A stretch of DNA of 64,000 nucleotides from Chrysemys picta bellii (lineage: Eukaryota): positions 9,300,001 to 9,364,000 of the forward strand of contig NC_088813.1 of assembly GCF_011386835.1 (NCBI RefSeq), given 5' to 3'. Shown here piece by piece: positions 1 to 64,000 of this stretch (position 1 is its first letter; every line of letters starts with the position of its first letter). The notes beneath the pieces were generated by a model. The model saw only the letters and a list, made by a program, of their open reading frames with translations, had not been told where the DNA came from and did not search any database. The position numbers and the translations under genes are program-made.

Positions 1-465
1 AGTCAGGCTGGTTTAAAGGGTCAGCATTCAAATTACACTAAAAATAACCTAGAAATTTCCTCCCAACTATGAAAAATCTGCCTAAACAAGTATTTTCTAA
101 ACGGAAATAGTAGCTTGGTCTAAGGTTGAACTAACTACATCAAGGCAGAAGCAGTTCACCCCAAACCACCCTCTCCGTGCCTTCAAACTGAGTACTTTAC
201 GTATAAGCACAGAAATTTTGTGCATAGGGGAATATTTTTATTTAATAGCATTTGCTGCTCAGTATTCCCTCAGGACAATATGGGTGAACATATGTCTCTC
301 TTAGGGCTCACCTACAAGGATCAGACAGATGTTTTTATGATCTTCCTGTGCTAAAGAGATGGCCCAGGGGTAGAGTGAGTCAGCATACTAGCTTTTCACG
401 TCTTGGAATTGGACTCTGTCGGTGGTCACAAGTGAAAGGAGTGTTGGTGTTTTAATCTAATCCAC

Positions 466-1530
466 TGTGAACATTTGGCTATATCGTAAGACCACATTGA
501 GACAGATATGGCAATTTCATGCAATATCCTTGAAAAACCTTATTGAATTAAGTTTAAGCAACTTGGGAGTCCATTGTATTAAATGCAGTGATTATGTATT
601 ATCATGGGCTGAGATTGCATGTAACTCTCTTGGGGAAAGAGATGATGTGAACCCTGGGAATGTTATGAACTTCAAAGGACTGTACTGAACAATGGACTTG
701 ACAAGGACTTTTGGGACAGTGTCAAGTGGTTTGCCAGGGGAATCTCTAGCGGGAGATGAATGCAAATTCCCCACCACTGCAATGCAAAAGCCCAGCCTTT
801 TAAAGCTAGGCTCCAGCAGAGAACTACTGTCTGCTGATCACCTTTTCCCAGAGTCTCAAGATCAAAGGCCCAAGGAAAGGATAGACTAAACTATTCACTT
901 GTGTGCTAGTTCTGAGCTAAGGCTGTTATCAACTTGTAACCACGGGGAAAACTCCTACCAGAAACTCTGCTGGAGTTGGGGAGTGATCTATGGTAAGCTT
1001 ATTAGCATGCATGTAGGTTATTTTATTGTTCTTAATGTGTTTTCTCTGTAATGTTTTCACCTTCGAGCAAAATGCAGAGGCTGACCTGGTTAGGCAGTCT
1101 GGCTTGCTGGGGATATCACAGTGAAGGCAGAGAACTGTGCAGCCTGGCAAAACCCACTCAGGAAGGAGAAAGACATGGGTCTCTGCCCAAGAGGGGTGAC
1201 AGCTGTGGAGTTGGGAGCCTACAGTGGGTGCTCTTAAGGAACCATGGAGGGGGAATACAGGTGTAATTGACCGGAACCATGACACATTTGGGAAGCTATG
1301 GGCTGGGTGCAGCGGGCCGGGATTGAGGTGCTCTGGCACACCTGTTTGAGGTGGCTCAGGATTGGACTAGCAACAGGTGCTCAAGTCAAGGTGGGGAACA
1401 CACCATCAGAGTCTTTGGGAGTGGAAGAGCAGTGAACTGAGTGAGGGCCTCTGTCAGAGTTGTGGGTCTCGGTAAGGTTGGATTTGCTGCAAGGCAGTGT
1501 TGAGTTGCACTGACAGAGCTGGGTGGTGAC
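466..1530 (+). mobile_element. Degenerate LTR-like element (boundaries uncertain)
   Basis: Internal blocks resemble the other LTRs here (ggtaagcttattagcatgcatgtagg…ttttattgtt…); no TSD found. Confidence 0.45.
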
Positions 1531-2374
1531 GATACCTAACTTCAGCCTGTGCCACGCTCAGCCTTGCCGCTCCCCACACAGTAGAATTCACCCCCCAAGT
1601 TAACCATCAAAACTCCAGAATGAGACTTTTTAAAATAAATAACTCAAATGTCCCTCGACAATCCCCAATACATGTGTGATAGAACATGATCATCATCAAC
1701 TCAGAGATACTAAACACAAACCTACAAAGCCCACAGAGAGAGTTCAACAGCTAAACGCAACAGAGGAGTTCCCACCTGCATCCACCAGGATGGAAAGCCC
1801 CCAAAAGTGAAGAATAGAGATAAGCTGGACCACGAAGGGGTTGCTACCAATTCACTGAGCCCAAGAACACACAAAGTTTGCCTAGGCTGCATTGGCAATT
1901 TGCCTAGAGCCCAAGGCCAGCACCTACTCTGCATAAAGACGCAGCTGCCCTCAGCTTTAACACAGAGGAGTCACCCATGTAGAAGCAGTCTCTGTGAGCC
2001 ATACCTCTGAGTTAAAGATAGGGGCAGCTGCATCATAGAACTTAACTATTGTTTGGAACATCAACAAGGAATTACAGCCCCAGGATTAAACTACACTAGC
2101 CACTAAGTGTTACTGTTGCCCTACAGCAACAGAGTCATATTTAAAATGGCTGCAACTTATGTCTTGGACAACACAGAGCCCGCTGTTGGAGCTTAGGAGC
2201 AGTAGTTATAATTATGTATAACTTATTAATGGGATTTCCCTAAGACTAGAGTAAGTTTGTGGTGAGGATCACAGCCTAGCAAGGCTTTAAAGTGAGAACA
2301 AGATACGGTACAAGAGTAAACTGAAATGAAGTCATTTGAATTATTTATCATTTGCTACATTTTTTTTTAAATGG

Positions 2375-2530
2375 ATTAGGACATGGAGCCTTTTTGCTTC
2401 CAGGTAACTTGTGAGCAAGCTTTGTTACCGGCTAATGGCTGCTAGATAGTTTATGTGAAATGAATTAAAGAGGCTCACTCCAGTTCCTAGCGAGCAGGTA
2501 TTTTAAAAGTTCTACCACCACAGGTGGCAC
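2375..2530 (+). mobile_element. LF-SINE fragment
   Basis: gagcctttt…ctaggt…atggctg…tatgtgaaatga…ctccagttcctag resembles the LF-SINE consensus as I recall it. Confidence 0.55.
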
Positions 2531-3849
2531 TGTCCTACAACACGGTTGGCAGACACAGCAAAGTTGAGGTGTACTGGTAGAGGGCAGCTTGCAGCGCTAC
2601 TGCCTGTGCTGTACCTGCTCTGGCCAGGGGGAGGTGGCGTTCAATCTCCAGTCAATCAGCATTACGCTCAGTTTAAAGAACTGTGCAACCGCTACACCCT
2701 AAAAGAATTCTTTAACTCAGTTTCATACTTTGGCATTTCTTACATCAATAGCCACAGACAATGGGCTAACAGGTGTCCTTAGGACAGAGGTGATTTGGAG
2801 TTAAATGATGAACAATTGAGATGGATGGTGAGCGCTTTACCAGTGACTTCAACAGACTTAATAAGACTCTCCGGCACTAATGAGCCTACGCTGTGCTCTA
2901 TGTTCCCAATTCAATGCAGTTTGGAAGAAGAGCCATCGATAGGGACAGTTTCCATATGTGAGACAATTCCCAGGGCAGGAGGGCAACCGGGGGTGGGAGA
3001 AAACGATAGGTGATCTCACTTCAGGACGTCAGTGCCTTGAGAAACAGGATAATGATGGGCACCGGGACTCTGTTGGGAAGCAGCCCACTGCACCAACACG
3101 GACGGGGCACTCTGGGTAGGGGGGCAAAGCATCTCGGGAGAGGAAGGAACGCTGAGAATCAGAGAGGAAAGGGAGGAATGAAAATATGCATGTACAAGAG
3201 TGTAAAAAAAAAATATCCATCTCACTCTCTCCTTATACAGCTAGTGAGGTCCGTTCTGCTGTTTCTGCTGCATGCAAGCTCTGATGTCAATGGGAGCTGC
3301 ATGCATATAGCAGTGGCAGAATCAGATCCACCGTGTTCAGAGAAAGCTGTTTATCACTTTCCCTCCCCCAGGACAGGGGGGAGATAAAATTTCTATCTAT
3401 AGTCTCTCATCTAATGATTGTCTCCCTGCATTCTATTCTTTATTCTGACTGCAGCCTAGCTTTTATTCTAATAGATAAGGTTCTAGCCCGGCAGAGCCCA
3501 AACTGCAGACCACAGCCCCATCATGCAGCCTGTGGCCACCCTTCCCCTGTCACTGCAGGGTGAGGATAAAGCTGATCCAGGCTGCAGGTTGTAATTGCTG
3601 GTGAACTCAACCAACAAGCAGTTTCTAGTAGGTACAAACATAGGGCATCTTTTGATTTTCAAGCGTACATTTAGGTGCCAGGTAGGCTTGGCCTGTGGGG
3701 TCCCAGAAAGCTGCTAATGCAGCCCTTGCAGTCCCAATGTTTGAGAGCCCCATTCTATCATATAAGCATCTTGCTAGTTGCACTGAATTCTCTCTTACAC
3801 AAACTTAAACGAGAGCACCCACTGGCATCTTCCCCAACCAACTGGCTCA

Positions 3850-3966
<117 letters not shown>

Positions 3967-4404
3967 TCAGAACCTAAAAGGCCTGTGAATCAGAGACTGT
4001 CTGGAAACAAGAAAGGGGCACAGATAACTATCACCTCCCACTAAAACACACCCACAACAAGCTTAGAGAGAAGAGAGCTCCAAGCATAGCGATGGCCAGA
4101 TACAAGATCATTCCTTAAAGAGAAACTAGAGTTTATTTTATACAATGTGCCAATCAAACCTCTAGGCTCATGATCATTCAATGTTCAAAACCGTGTATTT
4201 TAAAATAAATCTAAGTTGACCCAATATCACCAAGAACTGTAATACACTCCGCAATGCACAGAAAAGGATACCTTCCCCATCAGCTCATTCCAAGCTCACC
4301 CCACTGAGAATACCTCAGCAGCAGCCCCCAGATGTTCAAACTAGGGAACATCACCAAGAGTCTCCTAGGTGATCTCAGCTGCAGTGTTTAATCTGAATCA
4401 GTCA

Positions 4405-4510
4405 ATTTTGAATGCTGGGGAAACATGTCTAGTGGTCGAGTCAGGAGTCCTAGCTCTGCCAACTGACTTGCCGTGTCATCTGGGACAAGTCATTTCCCTT
4501 TCTGTACCCC
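4405..4510 (+). mobile_element. MIR/CORE-SINE fragment
   Basis: tctagtgg…tcaggagtcct…gacttgccgtgtcatctgggacaagtcattt…cagtttc core. Confidence 0.55.
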
Positions 4511-4904
4511 AGTTTCAGTCACCCGGAAGAGCAAGGCTACTGAATGAGTTAATGCACTTCTCAAATAATTAAAGCTAAACTGCATTTGTCAAATTAATGA
4601 CAGAAAACAGCATAATATCAGTAAACATTCTGTAAAACAGATCTCACTATAGAGTTGTCACACGATTAGGAGTTTAGGTCAGAACTACTGGGTTTGCATA
4701 TTCATTAAGTCAGAATTATCCAGGCTTTACGAAAAAAGATGTACAACGATGTTAAAAGTCACCACAGCTACGCAGTAGTAAGGTCCAAGACACTTCTCCC
4801 ACTTTTGTTGGAAGTGGGGCTGATGAGTTTGAAGCAGTCAGCCTTCCAGCGGGAGGAAAGTGCTAGAACGGAGCATCTATGCGGTATTTACATGCAAGTT
4901 AAAA

Positions 4905-5110
4905 TAAATTAAATTAAAATAAATTAATGGAGATATCCTATCTCCTAGAACTGCAAGGGACCTCTGAAAGGTCATCGAGTCCAGCCCCCTGCCTTCACTA
5001 GCAGGACCAAGTACTGATTTTGCCTCAGATCCCTAAGTGGCCCCCTCAAGGATTGAACTTATAACCCTGGGTTTAGCAGGCCAATGCTCAAACCACTGAG
5101 CTATCCCTCC
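4905..5110 (-). mobile_element. Tortoise-type Pol III SINE (tRNA-derived head + CR1 3' tail)
   Basis: Minus strand: A box TAGCTCAGTGG, B box GTTCAATCC, then CR1-like ctggactcgatgacct…ggtcccttgcagttctag tail. Confidence 0.85.
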
Positions 5111-5121
5111 CACCCCAGTTA

Positions 5122-5367
<246 letters not shown>

Positions 5368-5701
5368 TCAGATCGACCACCCTCAGGATTTACAGACACA
5401 AGATATGCCGTCTCAAACAACACACAGGCAGTGACTCGAGGGGTCCCTGATGTGCTGAGAAAGGGTGTTGACTGCATTCAGCACTGCCAGTGCAACCAGC
5501 ACAGGCACAGTGATAAAAACGTGGCACAGCTACCATCTGTTCTGAGCTGACACTTCCTGGCTTGTTTATATCGCATGTTCCCCATGACATTGTAGAGTAA
5601 GAAATCACATCCTGTGCAATTTGGGTTTTTATAAACACAAAGCTCAACACCTGGACCTCCAAGGCACATGCTTTGGGAACCTGAACACTAATACTCTATG
5701 C

Positions 5702-5832
5702 CAGTGGTTTTCAACTTTTTTTCATTTGTGGACCCCTAAAAAATTTTGAATGGAGGTGTGGATCCCTTTGGAAATCTTAGATATAGTCTGTGGACCCCCA
5801 GGGGTCTGCAGACCACAGGTTGAGAACCACTG
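5702..5832. mobile_element. hAT (Charlie-like) MITE
   Basis: TIRs cagtggttttcaac / gttgagaaccactg; a partial second copy follows at ~5850-5926. Confidence 0.75.
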
Positions 5833-6334
5833 TCCTATGGTAACAACAACCTTTTCTGGATCCCTTAAGGATTAGACACAGTCTGCCGACACAACAGGTC
5901 CACAGACCACAAGTTGAAAACTATTGCTCTAAAGGGGCTTTATCCAGATGGTGGGAACTATTTATATAGCATCCAAAACTGCAGGCCTGGGGCTCATATT
6001 AAATCCACAAAGACTTATGATGCATATGCTTAACTTTGGGACAATTCACAGTATGTAAAGTTCCCTTTATCTCTACCACCCGTTTTGGAGTGGGGTCCCT
6101 TTTCACTTGTGTGAGCATCTACACTCAATCCAGTTCAGAATAAGACCTGATCAAGGAACCACAGTGCTGAAAATATAAAGTAATCCAATGAACTTAGTGT
6201 TTTAACATCTCTCATTGCAAATGTAAATTCTTGAGCTGGCCAGAAAATACTTTATAGCTGACATGTTACTGTTGCTGAGATCCTGTGACTCTGTGCAGAA
6301 GATGAACAGGCTATTACTGTGGTTAGCTTTTTCA

Positions 6335-6550
<216 letters not shown>

Positions 6551-7073
6551 TTAGCAATGCTTTGTAAATACATGGCACATGTGCATTTTTCTATCACTCA
6601 AACACTCTCATCTTCATAGTGTCCCAAGAATTGTACATGCATCTAGATAAGCTAGTGATCAGGCATCCAAACTAATTGCAGTATATGTGATTGGCCAGGA
6701 TACCTGAACTTATACCGACTTCTGCATAAGGTGTCATGGGATCTTTAATGACAAGTGGTCAGGACCTAAGCTTCAAACCTCATCCTAAAGAGAAGAAACG
6801 TTTCTTCCAGTTTCCTGGTCAAATTTCAATTTAGGTGATCACATTCTGACTTCTCGAAATCCCCCATTTAGTTTCAAATGGATATGGGATAGGTCACTTG
6901 CTGTCCTGCCATTCACCATAAAAAAGTGTCTTATGTTTCACCCAAAAGGACACTGCATTTCAGTAGTGGGTGAGGTAACCCCTATGCAGATAGGCTGTAA
7001 CACATTTTCGGATGAAAGACAATGGAAACAGCCTTATAATTACGAGGTGGACGGGAGAGTCCCCGGCACTTAC

Positions 7074-7128
7074 CGTTCCATAGAGCTTCACATTCTGAGC
7101 ACATTTCTTGCATATTGTGTTGGTTTTA
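7074..7128 (-). CDS. FAM76A: FAM76A exon 3 (SKTNTICKKCAQNVKLYGT)
   Basis: tttaatag acceptor, ACG|GTAAGT donor; 55 nt. Confidence 0.95.
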
Positions 7129-8164
7129 CTATTAAAACAAAAGATTAAGAAAAAGCAAGAATGAAGTATAACTGTACCAGCAATATCTGGGTACGGATTA
7201 AGCCCTTTGCGCTTGAGAGCTAAGTTTCCCCTAACCATACAGCTCTCCTGACAGGATATTTGTATTCATGTTCACTAGTGGCTTTTATATAAAATGTATT
7301 TGCTATCCCTGCCTGGTGATGATAATCTACCAGAGTGAGGTATTCTTGAAAGACAGCATTTTCATAAGGCAGCCCCTTTAATTTAATTAAGGCTTCAACC
7401 TTTAATTTCAGCACGTATTTGCTCACTTGGGATTGTGGTCACCAACAAAACGAGTTAGTTGGTCACCAACTAACCTGCTGTGGACATTTACCCAGCATTA
7501 AACCACATGACCTAGCACTAGTGATAATCTCTGTACCGGAGAGGGCAAGCACTAGAATAGCAGGATTGATGCAGATCAGGACCCCTATATGCAGGATAGA
7601 AAACGGAACCACCTTGCACAGTGCCTGTATGAAATATGCTCAACAGGATCGTTGGTCCCTCTTCTTCATATATTCACAAAAATGAAATTAAAACCAAGCA
7701 GAAAACCATGTTTACTGCTGCAAATGCAGAAGGACAAGACAGGTATTTATGCTACAGCACAGAGAATAAGAATAATTTTTGCATGCCAAAACACAGAAGG
7801 GGAACAGCTTCCAGGAGCACCCAGGCACGTCACTGAAAGGTACAGCCAAGCACCACCCAGGAAGAAATACCACACACCATGCTGCAAAATCAAGAGCACA
7901 GAATGTGTCTGCCTGACAGCGATTGGGACTATGATTAGAGCCTCATCAAAGGGCACAATACTGGCCCCTACAAGCACTCGGATGACGTAGGACAGAATGT
8001 TGGATCATTGAAGGCAGAACACCAGGGGCATAATGAGGATTCCAAGGAATGGGCTGCTGTAACCAATTGGCCTATGGGTTATGGACACAAAGAATCATCA
8101 GTGGAAGGCGAGGAGGACAGGAATTTAGTTTCAGAAACATTTTACAACAGAAAATGGGAGCGGA

Positions 8165-8345
8165 GAGAAAGGATGGCTCAGGGCTTTAGGTAACAGGATA
8201 TGAAGCCTTTCACCTTTAGGTTGCCAGTTCATAAACAGCATAGGCCACTAGTTACCCAAAGCTATTACCAACTGATGGTTGCTCATTGGCTTATGTGAAA
8301 TTAGTTTGGTGGCTCTCAGTCTTGTTCCCACATTACATGCCCTGT
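8165..8345 (+). mobile_element. LF-SINE fragment in FAM76A intron 2
   Basis: atggctcaggg…gcctttcacctttagg…gatggttg…tatgtgaaattagtttggtggctctcagtc. Confidence 0.65.
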
Positions 8346-8684
8346 CCCAATTGGCACTAACATACCAAGTTCCCTTTCTCAGCAGAACTCTCAAGGTCAC
8401 CAAACTGTCTCCTTAGTTTTTCCGGGCTGATACCTAAAGATCAGGGTGAAGTTACTTTAGTGGGCCAGTGTGTGTGAAGCTTGTACCGGTACTGCTTCTG
8501 CTGTACCTGTTCTATGGAAAATTTCAGTTTCCCGAGCTGTCAATAAATGCTAAATTCACACATAGAAAAGGGGACCTTGTTGAGAGAATCCAGATGCTGA
8601 AGTGGGACTATTTTCGATATGTATTAAAGAAGCAGATGCCAACTATTTTTTATTGTCCAGTGTTTAAGCTTTGCAGAGATTTAC

Positions 8685-8749
8685 CTTTCCTGTTGGAATT
8701 CGGTCCTACAGTAAGTGCATTTGACAATGGGATGCGCAATTCGACACTC
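8685..8749 (-). CDS. FAM76A: FAM76A exon 2 (ECRIAHPIVKCTYCRTEFQQE)
   Basis: ttttgctgcag acceptor, AAG|GTAAAT donor; 65 nt. Confidence 0.95.
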
Positions 8750-8904
8750 CTGCAGCAAAAAGTAGAGTTAGTGCTTCTACCACACACGCTCCCCAAAGAC
8801 TCAACAATCCCCCCCCACACACACACACACAACAACAGAACAGCTTGGACAAGGCAGAGGTATTCTTCACAGCAATGGTCATGGACCAGTCATCCTGCAA
8901 TCAC

Positions 8905-9935
<1,031 letters not shown>

Positions 9936-10004
9936 AGATCAGTTAGAATGAAGGAAGGAAGGCTGCTCAGCTGGGTCTGCAGGCTTCCGGGGGGGGGCGA
10001 AGGA

Positions 10005-10690
10005 TCGGGGAGGGAACAGATGGAGGGGGTAGATGTGGGGGAGGGTAGATGGGGAAGGGGCCAGATGTGGGGGGAGAGGGGGAAGGGGCCAGATGTGGGG
10101 AGAGGGTGGATGGGGAGGAAGAGGGGAGCAGATGGGAGTGGGAGGGCAGGTAGGGGGAAATAGATGGAGGGGGTAGATGTGGGGGGAGGGTAGATGGGGA
10201 AGGGGCCAGATGTGGGGGGAGGAAGAGGGGGAGGGTAGATGGGAGTGGGAGGGCAGGTAGGGGGAAACAGATGGAGGGGGTAGATGTGGGGGAGGGTAGA
10301 TGGGGAAGGGGCCAGATGTGGGGAGAGGGTGGATGGGGAGGAAGAGGGGAGCAGATGGGAGTGGGAGGGCAGGTGGGGGGGAAACAGATGGAGGGGGTAG
10401 ATGTGGGGGAGGGTAGATGGGGAAGGGGCCAGATGTGGGGGGGAGAGGGAAGGGGCCAGATGTGGGGAGAGGGTGGATGGGGAGGAAGAGGGGAGCAGAT
10501 GGGAGTGGGAGGGCAGGTGTGGGGAAACAGATGGAGGGGGTAGATGTGGGGGAGGGTAGATGGGTGGAGATGGGCATATGGGGGAGGAGGAGAAGAGGGG
10601 GAGGGCAGATGGGGGAGGAAGAAAGGAGCAGATGGGGAAGGAGGAGGTGGGGGTAGATGGGGGAGGTGGATTTGGGGAGTAAATGGGGGG
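10005..10690. repeat. G-rich purine minisatellite (~120 bp higher-order unit)
   Basis: Repeats of ggaggggtagatgtggggagggtagatggggaaggggccagatgtgggg...gggagcagatgggagtgggagggcagg. Confidence 0.9.
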
Positions 10691-11875
10691 AGGAGACACA
10701 CAAGGTGGGTTTTGAAGTGCTACCGTAATGCAGGCAGTACCACTGGAGCCGGGGGAGCAGACGTGATGGGGAGAGCTGTGTGAGAGGCAGTGTGAACGGA
10801 GACCTGGGGGCAGAGGAGAGGAAGTTGATGGGTGTAGATACATCAAAGGCGGGAGGAAAGTGGGTCTGAGAAAAAGAGAAGGGAGAAAGAGAGGCAGGAT
10901 TCTGGGAGCGAAAACTCCTGAGTCTTTGGCTTTCTTTGTGATGGAAATTCCAGCCGTTGATGGCTGGCTGCCAAAGTAGCTGCACATCTGCCAGCCTGAA
11001 ACATAGACAAAGCAAACTGCATTTGCCACTGGTGTGAAGTCTGGGTAAGAAGGCCCAGCGTTGCAAATTGCAGCTTTCTTCGTCTGCACTAAAAGTTTGC
11101 ACAGGGTGTAGCTTCATCAGTTGCTGGGGAATCAGGACATATTTCTAATATAGTGAGGCCTTAGAAATTCTAACTGCTGGAGCAATACAAGGACAAATCA
11201 TTACAATGCATAAATGCTTTTAATTTAATAATAAAATTTAACCAGCAAGAAGCTGCAATCTTGATGTATATAGATCAGGTATTGTGAATTTAAATTTGGA
11301 TCCAAATATATTTTTTTCAAAAGAAAGCTTTTATAAAACTGAAAGAACAATAGACAAGTTTCTCATTTTAAGACTTCAAAGAAAGCATTTTTTAAACTAA
11401 TAGACATTCCCTTTAGTGTTTGAAAACTAAAATTTTGCACCACTTAATAATCTGAAAGTGAAACTGGTTTAATTGATTATCATTGCCCTTCCTGACAGAA
11501 ATGTAAATACCAAAGTGCCATGTTGGTTAGGTTTTAAAAATTCTTTCTGAGGATCTAAAGTATTATGAGTAACATCTGTAAAGAAAATGACTTATGATCA
11601 TGTTGACAAAGAACGCACAATACTTTTGTCTGATTCTTGGGTGCCATATTTCAAGTTTGCACATAATTGCATAATTTCCTACTGCTCTCCACTCCAGTGA
11701 GGGATACCTGAAACTTTTGGAGAGTTGAGGTTTCACTACACTTTATAAAATACTAGTAAATGTTCTTTAGCATATTTTATGGAAGAAGTGAAAATGAAAT
11801 TTGAGGGCCTCACTGCAATACTCTGGTCTTGAATCTTTCCTATGAAGGGGTGGGGAGAAACTGTTGTGATGTAAG

Positions 11876-12100
11876 GTTTCAGAGTAGCAGCCGTGTTAGT
11901 CTGTATCCGCAAAAAGAAGAACAGGAGGACTTGTGGCACCTTAGAGACTAACAAATTTATTAGAGCATAAGCTTTCGTGGACTATAGCCCACTTCTTCGG
12001 ATGCATATATGCATCCGAAGAAGTGGGCTATAGTCCACGAAAGCTTATGCTCTAATAAATTTGTTAGTCTCTAAGGTGCCACAAGTCCTCCTGTTCTTCT
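11876..12100. mobile_element. Penelope-derived inverted-repeat insertion with hammerhead motifs on both strands
   Basis: Long palindrome centred on gatgcatatatgcatc. TSD tgttgtgatgta(a/g)g at 11862-11875 and 12101-12114. CCGAAGA…GAAAGCTT cores on both arms. Confidence 0.85.
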
Positions 12101-12112
12101 TGTTGTGATGTA

Positions 12113-12260
12113 GGCTGTGTCTACACTGCCACTTTCAGCGCTAAAACTTGTTCAGGTAAAGCTACCACCGCTCGTTTGGGGTGGGGTTTTTTTATTGCTG
12201 TGAGAGCTCTCCCCAGCGATAAAGCGTGTCTACGCTGCCCACATCACAGTGCGGCTGTGG
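12113..12260. mobile_element. PIF/Harbinger-type MITE fragment
   Basis: Begins ggctgtgtctacact, a terminus typical of this turtle MITE group. Confidence 0.5.
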
Positions 12261-12434
12261 CTGTGCATGTGGGTAGTATTGACATACTCTCTGTGGGAAA
12301 TGGGTGTGCAGATTAGGGAGGCCCTGCTGTATTTAACTATCTCAATGGCTAGTTTAACTACCAGATAAGTATGCAGTGTGGAGGAGTAATAATGAAGGAT
12401 GTGAAACTTGTTGCTTTGCAGAGAATGATAACAT

Positions 12435-12620
12435 ATGGAGATATACCTATTTCATAGAACTGCAAGGGACCTTGAAAGGTCATCAAGTCCAGCCCCCTGC
12501 CTTCACTAGCAGGACCAAGTACTGATTTTTGCCCCAGATCCCCAAGTGGCCCCCTCAAGGATTGAGCTCACAATCCTGGGTTTAGCAGGCTAATGCTCAA
12601 ACCACTGAGCTATATCTTCC
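12435..12620 (-). mobile_element. Tortoise-type Pol III SINE (second copy)
   Basis: Near-identical to 4905-5110. Confidence 0.85.
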
Positions 12621-14459
12621 CCCCAAACAGTGACTCCATGTAGGGAGCAGGGGTTCATGTAGATGTAGGGGACCATGACTGTCCAGCTTGCGGGAACATG
12701 GCACTACCTGCAAAAATGTAAAGACTAAAACTGGCTTGATGCAAGGAATAAAGGACTTGACTAGAAAAGCTGATGGCAGTACAGAATGAGGTCTGCCAAA
12801 CCTCATGACCTGGCTAAGGAAAGGGGTGTCCTTTTCTTTGCCGAGCTCTTTGAGCATCAGCCTGTGTCACATCTGCTATAATCACTAAGGAAAAATGTTT
12901 GATCAGCTGAATGGCAGTGTTCACAAAGGTGCTATGCTGCTGCAGGAAATTCAGTAAGAAGCATTCAAAGGTGCCTGTGCTTCACGGGTCTCCCAGTACA
13001 ACTCCACAAGGAGAATATTCAGGCTTGTTTATTATCTTGCAAAACCTGGTAGGCTTGTTTCAGATCTCCCCGGGGCGGCCAGCTTTGCAGCAACGGATGG
13101 CTTGGACGCTGGATGAAAGAACTGTTTGGTCCTTATGGGAGCCAAAATTGCTGAGTGGATGGCTCAAATGACGTATGAAAAATGTTGTTATGGTGGAGAT
13201 CCCCCCGGCTCATCTGGAACTGGATTGGAACCAATATCAACCTAAAAGTGAAAGGCTCTGTAATTCATTTACCTCAACCGCCCACAAGCCAGCCAGCCTT
13301 CCTAAACTGGGGCCAGATTGGAACTGGTGTTGTAATAACCCTGTATCCCATTCCATAGAGTCTGTTTTTGGACGTTTATGACCAACAGCTTGGAGAGTAA
13401 ATAGTTTGGAGGATCGGGGAGTACAAGTTGCCAAAGAAAACTTGAGTCAGCTTCCATTCCCTTTCACATTGTAGGGTTTTTCAATAGCCCGTCAGTTGCT
13501 TCTGTACGTTTTATGAACAGCTATTTCCAGTTTCTGACTCTCCTTGTGTCCAGTGCTCTGTGAATAATTAACTTGCTTTTTGCAAGTCATAAAAAATGTG
13601 TCCCAGAGATCCTCATCCAGTGCTGAAATGCAGCCATCTCTGGGCTGAAGCATGGTAGCTGTTAACAACCACACAGCAAAGCTGCACAAAGATCACTCAT
13701 CCAGCAAAAGTGCACCTGTCTCTGGGGTGGGGCATGGCATGGTGTGCAACAGTTTAGTGCAAGGAGAAAACCCAATCCAGTTGAAATCTAGGGAGTCAGA
13801 ATGGAGTTAGCTGGTTTGGGCTAGACACGTTAGCAAACTCCATCATCCTAATACTCTGACCTCCAGATTGGAATGTATCTGGTTCAAAAGATGCCATGGC
13901 ATTTCCCTGAAGAGTATGAGCATTAAAACCCTAGATCAAGGGAAGCAACAGGTTAACCCTAAAATGCCCAAACTCCAATGGTATTGAGCCAAAGGTGTGG
14001 CATGACAACCATAATTGTAGATGGACACTTGCAATGGATTTGTTGTTAATGCTAATGGTGATTTTGTAACTAATGTGTTGCTATTACCAAGAACTGTAAG
14101 AATGTACAATGTTCCTAATCTGTTGGAAAATCCCTTGAACATGTTAAAAGGAATACATGAAAACACACTTTATGTTAAAAGGCCTTGTTATACTGATGTT
14201 TCACAGTTGATGCCTAGAAACAGTATTGGAACTTTTCACAGGAGAAAAGACATTCCAGACCTAATGTGCTGTATGAGAAGGGAAACTAAGGCACACTACC
14301 ATATTGCTTTCACGGCTAAATGCCAAGATTCCTGTACTATAAACATAAAAAGACTTTCAAAATCGACCAATGAGATGCCCAACTTGAGGAACTTTAAAGG
14401 GGCCTGGTTTTCAGAAAGTGCTGAGCCACCTGGTTATGATGTGATTCTTTGATCTACGT

Positions 14460-14497
14460 CAGGGGTCGGCACGCGTGCCATAGGTTGCCTACCCCCG
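14460..14497. mobile_element. 38-bp minimal hAT MITE
   Basis: caggggtcggca…tgcctacccccg termini; degenerate 8-bp TSD atctacgt/atctacac. Confidence 0.6.
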
Positions 14498-15027
14498 ATC
14501 TACACATTCCAATCTGGGGGCTAGTCTGGATTTATTTCTGGATGTTTTCTAGAAAGCTGATCTTGCTGTTAAGGCATTGAGTTAGGATTTAGGGACTTGA
14601 GCAACCCACTTTCCCACCTCATCATGATCATATGGCAACCCCCATGATGGGATGGTTGAGATAATCAAGAGAACACTCCACGGTGAGTAAAGTGGACATA
14701 GTTTCTGCTGTTATTGGCTGAAGGCCTTCAACTGTATTGTGACATGTCTGTTGTGAGGTCATCAAGGTGTATGCAGGGGCTGCAGACTGCATTGATCAAG
14801 AGAGGCGGCAGGAGGAACAGCTGCCACTTCCAGCCCAGCTGAGTGAGGGGGACCCAGGGAATGGGGTACCACCAGCCCTGCTGAGAACTTGATGCACCGA
14901 TGACGTTACTCACCCTGTTGAGGGAAACCTGCATCAAAGAAGGGCTTACCACCAGCTCTGCTGAGGGGAATTTTATGAGAGGTTACCAGCCTATGAAGAG
15001 AATCCCTCTTGGGCAGAGTGTAACATC

Positions 15028-16980
15028 ATGGAGAAGAATTCACCCAAGCCTGCATTGAAACACCCAGCAATTGGTATCGACTTGGGCACCACTAAATCCT
15101 GCGTGGGCCTCTTCCGAGACGGCAAGGTGGAAATAATTGGCAACAACCAGGGCATCCGCACCACGCCCAGCTGCGTGGCCTTCACTGAGACGGGGAGGTT
15201 GATAGGGGATGAGGCAAAGAACCAGGCAGCCCTCAACTCTCCTAACATCATATTCAGTGCCAAGCGCTTGATTGGCCGAACGTCTGAAGACCCTGTTGTG
15301 CAGGCAGATGCGGCGTTCTGGCCCTTCCAGATAGTGAAAGCTGAAGGAAAGCCCCAGGTGCAGGTGTCCTACAAGGGAAAGGAGAAGGTTTTCTACCCAG
15401 AGGAGATTTCTGCCATGGTGCTGGGCAACTTGAAGGAGATGGCTGAGGACTACCTGGGCCATCCCATCACCCATGCCATTGTTACTGTGCCAGCCCACTT
15501 CAATGACTCCCAACGCCAGGCCACCAAAGATGCTGGGGCGATCGCTGGCCTCGAGGTGCTGAGGATCCTCAGTGAGACTACAGCTGCCGCCCTGGCCTAC
15601 AGCCTAGACAACCCTAGCAATGGAGAACACAATGTGCTTATCTTTGACCTGGGCGGAGGAACCTTCAATGTCTCCGTCCTCACCATGGATGGGGGCATCC
15701 TCGAGGTGAAGGCCACCTCTGGGGACACCCATCTGGGAGGGGATGATTTTGACAACTGCCTGGTGAGCTTCTTCATAGACGAATTCCTAAAGAAACATCA
15801 GGAGGACATCAGCAAGGACAGGAGGGCCGTGTGGAGGCTCAGGAGGGCTTGCGAGGCAGCCAAACGCACCCTGTCCTCCAACATCAAAGCCAGTATCGAC
15901 TTGTACTGCCTGTACAAAGGGATCGATTTCCACGCAGACATCACCCGGGCCCAGTTCGAGGAGCTGTGTGCTGACCTCTTCCGAGGGACCCTCAAGCCCG
16001 TGGAGAGGGCGCTGCAGGATGCAAAGCTGAGCCAAGCTCAGATCCATGATGTTGTCCTGGTGGGTGCCTCCACCCGCATCCCCAAGATCCAGGAACTGCT
16101 GCAGGATTTCTTTGGCGGCCGGCAGCTGAACAAAAGCCTCAACCCGGATGAAGCTGTCGCCTATGGGGCAGCTGTTCAAGCCGCCATCCTGATCGGAGAG
16201 AGGTCAGAGGTCACGAGGGGCCTGCTCGCCCTGGATGTGGTGTCCATGTCTCTGGGGATTGAGACGGATGCAGGGAAGATGCACACCCTGATCAGACGCA
16301 ACACTGCCATCCCTGCGGTGGTAACTCGGACCTTCACCACCTTCGATGACCATCAGCCTGACCTGCTCATCCGTGCCTATGAGGGGGAGAGAGCTACTGC
16401 CAAGGAGAACCACCTGCTTGGCCGTTTCCGTTTGAAGGACATTTCCCCTGCCCCCCGTGGCATGGTCTTGGTGGAGGCGACCTTCTATATTAACGCAGAT
16501 GGCATCCTGACTGTGTTTGCCGTGGACAAAGTCGCTGGCAATGCCAACCCCATCACTGTGGATGCCAACAAGGGGCGACTGAGCAGAGAGGAGATACAGA
16601 AGTTAGCGGCGGAGGCTGAGAAATACCGAGCTGAGGACAGGGCACAGAAATGGAAATTGGCCACCAAGAACTACCTTCAGTCCTGCGCTTTCAGCATGAA
16701 GCGGACCTCGGAAGATATCCTTAACTACTTCACCTTGCAGGCCAAGAAGAAGGTGATGGAGAAATGTCAGCTGGCCTTCTCCTGGCTGAGTCCAACTGGA
16801 TGGCTGAAGAGGAGGAGGTCACGCCCTATGAAAATGGTCTCGGGGAACTCCCTCCCAGGACTTAAACGCCTCAGTAACAGCACCACGGGCATCAACAGAA
16901 CAAAACCAAACAAGTTCGTGGTCACCACTTGCAGCTGGACTTTCCAGTTTACCCAAACTACCACTGTGATCTACCCATAG
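15028..16980 (+). CDS. Intronless, divergent HSP70-family protein (cytosolic HSPA-like); C-terminal lid frameshifted, no EEVD; possible pseudogene
   Basis: 650-codon ORF with [63 protein letters not shown] and YEGER motifs. HSP70 homology shifts frame at ~16788. AATAAA at 17102-17107. Confidence 0.85.
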
Positions 16981-17738
16981 GAAGTCCTAGCAGAGACCAA
17001 GGAAGCTAGGCTGGCTGGTTGCTGTTGATTTACCTGGATTTACCATCTGATAGAGCCAATTCATAAATGGGACCCCTCCATGAATAACAGCCATCGGCCT
17101 CAATAAATTCTGCTTCTCCTACATGTCTGTACAGGTGCATTTACTAATTACTGGGCAAATAGCACGCTCCATGGAGTGTATGCCACAGATGTATTTGGGC
17201 TGCGAGGTTTAAAGGAACCTAAGAGAGTTAGGTGCCAAATCCCATTGAACTTCACTGGGAGTTGGGCACTTAATTTCCTTAAACTCCTCCAAAATACTAG
17301 CCTTGGCGTCACAGTCTGTCAGTTGTATAGGGACTTTTGAACAGGTTTGTGTGTTTAATGTAGAACCTATAGAAAATGTCTCCTTTCCAAAGGATAACCT
17401 AGAAATTTCCAAATTTTAGGGAGAGATTCTAGTCTGTTATGCTAGGGTAAATCTGAAGTGACTCCATTGAACCTAGCAGAGTAAGGAGCAGATTCTGATC
17501 TCAATTACACTGGGGTAAAACTGGAGTAACTCCAGTTAAGTCAAAATGGTTAGGTACAGATTTTGATCCGCTACCCAGATGTAAATCTGTATTGACTCCG
17601 GAGATGCGTATCTTTTCAGATATATCCCCTCTTATTTGTCTCCTCTGTAATCTAAACAGCCTATATCTTTTATAAACTGATTGAGTGTCCAGACCTCCAA
17701 AACAATTCCTTAGCTACTTACCTTTGGATCTCTTCTTT

Positions 17739-18430
17739 ATAAATATATCAGAGGGATAAATATCAGGGAGGGAGAGGAATTATTTAAGCTCAGTACCAAT
17801 GTGGACACAAGCACAAATGGATATAAACTGGCCATTAGGAAGTTTAGACTTGAAATTAGACGAAGGTTTCTAACCATCAGAGGAGTGAAGTTTTGGAACA
17901 GCTTTCCAAGGGGAGCAGTGGAGGCAAAAGTCATATCTGGCTTCAAGACTAAGCTTGATAAGTTTATGGAGGGGATGGTATGATGGGACAGCCTAATTTT
18001 GGCAATTAATTCATCTTTGATTATTAGCAGGTAAATATGCCCAATGGTCTGTGATGGGATGTTAGATGAGGTGGGATCTGAGTTACTACAGAGAATTCTT
18101 TCCTGGGTGCTGGCTGGTGAGTCTTGCCCACATGCTTGGGGTTCAGCTGATCGCCATATTTGGGGTCGGGAAGGAATTTTCCTCCAGAGCAGATTGGCAG
18201 AGGCCCTGGAAGTTTTTCGCCTTCCTCTGCAGCATGGGGCACGGGTCACTTGCTGGAGGATTCTCTGCACCTTGAGGTCTTTAAACCACGATCTGAGGAC
18301 TTCAGTAACTCAGGCATAGGTTAGGGATTTGTTACAGGAGTGGGTGGGTGAGATTCTGTGGCCTGCGTTGTGCAGGAGGTCAGACTAGATGATCATAATG
18401 GTCCCTTCTGACCTTAAAGTCTATAAGTCT
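17739..18430 (+). mobile_element. CR1 LINE 3' end (ORF2 C-terminus + 3' UTR)
   Basis: …TSTNGYKL…FRLEIRRRFLTIRGVKFWNS…LDKFM*; 3' UTR ends agatgatcataatggtcccttctgaccttaaagtctat. Confidence 0.9.
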
Positions 18431-19166
18431 TCAGTTTCTTCTATAATATGCCAAAATTACTAGATGTGGGGAAAATGTTTGCTATGAAAAAGAAAAAAAT
18501 CACCAAAAATTGTCAACTCACCCGTGTGCTCTGTGTCAAATATAAAACTCATACGTTCAAAGACGGGTCGAGATTCATGATCCTCTAAAAGCCCAAATTG
18601 TTTTTTAGTGACTGCAGTCCAGGGACTAAAAGCCCTGGAAATCTGGGTTCCCAGCATACTTTGCAAATACAGCCTGCACTCTGCATTGTTCCTGCAGAGC
18701 CATCATTGCTCTCTGTAGAACATGAATTCAAGCTGGCATCCTGCTGTGAATGAGGAAAGAGCTCATTTCAGAATCATCCCAGCAAATGGTAAAATAACGG
18801 AAAGCGGTCTAACAGCGCGTGAAACATGGCAAGGAAATGCTATGCTGCCCTCTGCTGGGCGGATCCATCTCTCAAGTGGTGAAGGCCTGTTCTTTAAAGG
18901 AGGAAGATGGGCTGAGGAATGACCCTGGTGTCGTCTGCTCTAAATGACAGCCCTCTACTGCTTGAACTACATGAAAATTCTTAAAGCTGGTAAAAATAGA
19001 AGGTCACATAGGCCTTGTCAGTGCACAAATTGTACTATACCAATGCAGTTCAAATGATATAATCCCTGCTCACCTCCAGTGTGGATGCAGTTATACCAGC
19101 ATAAAGGTGTTTTATACTAGTTGAGTTTATTCCTCTTCGGCAAGAGGAATACTTTTCTGGTAGAAA

Positions 19167-19333
19167 GAAGAACAGGAGGACTTGTGGCACCTTAGAGACT
19201 AACAAATTTATTAGAGCATAAGCTTTCGTGGACTACAGCCCACTTCTTCGGATGCATATAGAATGGAACATATATTGAGGAGATATATATACACACAAAC
19301 AGAGAGCATAAACAGGTGGGAGTTGAAAAAAAA
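19167..19333. mobile_element. Penelope-derived insertion (minus-strand CCGAAGA hammerhead variant)
   Basis: Same family as 11876; TSD ctggtagaaa at 19157-19166 and 19334-19343. Confidence 0.8.
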
Positions 19334-20038
19334 CTGGTAGAAATACACTTATGCCTACTTCTACATTAGAGGTTGTACTGATAGAACGATCAGTTAAAAA
19401 CATATCTCTAACTAGGGAAATACAAAAACTGTTTAGACCAGGCCTTAGTCTTTCTCTGGGGCCATTTGGTCTGGTGTCCAGGAGGACACAGGACAGGTTA
19501 TGGACTAACCAGCAGATGAGAGCTAGTTCAGGGTTCTTGATGGAGACAAGGGGCTGGGATACCTCCATCCAGAGATTAACGCCAGAAGAAAGGCAGGTCT
19601 TTCTCCATGAAGAAGAGGAAAGGAGTCAGCTGTCACAGTTCCTGAGATAACTGAACCTGTGACTGGAACAGAGCAGATAACTGATTTTTTTTAGTTTGGG
19701 GTTTGAACCCAAAAATCCAGGTGTGAAAAAAAAAGTTTGGTTTGCTTTGAACCTTTTTCATTTAGGGTGTTTTTCACCCTTTTTAAAAATTTCTTTTTTT
19801 AAAAAAAATCTGAATTTCAAAACGAAGCGCTGTTTTGAAATTAAAAGTTGCATTTAGTTTTAAAATGGCAGAAATAAACCATTTAGATGTTTTCAGCTCT
19901 TTTCCGGCCAAAACTATTTGCTGAATTCAACCTGAATTTGTGATGAGTTTCAGTGTCCTAAAAATGTATATATTGGTGTATTTACTATTCATTGAAAATG
20001 TAATCTACTTCTGACCCCTTTGTGGCCTCCTTGAGGGC

Positions 20039-21015
20039 TGTGATGCTGGCAGACCAGGTCATGTCAGAGGGTATTGAGGCCAATTCATATTTGTATGAGT
20101 ATAGATCAAAGTGATTGTTAAATGGGTAAGTGTATAGGGACTTTAAACTTCATGAAAACGAGTGGAATGTTACTTGCATTGTTTCCACTTATTTGTATCC
20201 TGTTGCAATGCAATAACATTTATGATGTGTATACCCCTGTAACTAAATAACCCATCAAATGCAAATGAAGCTTTGTGGAATGCAAATGAAGGAAAGGCTA
20301 ATTTCAAAGCAAATGGCCGTTCCTCACTCACCTTTATCAAAGGAAAAGCCACATGAGTAGTGTCTCTGTCAGCTTGTTTTCTGTGAGAAAAAGCTTGAAA
20401 GATGGATTCTGGGAAAGATCCCTCAGCTCTGGACCGTATGGACTCTTACAGGGAAGCATACCAGATAAAAGGCGGAGATCCCCTGAGAGAGTCTGGGTAC
20501 CCCGACCAGACTTTTGGGAAACTGGCAGTTTATTACATCACTGCCATCATTTGGAATTACAAATGGTGATTCACCTGTACATATATTTTACCTGCTTTAA
20601 CATCTCAATAACGCTCATTTCTTTTTCTTAGCTAATAAATCTTTAGTTAGTTTACTACAGAATTGACTATTAGCGTTGTCTTTGGTGTATGATCTGAGTA
20701 CAGTACCAATTGTTCTAGGGTAAGTGACCGGTCTCTTGGGACTCAGAGCAACTTGATGTGGTGTGAATTTTGGTTTAAGTGACCATTATCACCAAGTTTG
20801 GTTTGTCTGGGTGACCAGAGAGGCTGGACAATCAAGGGGACAGTCTGTGACTCCATGCTAAGACTGGGATAGTGATCCGGGAACTCACATTTGTTACTGG
20901 TTTGGTGAAATCTGATTATAGAAGACACCGCCAGGTAGGGGTGTCTGCCCCGTTTTTTGACAGTCTGCCCTAAGGTTGGCACTCACAGTTGTGAGCCACT
21001 AGAGACAGCGTGACA
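20039..21015 (+). mobile_element. Solo LTR
   Basis: TGTGA…TGACA termini; flanks agggc/agggt (5-bp TSD with one mismatch); internal AATAAA at ~20634. Confidence 0.75.
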
Positions 21016-21262
21016 AGGGTGTCCCATTTAGTCCTCAGGCCTCTAGCCATCACCTTTTTCCAGGTGTGATCCCACAATCCACTCCCTCCAGATGGAGCAC
21101 GGAGTTGCGGAAACCTGCAATTCACTGTAATCACCTCAACAGGCCTGACTTTAATTCAGCCCCTGCAGTCCCGTTCTCTCAGGGGCAGTGACAAGGTCAG
21201 CCAGGGACCAGCCAGCTCTCCTAGAACAAAGTACTGTTGATTCAGAAGCATTTCAGAGAAAG

Positions 21263-21405
21263 GTTTCAGAGTAGCAGCCGTGTTAGTCTGTATCCGCAAA
21301 AAGAACAGGAGTACTTGTGGCACCTTAGAGACTAACAAAATTTATTAGAGCATAAGCTTTCGTGGACTACAGCCCACTTCAGGTGCCACAAGTACTCCTG
21401 TTCTT
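21263..21405. mobile_element. Penelope-derived short inverted-repeat insertion (ribozyme core deleted)
   Basis: Perfect 13-bp TSD atttcagagaaag at 21250-21262 and 21406-21418. Confidence 0.85.
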
Positions 21406-21934
21406 ATTTCAGAGAAAGTAGATGATGATTTCAGAGAAAACATACCAGGAAACCAAGCATTTATTTGCAGGTCTAGCTTACCAGGCAGTGGCACATCTTC
21501 CCCATTGGGATTAAAATACTTCAGACCCTTTCTGCAGCGTCTGTCTCTCTTGATCACAGTTTCATGTTGGTCCTTAGCTCAAATCTAAGAGTCCCCCCAC
21601 TGTCTGCGTCAGGGTGGTGGTTTTATACCGTTTTCAGTTCTTTGTTTGCCAGGCCATTTGAGTGTATCTATGCAACTTTGCGAGGACCAAACTTTTCCAG
21701 ACTTGTAACTTGCCTTAGGGATTGGCATTATTCTTCCACGGCCCCCCAGGGAAACCTTGTAACTCCCCCATTGAATTAGGAATCTAATCGCTAGCCAATA
21801 AAGATACATGTAACATCAAGTTGATGCAATAGATTTTGGTGATTCCATGTGTCCATAGTATCTGTCACATCAGGCCATGGGCGCGCACGAGCACCATGTG
21901 TCCTTCCCAGACCAGCTGAATCTGGACCTGGCTG

Positions 21935-22058
21935 TAGGGTGACCAGATGTCCCAATTTTATAGGGACAGTCCCTATTTTGGGGGCTTTTTCTTATATAGG
22001 CACCTGTTAACCCCCACCACCTGTCCTGATTTTTCACACTTGCCCTCTGGTCACTCTA
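21935..22058. mobile_element. hAT (Tip100-like) MITE
   Basis: TIR tagggtgacc / ggtcactcta; perfect 8-bp TSD cctggctg. Confidence 0.88.
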
Positions 22059-22191
22059 CCTGGCTGTCTGTCTGGTTTGGAGTTGTCTTGGGATGGTTGT
22101 GTGGAGCCCACCATGTGCCTCCCTGTCTCCGGCTCTTACAGCCCACAGGTGCAATGAAGCCAGGTGGAAAAGAGCTGGGATCCAGGGTCAG

Positions 22192-22390
22192 GAGAGAATC
22201 ATAGATGACCGTGTAGGACTGGAAGGGACATCAAAAGGTCATCAGATCCAGTCTCCTGCACTCAAGGAAGCACTATGTAATAACTAGACCATCCCTGACA
22301 GGTGTTTGTCTAACCTGTTCTTAAAAACCTCCAATGATGGAGACTCCACAACCTCTCTAGGCAATTTACTCCAGTGCTTAGCCACCCTGA
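22192..22390 (-). mobile_element. CR1 3' fragment
   Basis: gaatcataga…ggactggaagggac…ggagactccacaacctctctaggcaatttactccagtg. Confidence 0.8.
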
Positions 22391-22875
22391 GAGAGCTTAC
22401 TTCAGCACAGCTCTACGTCCAGTCTCCAGTCATCGGACAAAAAGGGGGGTTAGTGGATTAACGATCGTTGTAATAAACCATAAATCCAGTGACTTTGAAT
22501 CCGTGATTTTTAATGGCTAGCGAAGTTATGAATGGGAGCTTCAATTCATAATGTTGTCCTATGACTGTAGAGGTGTTAACTGGCCACTTCCCCTTGACTG
22601 GTCCCTTGAAATAGGAGTTAGCTACTTCTGCTAAACAATCTATTCCGCCTTGTATTTAGCTGACACACCCTGAGTACCTTTCCCAGAGTTCTGAGTAAGC
22701 TGGAAAGCTGGTCTCTCTCACCAATAGCCAGCCAAGTCCAATAAAAGATGTTCCGTCCCTGCCCCCCGCCTTGTCTTTCTTCTCCAGCTCCGCGGTGGAC
22801 AAAAGGCACCTGTGTCAATAATGTCATCTGATGCCTGTGGAAAAGAAAAGCCATTAGTGAAAGTGACCCTGCAGC

Positions 22876-23297
22876 CAATGTTCCCTCTCATTTTTCCCAT
22901 CTATGTGCGGAATGAAGGTTATGTGCACCAACATGGAGGCGATGTGTAGTGGGGGTGGGGCCGAGGGGGTTGGGGTGCGGGAGGAGGCTTAGGGCTGGGA
23001 CGGAGGGCTGGGATGCAGGGGGGGGGGTAAGGACTCTGGCTGGGGGTGCAGGCTCTGGTATGGGGCTGGGGATGAGGGGTTTGGGGTGCAGGTGCCCGGG
23101 GCTGCAGCAGGGAGAGAGGACCCCCTCCAGCCCTCTCCCCACCTGCAGGAGCCCTGGGGGAGAGATGTCTCTCCTCTCTGCGCTGCTGCTGCCCCGGGGC
23201 TGGGGGAGTCGCCGAAGCTCGGCACGCCCCAAGCTTGCCTCTCACCCCACGCCTCTGAGTGCAGTGTGCACGGCTGCGCACCTTGGAGGGAACATAG
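22876..23297. mobile_element. hAT non-autonomous element (GC-rich interior)
   Basis: TIR caatgttccctct / ggagggaacatag; perfect 8-bp TSD cctgcagc. Confidence 0.85.
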
Positions 23298-23369
23298 CCT
23301 GCAGCGATAGCATGATGGGCTGCCTGTGCATCATCATCCCAGCGACTCCATATCACGGGGATGCTGTTA

Positions 23370-23493
23370 TAGGGTGACCACATGTCCCGACTTTATAGGG
23401 ACAGTCCAGATTTTTGGGTCTTTTTCTTATATAGGATCCTATTACCCCCCACCTCCTGTCCCGATTTTTCACATTTGCTGTCTGGTCACCTTA
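23370..23493. mobile_element. hAT (Tip100-like) MITE, second copy
   Basis: Homologous to 21935-22058; degenerate TSD tgctgtta/cgctgttt. Confidence 0.8.
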
Positions 23494-23948
23494 CGCTGTT
23501 TACAAGTATCACAATGATTTCCCCCCCCCCCAAACTGCAGGTTCCCCCAGAAGTTTGTCTGCAGAGAAGGGGGGCTCTCAGCTGCCAACACTGGGGCTGG
23601 AGGGGCAGCTCCCACTGCTGAGTGGGGAGGCAGCTTTTGCACCCATTTATGGAGCCCCCACCCCCACTGTGGTTAGGGTGTCCAGCTCTGGGGGGGAGGA
23701 CAGGGGGATGGACTGTCATGGGAGCAAATGTACTGATGTGGGAGGGTAAAAGTTTGCAGGATCAGGTGCAAAAGGGGGAAGTGGAAGTACCCCAATGCTG
23801 CCAGGTACAAAGGGAACAAACTGGAAGTAATGGGGGTAGGGAGGAGATGTTCTCTCCCAGTGCTAGTGACTGTGGCTTGTACCATAGGAGGGGAAATTTT
23901 TGTAAGTAGACGGGTGCCTTTTAAATGGGTGAGGTTCCTTTAAGCCTA

Positions 23949-24022
23949 AGTTTCAGTTTCCTGGACTCATTTATTTCCTTCTAGCGGAAAGTGAAGAGCC
24001 TGTCGACAAGAGAAACGAAACT
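23949..24022 (+). promoter_or_regulatory. Interferon-responsive element cluster (ISRE + IRF-E + ISRE) of IFI6
   Basis: AGTTTCAGTTTCC 23949-23961, GGAAAGTGAA 23986-23995 and GAGAAACGAAACT 24010-24022, followed by TATA-like GATAAAAA at 24089-24096. Confidence 0.8.
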
Positions 24023-24119
24023 GGGAGAGATTAAACGAACAGCAGCAGGGGAAGAGCTTGGGTGAAGGGGTGGAGACAAAGGGATGGGGATAAAAAGGGG
24101 CAGCTGGCTGGGTTGGGTC

Positions 24120-24189
24120 CTCTAGCAGCTACATCCGGATCTGCAGGGAGGCTGCTTGTCCTCGGCTCCACTGGGTACAGCTGTGCAAG
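24120..24189 (+). other. IFI6: Putative non-coding exon 1 of IFI6 (start approximate)
   Basis: About 30 nt downstream of the TATA-like box; ends at donor CAAG|GTAAAA; next acceptor at 26482|26483. Mirrors the non-coding first exon of mammalian IFI6. Confidence 0.6.
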
Positions 24190-24255
24190 GTAAAAAGGAG
24201 GCGCAAGGTGTCTGCTCTGTAACGGGGTAAATGCAAGGTCATTGCATTGAGCTGG

Positions 24256-24279
24256 AGAGAGAGAGAGAGAGAGAGAGAG
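24256..24279. repeat. (GA)n microsatellite
   Basis: About 12 GA units in IFI6 intron 1. Confidence 0.9.
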
Positions 24280-24344
24280 ACACTCTGGCTTGAGCAGGGA
24301 ATTTAGGATTTTAAACTCGTAGGAGTGACGTTTGGGGTTGGGAA

Positions 24345-26030
24345 GGAATTTTCCCCTAGGTCAGGTTGGCAGAGACCCTGGGTTTGTTTGGTTTTTTCCC
24401 CCCCTTCCTCTGCAGCATGGGGCATGGGTCACTTGCAGGTTCAAACTTGCATAAATGGTGGCTTCTCTGTAACTTGAAGTTTTTAAATCATGATTGGAGC
24501 ACTTCAATAACCCAGCCAGAGGTTGGGGGATCTGGCCCATTACAGGAGTGGGTGGGTGAGGTTCTGTCACCTGCAACGTGCTGGAGGTCAGACCAGATCA
24601 GTGGTTCTCAAATAAGGGTATGGGTGCTCGAGGTATTCCAGGGGGCACTCAATCATCTAGATCAATGTTTCTCAACTGGAGGGATGCAGTCCCCAGGGCA
24701 GGGGTGGGCAAACTTTTTGTGTCGAGGGCCACATCTGGGTGGGGAAATTGTATGCAGGGCTGGGGCAGGGGGGTGGTGTGCGTGAGGGAGTGTGGGATGT
24801 GGGAGGGGGTGCTGTGTGCAGGAAGGGGCTCAGGGCAAGGGATTGGAGCGGAGGAGGGGTGCGGGGCATATGAGGGGGCTCAGGGAAGGGGGTTGGGGTG
24901 CTGGAGGGGTGTGAGGTGCAGGCAGGGGGCTCAGGGAAGGGGGTTGGGGTGCAGGAGGGATGCAGGGTGCAGCAGGTGGCTTGGTGCAGGGTGTATGAGG
25001 GGGCTCAGGGAACAGGGTTGGGGTGCAAGAGGGGTACAGACTGCGGGAGGGGGCTTAGGGCAGGGGGTTGGGGTGCAGGAGGGGTGTGAAGTGCAGGCAG
25101 GGGGCTTATGGCAGGGAGTTGGGGTGGGGTGCAGGAGGGGTTCAGGCTCTGGCCAACTTACCTCAAGCGGCTCTGGCATGGCAGTGGCATGCACCGGGGC
25201 CAGGGCAGGTTACCTGCATGCCTGTCCTGTCCCCTGCCCCACGCTGCTCCAGGAAGCGTTGCAGTCCCTCAGGGCTTGTGGGGGGTGAAGAGCTCCATGT
25301 GCGCTGTCCTTGCCGCGCCTCCAGGTACCTCCCCTGAAGCTCCCATTGGCCGCGGTTCCCCGTTCCTGGCCAATGGGAGCTGTGGGGGGTGTGTGCCTGG
25401 AGGCAAGGGCAATGCACAGAGCCCTCTGCCCCCCCCACCCGGGGGCCACTTCTGAGAGCGGCGTGGGGCCCGCGGCGCCATAGGGGGCAAACCCGTGGGC
25501 TGGATCCAAGGTGCTGAGGGGCCAGATCTCACCCGTGGGCTGTAGTTTACCCAACCCTGAGCTGGGGGCGGGGGGTCACGGGACAGGTTTTGGGGAGTTG
25601 CAAGTTCAGGGCTGGCATTAGGGGGTGGCAAGCAGGGCAGTTGTCCCGCGTTCCATGCCACAGGGGACCCCGTGAAGCTAAGTTACATGCTTCAGCCCCC
25701 TGCCTGGGGCACAGGCTTCCGACAAGGCTCAGGCGTGACAAACAGGCTCAAGTATCACCCTGAAATGTACGTACAATATTTCTATCCCAGTCGATTTATT
25801 TTACTATTGTATGGTAAAAATGAGTCGGCAATGTGTCAGTAACAGTGTGGCTGTGACGCTTCTGTCTTTTTATGTCTGATTTTACAAGCAAATAGTTTTT
25901 AAGTGGAGGTGAAAAGTGGGGTGCACAAGACAAATCCGCCTCCTAAAAGGGGCACAGGAGTCTGGAAAGGTTGAGCCCCGCTGGACTAGCTGATCACGAT
26001 GGTCCCTTCTGACCTTGAAGACTATGAGAC
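24345..26030 (+). mobile_element. CR1 3' UTR interrupted by nested hAT elements
   Basis: CR1 UTR runs 24345-24598 and resumes at 25984-26030. Outer hAT 24599-25983 (cagtggttctcaa / ttgagccccgctg; TSD gaccagat/gactagct). Inner hAT 24699-25559 (caggggtgggcaaact / agtttacccaaccctg). Confidence 0.72.
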
Positions 26031-26132
26031 ATGAGCCTGGCTCATAATGCCCAGCCCCCAATCCTGGGGAATAGACTGCTTGTTCTTCCAGTGTGTTCGT
26101 GGAAGAGGTGAGAGCTTGAGAACCCTTTGGGG

Positions 26133-26347
26133 AAGCAACAGAGGGTCCTGTGGCACCTTTAAGACTAACAGAAGTATTGGGAGCATAAGCTTTCGTGGGT
26201 AAGAACCTCACTTCTTCAGATGCATCAGAAGTGAGGTTCTTACCCACGAAAGCTTATGCTCTCAATACTTCTGTTAGTCTTAAAGGTGCCACAGGACCCT
26301 CTGTTGCTTTTTACAGATTCAGACTAACACGGCTACCCCTCTGATAC
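26133..26347. mobile_element. Penelope-derived inverted-repeat insertion (second subfamily)
   Basis: TSD cctttgggg; intact CTGAAGA…GAAA hammerhead on the minus strand at 26183-26223. Confidence 0.85.
26183..26223 (-). ncRNA. Minimal type-I hammerhead ribozyme motif (Penelope-type)
   Basis: Its reverse complement is identical to the 56724-56764 motif. Confidence 0.6.
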
Positions 26348-26516
26348 CTTTGGGGGAGGTTAGCGTTTACCGGTCATCTCCAGCAGAGGGCAGTGGTGCG
26401 CACACACCTCCCTCCCCTAATTGACTGGCAGGCAGCGGAATGGTAACAGGGCGGAGGGCTGGTGTCACTTTTGTACCTGCAGGTGCCTCAGAGGAAGACA
26501 ACCCCCTTCGGGCGCC

Positions 26517-26589
26517 ATGTGGCGGCAATCTCAGCTTCTCTTCCTGCTGTGTCTGGTTCTGTCCAGCGGCTCTGCTGACAAGTTTACAG
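26517..26589 (+). CDS. IFI6: IFI6 first coding exon (MWRQSQLLFLLCLVLSSGSADKFT)
   Basis: gccATG Kozak context; hydrophobic leader; ACAG|GT donor. Confidence 0.8.
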
Positions 26590-27768
26590 GTCCGTTTAGT
26601 TTTGCTTATTTCCATTGCTCCCCAAAATCAAAATCCGCTTGGTGCGGGGGCCGGGTGCTACGTGGACAGACAGCGCTGGGGACTGCGCGCTTCTGCTTTC
26701 TCCTTGCCGTGGGCAACGGCATTGATTGCACAGAGGCAGCTCTGCCATCGCCCTACCCTGGAAGTGAGTCCCCATGGCCTGTGCTGTCCTTGCTCCCTTC
26801 CCTGCAGACCCCTAAACTCCCATGTGTGCGCGATGGATGCTTGTGTGATGCTATAGCATCATAGGCTTGCATGGTGTCTTAGAAGTGGCCTGGTAGCACT
26901 AAGGTCTCTAGTTAAGGCTGCATGACGGCTTCTCTTCTCGGGAGCTTCCTGAGACGTTCCAGACCTGGCCTCTGCCCAAAAATGTGTGTGTTGGTTTTTT
27001 TAAATGGTTTTTCGTTGGTGACGAATCACAGCTCATCTCCTGCTGAGCACAAGAAGAGGGGTGGGGAAAATACTCTTGTGACCTTTCTGTAGAGCAGTGC
27101 CATACGTGAAACCCAGGGCATAAAATGCTGAGCTCTGGGACCTGATCCTGCCAGTGGGTCGCTGCACCCACATGGATCCTCGAGCTGGATCAGGCCCTCG
27201 GTGTGGAACTAGCCCTCGCTTAGATGCACCTCTGGGTGGTCCAGAGAAACCTGGCTTTGATTGGACCAGTGTGGCAAGTACAGAAACATGAGCAGAGATG
27301 AGCACACAGATAAGGTTGGGAAGGGGCCAGGGGAGTCGTACAATACCGTGTTGTTTGTGGTATTAAAGGCTGTGTTGTGATAAATACGCACAAGAGTTAC
27401 AGGTTCTGAGCCCAACTTTAACTGTAGCCTTTTCTGGCTGGAAGGCCCGATGGGTCAGCACCCAGATCACTGCTTCACCCAGGAAAACACGGAGACGAGA
27501 CCCCTGCCTCTTATAGTTTATAATCTAAGACGCTACCCTCTGCACCCAGAAAAGTCACCGGGGGCTCTGCATGAGTATCGGTGTTCCCGTGCATGGATCC
27601 GACTGCAGGATCGTGGCCTAAACAAGCCTCTCTCCCCCTGCCAGAATCCCTTCTTATTTTGGATGTGCAAAAATAAGCAAACATTAAAACACACATGCTC
27701 CCCAACGTGCCCTCTCTAACCCAGAAGCCCCAGTAACACTCAAACTGTTTTTCTGTTATTCTCTTTAG

Positions 27769-27831
27769 ATGATGAAGAGGAGGATGGCTGCACATTAATA
27801 GATGCTCTCCCGTACGTGGTCGTGGGAGGAG
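27769..27831 (+). CDS. IFI6: IFI6 coding exon 2 (DDEEEDGCTLIDALPYVVVGG)
   Basis: ttctctttag acceptor, GAG|GTGGG donor; 63 nt; ends like mammalian IFI6 ...AVGG. Confidence 0.82.
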
Positions 27832-28199
27832 GTGGGTTATTAATGCCCCTCCCCAATGGAGGCCGGGAGTGGGGGAGGGAGGGGGCAGAGGAAAAGGTGC
27901 ATGATACTGGAGCAGTCCCATCCATACAGCCCAGGGTAATAGTAGATGGTTTTGTAGCAGGGTGTGTGTGTGTGTGCTGAGTTTGTTAGTTCTCCTCACA
28001 GCACAAGGCTGGGATGGGAGGGGAGAGCAGCTGAAGTCTAATGCTGCAGACAGCCCTTAACATGCTATATGACCCCCTGTAAACCAAACAGGGCCTTCCT
28101 CCTCTGCGGTGAACGCCTCGCTCGGGCTGAGTGGTTTGGGCTTCGAAAGGGGGCTGAAACAGAAACGCCTCTGATCTCGTCTGTCTCTCTCTGCTCCAG

Positions 28200-28361
28200 C
28201 TGCTCTGATGTACGCGGGACCAGCCGTGCTGGCTACGCTGGGGTTCCAGGCCACCGGCATAGCAGCCAACTCCGTGGGTTCCTGGCTGATGAGCTGGTCT
28301 GCCATAAGTTCGGGAGGCGGCGTGCCTGCAGGGGGAGTCGTGGCCACGCTCCAGAGCCTCG
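28200..28361 (+). CDS. IFI6: IFI6 coding exon 3, ISG12 domain ([41 protein letters not shown])
   Basis: Diagnostic ISG12 motif; ctgctccag acceptor, TCG|GTAGG donor. Confidence 0.95.
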
Positions 28362-28884
28362 GTAGGTGGGACGTGCCCCGTGCAAGGAACACTTCAAACC
28401 CAGCCTGGGCTTTTAAAGAGCTTATTCCCCTTTCGTTTGCCTTTCACTCAGGATCGCTAGGAAGGGGGGTGTTTTGTAAGAAGAGCAGGGGGCTGGGAAT
28501 CGTGGCACTTGGGGGGCTTTTAGTGCTAGAGGTCCCAACTGAGACCAAACTCCCCTCTTGATTGGTATGGTGAGAGAGCCCCTGCCCCGGGGAGTTACCA
28601 TTCTAAATAGCCAGGGCAGAGGGTGCGGGGCAGCAGAGACAGTGGCAGTCACTTGCCCAGGTCCTGTACAGTGGAGCCAGGAACAGAAGCAAGGAGTCAT
28701 GACGCCTGCTCGTGAAACAGTTGAGGTCAGATTGGGACCGTGTGACTCTCCCTAATATAGCGACCGAGTCCAGGCTGGCTTCTCGCCTGGACAGTGCGGG
28801 CGTTGGATCTGTTCCCTGTCCGCCGCCGGATTGACTGGGGTCTGCGCTGACTATTCACTAGCCTTTGTTCTGTGTTCCTTCCAG

Positions 28885-28991
28885 GAGCTCAAGCAGGCAG
28901 CATGGCCTGGGGGTCGGTCGGCTCCAAGCTGGGCTACACCGTCCACCAGAACTTCATCTGCGGCAAGAAGCAGAAGTCCAAGAAGCAGTAA
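28885..28991 (+). CDS. IFI6: IFI6 last coding exon (GAQAGSMAWGSVGSKLGYTVHQNFICGKKQKSKKQ*)
   Basis: ttccttccag acceptor; in-phase TAA at 28989-28991. Confidence 0.85.
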
Positions 28992-29156
28992 TCCCCCTCC
29001 CCCTGCAGCTCTCCTCTCCCCGGCTGTCGGGAAAGCTGCCTCTGGGCTCGCCATACCGAGCCTGGGCCTAGGCGTAGTTTGACTTCTGTATTTGGGGGAA
29101 GGGGTTTGATGCAATTCTCCAGGGATTTGCTCTAATTCCTATTAAAATCAATAGGT

Positions 29157-29260
29157 GTGTTTGGCCAGGTCTACACTACCCATGTACTGCGGTATAACTA
29201 CGTCACTCGGGTGTGAAAAATCCACACGCCTGAGCAACAAAGCTATACCAGCCCCCCGGG
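29157..29260. mobile_element. PIF/Harbinger-type MITE end
   Basis: ggccaggtctacacta…ggtataactacgtcactcgggtgtgaaaaatccacac pattern. Confidence 0.5.
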
Positions 29261-31532
29261 CAATCTGGGTGTGGGCAGCTCGGTGGGGTGTCTGGATGCA
29301 GGAGAGATCTGGATGCAGAGGGCCTTGTTGGGGGATTCCAGGTGCAGGGGGAATGGGACACTGTGCGAGGGGGGGTCCAGGTGAAGGTGGTTGGGGCACA
29401 GCAGGGTGGGTCTGGGTGCAGGGGGGCATCTGAATGCATGGGGTTTGGGTGGACCGGGGGAGGGCAGCTCCCTGCACAGTGACCCCCTCCTCCCCTTTCC
29501 GCCCTCCGTGGCTGAGGAGCGATGGGGGGGCAGGTAGTGGGGGTTGGGGAAGCAGCTTTGGAGGGAGGGGGTTGCCAAAGGTGGTTGGTGCAACCGTTAA
29601 ATGGTTCCCCCAAAGAAAGCGCCTGAACAGACTGTGGCTATGGGGTTTAATCCTTTGTGGGCTGGGGAGTGGGAGACCGGCCAGCAGCCTACAAGAGGCT
29701 GCAGAGGAAAAATTAAAAATAAAAAAAAAAAATGTTTGCAGCCAGGAATCTGGATAGTCGTGTTGATTGACCACACGTTGTATGTCCATCATTCACCTGG
29801 CCAGCAGCAGCATGAATTGCAGCGGAAGTTCCCCGGGGCTTCCTGCCTCACATGGTTCCTGTAGTGCTCTAGACAGTGCATGGGGGAGCTGCACTGTCAT
29901 AAGGTGTGCGCCATGTGCCAGGCTTCTTCCCCTGGAGTACAACCTACTTCAGAGCCCCCCCCACCTCCCAGCACAGCAGCAACTCTCTTTCCCCCACCCC
30001 CACTCACCTGATCTGCCTGGCTCTCCTCTCCTCACTGAAGAGGACTGGTCACTGCTCTTCTGTTCTCCCCTTCAACAAGGCCCCGCCCATGTAGGGGAAA
30101 CTGACCAGCACAGGTAAGCGCCCTGTGTCAGCCACTCATGCCTTCCCCCAAGTTCCTCTGTGCCCACCCAAGAGGGTTGGGGGAGGGGGTAGCAATTCCT
30201 TCCCCAGGTGCCTTGTGCCTGCGGGCCAGTACCCAGCCCATGTGATGAAACTGACAAGCACCACAGGCAGAGAGCTCCTGGCATCACCTCTCCCTATGTT
30301 CCTCCACGGGGAGGAAGTAGGAGGCAACTGCCTTGGCCTTGTATAGTTTACCTATCTCCCCCCTGCCCCGCTTACTACCCCCCCCCCCCCCCCCAGTACT
30401 CTCTACCTATGAGCCTGGGCCCTTATTGAGGGCACCAATGCAGCACTTAAGGTGATTCAATTTTGTTTGTAGCTACTCCAGGGCAGGATCTGTTCCCTGC
30501 CTGTCTGTCGCTAGCACTGGAGTGGCTAATAGTCCTTCCCTCCGGTGCCTACAGCCCCTAGACATGCACAGGGTCTTATATGAGTTTCAGTGCAAGACCG
30601 TGTGGACCCACTCCACATAACAGGAGTGGTGGCCCTTATGTTCTGCGTGAGTGCCTGTTCTCTGGCCTGGCCACTGACCTGCTCATGTCCTGACCCTTCA
30701 GCAGCCAAAGGGCGCTGGCGATCAGGAGCCCACTCCTGCAGACCTCATGTGGGCCACCCTCCTTCAGCCGAGGCGTCTCACTGCAGCCAATGAATGCAAC
30801 AGCAGCCCCCCCCCCTTTCGCTCTGATGGGAGGAGCGAGGGACAGGGGAAGGGAGCGCCCACCAGATAAATCCTGCTGATGACTCGCCTTTAGAAACCAG
30901 AGTGCAATTTAGATAGAGAAATGAATCATTCACCTGCAAGCTCCAGCAACCCCAGCATCTTAGGAGTTCTCCAGGGTCTTCTGTCTGTGATGAGATTGTA
31001 TTGCCTTTGTTCTGCAGTGCCCCACCTGCTTTTGCACACAATCTGAGCACTGTAGGAGCTCTGCCAGCTGGGGAAGGCTGGAGTTTACCGTCCGACTCCC
31101 TGCAAGGTACTCAGTTCTAGTGATTGCCAAAGGCCCTGTGCGAGATGGGGCAGAACTGCTACAGAGGTGAATGCTCCAAAGGTCCTTAATACTCCTTCGG
31201 TTTCCATAGAAAATGGATAGTGATTCCCATGAGGAGTACGAAGCTCAGTCTCCCCCGCCCCCCCCGAGGATTGTGACCTATGTAGCGTAGCTTGTTTAAT
31301 TAGATGAGCTACTAAGAGACGCTAAACATCACTGCTCCATCAGCTGCGTTTTTTTGGTTGCACCTCGCCCATCCTCTATCCCTCTCCTTTCAAATGATAA
31401 ACTTCCAGGTGTAGGGATTGTGGGCAAGACTGCTGTCATGTGTGCCGCTGTAACAAGTGTTACACCATTCTAGCAGATGAGAATCTGGCCCCCTGTTTGT
31501 ACCTGTTGTCAGAAAAGCAGCTAGCCTACAGT

Positions 31533-32374
31533 TGTAGATCAATCTCTGATAATTTTCATATAACTTTACATTGTGCCTCTTCATATAACCTTGTGGTGGG
31601 TCTACCCACGTGTGACCTCTGTATCCTGGGACTTTGTATCAAAGCCTCATTTAGAAACTTTGCATTGCCCTTGGTATAATATTATAGCCCCTAAGGATAG
31701 AATAAGATAGAAGAAAAATTTCTTTTTGCTAGCAGTAGAACAAGAGCTCTCCCCCCCCACTCTTAATCAATTGCCCTGTTGAATGAATGAGGTGTGGATG
31801 AGCAAGGCATGAAAGGCAGCACCTCCAGACAGCCTCAACCCTTGGAGAGGGGCTGGGAGCCAGACCCAAGGACAATAAAACGTGTCAAGTGGGCTCATTA
31901 AAGACAAGCAGACATACTGACGGCCTCGGGGGTTAGAAGCAAGCACCTTCTTTTGGAAACACCCTCTTTGCAGCATTGGAATAACACTCAAAAGAAAGCA
32001 GCACAAAGGACCAATGGACACAGACACAAAGTTTGAATCTGGTATAGATTTGCATAAGAGGAAAGCTGCTATAAAAGTGAGGTGTCTTGCACAGGACCCC
32101 GGGTCTCGTCTTGTCAACATGGGAGCATCGATCCGGATCGGCAGAAGCCCGGCTCCACCCCCTCCCCCATCTAACTCACCTGGCCAGTGAAGTTAAGGGG
32201 AGCAACTAATTGGTAACAACAAGACGGAGTGTGTTTGTGTGTGTGTGTGTGTGAGTGTAAGTGTAATATATTATATGCATATAATAGTGTTAATGAATAC
32301 ATGTATCACTAATAAATGTGGCGTTTTGTCTTATTCCCCCTGAAAAGATCCTGTGCAGTACTTTAAGTACAACA
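31533..32374 (+). mobile_element. Solo LTR
   Basis: TG…CA termini with perfect 4-bp TSD cagt; AATAAA at ~32311; internal (GT)n. Confidence 0.8.
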
Positions 32375-32774
32375 CAGTATGTGAATGCTGTCCAATGGAC
32401 CCTCCAAAGTCTCCACAATCTTAATGATCGATAGTGCCTCGTTGTTTACTTATACCTACTCTCCCATCTGTTGTCTCTTGTCTTAAACTTAGATTGTAAA
32501 CCCCAGAGGACAGGCACTGTCTTTTTGTTGTTTGTACAGCGCCTGGCACAACAGGGTCATGGCACATGGCTAGGGTTTGCAGATGCTACAACGAATGATG
32601 TGACACCTGCGGGTTGCAGTCAAACATTTTCTCCCGTAAAATGATCTGAGATGAGGTTGGGGTTTAAGACAGAGCCAGTTCGATAGACTTCATCCTTTCG
32701 TTCTTATTCTGCGTGTGCATTGAGGGTGCTTATAGCAAGAGTTTCTCTAGGGAGATTCCTCGCGTGTTCTGCGT

Positions 32775-33980
32775 TCATAGATTCTAGGGCTGGAAGGGAC
32801 CTCGAGAGGTCATCGAGTCCAGTCCCCTGCCCGCATGGCAGGACCAAATACTGTCTAGACCATCCCTGATAGACATTTATCTAACCTACTCTTAAATATC
32901 TCCAGAGATGGAGATTCCACAACCTCCCTAGGCAATTTATTCCAGTGTTTAACCACCCTGACAGTTAGGAACTTTTTCCTAATGTCCAACCTAGACCTCC
33001 CTTGCTGCAGTTTAAACCCATTGCTTCTTGTTCTATCCTTAGAGGCTAAGGTGAACAAGTTTTCTCCCTCCTCCTTATGACACCCTTTTAGATACCTGAA
33101 AACTGCTATCATGTCCCCTCTCAGTCTTCTCTTTTCCAAACTAAACAAACCCAATTCTTTCAGCCTTCCTTCATAGGTCATGTTCTCAAGACCTTTAATC
33201 ATTCTTGTTGCTCTTCTCTGGACCCTTTCCAATTTCTCCACATCTTTTTTGAAATGCGGTGCCCAGAACTGGACACAATACTCCAGCTGAGGCCTAACCA
33301 GAGTAGAGCAGAAGAACGACTTCTCGTGTCTTGCTCACAACACACCTGTTAATACATCCCAGAATCACGTTTGCTTTTTTTGCAACAGCATCACACTGTT
33401 GACTCATATTTAGCTTGTGGTCCACTATAACCCCTAGATCCCTTTCTGCTGTACTCCTTCCTAGACAGTCTCTTCCCATTCTGTATGTGTGAAACTGATT
33501 TTTTCTTCCTAAGTGGAGCACTTTGCATTTGTCTTTGTTAAACTTCATCCTGTTTACCTCAGACCATTTCTCCAATTTGTCCAGATCATTTTGAATTATG
33601 ACCTTGTCCTCCAAAGCAGTTGCAATCCCTCCCAGTTTGGTATCATCCGCAAACTTAATAAGCGTACTTTCTATGCCAATATCTAAGTAATTGATGAAGA
33701 TATTGAACAGAGCCGGTCCCAAAACAGACCCCTGCGGTACCCCACTTGTTATGCCTTTCCAGCAGGATTGGGAACCATTAATAACAACTCTGAGTATGGT
33801 TATCCAGCCAGTTATGCATCCACCTTATAGTAGCCCCATCTAAATTGTATTTGCCTAGTTTATCGATAAGAATATCATGCGAGACCGTATCAAATGCCTT
33901 ACTAAAGTCCAGGTATACCACATCCACAGCTTCACCCTTATCCACAAGGCTCGTTATCCTATCAAAGAAAGCTATCAGGG
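32775..33980 (-). mobile_element. CR1 LINE, 5'-truncated (RT C-terminal part), frameshifted
   Basis: ORFs 33294-33722 (LIKFADDTKLGG…) and 32855-33241 (…[16 protein letters not shown]…) plus the CR1 3' terminus. Confidence 0.95.
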
Positions 33981-34992
33981 ACCCTAGAAACCAGCGAGGC
34001 TGGAAAAAGACTTTCCCGGCTCTCTTTTTTTCTCCTGGCCTGAGCAGTGCCGCATAGAGACATGCCGGCTTACATCATGTAAACCAGGCTGAGTCTCAAT
34101 CCCCAAATCTTGTGCAGAAGGACTGAATAAAGCTTTGGGTGAAAACGTGTTCTAAACATCGTAGGCGCTTTATTACCCACAAAGAAAAAGAGAAGAGAAA
34201 TACCAACCTATCTGCAAACTGCCATCGGATGCAGACTGCTTGGGCTAGATTTTCAAGCGCTCACCACCCTCCACAAAGGCCAGACCCTTGAGATCTCAGC
34301 CGCTCCCTTTACGATCCTTATGGCCTGACTTTGCACGGAGGCCTCTTGAAAATCTGACCCCAAGGGTGGAGGCCGAGCCCTGCTGAAAACTGGCTAATGG
34401 AGATGGTAAAATACCAGCCTTGGGTCATCAAGAGGGCCTTCGCTGTGGTAGCTTGGCATTCAGACAGAGTACAGCCCCATTCAGAGGGAATTACTTCGCT
34501 GCATGGGCGGTGTTTAATAAAGTAACACATTGCATTTCTGTAGCAACCCCCACCCTAGGATCTCAGAGCCCTTTGCAAAGGATATTGAGCTGTGAGATGG
34601 GCCAATAGTCTCATCTGCATTTTACAGCAGGGGGAAACTGAGGCAGAGAGAGGGGCAGAAGGTCAGTGGGAAAAGAGTCCAGAAGTCCTGACTCCCACCT
34701 CATCTTTCCTACAGCAGGACAAGCAGGGGTCTAAGTAGGTAGAGCTCTCATTGGTCCATCCAAGGAAAAGAAGGAGCTGTGGGGGGATGTGCTCTCCTGC
34801 TTTAACCCCTGGGGGGACACTGTCTGCAGGGCTAGCGCCTGGAAATGAGACTGAATTGCAGGCTGCAGTACCCCAGTAGCACGCGAGATCCCAGCTAAGG
34901 GCAAGTTCCCGGTTTACTAGCCCCGCAGAAGGGCTGTTTGCAGTCCGTAGGTTCCCCCCAGCGTCAGTAGAGTCCCCAGAGAGAGAGGCTGG

Positions 34993-35240
34993 CTACTGGG
35001 GCCTTATTTTCATGTCCACGTATTTGTAAGAGTAGTGGTACCCCTTCCCGGTGGACCAGTTGATCCCGTTGGCATAGGAGGTGTGTTCACCTTTGAGGTA
35101 CAGCCCGTTGAGGTTGGAGGAGTGGCACTGCCCATACCACCAGCTGCCTTTGTAGAGGATGGCACAGCTGCCCCCAAAGGTGTCGTGGTCTTTGTCGTGC
35201 GTGGAGAACCTCAGATTGTTGTGTCCCGAGAGAGAATCTC
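34993..35240 (-). CDS. Ficolin exon 8 ([20 protein letters not shown]…[17 protein letters not shown]…MKIRPQ*)
   Basis: Terminal FReD exon with Ca-binding DxDxD and WWY..CH.SNLNG motifs. Confidence 0.95.
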
Positions 35241-35344
35241 CTGCAAGGGGCAGAAGGCAAATACACACACGGCTTGGCCTGTGGCATCTTCATTCCATGC
35301 CAAACTCACGGCCTTCGCCTGAGGGCAAAGGCTTTCCCCAGCTG

Positions 35345-35395
35345 GAGTCATAACAAAGAGCCTTGCCTCTAGGTCACCGGTTCAAATCCAGCCCC
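35345..35395 (+). mobile_element. LF-SINE head fragment
   Basis: agagcct…cctctaggtcaccggttcaaatccagccc. Confidence 0.55.
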
Positions 35396-36177
35396 TGTCT
35401 CTTTGCATATTATTATTCATTAGTAGGAAGCATCCCGCATGGGGCCCGGATTTGCACGGTCATTTACACTTGTGCAAAGACTCACACCGGTCTGATCTGG
35501 CAGCGTTTGGGTGGAAACGCTGACCCAAGGTGCAGGGACCATGGCGAATAAGGCCCTAGTCCTGTAGTCCTTCCCCTGGCTGTCTGCTGTGAAATGAGTT
35601 TGGTGGGTCACAGGAGACAGGCGGTGCCCATCCACCACTGGAGCCCCCAGCCCCACTCACACCCTGGCTGGAGCTAGCACTGGCCCCATAACATTTACTA
35701 GATGAATTTTGCTACGTTATCCAGATAAAGTCGCCTAGAAATTCCCCTTCCTCCACCAGTTCTAGCTGGAAACTCTCGGCAGAGAAGCCAAGGCCTGAGC
35801 GGCCTGCAGACACTGGGCTGCCTTCCCACTCCTAGAGCTGGTCCCTCCAGGGCTGGGCTGAGGCACTGTGGACATGCAGGGGGGATGCTCCTGCAAGACA
35901 CCGCCCCGGCTGGACCTGGTGCGTGGGGGGGGGCAGGCTGGGGCTCTTCACCAGTGCTAAGACAGTCACAATGGAGGGCTGAGGGATCCTAGCCCTGCCT
36001 CCCCGCCTCGCACAGCTGGTATTTCATCCTTGGGAACCACCAGTGGTGGCTTTCCTATGTGACAACTCCAGCAGCCTATCCCCACTCAAGGCGTCTCCCC
36101 CAGCTAGGTGGGGAAGGTGCTGGGCCCCGCCCATTATCCTTGCGATCGAGAAATCCAGTTGGTAGCTTGCAAACTCT

Positions 36178-36467
36178 TAGGGGACGTCTGCACGGCAGCT
36201 GGGCACTGGGATTCCCGGCGCAGGTAGGTGCACGCTAGCTTTGCTCGAGGGCTCACGCTAGAAGTAGCCGGGTGGCTACGGCAGCCCAGCCAGTCGCTCA
36301 GGGCACACACCGAGTACGTCCCCAGGACCCCCAGCGGGGTCATATCGGGAGGCCAGCCCCAGCAGCTGCGGCCACACGGCAGTTTCCAGTGCGCTAACTT
36401 GAGCGGCGCTAGCGCCCGTACATCCTCCCGAGCGGGGATTCGCACCCGCAGCGTAGGCGTTCCCTCC
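36178..36467. mobile_element. PIF/Harbinger-type MITE (CpG-rich)
   Basis: Termini agggg acgtctgcac / gcgtaggcgttccct resemble the agggtacgtctacac family. Confidence 0.6.
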
Positions 36468-37098
36468 GTGACCGTGAGAAACCAACGCTGCTTCCTCCAC
36501 CTCGTCGAGTTTCGCTAACGGTCACGGAGGCGAGGGGCAGGGAGGGCACGGACAGGATCCAGACACAGTGGTTCCCCCACCCAGCTTTGCTAATGGGATC
36601 CTGACCTGCACATACCCCCCCCTCCAGCCCCGCAAATGCACCTCAGTCCTGTAGCAGTCCCTTCTGCCTGACAGCTGTTACTGCTCCTCTCCCACGGTCT
36701 GGTGGGGTGGCCGCTATTGATTTGTCTGTGACATGCTCGGTTACCCTTGTCCTTAATGCTCTGACAGAGTGTCATGGGGAGACTGCAGGCTCGGGGACAG
36801 ATCCTCAGCAGCCCTCACTCCAGTCTTTTACGCCAGGGAAAGGCTGCCCCCTGGTGACGAGCTAGCCTCATGCAACTAAGCCTTCCCCGTCTGAAGATCT
36901 GGGCACCGCCACCAGAGAGGCCACTGGCACCCTGCATTAGAGGGCAAAGCCACCAGAGCGAGCTGAAACACTGCGGCACAGATGCCAGGTTCTGCTCAGG
37001 AGGGACCGAGGCGTGTAATAGCAAGGAGGGGGTGCCGCTAACTGGCCCCTGCTCACCCTGCAGCAGCAGGCCTGAGTGGAAGTCGCTCGGTAACTCAC

Positions 37099-37233
37099 CC
37101 ATGCTGCCAGCCAAGTAGGAGCCCAAGGCGAGCGTGTAGTTTTCCCTTTCGCTCAGCATCTTGAAGCTGCTGTACTTGGCAAACGTGCTGGACTCATTGA
37201 AGTCCCTGGCATCAATCCGCAGCTGGTAGGTCC
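37099..37233 (-). CDS. Ficolin exon 7 (GTYQLRIDARDFNESSTFAKYSSFKMLSERENYTLALGSYLAGSM)
   Basis: FReD sequence; cctcag acceptor, G|GTGAG donor; 135 nt. Confidence 0.92.
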
Positions 37234-37856
37234 CTGAGGCCGAAAGGGCAGCAAGGCATCAAAGTCCCAGCATTGCTGGAGAGAGCGGCCGTGGCCCGAG
37301 ACCAACGCCTTTTCCTCCCACGCCGCGGGAGCAGGAGCTACATTCACTGTGGGAAGATGCAGTCCCCCTGTGGGTTGGGGCAGCCTGGGGACACAAGGAT
37401 GGGAAACCCTGGAGGAAATGGAGGTGGGAGTCTCCCCTGGGAGGAGGGGCTAGGGGCTGTGATGCCATGGTGGGGAACTAAGCCCAGGAAGCACCTGATG
37501 TCTGAAAGGGGTCTGGATTTTCCTGATCACACCAGCTCTGAGCCGTCTCCTTTTGGAGCTCTGTTGGGGGTTAACCCTTTCTAGGAACCCTCCCCACCAT
37601 GCTTTGTGGCTAGCGGGCCCTTTAAACTCTGGGGCAGACAAGCTGCTCCAGCCTGGCCTTCTCTTCTTTCCAGAGGGAGATTTGGTAGCGGCCTGTCCCA
37701 GGAGGAGGGGCACACCCAGATCCTGATCCCTACTATGCTTGGGTAGATCTGGGGTAGCTCTGTTAATGTCAGTGATTTTACGCCTCAGTCCAGCCTTCCC
37801 CTGCTCTCTCCCTGTGACTGCTCCCTTCTCAGCTGGGTGGCGAGAAGTCTCCTTAC

Positions 37857-37986
37857 CGGTGCTGGTGAGAAGGTGGATGTTGTCGTTGCCCAGCCAGAAC
37901 TCCGATGCTTGGTTTCCAAACCCTCTTTTGTAGGCCTCCCAGCCCCGATAGAAATCCACCGACCCATCCTGGCGCCGCTGGAACAC
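37857..37986 (-). CDS. Ficolin exon 6 ([43 protein letters not shown])
   Basis: FReD motifs FQRR.DGSVDF and EFWLGN; 130 nt. Confidence 0.95.
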
Positions 37987-39058
37987 CTGGAAGGCAAGGG
38001 GTAGGTCACGCCCAAACTCAGCGAGCCCCGGGGAGCTGGGCAGGACCCAATCCTGCCGCTGAAACTGCGGGGGGAGGGGGCGAAATCTCCCAGTGAGCCC
38101 AATGTCCATCCTTCAGATCTCAATGAACAGCAAATAGCTGTCTCCACACTGCAGGATCTTATGTGGTGCCTACCGCCAAGGGGCACCAGCAGGGTTTGGC
38201 CCCTAGACCTCCCTCACTACAGGCACAGGGCTCTGTGGCTGGAGGCAAAGGACTAGCACCCAGCGGCACCTATAGCATCGCTAGCAGCCAGAGTTTCAAA
38301 GCACTGAGTAGCTGGGACGGGGGCCAGGGAGCACAGCCTTGCTCTGGGGGAGAGGAGACTAATGAGCTCTCCTGGGCTGGTTCAGCTCTTAACGAGGCAC
38401 ATCTGTAAGGTTTGCTCTGCCTGGAGGGGGCGGGTGGGAGCTTAGACAGGGAAAACAGGCCCTGGAAGGGGCGGTGAACGGGGCGAGGACGGCTATGCCC
38501 CCGAGAGCGCTGACCACACAGACAGATCAGCCAAGCGGGAGACAGCCTCTGGCCTCACTGCCCCTGCAGTTGCATGGACCAGTGCCCCAGGCTGGAATGA
38601 GACCCTAACTAAAGACAGCTGATAAGCCAAGCCCCAAAGGGCTGGCTGCAGAAAGACTGCTGAAGAGACAGGCTCTCGGATTCCCCTCCCTGGCAAGGGA
38701 AAGAGAGAGAAAAGGCCCTCCCTTGTTCTGTCTGGAGAGCCCCTCCTGCGCCACAAACAGCGGGAGGATGTTATAAAGAACATGGCCTGGGCTCTGGTGG
38801 GGACAAGGTGCTGAGCTCTTTGGCAAGACCGGCTACCTGGTGCCTGCATGAGAGACCAGCTCTTCTGAACATCTCCCTTAACCGGGACCTGCAGCAGAAA
38901 CTTCAACCTGGTATGTGGACTGGCCACGAGAGGGGCCACAGACCCACTCCGTGCAATGGGGGGGGGGTAACACCAAGTAGGTGGAGGCATTTGTGGGGAG
39001 GTGTATTTCCTCCTGCCTCCCCTGCTCCCTGGCCTCCTTGAGGGCTAGAAGGACTCAC

Positions 39059-39186
39059 CAGCCAGCCCCCGCCATCCGTTTCCATGTCACAGAAGACGGT
39101 CAGCGTTCTCCCCGGTTCGGGGTGGATGATGTACCAGCCGCTCAGCCCCTCTCCCTGCTCCAGTAGCTCCTTGCAGTTCCTGGCAC
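39059..39186 (-). CDS. Ficolin exon 5 ([23 protein letters not shown]…[13 protein letters not shown])
   Basis: Start of fibrinogen-like domain; 128 nt. Confidence 0.95.
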
Positions 39187-40471
39187 CTGCTCCTCGGGGG
39201 GAACACCAGCTGGGTGAGTTCATTATGGCCAAGGCAGTTAGCAATGTTCAATCCAACACAGGGGTTGGGATGGGGATGGGGGTCCCAGAGCACCAGCCAC
39301 TCTGTCTTGGATGACCCGGGGAGCTGGGCAGGACCCAATCCTGCCGCTGGAGCTGTGGGGGGATCTCCTAGTGAGTCCAATGTCCCTCCTTCAGATCTCA
39401 GTGAACAGCAAACAGCTGTCTCTCTCCACTGAAGGATCTTATGTAGTGCCTTCTGCCTACCCCTGAGCAGCGGGCAGAATGAGTGATATTGGCTTTCACA
39501 GCCATCTTCTGGCTGACTGATAAACACACCCCAGTCAGGGACTCTCAGTACGGGGCAACTAATTTTTCTGTACACTGGCTGACAATGAAAAATGTCAGAA
39601 ACTTTTTGGCAAATCGAAAAGGCAAAGAAATGTTCGGTTTGGGTCGAACAGAAGGTTTGTTTGGATTTGCTGCCGCGTTTGCTGGGGCCGTGGTGGTCCC
39701 GTGTTTAGAGTTTGACCATTTGGAAACGTTTGGCTGTTCTGAATAAAATGAAAGGAAATCTGGAAACAAAAACGGCGGCGTGAACCGAAAAATCCAAGCG
39801 TTCATTTAGAAAGGGTCAAGATGACATGTGGGGTATATGTGTGTGTATGTTGGGGGGGGTGTGTTTTTGATTTTGACTGAAACAATTTGGCAAAAGCAAC
39901 AACAATTCAGGAAATATTGGTGTCCCGGAAGCTGCATTTTTCACAGAAAAGGCGGTCGCCCAGCTGTAACTCGGAGCTGGTCCCTGGCTGTGCAGGGCTG
40001 GGATATACAGTAGCTGGGAGGGGTCTCTCCAGCTGGACTGAATAAACACCTGAGGGTGAAATCAGAACTGCAGGTGGTGAGGAATGAACTAGCGGCTACC
40101 CGGCTGTTTCATGCTGGAGCTGATGGTAGATGCATTTGAGGGGCCTTAACTGGGGTTTGATGGTGCCCTGGGTCTCTGGAGGAGTAAACTGATGCTAGAG
40201 AAAAGGAAAGAAAATGGGCGTAGATGGGGCAGTTGTGTTTGGTGGGGCCTTGGGACATTGTTTGGGGGAGGCCGGACTCTCACTCGGTGGCTTTACTTCA
40301 TGCTATTAAATTGCAGCTAATGGAGTTACTCCCTGAGCTGGGGTGGTAGCAGCCTGTGCTTTTGATGTGGGAGGTCCCAGGTTCGATCCCCATGGCCGGC
40401 CTGTGGCATCTGTGTGTTCGCAGCTGTGTTGGTGCGCGAGGGTAGGGTTTGAGGCTGAGGAAGGCGTGTAC

Positions 40472-40507
40472 CTTGCTGCTGAGAGCTGGCAGAACTGCTG
40501 GCTTCTC
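40472..40507 (-). CDS. Ficolin exon 4, neck (GEASSSASSQQQ)
   Basis: 36 nt; long pyrimidine acceptor tctctctcttccctcag; AAG|GTAC donor; preserves phase. Confidence 0.75.
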
Positions 40508-40922
40508 CTGAGGGAAGAGAGAGACAGCCATTGGTAAGACGGGGCATGCGACAGCTGGGCAGTGAGGGGAGGGCAAGGTTGCCGCATGCTCTGGAGAAGG
40601 GTGGCTCTCAAATGTCACCTCAGGGTGGTGAAAGGGCCTTGCAGGGGGTGCTGGCAGCAGTGTGGATCTCTGTGAGGCCAGGCTTTCACCCCCAGCCGCT
40701 AAGTCCTTCTCCCCGTGCAGGGTAGTGACAATGTCTCTTCTCCAGAGCAGAGGCGGGGCAGGCGATTAGCTCTGGGAATGCAGCCCTCAGACCAGTTTGC
40801 AGGCAAGAGTCCAGACATGGCAAGAGAGTTCACAGGGTGCAGCTGGGGGATAGAGCGGTGAGGCTTCCCGAGAGGCCCAGTCCTGCATCCCGTCCTCCCC
40901 CAAAGAGTCCCATCGAAGTTAC

Positions 40923-40976
40923 CTTTGTCTCCTTTGGGTCCAGCCTTCCCCATTGCCCCAGGGGAGCCCTTCTCGC
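40923..40976 (-). CDS. Ficolin exon 3, collagen (GEKGSPGAMGKAGPKGDK)
   Basis: 54-nt collagen exon containing a GKxGP MASP-binding-type motif. Confidence 0.9.
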
Positions 40977-41089
40977 CTGAAGAAAGAGAGCAGAGGCATG
41001 GACCGGGTTCCCTTTATTGTGCCTTTAGCACTACCTGACAACAGCCTATAAGAGCCAGGCAATGCGGCCGGGGAGCTGGGGGTGGGGAG

Positions 41090-41240
41090 CAGACTGGATG
41101 GGGATTTCTAAGGGGACACAGAGCCTTTTGCTTCTAGGTCATGGGTTCAAATCCAGCCCCGGTGGGTACCATTTATTGGCTCGGGTGAAATGAATGAGCG
41201 GCTCAGTCCAGTTCCTGGTGGACAGGGGTGTCCGTGCTAG
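41090..41240 (+). mobile_element. LF-SINE fragment in ficolin intron 2
   Basis: gactggatgg…acagagcctttt…ctaggtcatgggttcaaatccagcc…gtgaaatgaa…ctcagtccagttcctggtggacagg. Confidence 0.7.
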
Positions 41241-41997
41241 AAAAAATAGCAGAGGTCAAGGATTGGGCAGGCCAAGGTGCCGGCTAGTCTCTGTGTACGT
41301 GGTTCACTCGCTCACGGAAGGGATGTTGTGCCAGTGTTTTAGTGGCAGAGACGACTAGCCAAGATCTGCTGGGCACAGACTCCTCGCCAGCCCTTTGACA
41401 TTTCTGCTGCGCATTATCCTGTCCCCACTGCCTCTCTGGTCCATTCACAGTGTAAGCCCTTGGGGGCAGGGACTGTCTGGACAGCACCCAGCCCCCTCCT
41501 GGCTCTGACCTATTGTAATCCACATGATCAGTGTTAATAGGAACACAAGCCTGAGAGCGCAGACGGCCCTGCAGAACTCAAACCTGGATTCTGCCAACCT
41601 GTCTGAAACGTTCCCTGCCCACGCCGAACTATAACCCGAATCTAAAAGCTGCTTTCCCTGGCCAGGCCTGATAGGCTCCTCAGTCCAGCCGCTCGCACTC
41701 CCACTCCCCAGTGTGTGTCCCTGAGGAGCTCTGTGTTCTGGTGCGGAGGGCTAGGGCTGTGAGCTTCCTCAAAGCAGTGTCCTGCTGCCTCCCATGAGCT
41801 GATCTCCTGCTCTCCATTCTCCTCCTTGGCAACCTGCTCCAAAGACTCTGTGAGCGCGTGCCATGCCTGTCGGGTGCATTAGTGCCGAGCATTCACATGG
41901 AGTCTGCCCGTCCCTTTGTCTTGCCTGGGTACGGATGTCTGTCTGGCCTGCTTTATATCGAGGCTGTGATTGCCGAGTCCTGACAGCATCCTCTCAC

Positions 41998-42138
41998 CTG
42001 GGGGCCCTTGAGGGCCTGGATCTCCTTTAGCCCCGGGGAGGCCGTTTGTCCCCGGCATGCCCGGCATTCCTGGGATCCCTGGCTGGCCCTGGAAAAAGCT
42101 CTTCTTGTCCGCTCCGCACTGGGATAATTCCTTCAGCT
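41998..42138 (-). CDS. Ficolin exon 2, collagen start (…[30 protein letters not shown])
   Basis: Gly-X-Y repeats; tctttcag acceptor, CAG|GTGAG donor. Confidence 0.9.
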
Positions 42139-42714
42139 CTGAAAGAGGCGGAGAAGCAGGCTGGAGTGAGGAGAGCAGGCGCGCAGTGCGGTGGTGTCCT
42201 GAAGGTAGCGGTAGCAGCACCGCACGGGGCCAGGAAGTGACCAGGGGAAAGGCTCATGCACCTGGGGAGATGCTGAAACTGCAGGATCACGTTTAGTCAC
42301 TAGGTGTCACCTGGGCTGGTACCAGGCAGACCTGGGCGCGTAGTCAAGTATCTTACAGGGAACACATCTCTTGTCTCTCTGTAGCTCGCTGCCTGTCCAT
42401 ATCATAGCAGCCTGACCTGCTAGCAGCAGCCCTGCGGCCTCCCATGTACAAGGAGTATGTGACACTGGGATTTGGCAGGAAGCGTGAAGGACCAACCTGA
42501 ACAATCAGGGCTGGGAAGTCTGCCCAGACCTCTGCCCTCGTTGGCTTAGGGGTGTAGTTGGCCATGGTGACTGGAAGGAAGCAACTTGATCAGGAGGCCA
42601 AGGGTGAGATTCCCTCTCCCTCCCCACCCCAGTAAGACTAGAATTAAACATCCCCCCACTGGAGGCTCACAAAGCACTTGGCAAATGTGGATAAATTAAA
42701 CCTGAATCCCCAGG

Positions 42715-42835
42715 GTGCAGATTGGGGAAACTGAGGCACACAGAGGCTAAGTGCCTGGCACCAGATGACACAGCAAACGGGCGGTGGAGCCAGGAATCGA
42801 TCCTAGTTCTCCTGACTCCCAGCCTGTGCTTTCAC
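42715..42835 (-). mobile_element. MIR/CORE-SINE fragment
   Basis: ggggaaactgaggcac…gagccagga…cctagttctcctgactcccag. Confidence 0.65.
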
Positions 42836-43977
42836 CCCTAGATATCCCCCTGCTCACCCGATATGGACAGTAGTGTTGAGAAGCAGGGGAGGGGTGGGGC
42901 CCCGTGTCAGATTTCAGCTGGGGATCAATCCCTGCCTGTGAGCGTCGACCCATCTCCCAACTCGGGAGACAATCTGCCCATTTTAAATGTTGGGACGTTT
43001 AAAGTAATAATTAAAACCTGTATTGGGGGAGGGGAGAGAGCTGGAGCTCGCTGGAAGGTGGGGATGGGCTCATCACCACGTCGCTGGCTATTTTCTGAGC
43101 CCCCAAAGACGTTCTAGGCACCTCTCCAACCGAGTAACGAGACTTTCCCTGCCCCAGCAGGTTCCCAAGCAAGATTTAAGAGTATAGAACAGGTGAGGGG
43201 CCTAACCAGACTAAGGGGGCGGGGAGGGAGAGGCAGGACAAACATGGCTGGAGTGCTGTCACCTGGTTACACGATCAACGTACCTGTGCTCCTTGGATCT
43301 GTGTGGTGGTGGGGATGGGCAAGTGTTGAGGAGGAGGGAGAAAGGATGAGGCTGGTGTCTGACTTCAGGGAGAGAAGTAACATTAGCCACGTTTGGCAGA
43401 TGGGGAAACTGAGGCACAGAATGATTCAGTGACTTGTCCAGGGCCACACAGTCAGAGGCTAGAACTGGAATGGTCCTGATGCCCTGCTTCATCCTCTGCC
43501 TGTTAGACCACAGCTGATCCTCTCTAGACGGGACACAACCTCTGGATTCACTCCTCAGTTCCTTGCTCTCAAGTGCAAAACGTCCCCCACGCATGGCTCC
43601 AAGGAGTGACTTCCTGAGCAGTGTCTATGCGCTCCCCAGACAGAGCCCATCCCTCAGGGTCTCCTAGCTTCTCGGCACCAGCAATAGGGAGCCCAGCCCA
43701 CGGTATTAGTTGCCGGCTGGGGGAGGCTGAGGTGAGCACGGCTAAACCCAGCCATGCATGAACCTCTGCTCCAGCTACAGGTGGGATTGCTTAAACAAAT
43801 CCCTGGGGGTGTGGGTGTCTCTCCCCACCTTCCCCCACCCATGGGGCTGTGGGTGTCTCCCCACCTCCTTACCATTATTCTGATCCAAACCCCTCTCCGG
43901 TCAGGTCCTTTCCATGGACTCCAAGGGGCTTTGCCTTGCCTTTCAGGGCCGGGGAGTGGGGCGGACTGAGCTGGGAA

Positions 43978-44585
43978 TGTTGTGTGGGAGTTGTATTGAG
44001 ACTGTCTGCAGTGGGGCTGGGATACCAGGGTGAGGCTATCTGAGCATGTAACCTGAGCCCAGGATGGGGGCTGGGGCCAGGTGACACCTTTGGCCCGGGA
44101 AGCTGGACGAGGGCGGGCAGGGCCGACGAGAGGTGGGGGGAAGCCAGTACAAATTACTGAGGCCTGGCAGTCCGGAAGGGGGCCCGGCTTCCCTTGCTGG
44201 GGGGCCTGAAAAAATTCTGGGCCTGACCCCCCCCCCCCGTTGGCCCTGTTTAGCTGGTCCACCCTTGCTGGAGGGCCCGAAAAATTTTTTTCACCAGGGC
44301 CCGAACCCGCTCTCGGCGGCCCTGGCTGGGGGAGGTGGCTGGAGGAGACTGCTGGACGGGTTTTAGTTTGGAGCTGGCTGGGGAAATGGAGGGAACCCCA
44401 AAGCTGAGGGATAAGCTCCCCACCCCCCTGGGACTTGATTGAGGGGTCCTGGTTGTACTACAAGCTCTATTTGGGACTGTGTTCCTGTCGTCTAATAAAC
44501 CTTCCGCTTTACTGGCTGGCTGAGAGTCCCGGTGAATCGTGGGAACTGGGGGTGCAAGGCCCTGACTCCCCCACACTCTGTGACA
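43978..44585 (+). mobile_element. Probable solo LTR with internal hAT MITE (44118-44324)
   Basis: Ends ccccccacactctgtgaca; AATAAA at ~44494; inner TIRs cagggccgacgagag / ctctcggcggccctg. Left boundary uncertain. Confidence 0.5.
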
Positions 44586-44823
44586 GGGAGCATCCTCCCT
44601 GTCCGGCGGGGAGCTCCTCAGAGATGCGGCTGCCCCGGCAATGTCCCGCTGCGGCTCCTCTTCAGAGCCTGCTCCCTGCTGGAGCCCATGAGCGTCGGAC
44701 TGCGTTTGGCCCCCAGTTTGTAGAACAAAACGCCACAAAGGGATCCCCAAGGGTGCCGAGTACCCCCAACCCCTGCTGACTTCAATGGGAGCTCTCAGCT
44801 CTGCCCTGGATTCAGCTACTCAC

Positions 44824-44926
44824 GTGCACAGCAGCTGGACTCTGTCTCCTGGGCAAGGCCTGCTCTAGGGCCAGTAGCAGCCATCAGGAATGCCAGGGCG
44901 AGGAGAAGGCCCGTGGAAGACTTCAT
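44824..44926 (-). CDS. Ficolin exon 1, signal peptide (MKSSTGLLLALAFLMAATGPRAGLAQETESSCCA)
   Basis: aagATGa start; donor CAC|GTGAGT; TATAAG 55-60 nt upstream. Confidence 0.82.
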
Positions 44927-44980
44927 CTTGCCCTGCTGCCCCCACGCCGTTACCCCTTGGGCTGCCTGACTGATCTGTCT

Positions 44981-44986
44981 CTTATA
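44981..44986 (-). promoter_or_regulatory. TATA-like box of the ficolin gene
   Basis: TATAAG on the minus strand, 55-60 nt upstream of the ATG. Confidence 0.5.
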
Positions 44987-46954
44987 CCCTGCTGACTTTC
45001 CCGGCAGCCAAACACCCGTATTGTGTAATGCCTGTTCTGCTCGGGGGCCAGCCTTTCTCAATGAGCGTGTGGCGCAAGAGTTGGGCTCAGAGGTTCCCGC
45101 TAGCTACGGATATGGCGGAATGCGATATCTCGCTCTCAGTCATCCTCTGTTTGCACTTTCGGCCCAACTAAATCCCCTCTGCTGCTTCAGGCAGCCGGAG
45201 GGTTCTTCTGAACTTCCTGTCCTGAGCTATGATGTGGCATTGATCACGCTGTTAAACAGCTGCTGCGCTCCACCCCAGAGTGGCTTCATTCTGGTGGCTG
45301 GTAAATTCATTCCTGTTTGAAAGGCAGCCTGGCTGGGGGGAATGAGGTCAGGACTGAGTGCCCCAGAACACCTGAATGCTAATCTTGGCTCTGCCATTGA
45401 CCCACTCAGAGGCCTTGGGCATCTCTCTTTCCCCATTTGCGAAATGGGTAACACATGCTTTCCTGCCTCCCTCCCAAAGCTGCTGTGAAAAGGACGGTTT
45501 GCTGGGGGGTGTTAGTATTACATTTCTATGGTGCCTTTCATTCCCAAGGACAGCATCTGTCTATCTAACATCTGGAACTTGTAAAGAACCTTCACTACAG
45601 CCTTGGCCTTGGCAAACCACATAGACAGGCGTCCCTTCATGCAGCCCATGCAGCCACCTCTGGGGTGGAACATGGTGGCTGTTTAACAGCGCAGAACAAT
45701 CAACAGCGCAGTTTAGGACCGGAAGTGAAGGAAATCTCATGCCCAAGGAATATTTTAGGGGAGCAAACTGGAAATGGGTCAGAACACCAGGGTTAACACC
45801 CCTATCCCTGCAGAAAGTGCCATGGGACCTGGAACGACCACGCAGATCCAGGACCCCAGGGGACTGGCTCAGCATCGAGGCAAAGGGAAGAGCAGCAACC
45901 ACAACCCCGCTAACCCCACCCTGCTTGCAGCACCTGGGTTTCCTCGAAGTCTGGTCAAGCGCTGACACAGCCTGCCCCTGCTTGGCTTTGGCGAGGTTAT
46001 GTGTTTATTGAGGCGGCGCCTACGGACCCACCAGGGATGCGCTAGGAGCTGTACAAACACTCAGCCGAGCTCCCAGCCTGAAGGGACGTGGCTTCGGGTT
46101 CACAGCTCTCCAGTGATAGCGGCGGGAGGGTAAGGAGCCCTTCAGCTTCAGGGATAATTCCCCTCCCTGCGGAGTTCTGCTGCGCTGGGGGGGTCGGGGC
46201 GTTATTGATGCTGGACCAGGACTGAGCTTCCAGAACAGAGGGAGGGGAGAGGAGGAGCTGCCGGGGAGGAACTGGTACCAGCCAGTTGGTGGGGAATCGG
46301 GTGTGGGGGTGCCTTCGCTCACAGTGCGGAGGGGTCTTTAGCTGCCCTCTGGCACAACCGAGGCAGCAGCCCCTTCTGGGGCCGCAGGGGAGCAGGCTTT
46401 GATCTTGCTCTTGGTCCCAGCAGCGTAAATCATGAGCCGCTCCATTAAAGTCCCTGGAATGACCCCGGTGCAAAGCCCATGCAAGGGGGATCAGAATCAG
46501 GCCCACAGGGGCAGCTTCCTTCCAAGGTTACAGTGCCGTCCCCTTCCTCGAGGTGTCAGAGAGGGTAGGAGAAGCTTGTCTAGTCGCCATGGTAGAACTG
46601 CCCTTCTCCCCAGGGCTCACCTGCGGCTGAGGCAAACGGTCAGCTGGGCCTGTTCGCTTTCGGTCCAGGGAAAGCGACAGTGACTCGAGGGCGCCTGTTC
46701 ACAAGCAGCCTCTCCGAAGAAAATGAAAGTGCGTCTCAAAGCGGCTTCTGGCCTGGGAAAAGCATCACCGCCCCCCACATGGATCAAACTCCCCCTGCTG
46801 CCCCTTCACGCCCTGCTGGAGGGTCTGAAATTAAACGCAGCTGGGTCCCGCTGCAGCTACTTCTCCTCCAAGCCAGCACAATATCTACTGCTCCAGCCAG
46901 AGAGCCCCACTGGGAACATTAACCAAGCCTGAGAAATCTCATCAGTGGTAAGCT

Positions 46955-47065
46955 CCAATTTACAGATGGGTAAACTGAGGCCTGGGGTGCTGATGTGGTT
47001 TACGCTGAGTCCTGGCATGAGTCAGTGGCAGAGGCGGGAGTAGAACCCAGGAGTCTGAGGCACAA
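46955..47065 (-). mobile_element. MIR/CORE-SINE fragment
   Basis: tttacagatgggtaaactgagg…ggcagaggcgggagtagaacccagg. Confidence 0.65.
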
Positions 47066-48572
47066 GCGTCTACTCGAGCCTGTCCCGTTACCAATGTACA
47101 ACAGCTGTCACTGGTGCTAAGCTGTGAACTGCCCACTGATGCACTGAGAAAACCCCATGCACTCCCCACTTCCTCCTTCTAGGTGCCTCTTGCTGTTTTG
47201 TTCTCATTTTACTCCACTGATTGCAACACCCCTGCACCGCTGGGCTGGGGGAGGATTCCTGACAGTCAGTTCCCACTGAACAAACATTGAATTTCTCTGT
47301 TTTTCCAAGAGCAGCAGCAATTGGCCCACAGCCTGGCTGCCTTTTGTTTTGCTCACCTGTCTATGCACCAGCCTTAACATCAGTCAGGGCATTTTGGGGA
47401 CGGGGGGTGGGAGGGGCTCTGGGGTGGACTCCTCGCTGCAGCTCGCTGGTTTTCTCGCTCCCGTCACAGACTGCTACAGCCTGTGCTCACACTGTTCCTT
47501 TGTTACTGGAAATATGTCAGCAATGCTGCCAGGCAAAGTAGGAGTGGGGCAAAGTTCAGCTGCTGGGAGCAAACAGAAATCTACGTGTCCTGAGCCAGGG
47601 CAGGCCAGTGGAGACTGGAAGGGGAATTGTTTTTCTTCCCTTTTGGGAGAGGTTGGCTGCAGTGCTTGTTATGGGAGCTGGATGCAAAGTTCTGGTCAGT
47701 CCCAGATCAGGTATAAGCCAGCCGCTGGTGGGCTGAGGTTTGGGTGATGTTCATCACACCAGTGGCGCCACACACCAGACCCCGGGGCAGGTAGAGCCGG
47801 GGCGGGAGTAGTGTTGGTAGAACCGGAATGTTCTGGTGACGTTTATTCTGTCGCACCTTGGATTGATAACTGGTGGGATTTCCTTAAGGTGAACCCGGGC
47901 TGTACCTGCTCTGCCGGTGCGTTCCTGGGAGCGTTGCTCTTTGCTTGCACTATTGTTGAGGACACCTGATCCACCCAGCTTTCTCCTTCAGCCCCAGCGC
48001 AGGAAGTCCTCTTAACTCTGGAAAGTTTCCTTGAACCCAAAATCACAGACAGTGTCTGTCCAGCCCCCCACTGGCCATTTCACCCCTGGATGCAGGTGTC
48101 CCTCCAGACTGTGTCCAAGGGGTTCCCTGGAGGGAAGGAGAACCCCGAGTGAGGCAGTGCCTATACCCAGGGGGTGATGGCAGGCCCACCCCACCCAAGG
48201 CAGAACAGGTTGTTAGCACAATTAACCTGATAGGTGGCAACAGGGTCTGGGAGCAAGCAGACATAGGGTCTGGACCCAGAGCAATGGGTTGGCCCAAGTT
48301 CCCCCACCAGACTATCTGGAGTGGCGTGAGGACAGCTGATCAGGGGGACTTTGGTATCGTGGAAGGGGAGGATGATAGTGACCTGGCCAGAGGGCTGAAC
48401 CACGAAGAGGGAGCACCCTGGCTTCTGGGGGCGGGGGGCACGGTGCGAAGAAGGGGGCCTCAGACTGGAGTGGAGCTAATCCCCAGACGCAGCCACAAGG
48501 AGGCGCCCCACGGGTGAGTGAACCCTGTGGCACAGGGACCGAACCTCAGTGGGTATAAACTGGCATAGCTCC

Positions 48573-49379
48573 TGTCATGAACATACAGCTAAGGGTAGCC
48601 TAAAATCCCTCCTTTACCTGTAAAGGGTTAAGAAGCTCAAATAACCTGGTTGGCACCCGACCAACCGAAAGGACCAATAAGGGAAGAAGATACTTTCAAA
48701 TCTGTGGGGGAAGGTTTTTGCTTTGTGCTCTGTATTGTTGTTCTCTCTGAGATAGAGAGAGAGATCAAGCAAGTAATCCGGCTCCCACTGAAATGATACA
48801 GCTAACATTACAGAAATAGCAAGTAATAGCAAGGAAATATGTTAGATTATCTTTTGTTTTAGCTTGTGAATTTTCCCTGTGCTAAGAGGGAGGTTTATTC
48901 CTATTTTTTTGTAACGTTAAAGTTTTGCCTAGAGGGAAACCCTCTGTGTTTTAAATCTTATTACACTGTAAAATTACCTTCCATCCTGATTTTACAGAGG
49001 TGCTTCTTTTACTTTTTTCTTTATTATAAAGTTCTGTTTTCAAGAATCTGATTGGGTTTTTAGTGTCCTAAAAACCCAAGGGTCTGGTCTGTGCTCACCT
49101 TGGTTACCTATTTAGTTGGTTTATTATTCTCCAGCCTCCCCAGGAAAGGGGGTGAAGGGACTTAGGGGGACATTTTGGGGAAACAGGAACTCCAAGTGGT
49201 CCTTTTCCTGAATCTTTGTCTACCTCACTTGGTGGTGGCAGCGATTCCATTCCAGGGCAAGGAATTTGTGCCTTGGGGAAGTTTTTAACCTAAGCTGGTG
49301 AACTATAAGCTTAGGGGGTCTTTCATGCAGGTCCCCACATCTGTACCCCAGAGTTCAGAGTGGGGAGGGAACCCGGACA
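48573..49379 (+). mobile_element. Solo LTR
   Basis: TGTC…GACA termini; perfect 5-bp TSD gctcc. Confidence 0.88.
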
Positions 49380-50289
49380 GCTCCGCTGCTGGCACTGGAG
49401 CTCTCCTGCCTCATGCCAGCCTGGAGCGTGCAGCGGTTCGGACTCTCCACTGAACTAGAGCGACCCCTCCCCGCGGAGTGAGTCTGGCTGGTAGCAAGAG
49501 CCGGGCTGGATGAGCCTGGGGCGAGGGTAGCATTGGTTTGAGGAGCCCAGCGCTGCCAGGCCTTTCCCCTCGCCCCTCCCACGGCCAGGCTCCCGCAGGG
49601 TTGTAGGAATGCTGAGTTTGAGAGGCGCTACGTGTCCTGCCTTGGGACTGCCCCCCCGCAGGAGGGGTGCCCTGCTCCATTCCCTGGGGCAGTGTCGGGC
49701 AGCAGCGAGGGCAAGGCCCAGCCAAACCCTGCTCCCCCCCACCCCCAAACACACAGACACGGCAAACTTCTCCCCTAGAGTTTATTGTCCTGGCGCTCTC
49801 CATACAATCAGCAGCCTTCTGCTGTGCAGTGTAGCAGAGACCCTCGCTGTGCAGGCTTCTATACTCATCACTCAGCAGCGGCCGTGCCTAGCTCTCCCTC
49901 TGCCCCCCACCCCCCCACTCACTGCTTGACACGCTATAAGCACGGTGACAGTGGCAGGTGTGCGTGATGCGTAGACACATCAGCATGGCCCTCGCCTTGC
50001 GGCGCTTCTGTTCTGAGGTGGTGCAAGGTGCAGGGGGCCCCTCAGCTTGGAGACCACCCAGCATCTCACAGGGCCTTGTCGGAACCAGCCCCGTTGTGGT
50101 GGGTATTAAAGCAACACTCCGGGAGTGACCTGCCCCAGCCAGAGAGTTGCTGTCAGGCTTCCAACCGGTTCACGTAACTGGAGTCTACTGGGAACTCAGC
50201 CAGAGGCAGCTAAGTGGGTCTCTCTCCCCAGGGCTAGCTGGTCTCTCGGGCAAGGCTGGGGGAAGAGGCCCTGCACACAGTGTCCGCGC

Positions 50290-50477
50290 TCAGGCCAGGA
50301 CGGGGTACGTTGCCGCCGTCGTCACCCCGCAGTTGTTGTCTCGCATGGACATGAGGATGTAGCCGTCGTTACCCCAGTAGGTGGACCAGGAGTTTTTGAT
50401 GAGCCAATAGCTCTCCCCTTGCAGGACCCCGTAGCCCACGGCCAGCACCGCGTGGTCCAGCTCTGTGCTCTTGTTTC
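50290..50477 (-). CDS. Protease exon 11 ([17 protein letters not shown]…[13 protein letters not shown]…[13 protein letters not shown])
   Basis: Catalytic His and Asn; TGA stop. Confidence 0.97.
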
Positions 50478-50614
50478 CTAGGAGAAAGGAGAGGAGATTT
50501 AGTCTCCCTGTACTGGGAGGTGAGAGACTGGGCTGTGGGTTTCCGCACGCAGGAGGCCAGCAGGCCATGCCCTGTGCAGAGGAACCACCCTAGATGTCTT
50601 CCTATATTCATCGT

Positions 50615-51025
50615 GTCACTGCCTTATAGGAATTAGTGTAGAGGGGAATGAATAAGAGGGGGCTATAAAAAGGGGTGCAAGATAATGAGTGGCAGGGAAG
50701 GTCAATGCCACCCAGGAACAAGGGGATGCCCAATGAATTAAAAAAGGCAACATTTTAAAACCTACTTTTTAAAGCAATGCCTAATTAGCCTGCGGAACTC
50801 ATTGCCACAGGATATCACGGAGGCCTCGAGTTTAGTAAGAGTTAGCGGACTGGACATAGAGAAGGAACATCCACAGTTAGGTTAGGTAGGATAAAAGATA
50901 AGAGTTATGAATCCTCCTGCTTTAGGGCATTAGGCAGTCACGCTCTGTATGGGGCTAGGGTAAAATCTCCCCCCATGGGTAGGTTGTTCTATTAGGAGTT
51001 TCTTGCACCTTCCTCTGAAGCAGCT
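50615..51025 (+). mobile_element. Old CR1/L3-like LINE 3' fragment
   Basis: …gcctgcggaactcattgccacaggatatc… resembles the CR1 ORF2 end (WNSLP). Confidence 0.5.
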
Positions 51026-51363
51026 GGGGGGCTGGGACTGTAGCCTTTATTTTTATTTAAAGTTAGTTTTAGTGATGTTATATTGCACCCTCGAGGCTCT
51101 GGCGGCTCCAGTCTCAAGTTCAGCAGAGTAACGTCTGTTAGATCTGGAGCTCATAGGAACACACGGAGGCCAAGGGAAATAACACAATCACGAGAACAAG
51201 GCTGTGTGATGTTATGATTAATTAACACGACCCTAGACGAGATGCACCATGGGTCTGATCGAGCTGTGGCAGGAATCAATGCGGCTGCTTCTGCCCGCAG
51301 GGAACCTGGCTTTGTCCAATTCGAGACAAGCAAAGTCCTCCCCCAGCAGAGCCCCAGACTCAC

Positions 51364-51553
51364 CGCAGGCAGGTTCGTAGTAGACGCCGTTGGCATAGAA
51401 GGCAAAGGTCTTGGGGGAGGCGTCAATGTTCACAGCCACCGGGCCGTGCTTGTAGAGCGCCGCTTTCAGGGCAGTGATGTTCCCAGAGTCTACGTTGATG
51501 TAGCCAGCGACCTTGGCTATGAGCTCAGACTGGTTGTAGTGGCAGTACCCGTT
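51364..51553 (-). CDS. Protease exon 10 (NGYCHYNQSE…HGPVAVNIDAS…FYANGVYYEPAC)
   Basis: GPVAV.IDA and FY..GVY motifs. Confidence 0.95.
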
Positions 51554-52143
51554 CTGGAGGGGAAAGACCGGTGCAAGAACTGAGTGACAAACCCAGAGCC
51601 CTGCCCCTCAGCCAGACTCTTGCATGGCACCATCTGGATACCACGGCAGAGCAGACAAGGCAGGCGCTGGCCCAGTGCAGCCAGTCAATGCTGGGCTGTC
51701 CAGTCTGTTAACGCTCCCCCTGGCTAAGGAGGAAGAGTCACTGGTCCTGCTGGAGAAACCCTCAACCCAAATCTCCCCGATCCTGCGTCAGGGTTTGGCT
51801 CTACGCAGGCCCCCTCCAGCCACCGCCAGGGTTAGGATGAGTTAGTGACAGCGGTCGTGCAGGCCCTCGTGCACAGCCATCATCTCCTTGAGTTCAATGG
51901 AGCGGCTCACGTGTGAGAAGTCCCGCTCCCGCACGAGGGGCTGCGGGGTGGGAGCGCCAGCCTCGCCGCTCTCCTGTCCCCGGCGCTGTCCCATCTCAGC
52001 CAGCCTGGGACGCAGGGCGGGGCTGAGTCTGTTTTACGGCCGCAGAGCTGAGGCAGGGAAGGAGGGCGGCGGTTCTGCTTTCCGGGGGTGCTCAGCACCC
52101 CCATCTGCACTGGATGGCAGTGGGCGCTGCAGCTGTTCAGCAC

Positions 52144-52295
52144 CAGGGCCGGATTTACACCTTACGCACCCCTAGGCACAGCATCTTCAGCCCCCCTCCC
52201 CCTGCCTACAGAGGCCCTTTGTGTTGCCCACGGTTTTAGAGCGGCAGGGCGTCCCTAGGCACGGGCCTACTGTGCCTCATTGGAATCCGGCCCTG
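52144..52295. mobile_element. hAT MITE
   Basis: TIRs cagggccggatt / aatccggccctg. Confidence 0.7.
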
Positions 52296-52565
52296 CTCAG
52301 TCCGCCCGGGGGCGAGCTGCCTGTGCTCACAGAGGGAACCGGATTGAACCCAGGTCGCCATCCACTGCTGTAACCACAAGGCCGTCTTGCCTCTGACAGG
52401 CCTGGCAGTATCTGAAGTGGCCTATGCATGCCCCAGATAGGGTACGAAGCACCCTCAACCCCCATGGAGACAGCAGACACGAGGGTGCCCAGCACCCCGA
52501 AGGCCCTCCCAGAATCTCCCCCCGAACGGCTCCGTGCTCTCCTCGGCCGCCGGCCCAGCGCTCAC

Positions 52566-52727
52566 CTGGCCCATGTACGGCCCGTAGGACTCGGTGCTGG
52601 CGATGCCGCCGTGCTTCTTGATCCACTCGTACGCCTGCCACTCCTCGCCGCCGTCGCAGGCGTGGTTCCCGAAGCCCCAGGAGCAGTCGATCAGGACTTG
52701 CTGGGACAGTGGGGTCAGCACTCCGGT
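52566..52727 (-). CDS. Protease exon 9 (TGVLTPLSQQVLIDCSWGFGNHACDGGEEW…YGPYMGQ)
   Basis: LSQQ.L.DCS..CDGG papain motif. Confidence 0.96.
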
Positions 52728-53288
52728 CTGGGGGGCAGCCGGGAGAAAGTCAGGGTCCCAGCCGAGAGCTCCAAAGTCCCGGGTAATGCACTAAGCCCAG
52801 AGGAGAGGGGGGTTGGGGCTTCCCCCCGGCTCAGGGGGGGTCAGGTGTCTCCCTCCTCCAGCCGAAAGCACCAAAGGTTCCCTCTGGGCACTGCCGCCAC
52901 CCTGGGCCTGCGCACAGGGGGGTCACTGGAGTGTGCCCGGCTGCCCACTGTCCCATTCAAGGATGATCTCCTCCCCCCCCCACAATTGCTTCCTCTCCCC
53001 AGTAAGGGGTGGCCTCTGCCTCCCAGGCATGTTGTGTCTAGCAGGACCAGACACACCATGCTCCACATCTCATAGCTACTCTTGATCACCAGCCAGAGGT
53101 CCCCCGTGGCGTGGAGCAAGGCCATGTTCCCCTTCAGGGCTCCGAACTTAACTCCCAGTCCCGGGCAGCTCGGCCGTGCAGCTAGTGGCAGGAGCCTGAC
53201 AAGTGGGTGTGGGCTCCAGATGCCCCAGCCTGCCTCGGAAACTCTGCACTGCTCCCTCCCTAGACACGCAAGGCAGCAGGGCTCTCAC

Positions 53289-53380
53289 CTTGAGGAACAG
53301 GGCGCCCTCCATCGCCCCGGTGGTAGCAAAGCTCCAGCAGGAGCCGCACACGGCCTGGTCCTTCACTGGCGTCACCGCGC
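53289..53380 (-). CDS. Protease exon 8 (GAVTPVKDQAVCGSCWSFATTGAMEGALFLK)
   Basis: Catalytic Cys and oxyanion-hole Gln. Confidence 0.97.
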
Positions 53381-53631
53381 CTGGGGAGGGAGGGGTTACA
53401 GGACAGGAGGGTTTGCAGTGAGATAATTTGGGGGGTTTAACATCTCCCACATTCTTCCATGGGAAAGTGGCCACTTTGCAGAAAAGTTCCTTTTCGCAGA
53501 GAGTAACGGACCCCACTTCAGCCCTTTGTGGGGCTTGAACCTGGGACCCTCAGAGCTTAAAACAGCCACTGCTGCTTCCTGAGCTAAAAGGCATGCTCCA
53601 TTAAGTGGAGGCCGTGTGAGACTCAAACCCC

Positions 53632-55028
53632 TTCTATGGCCCGGCCACTAGAGAGGGACATAGGCCCAGTCCCTTAGTCTGGGTTACGCTAGCTCTGGTC
53701 AGGAGGAGGTGGGGAACCCTATGGCCCGGCCACTAGAGAGGGACATAGGCCCAGTCCCTTAGTCTGGGTTACGCTAGCTGTGGTCAGGAGAAGATAGGGA
53801 ACCCTACGGCCCGGTCCCTTAGTCTGGGTTACGCTAGCTCTGGTCAGGAGAAGATAGGGAACCCTACGGCCCGGTCCCTTAGTCTGGGTTACGCTAGCTC
53901 TGGTCAGGAGGAGGTGGAGAACCCTACGGCCCGGTCGCTAGAGAGGGACATAGGCCCAGTTCCTTAGTCTGGGTTACGCTAGCTCTGGTCAGGAGGAGGT
54001 GGGGAACCCTATGGCCCGGTCGCTAGAGAGGGACATAGGCCCAGTCCCTTAGTCTGGGTTACGCTAGCTCTGGTCAGGAGGAGGTGGGGAACCCTATGGC
54101 CCGGTCGCTAGAGAGGGACATAGGCCCGGTCCCTTAGTCTGGGTTACGCTAGCTCTGGTCAGGAGGAGGTGGGGAACTCTATGGCCCGGTCGCTAGAGAG
54201 GGACATAGGCCCAGTCCCTTAGTCTGGGTTACGCTAGCTCTGGTCAGGAGGAGGTAGGGAACCCTACGGCCCGGTCCCTTAGTCTGGGTTACGCTAGCTC
54301 TGGTCAGGAGGAGGTGGGGAACCCTACGGCCCGGTCCCTTAGTCTGGGTTACGCTAGCTCTGGTCGGGGGAGGTAGGGAACCCTACGGCCCGGTCCCTTA
54401 GTCTGGGTTACGCTAGCTCTGGTCGGGGGAGGTAGGGAACCCTACGGCCCGGTCCCTTAGTCTGGGTTACGCTAGCTCTGGTCAGGAGGAGGTAGGGAAC
54501 CCTACGGCCCGGTCCCTTAGTCTGGGTTACGCTAGCTCTGGTCAGGAGGAGGTGGGGAACCCTACGGCCCGGTCCCTTAGTCTGGGTTACGCTAGCTCTG
54601 GTCGGGGGAGGTAGGGAACCCTACGGCCCGGTCCCTTAGTCTGGGTTACGCTAGCTCTGGTCGGGGGAGGTAGGGAACCCTACGGCCCGGTCCCTTAGTC
54701 TGGGTTACGCTAGCTCTGGTCAGGAGGAGGTAGGGAACCCTACGGCCCGGTCGCTAGAGAGGGACATAGGCCCAGTTCCTTAGTCTGGGTTACGCTAGCT
54801 CTGGTCAGGAGGAGGTAGGGAACCCTACGGCCCGGTCCCTTAGTCTGGGTTACGCTAGCTCTGGTCAGGAGGAGGTAGGGAACCCTACGGCCCGGTCGCT
54901 AGAGAGGGACATAGGCCCGGTCCCTTAGTCTGGGTTACGCTAGCTCTGGTCAGGAGGAGGTAGGGAACCCTACGGCCCGGTCCCTTAGTCTGGGTTACGC
55001 TAGCTCTGGTCGGGGGAGATAGGGAACT
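53632..55028. repeat. Minisatellite, ~20 units of two lengths (59-60 bp and ~83 bp), in protease intron 7
   Basis: Core tctgggttacgctagct counted 20 times. Confidence 0.95.
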
Positions 55029-55202
55029 CTCAGTGCCTGGGGTGTGCAGTGCATCGGAGCTAGTTTTCTCTGGGATCTGTTTCCCTTCTCAGGCTGTCAT
55101 ATGTAGCGGCTCCAGACGAGAGCCCCCTGGGCAGGGCTTAGACTCCCCGCTGCACCATTGGCAGGTTAGAATGGGAGGCAGAGCCCGGCATGTCTCACTC
55201 AC

Positions 55203-55396
55203 CGTACAGCCTCCAGTCCAGGCTCTCCGGTAGGACGAGGCTCTTGTACCCCTCGGACGGGAACGGCTGCCCGTTGTTGGGGGCCCCGCTCTTTAGCCGA
55301 CCCCGCAGCACGGCCATCTCCTCCGGGGTGCGGTCGGCCAGGTGGTTCAGCACCAGCTTGTAGGGCAGGTTGGCCCGATTCTTGGAGTGGACGTAC
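55203..55396 (-). CDS. Protease exon 7 (RYVHSKNRANLPYKLVLNHLAD…LPESLDWRLY)
   Basis: End of prodomain and LP.S.DWR start of the mature enzyme. Confidence 0.95.
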
Positions 55397-56196
55397 CTGG
55401 GAGGGGATGGATGATGTGAAGACGGGGGAGCCAGGCAGCAGGCAGCACTGGCTTGTGGCCACCCCCCCTGTAGCCAGTAACCCCAAAAAACCAAACAATC
55501 ATAACCGGCATGGGAGGAGCCTAGCCATGCCAGGGCACATGGGAGAAGCAATCCCAGAAGAAACCACCTCCTCCTCCCACCTAGGCTGGAGGCCGCAGAA
55601 GCTCAGCCCTGTAATGAGAGGGAAGGGCCTGGGACAGTATCTGGGTCAGGTTCCATGGGCCGTGATGCAGAGCAGTCGTCCCTTAGCACTTACCCTCTAA
55701 GCTGCTCTTTGGGGAGGGAATGTCATGCAAGAGACTCAGCCTGCATCACTTCTAGCGGTCTGGGGAGTTCCCTCAGCTTGGGGCTGCCCCACGTGTGGTG
55801 GGAGAGGCCAGGGGTTTGCACCCAAACTTCCCAGCCCCAACCCCTGGATTTTTTGGGTGCCCAGCTGGAGATGCTTGGGGCCGGATTTTCAGTCTGGACC
55901 GAGAGTCCTGAACGCTCGAGCTGCACACCCAAAGAACAGCAACCAAAAATCACACTCACGCTGTGTCCTGGGTTCGTTCCAGGCATACGACGTGAGGGCA
56001 CGTTGACCAGGCATCCTCTCTTCTCAAGAGATTACCCCAGCACAGCCCCACACAGGCTGGGCAGGAGTCTCTTCCATCGTTATTAGAAGACGCCTCTATC
56101 AAGCAACCATTTTTTTTGCTGGTCCCTTGGATCATTCCTTGAGATACTTAAACAAACCCTCTCGTTCCTCCTTTCCGTTCCCAGATAGCCCCGTAC

Positions 56197-56398
56197 CTCA
56201 TGTTGTGGATGAAGGTGCGTTTCCTGTGTTCCATCTCCTTCTCGGTGCTGTATGTCTTCCTGAACTTCTCCTTGTAGTGGTGGAACAGCCGGTGATGGAC
56301 TCTGTCTGTTTCTCTAATTCTCCCGACGAATTCCTGCATTGGATTGGCCAGGATCTGGTGCTCCGGCCCTGCGCCAGGCCAGTGCTCGCATTTTAGAC
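56197..56398 (-). CDS. Protease exon 6 (GLKCEHWPGAGPEHQILANPMQEF…EMEHRKRTFIHNM)
   Basis: NPM.EF motif and start of I29/ERFNIN; 202 nt. Confidence 0.93.
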
Positions 56399-56601
56399 CT
56401 AGAAAGGATAGAGGCAGAAGCAACGGTCATGGACAAGTTTGTGGCAGGCACAGATTATTCCTGGAGCAGACTGCCAGGGCAAAGGTTATCAAGAGCAGGA
56501 CTGACTATCTGATCATAGAATCATAGAAGATTAGGGTTGGAAGAGACCTCAGGAGGTATCTAGTCCAACCTCCTGCTCAAAGCAGGATCTACACCAACTA
56601 A

Positions 56602-56814
56602 GTATCAGAGGGGTAGCCGTGTTAGTCTGAATCTGTAAAAAGCAACAGAGGGTCCTGTGGCACCTTTAAGACTAACAGAAGTATTGGGAGCATAAGCTTT
56701 CGTGGGTAAGAACCTCACTTCTTGCATCTGAAGAAGTGAGGTTCTTACCCACGAAAGCTTATGCTCCCAATACTTCTGTTAGTCTTAAAGGTGCCACAGG
56801 ACCCTCTGTTGCTT
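56602..56814. mobile_element. Penelope-derived inverted-repeat insertion (second subfamily)
   Basis: TSD (t)ctacaccaactaa, 13-14 bp; intact hammerhead on the + strand at 56724-56764. Confidence 0.88.
56724..56764 (+). ncRNA. Minimal type-I hammerhead ribozyme motif (Penelope-type)
   Basis: gcat-CTGAAGA-a-gtg[..]cac-GAAA-gctt-atgc: stem I gcat/atgc and palindromic AAGCTT stem III. Activity untested. Confidence 0.6.
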
Positions 56815-58206
56815 TCTACACCAACTAAATCATCCCAGCCAGGGCTTTGTCAAGCCGGGCCTTAAAAACTTCTAAGGAAGGAAATTCCACCACCTCCCTA
56901 GGTAACCCATTCCAGTGCTTCACCACCCTCTTAGTGAAATAGTGTTTCCTGATATCCAACCTAGATCTCCCCCACTGCAACTTGAGACCATTATTCCTTG
57001 TTCTGTCATCTGCCACCACTGAGAACAGCCGAACTCCATCCTCTTTGGAACCCCCCTTCAGGTAGTTGAAAGCAGCTATCAAATCCCCCCTCATTCTTCT
57101 CTTCTGCAGACTAAATAACCCCAGTTCCCTGAGCCTCTCCTCATAAATCATGTGCTCCAGCCCCCTAATCATTTCTGTTGCCCTCCGCTGGACTCTCTCT
57201 CTCTATCAATCAATCATAAATCAAGCTGCATCTTCACCAGTTCACTTCTTGCTGCAGTAGAAAGTTGTGGTTGGCCTATAGGTAGGGAGTAGGCCAGATT
57301 GTGCTGGTACATGGCTGTTAATCTGGAGTAATTCCCTTTGAGTTGGGGGAGGGGAGGGTTACATCAGTGTAAATCCAGGGTCAGAGCAGAATCTGGCCCT
57401 GCACCGGTTTTTCACTGCGTTAGGCACTTGCAGAGGGCCCTCCCCATGTCCCAGGCTAGGTTCAGAAGTAAGGGATGGAGAGCTCTTTTCTAGGACCTTG
57501 GTCCAGTTACGTTTTCAAACCCTACAGTCGAGCAGGGGGAGATTTGGTTAGAGGGAGCATCTTTATCATCTCAGAAATTCCCAGGGCTTGGTTTATTCTC
57601 AAAACCCTCCCCCATGCAAGCCAGCGGCACTGCCTGTGCTAACAGCACCTACCCCACACCATGGCCTGACACCAGGGAGCAGGCTGGGCCAGGCCAGTGT
57701 GACCTCTCCAGTTCAGTTCAGCAGAAGGGCGTCAGAAAAGTAGAGGCACATGGAGCCTGGCATCAGTTAGTGGATTAGCCAGCCTGGCTCTGGAGGACCA
57801 CATGGCTGTCACTGTTGTAAACAGACTTCAGCAGAACTACGCTGCTGCACACCAGCTGAGGGGCCGTATGGAAAGCTGACACGTCTCTGCCCAGTGCAAG
57901 GTTTGCCAGCGCCAGTACGTTCACATCTAGCGTTTGCCAACCAGGATCTGCATGGCACGGGCTCTCCGTTCAGTCTGTACAGCTTCACCAACAGACTGTG
58001 CTCCGTGAGGACACCAGCGCCATCTACACAGGCACTGATCTGGTTTCAAGTCCCTTGATTCACCAACCCGTTCGCCTGCGGCGTGGCCAGGTATTGCTGT
58101 AGCCAGAAGCGCTTGCAGGGTATGGAGGGGATGGGCGGTGTCTCACCTGGATCTACGGTCCCTTGCTGCCGTGTTGGGTGTGGTGGCAGAAGCCCTATAG
58201 ACCAGG

Positions 58207-59285
58207 TGTGACGTTATTGACATAAACTGGGACCATATAGATCATTGTTGCAACCAAGGTCCTGTAGTGGCACCCAAATCTTGTATAAAGGGGGTCAAAT
58301 GGGGTGTCTAAGACAAGGTTATGGTTTACTGGTTATGATTATGCTGTCTTTATGGGTGTATCAGTTTTGTAGTTGAAGTTATGAATATTGGCTCTATACT
58401 GTCTGTATGGCAAACTTATGCTATGCTTCTGGGTGACATCCCAGACAAGCTGAGATTAGCTCTGCCTAGCCTGCTTGATGGCCCATTAAGGACCATCAGC
58501 TATACAATGGCCTCATTGAGAGAAGGCAAATATGCCTTCAGACTCAGCAAAGTATGCAGGAACTTGCCCATGTGACTCCAGACTCCATTTTGCTGTAATT
58601 TTCCACAGTAAGAACAAAGAGGTGTTCTTACACCTGGAAAAGACTATATAAGGCTGATGCCTCATCTCCATCTTGTCTTCAAGCCTGCTTCTTACCTCTG
58701 GAGGAACTTCGCTACACTGAAGCTCTGAACAAAGGACTGAGGACCCATCCCAGCGGGGGATGTATTCCAGAGACTTGACTTGAACCTGCAGTTTATTCCA
58801 TCGCTGCTGCAAGCCTGAACCAAGAACTTTGCCATCACTGTATGTAATTGATTCCATTTAACCAATTCTAACTCTCATCTCTATCTTTTTCCTTTTATGA
58901 ATAAACCTTTAGATTTTAGATTCTAAAGGATTGGCAACAGCGTGATTTGTGGGCAAGATCTGATTTGTATATTGACCTGGGTCTGGGGCTTGGTCCTTTG
59001 GGATCAGGAGAACCTTTTTCTTTTACTGGGGTATTGGTTTTCATAACCATTTGTCCCCATAACGAGTGGCACTGGTGGTGATACTGGGAAACTGGAGTGT
59101 CTAAGGAGATTGCTTGTGAGACTTGCGGTTAGCCAGGGGGGTGAGACCGAAGTCGTCCTAGTCTGGCTGGTTTGGTTTGCCTTAGAGGTGGAAGAACCCC
59201 AACCTTGGGCTGTAACTGCCCTGTTTGAGCAATTTGTCCTGAGTTGGCACTCTCGGTTGGGTTCCGCCAGAACCGCATTGTCACA
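58207..59285 (+). mobile_element. Solo LTR in protease intron 5
   Basis: TGTGAC…GTCACA termini; perfect 5-bp TSD ccagg; AATAAA at 58900-58905. Confidence 0.9.
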
Positions 59286-59306
59286 CCAGGGCAGCAGGGC
59301 GCTTAC

Positions 59307-59547
59307 CGTGTGGGAGGCTGAAGACCTCGGCTGGGTAGCTGCGGGTGAAGCCGCTGTAGTCGATCTCGTACTTGTCGTAGTGGGAGCCCAGCAGGCTGTT
59401 GAAGCCCCGCATCTCATAGTGGACGGGCACGGGGCCGTTGGCGGAGCTGGCCACCCACAGGGTGTAGACGTTCTTCTTCCGGCCCCAGTAGGACACGTTC
59501 TGCAGCACGGTGCAGAGCTGCCCTTTGTAGAACTCCTCCCGCACGGG
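59307..59547 (-). CDS. Protease exon 5 (PVREEFYKG…PVHYEMRGFNSLLGSHYDKYEIDY…VFSLPH)
   Basis: P..YEM.G.N.LLGSHYD.Y..DY motif; 241 nt. Confidence 0.95.
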
Positions 59548-59986
59548 CTGGGGAGGCAGCGGGCGTTAGGGGCAGTGTTTCCGAATGAGGTGGGACAGCT
59601 AACTGCCGGAGCAAGAGAGATCCTACGCGGTGCAAACACGAAGCGCTGCCCGCGGCGTCCTGGCCAGCAGCTGTGTGCGCTCTGAGCCACAGGACGAAGG
59701 CTCGCTGTGCAGCAGTCAGGCCAAGCTCGCGCCTCGGGGCTGGAAGTCTAGATGCGGGCCAGTCCTCCCCTCTTGGGGGACATTCTCCCCGGGGGTGCAC
59801 AAAGGGGGAAGTCCCCATCCCCCTTCAGCTGCCGCAGAGCCCCATGGCGCGTGTGCTTTGTCAGGGCATTGGCCCTGTGGTATGGAGCAGGGCGAGGTAG
59901 CTAAGGGGACGGAGAGCCCATTCGCCAAGCAGGATGCCTGGCATCCGGGGCTCGTCTTTGGCAGGTCCCGTGAGACACAGGCTCAC

Positions 59987-60159
59987 CTTGAAGCCGTCCA
60001 GGCGGGGGAAGACGCTCTGCGGGCTGATGAGATCCCCGGCCGTGCCATTGACCTGGAAGCACTTCCGAACGTTCGACTCGGTTTCTGTGGTTTCTGGGGT
60101 CACCTTGAAACTGGCGCCGAATGGCTCCAGAGAGCCAAGCTGGTACGTGATCACTTGGC
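59987..60159 (-). CDS. Protease exon 4 (GQVITYQLG…KVTPETTETESNVRKCFQVNGT…SVFPRLDGFK)
   Basis: In-phase, GT-AG bounded; 173 nt. Confidence 0.92.
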
Positions 60160-60937
60160 CTGCAGGGACGCACCCAGGGCAAGCAGTTACCACAGAGGGC
60201 TACAACAGTGCTGCGGGCGCTCACGCCCTCCCCCGAGGGCAAGGGGAAACGTAACAGAGACGACCGTCCCGCTGTGCTGAGCGACGGGGGGTTGGGAGAC
60301 ACGGGCCATACCGAGGGCTAGAGGTAGCCCCGGCACTCACTGCAGTGGGATGTGGGACTCCCCCGAGCTGCTAAGTAGGAGTAAATGGGGTGCTCACTGG
60401 GTTCGCCAGTGGAGCTGCCCTGGCGTGCCGCTGGCAGGAGCGGAGAGAAGCAGGCTTGCTGGACGGGGAGGGTGGCCAGTTTAGTTGCAGCCGCTGTGAC
60501 CTGAAGCCATTAACCGCGTTCTAGCAAAGAATCACGGAATAAACTAGAGCTGTGGGCCTAATCCCGAGCGTCCTGGCTTGGATTTCCCTCTCTGACACCC
60601 CCGGCCTCCACTGGGGGGCTGCCTGCATCAGGACCGCAGCTCTGGTACCATCCTGGGGCCAGATCCTAAGCTCCTAGCTCAACCCCAGAGCAAGCGCTAG
60701 AAGCTCAGTTTATCTGCACCACAGAACTTCAACTGATCTATTCTTAGCCTGCGGGGCCTTGGCCCCGGTGCTGCTTCTCCAGGCGTGCTATGACAGAGAC
60801 CCATCCGCAGCACTAGATGCACTCAGAGGAGAGGGCCCGGCCGTGCAGCCAGACGTGGGCAATCCATTCAAAGTGCATTAGGGGGAAGGGACGCTGCCTC
60901 CGTGGACCGCGACCCCAACAGTATCCAGGTGACCTAC

Positions 60938-61030
60938 CGTGGTAGTACTGGATACGGCTCTGGCCTCCGGTCAGGTTGTACCAGGCTTCGAAGGGCTCCT
61001 TGATTTCAGCATAGGGCAGGCTGATAACCC
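60938..61030 (-). CDS. Protease exon 3 (GVISLPYAEIKEPFEAWYNLTGGQSRIQYYH)
   Basis: LPYAEI.EPF.AWY...SRI.YY motif of the 26-kDa N-terminal domain. Confidence 0.93.
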
Positions 61031-62496
61031 CTGCAGGACACGAGGTGACAGGAGCCAGGTTAGCCTGTCCCATAGAGACCGAGGGACCAGGTCATAGCTA
61101 CAGTTAATTGCTTTAGAGACGGTGTGCCCCGCCCATACAGTCAGACCACACTCCCCAGCTGCAGGGCCCATGCAGGGGCAGCTAAGAGCAACCTACCAGC
61201 CGATTTTAAACGCAGGACCCTAATCCTGATCCCCGGCTCACCCTGTACCCAAGCGAACTCTCCCCGAAGCCAGTGGGAGGGTAGAAAAGCTGAGTATGGG
61301 ATTGCCCCAGTGTTCTCTAACCTGGTTTCATGGTTCAGCAATTGCACCGCAAATCATTGTTAAGGGCTGCGAATTCACGACAGAGGGCGGTTGGGGGGAA
61401 TGGGGCAGCACTGAGGTAAATTTCAGTCGCCAGAGACATCCCTTCTAGTGAGAGCTCGTCGGCAGGGGGCCCAGGGCACTTGCCCAGCTAGGAGGAGATT
61501 GTAAGTTCGTCTCGATAGGGGTCCTATCCAAACCACTTCCGAGGCGACAAAGCTCGTTTGCCAGGGTCTAGAGGTGGGGACGGGGGGATCTAAGGTTGTT
61601 TCGAGATGTGCTTGAACAAGACTATGTGCACTTCCTTCCTTGTGCACTGAGAAATGGGAGCGGCAGGCTCCTCGCTCCTCCCCCCCCCCCCCCCCCCCCC
61701 GTGCCACCAAAGTACCGTGCTGCAGTGCATAATGTTAGCAGTCCACTGGAGCCTGCAGCTCTGATTGTGCAGGGTGATATCACGGCTTCTACAGAATTAC
61801 TTTCCTCCCTACTCTTTGGACTCCTACACGGGAGTGTGGCATTCAAACACAGACCGCGGCCGGGCCCCTGTCAATAGAGGAGGTGCAACCGTCTTTCAAA
61901 ATATACAGAGGGAACAAACCTGGACAACAGTATTCTAACGGGGGGGGGGGGGGGATCAGGGCCCTACATCTGCACTCCTTTGCATTGTGCGGCTGGGGGA
62001 GAGGGCGGTCTGATTTGAAGCCGAGACCTAGCTATGCAGCTTTGGTGGCTGGAACACCTCCCAGACCTGGAGGGGACTGATTTCTCAAGCCAGATGTGTC
62101 TGACATCTCAAGAGAAGAGCTGACCCCCTCCCCACCCAACCCTTGTACCCAGACGCCAGGCTTAAACTTGACTTGGAGCCGAGCACCACTTCTGCCCTGC
62201 CAAAGTACTTTGGGCCACATTTTCAAAGGTATTTAGGTACCTACAGCTGCAGATAAGCACCTAACCAGCTCCCATTGATTTCCAGTACCCAATCTACGGC
62301 AGCGTTTTTGGAAATCCCACTAGGCCCCCTACTTGCATTAAATACCTGTGCAAATCTGTCCCTGTGAGATTCTACAGCACCTTCCAGCCAGGATCTCCAA
62401 GCACTTTGCAAATGCTCATTAAGCCTCAGAACTCCCATCTTTAAGACACCACCTCCCTGGGACAGCCCCCAATACACACGGGGTTAAGCCCATTAC

Positions 62497-62553
62497 CTGT
62501 AACGTGATAGACATCTCCGAACTTGGGGACTAGCTGCAGGTTGCCCTCGGCTC
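62497..62553 (-). CDS. Protease exon 2 (GAEGNLQLVPKFGDVYHVT)
   Basis: ttctcttccag acceptor, CAG|GTAAT donor; P.F...YHV.G motif of 26/29-kDa proteases. Confidence 0.85.
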
Positions 62554-63798
62554 CTGGAAGAGAAGGGTCCTCTTATTCCCCGCACTGGCAGCCACTTCAT
62601 TCCCCACCAAGACCAGCCCAGGGAAGCTGAAAGGACGCGAAGCCTTCACAGCTTTGCGGGGGCCGTGCAGTGTCTATCCCAGCCTGGTGCAAAGAGCAGT
62701 CCAGCTGGCAGGGAGTTGGACAGCTGAGTGGGAAGGAAACTCCGCCGGCTCATCACCTGGGGTGACCCGTTAACAAGCTCTTGACCCCCTGAGAATCTCA
62801 AGCTGGGGATGTGACCCCCTGAACCGATGCCCAGATGCCTGGGGCTCACACGCAGGCTGGAACAAGTTTTATAGTGGGAGTGCTGAAGGCAGAAGCCAGG
62901 GATTTGGGTTGTTATGACTACTTCAAGCCAGTTCCAGCACCTATGCATGCAGACAAGGGAAGAGAAGATGAGCATGGCCTGGCCAGGGTGCTAGAGTGCT
63001 GTAGGGGCACTCCCTCCCCCCAACTCCCTCCCCCCAGAGCAGCGCAGGGGCTATACCCCAGAATTACCGTAACTACTTTACACACCATGCCTAATTCACA
63101 TGCCTGCTGGTCCCACTTCCCCAGACCAAGTCCGAGGGCCCAATGGGACCGGTCCCGCTGATCTCACGCGCCCGCAACTCCCAGAGAGTCCAGTGAGTGT
63201 CTTGGGTGTGGGCCCAGTCCTTGGCTACCCTTAGTGGGTAGAGGCTGCTTCATGCCAGCACTCACTGTCCCAGCAAGCAATGTACCTACCGTGAACAGCA
63301 ATATCCCTGCCCAGGCCAGAACGAGGGAGGCCCCAGAGACTCCCTGGAGTTCCAGTTCCTACCCCCCTGCTCCCTCCCGCGCTCCCCCCACTTTCGGCTG
63401 GGGAAAACTCCCACCACACCCCAAGTGCCACTGGCTCCAGGGCAGGCCCTGGCCCTCGGGGCAGAGAAGAGACAGAACTTGGTGGGCATGGAGGCTGCTG
63501 GAGGCAGACAGCCCCCGTGGGACTCTCAGCCACTAGCTGCCAGACTAACAGTAGGATGCAGCCGCCACGCTGCCTCCCTCAGTCGGGGCCTGGCCTCTGG
63601 AGTCACGGAAAGGACAGCAAGCACCGTGAACCATGCAACGTTCACCACCTCCCCGGATTCTTGGACCAAGCACCCTGGGGTCAGGCTCGATAGCCCAGTA
63701 CCGCACTCACCGCAGGGCAGCAAAGGTGCATTTTCAGTAGCCTCCAATATAAGCGGGGGGGGGGGGGGGGGGCAGGATTAGCAGGGAAATAAACTCAC

Positions 63799-63850
63799 CC
63801 GAGTAACAGCTCCACAACAGAAGAATCGGCATCCACCTGAGGCTCGCCAT
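63799..63850 (-). CDS. Protease exon 1, signal peptide (MASLRWMPILLLWSCYS)
   Basis: cccATGG Kozak context; G|GTGAG donor. Confidence 0.78.
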
Positions 63851-64000
63851 GGGTGCAGCACATGCAGCCAGGCGCTCCCGCTTTGCAAGCCAAACCTCCC
63901 AGAAGCCCCCTAAAAAAGAGGCTGGATGTAAATCACCGGCCCTCTGTCAACCAATGGGGAACGTCGGCCCTGCCCCGTGCGTGGGTTAAAGAAATGCTAC

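What the first reader, a model, noticed from the sequence alone, without database searches (positions are those of the whole stretch)
15028..16790. Intronless HSP70 with near-intact ATPase residues but a remodelled substrate pocket and linker
Seen: an uninterrupted ~587-codon HSP70 frame with only an in-frame indel, GC-rich codons, a downstream AATAAA, and no poly(A) tail or TSD, so not a fresh retrocopy. By manual comparison with human HSPA8 from memory, D10, T13, K71, E175, D199, T204, E268 and K271 are kept. Normally invariant positions have changed: Y15K, N174S/P176T, D206N, E231D, G339A, linker DLLLLD to GLLALD, and pocket/arch residues ~A406D, Y431F, V438L. Inference: either a lineage-specific neofunctionalised HSP70 (altered client specificity or allostery) or a slowly decaying duplicate. 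No HSP70 gene lies between FAM76A and IFI6 in human.
Basis: partly seen in the sequence, partly recalled or inferred. Interest (0 to 1): 0.72.

Follow-up and report, generated by a model that had tools for sequence, protein, structure and literature searches.

The report
Ancient reptile HSP70 with frameshifted tail
This is a working, expressed heat-shock-70 gene found only in turtles, crocodilians and ostrich-like birds, whose normal tail end was replaced by a new 63-residue tail through a one-base frameshift that has since been conserved for roughly 250 million years.

Summary
The HSP70 frame is real, but it does not stop at 16790. The open frame runs 15028-16980 (650 codons). HSP70 similarity ends at L587 (16788). 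The last 63 residues are a non-HSP70 tail without the EEVD end motif.

The same 649/650-residue protein with the same tail is intact in nine genomes I read (three turtles, two crocodilians, four palaeognath birds). It is also annotated in many more species. It always lies beside FAM76A.

Selection is purifying: omega is 0.18 for the gene and 0.21 for the tail, and omega = 1 is rejected. Only the actual tail frame shows constraint. The +2 frame still reads like the canonical HSP70 C-terminus, which points to an ancient one-base frameshift.

RNA-like contigs from two studies of a close relative cover only 14804/14811-17118. They show no splice and end in a poly(A) tail 11 nt after AATAAA.

About a fifth of the positions that are near-invariant in canonical HSP70s are replaced clade-wide. 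These include P176T, D206N/S, E231D, G339A and one linker Leu to Ala. There is no heat-shock element upstream.

It is not a pseudogene or a fresh retrocopy. It is a conserved, remodelled HSPA1-type paralogue that is apparently absent from neognath birds, squamates and mammals. I found no paper describing it. Its function is inferred, not shown.

The parts
14700..14770 (+). Conserved core-promoter block: inverted CCAAT box (ATTGG, 14713-14717) and a TGACAT/TGACG motif, about 60-95 nt upstream of the RNA 5' end. No heat-shock element and no TATA box.
   Evidence: Eight-species alignment. HSE and TATA scan of 2.5 kb upstream in nine species.
14811..17118 (+). Unspliced, polyadenylated mRNA. The 5' end is at about 14804-14811 and the poly(A) addition site is at 17118.
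   Evidence: Runs X5 and X8 have depth of 100-20000 only inside these bounds and 0-6 in the flanks. There is an adapter at 14811, a poly(A) loose end at 17118, and no joints inside the gene.
15028..16980 (+). Coding sequence of 650 codons plus a TAG stop.
   Evidence: omega 0.177.
15028..16203 (+). Nucleotide-binding domain (residues 1-392). D10, K71, E175 and D199 equivalents are kept. Y15K, P176T (15577-15579), D206N (15667-15669), E231D and G339A (16066-16068) are changed.
16219..16236 (+). Interdomain linker GLLALD (canonical DLLLLD). The Leu-to-Ala change is fixed in all ten orthologues.
16237..16572 (+). Substrate-binding beta domain (residues 404-515), with clade-wide changes such as V409K, T411H, G437D and V438L.
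16573..16788 (+). Helical lid, first part (residues 516-587). It is very strongly conserved within the clade and ends at SWL.
16788..16789 (+). Ancient frameshift point between L587 and S588. The +2 frame downstream still reads like the canonical HSP70 continuation.
16789..16977 (+). Novel 63-residue tail with a basic RRS cluster, a second basic patch and a Thr-rich C-terminal motif. It has no EEVD.
   Evidence: The same frame is open in 9 of 9 genomes. omega is 0.205 and omega = 1 is rejected at p = 3e-15. The other frames carry stops and give omega 0.8-2.9. No Pfam or PDB match. pLDDT is below 50.
17102..17107 (+). AATAAA polyadenylation signal that is actually used.
   Evidence: An RNA contig ends in poly(A) at 17118.
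399..9576 (-). Neighbouring FAM76-family gene, lying head-to-head with the HSP70 gene. This is the conserved synteny anchor.
   Evidence: Its exons are collinear with the alligator and kiwi FAM76 genes.

Best explanation
**What it is.** This is a functional, transcribed, lineage-restricted cytosolic HSP70 paralogue of the HSPA1 (inducible-type, intronless) lineage. It arose before turtles and archosaurs split.

**How it formed (shown).**
- On its stem branch it took many substitutions at positions that are otherwise near-invariant.
- A one-base frameshift right after the lid sequence SWL swapped the last lid helices, the flexible Gly/Pro-rich region and the EEVD motif for a new 63-residue tail.
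- Since then the whole protein, tail included, has been under purifying selection.

**How it most likely works (inferred).**
- It probably still binds ATP and docks its two domains like an ordinary Hsp70. The D10, K71, E175 and D199 equivalents, the phosphate loops, the adenosine contacts and a hydrophobic linker are kept.
- Hydrolysis and allostery are probably slowed or altered, because of D206N/S, G339A, E231D, P176T, the linker Leu to Ala, and T204 to A/G in birds.
- Without EEVD it cannot dock TPR co-chaperones (HOP, CHIP) or use EEVD-dependent class B J-proteins.
- With no heat-shock element, it is probably driven by a CCAAT-type promoter rather than by HSF1.
- The tail carries a basic K/R-R-R-S cluster, which looks like a nuclear-targeting or basophilic-kinase site. 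It ends in a Thr-rich, strand-prone motif. It is probably a new targeting, partner-binding or self-regulating module.
For: **Conservation.**
- The frame is intact with the same tail in nine genomes.
- 649/650-residue copies are annotated in many turtles (including side-necked species), in Crocodylus, and in emu.

**Synteny.** The order FAM76, then this HSP70, then a cathepsin-L-like gene holds in alligator, kiwi and the window. The two tinamou loci carry the peptidase gene downstream.

**Selection.**
- omega is 0.177 for the gene, 0.175 for the core and 0.205 for the tail. Likelihood-ratio statistics against omega = 1 are 868, 794 and 62.
- Pairwise dN/dS is 0.12-0.25 in deep comparisons, at dS 0.7-1.7.
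- Only frame 0 of the tail is constrained.

**Frameshift origin.** The +2 frame matches canonical C-termini better than 299-300 of 300 shuffles in turtles and crocodilians.

**Expression.** Unspliced polyadenylated RNA contigs come from two studies.

**Family placement.**
- The clade is monophyletic (support 100) on a stem of 1.1-1.2 changes per site.
- It sits inside the tetrapod HSPA1-type group and apart from the HSC70 type.
- HSPA1A scores 822 bits against 776 for HSPA2.

**Sequence and structure.**
- 77 of 377 near-invariant columns are replaced in all ten orthologues, and 172 are kept.
- The AlphaFold model matches ATP-state BiP and DnaK at about 2 A rmsd.
- There is no HSE, and a promoter block is conserved.
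Against: - No biochemical or proteomic data exist. ATP binding, slowed hydrolysis and every proposed tail function are inferred from sequence alone.
- The tissue or condition of expression is unknown, because run identities are coded. Contig depth is also a poor measure of expression level.
- Neither tree contains tetrapod HSPA2 sequences. The sister relation to mammalian HSPA1 fell from support 99 to an unresolved tetrapod group at 86 when rows were added.
- The tail is modelled with low confidence.
- Absence from neognaths, squamates and mammals rests on annotated proteins only.
Confidence: 0.8

Rival explanations
1. A slowly decaying duplicate or unitary pseudogene whose open frame has survived by chance.
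For: - 20% of the near-invariant HSP70 positions are replaced.
- The EEVD motif is lost through a frameshift.
- omega (0.18) is higher than expected for canonical HSP70s (general knowledge).
Against: - The frame is open in 9 of 9 genomes spanning turtles, crocodilians and birds.
- omega = 1 is rejected for the core and for the tail.
- The replaced residues are mostly identical across the clade, so the change happened on the stem and was then frozen.
- It is transcribed and polyadenylated.
Confidence: 0.02
2. An ordinary heat-inducible HSPA1A orthologue, as the automatic names ('HSPA1A-like', 'HSP70 II-like') imply, doing the standard stress-chaperone job.
For: - It groups with HSPA1-type proteins.
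- It is intronless like them.
- The names come from the source databases.
Against: - It has no EEVD and a different tail.
- No HSE lies within 2.5 kb upstream in turtles or crocodilians, and there is no TATA box.
- The stem branch is 1.1-1.2 changes per site, against about 0.05 for the other internal branches.
- Active-site and linker residues are changed.
Confidence: 0.07
3. A catalytically crippled Hsp70-like scaffold. It would bind nucleotide but not cycle, acting as a holdase, a decoy, or an Hsp110-like regulator of other Hsp70s.
For: - D206N/S, G339A, E231D and P176T are fixed clade-wide. T204 becomes A or G in birds.
- From memory, Hsp110 proteins also carry Thr at the P176 position. This was not tested here.
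Against: - The K71, E175, D10 and D199 equivalents and the phosphate loops are invariant.
- The title of PDB entry 1ats states that T204 is not essential for hydrolysis.
- The linker stays hydrophobic, and the model adopts the docked ATP state.
- The substrate-binding beta domain is under the same constraint as the rest of the protein.
Confidence: 0.12
4. The tail is an assembly or annotation artefact, and the true protein ends in a canonical HSP70 C-terminus.
For: Some Ensembl models of this gene end differently or splice out internal parts (P0009, P0018 and P0022).
Against: - The frame is the same in nine independent assemblies.
- RNA contigs cross the frameshift point without any gap or joint (records 24 and 31).
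- The +2 frame stops after about 25-30 codons, at different places in different species.
Confidence: 0.01

Closest known systems
HSPA1A / HSPA1L / HSPA6 (vertebrate inducible-type, intronless cytosolic HSP70s)
   Same: - Best sequence match: HSPA1A at 822 bits and about 64% identity.
- Same domain order and no introns.
- The tree places it in the tetrapod HSPA1-type group.
   Different: - It lacks EEVD, the last lid helices and any HSE.
- 64 near-invariant positions in the homologous part are replaced clade-wide.
- Its genomic position beside FAM76A differs. By general knowledge, mammalian HSPA1 genes lie in the MHC class III region.
HSPA7 (human HSP70 pseudogene; one ostrich entry is named after it)
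   Same: An HSPA1/6-type copy carrying a frameshift. That HSPA7 has a frameshift is from memory.
   Different: - Here the frameshifted product is conserved, under purifying selection and expressed.
Yeast Ssb1/2 and vertebrate HSPA14 (EEVD-less Hsp70s working at the ribosome)
   Same: - Ssb is a clear sequence and fold relative (597 bits; 5tky).
- Like this protein, it lacks EEVD and uses a basic C-terminal region. That detail is from memory and is a lead only.
   Different: - There is no specific relationship: the tree places this protein with the HSPA1-type HSP70s instead.
- The tail has no detectable similarity to any solved chain.
- Ribosome binding was not tested.
Hsp110 / Grp170 nucleotide-exchange factors
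   Same: Divergent Hsp70-superfamily members with weakened ATPase cycling. A Thr at the P176 position is recalled from memory only.
   Different: - It has none of the long insertions or the extended lid of Hsp110.
- It is 64% identical to canonical HSP70.
- No test of this comparison was made here.

Membership tests
Hsp70 family (Pfam PF00012) | Full-length match to the family profile above the curated cut-off | tested here: met
   702 bits against a cut-off of 20.6, over residues 14-579.
Hsp70 family (Pfam PF00012) | Two-domain fold with a nucleotide-binding domain, a hydrophobic linker, a beta-sandwich and a helical lid | tested here: met
   The AlphaFold model has mean pLDDT 79. It matches ATP-state BiP (5e84, 6asy) and DnaK (4b9q) at 2.0-2.8 A rmsd. 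This is a predicted model, not an experimental structure.
Hsp70 family (Pfam PF00012) | Catalytic and nucleotide-contact residues (Hsc70 D10, K71, E175, D199, T204, D206, G338-G339) | tested here: inconclusive
   D10, K71, E175 and D199 are invariant. D206 is N or S in all ten orthologues, and G339 is A in all ten. T204 is T in turtles, S in crocodilians and A or G in birds. Enzyme activity cannot be tested with these tools.
Canonical cytosolic HSP70/HSC70 (HSPA1, HSPA2, HSPA6, HSPA8) | C-terminal EEVD motif for TPR co-chaperones | tested here: not met
   The protein ends in a Thr-rich motif (TQTTTVIYP, or TQTTT[VI]IDP in the four palaeognath genomes read). No EEVD occurs in any of the 22 orthologues.
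Heat-inducible HSPA1-type genes | Heat-shock elements (alternating nGAAn trimers) close to the start site | tested here: not met
   No trimer with one mismatch or fewer lies within 2.5 kb upstream in the five turtle and crocodilian loci. Three birds have one one-mismatch site at about -1.6 to -1.7 kb.
Heat-inducible HSPA1-type genes | Phylogenetic placement with HSPA1-type proteins, and an intronless gene | tested here: met
   It sits in the tetrapod HSPA1-type group (SH-aLRT 99, then 86). It is split from the HSC70 type at support 99. The mRNA is unspliced. Tetrapod HSPA2 sequences were not in the trees.
Processed pseudogene / recent retrocopy | Genomic poly(A) remnant, target-site duplication, disabled frame and neutral evolution | tested here: not met
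   There is no A-run after the AATAAA site. The frame is intact in nine species and omega is 0.18. Target-site duplications were not searched formally.

The most novel reading that the evidence does not exclude
A peptide created in one step by a frameshift has been kept as a functional module for about 250 million years. It has turned an HSPA1-type chaperone into an EEVD-independent Hsp70 with its own targeting, partners or self-regulation. Possible routes are the basic RRS cluster and the Thr-rich strand-prone end, the latter perhaps acting as a built-in pseudo-substrate. The gene was later lost in neognath birds. It would be a natural experiment on what a cytosolic Hsp70 does without HOP or CHIP coupling.
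Probability: 0.45. Interest if true: 0.72.

Novelty: new variant of a known kind. Interest (0 to 1): 0.6.

Why it matters
**Unusual for the family.** Cytosolic HSP70s are among the most conserved animal proteins, and by general knowledge their EEVD end is regarded as essential for co-chaperone coupling.

**What this gene adds.**
- It is a long-lived vertebrate paralogue that discarded EEVD and part of the lid by a frameshift.
- It changed active-site and linker residues, yet has stayed under selection and is strongly transcribed in at least some samples.
- It is a clear, datable case of a new protein segment born by frameshift and then conserved.
- It offers a handle on EEVD-independent Hsp70 function.
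- It may be a marker of gene loss at the base of Neognathae.

**Annotation.** The automatic names 'HSPA1A-like' and 'HSP70 II-like' hide a distinct gene. Several Ensembl and B10K models truncate or mis-splice it.

Tried and rejected

- A word search with the tail alone returned only turtle and crocodilian copies. It is word-limited and missed even the bird copies, so it says little about distant kin.
- The large representative search was not run. At 50% clustering these proteins would probably be represented by a canonical HSP70, and the operators flagged its cost.
- Pfam and PDB searches of the tail gave nothing.
- Seven literature searches and two papers on HSP70 family evolution gave no description of this gene.

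**Analyses that failed or were discounted.**
- AlphaFold on the substrate-binding domain plus tail, with 22 close orthologues, failed (mean pLDDT 39.5). It says nothing about tail docking.
- Run X1 has even depth of about 10 across the gene and its flanks. I treated it as DNA-like and did not count it as expression.

**Ideas dropped or corrected.**
- The lizard 'HSC71-like' protein P0063 was tested as a possible squamate orthologue. It is a 6.5-kb multi-exon gene with no FAM76 nearby, and it groups with the HSC70 type.
- My early note equating P176 with the DnaK P143 'proline switch' was wrong. That residue is Hsc70 P147, which is kept here.
- Programmed frameshifting back into the old frame was rejected. 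The +2 frame stops after about 25-30 codons, at different places in different species, and shows no constraint.

Full report
**1. Observation**

The window holds one uninterrupted frame from ATG 15028 to TAG 16978-16980, which is 650 codons.
- Pfam HSP70 matches residues 14-579 (702 bits).
- The best solved relative is human HSPA1A (7kw7_C, 822 bits), matching residues 11-590 with one two-residue gap.
- Query numbering is HSPA1A plus 8.

- The D10, T13, K71, E175, D199, T204, E268 and K271 equivalents are kept.
- Y15K, N174S, P176T, D206N, E231D, G339A, the linker GLLALD, A406D, Y431F and V438L are present.

Other details also hold.
- AATAAA lies at 17102-17107 with no genomic A-run behind it.
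- GC3 is 0.71.

After L587 (16786-16788) the frame runs on for 63 residues that resemble no HSP70 and lack EEVD.

**2. Orthologues and synteny**

A word-based search of 5.8 billion proteins returned full-length 649/650-residue relatives with the same tail:
- turtles at 88-96% identity;
- crocodilians at 75-77%;
- palaeognath birds at 70-76%.

After these the list drops to ordinary HSP70s at about 64%. Cluster look-ups add sea turtles, emydids, tortoises, Platysternon, the side-necked Emydura, Crocodylus, emu and cassowary.

I fetched the DNA of eight orthologues. In all nine genomes, including two tinamous whose annotation stops at SWL, the frame is intact. It continues in the same phase to a shared Thr-rich end.

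The gene lies head-to-head with a FAM76-family gene and upstream of a cathepsin-L-like gene in alligator and kiwi. The window has the same order:
- FAM76 exons at 399-9576 on the minus strand;
- ficolin-like exons at 34957-39218;
- cathepsin-L-like exons from 50252.

A second search with a tinamou query again found only palaeognaths, turtles and crocodilians at 67% identity or above. The next hits were canonical HSP70s at 57-58%. There was no neognath bird, squamate, mammal or amphibian copy. A lizard candidate proved to be a multi-exon HSC70 with no FAM76 nearby.

The painted-turtle origin of the window agrees with the Chrysemys model P0018, which is identical in the shared parts.

**3. Selection**

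A codon model on the fixed species tree:

| Region | omega | Statistic vs omega = 1 | p |
|---|---|---|---|
| Whole gene | 0.177 | 868 | 7e-191 |
| HSP70 core | 0.175 | 794 | 1e-174 |
| Tail | 0.205 | 62.4 | 3e-15 |

- Pairwise Nei-Gojobori ratios are 0.12-0.25 in deep comparisons, in each of the four regions, at dS 0.7-1.7. Synonymous sites are therefore not unusually conserved, and no overlapping nucleotide-level element needs to be invoked.
- In the tail, only the actual frame shows constraint: omega 0.11-0.25, Fisher p from 1e-4 to 1e-10.
- The other two frames give omega 0.8-2.9 and carry two to four stops in every species.

**4. Origin of the tail**

Read in the +2 frame, the DNA after SWL gives [11 protein letters not shown] in turtles and ESSQMAEKEEV in crocodilians. 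This is in register with the canonical continuation, which a local alignment shows as DANQLAEKEE.
- This piece matches canonical C-termini better than 299-300 of 300 shuffles in turtles and crocodilians. The match is weaker in birds.
- The in-frame tail scores at chance.

The simplest reading is a one-base loss at 16788/16789 in the common ancestor. The remnant of the old frame survives only because the new frame is constrained.

The tail has no Pfam or PDB relative. It is modelled with pLDDT below 50: disordered from about residue 596 to 629, then three short weak strands.

Across 22 orthologues the invariant tail features are:
- a W-L-[KR]-[KR]-R-R-S cluster;
- K-M, and several Gly residues;
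- the terminal T-T-x-S-x-T-x-Q-x-T-Q-T-T-T-x-I motif.

**5. Family placement**

In two maximum-likelihood trees the ten orthologues form one clade (support 100) on a stem of 1.1-1.2 changes per site. Neighbouring internal branches are about 0.05.
- The clade sits inside the tetrapod inducible-type (HSPA1-like) group. Support was 99 with mammals in the first tree and 86 for an unresolved tetrapod group in the second.
- It is split at support 99 from HSC70-type proteins.
- HSPA1A also outscores HSPA2 (822 against 776 bits).

**6. What changed and what did not**

Among 377 alignment columns that are at least 97% conserved in 64 canonical HSP70s:
- 172 are kept in all ten orthologues;
- 77 are replaced in all ten, of which 13 lie in the non-homologous tail;
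- 128 are mixed.

Most replaced positions carry the same new residue across the clade. That means a burst of change on the stem, followed by conservation.

Clade-wide changes include Y15K, P176T (next to catalytic E175), D206N/S, E231D, G339A, the third linker Leu to Ala, V409K, T411H, G437D and V438L. Birds also have T204 to A or G.

Kept are the D10, K71, E175 and D199 equivalents, the GGG phosphate loop, S340-T341-R342, E268, K271 and S275.

The full-length model takes the docked ATP-state shape of BiP and DnaK at about 2 A rmsd. The title of PDB entry 1ats records that T204 is not essential for hydrolysis.

**7. Expression**

No run is on record as RNA, but two runs from different studies of a close relative (X5 and X8) behave as RNA.
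- Contig depth is 100-485 and 4000-20000 respectively, and only between 14804/14811 and 17093/17118. The flanks read 0-6.
- One X8 contig ends in a poly(A) run at 17118, 11 nt after AATAAA. Another begins at 14811 next to an adapter.
- No joints fall inside the gene. Contigs cross the frameshift point without gaps.
- A DNA control (X15) has even depth of 17. X1 looks DNA-like and was not counted.
- Six other RNA-sized runs of the same species label hold almost none of the sampled words. This hints at restricted expression but proves nothing.
- Of 21 listed differences from the window inside the coding sequence, 15 are synonymous.

**8. Promoter**

- No heat-shock-element trimer (one mismatch or fewer) lies within 2.5 kb upstream in turtles and crocodilians.
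- No TATA-like hexamer lies within 600 nt.
- A block with an inverted CCAAT box (14713-14717) and a TGACAT/TGACG motif is conserved about 60-95 nt upstream of the RNA 5' end.

**9. Reading**

Shown:
- a conserved, syntenic, expressed gene under purifying selection;
- restricted, as far as annotated proteins show, to turtles, crocodilians and palaeognath birds;
- a tail born by frameshift and since conserved.

Inferred from established Hsp70 knowledge:
- ATP binding and domain docking are retained;
- hydrolysis and allostery are altered;
- coupling to TPR co-chaperones and to EEVD-dependent J-proteins is lost;
- regulation is independent of heat shock;
- the tail is a new functional module, possibly for nuclear targeting or phosphoregulation through the basic RRS cluster, or acting as a pseudo-substrate.

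The pseudogene, retrocopy, artefact and ordinary-HSPA1A readings are rejected or made unlikely, as detailed under the rival explanations.

**10. Novelty**

The protein is in public databases only under automatic names. Seven full-text searches and two HSP70-evolution papers (PMC8423806 and bioRxiv 10.1101/2022.09.06.506793) do not mention it. It is a new variant of a known kind.

No human sequence was used or sought.

Noticed in passing
window 16822 (codon 599): The window reads CGC (Arg) in the tail's basic cluster. All four laid runs, including same-species DNA, and all 21 other orthologues read Gly. This is a private variant or an assembly error.
   Followed up: partly
window 13780-14570 and 17720-18500: High-copy interspersed repeats flank the gene. 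Summed DNA contig depth reaches tens to hundreds of thousands, against about 17 in unique sequence. The 143-residue ORF at 14021-14452 lies inside the upstream repeat.
   Followed up: no
window 34957-39218 (-): These exons are collinear with an alligator gene that has collagen and fibrinogen-C domains (ficolin-like). It lies between the HSP70 and the cathepsin-L-like gene. Kiwi has no such gene called in the interval.
   Followed up: partly
window 15096 (codon 23, the Y15 equivalent): The close relative sampled in runs X5 and X8 reads AAC (Asn) where the window and all ten aligned orthologues have Lys.
   Followed up: no
L008 (ostrich, older assembly), alignment columns 358-368: An 11-codon in-frame deletion in the nucleotide-binding domain is seen only in the ostrich copy. 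A newer ostrich protein entry is 643 residues long. It could be real or an assembly artefact.
   Followed up: no
public protein models P0009, P0018, P0022, P0019-P0021, P0130: Several public models of this gene are wrong or truncated. Ensembl models splice out internal parts or end in other frames. B10K models stop at SWL. The Platysternon entry is named 'gem-associated protein 4'.
   Followed up: partly
window 8001-12000: This stretch is GC-rich (0.61), followed by strong GC skew (+0.5 at 10-12 kb). It lies at the 5' end of the FAM76 gene and is probably its CpG-island promoter region.
   Followed up: no
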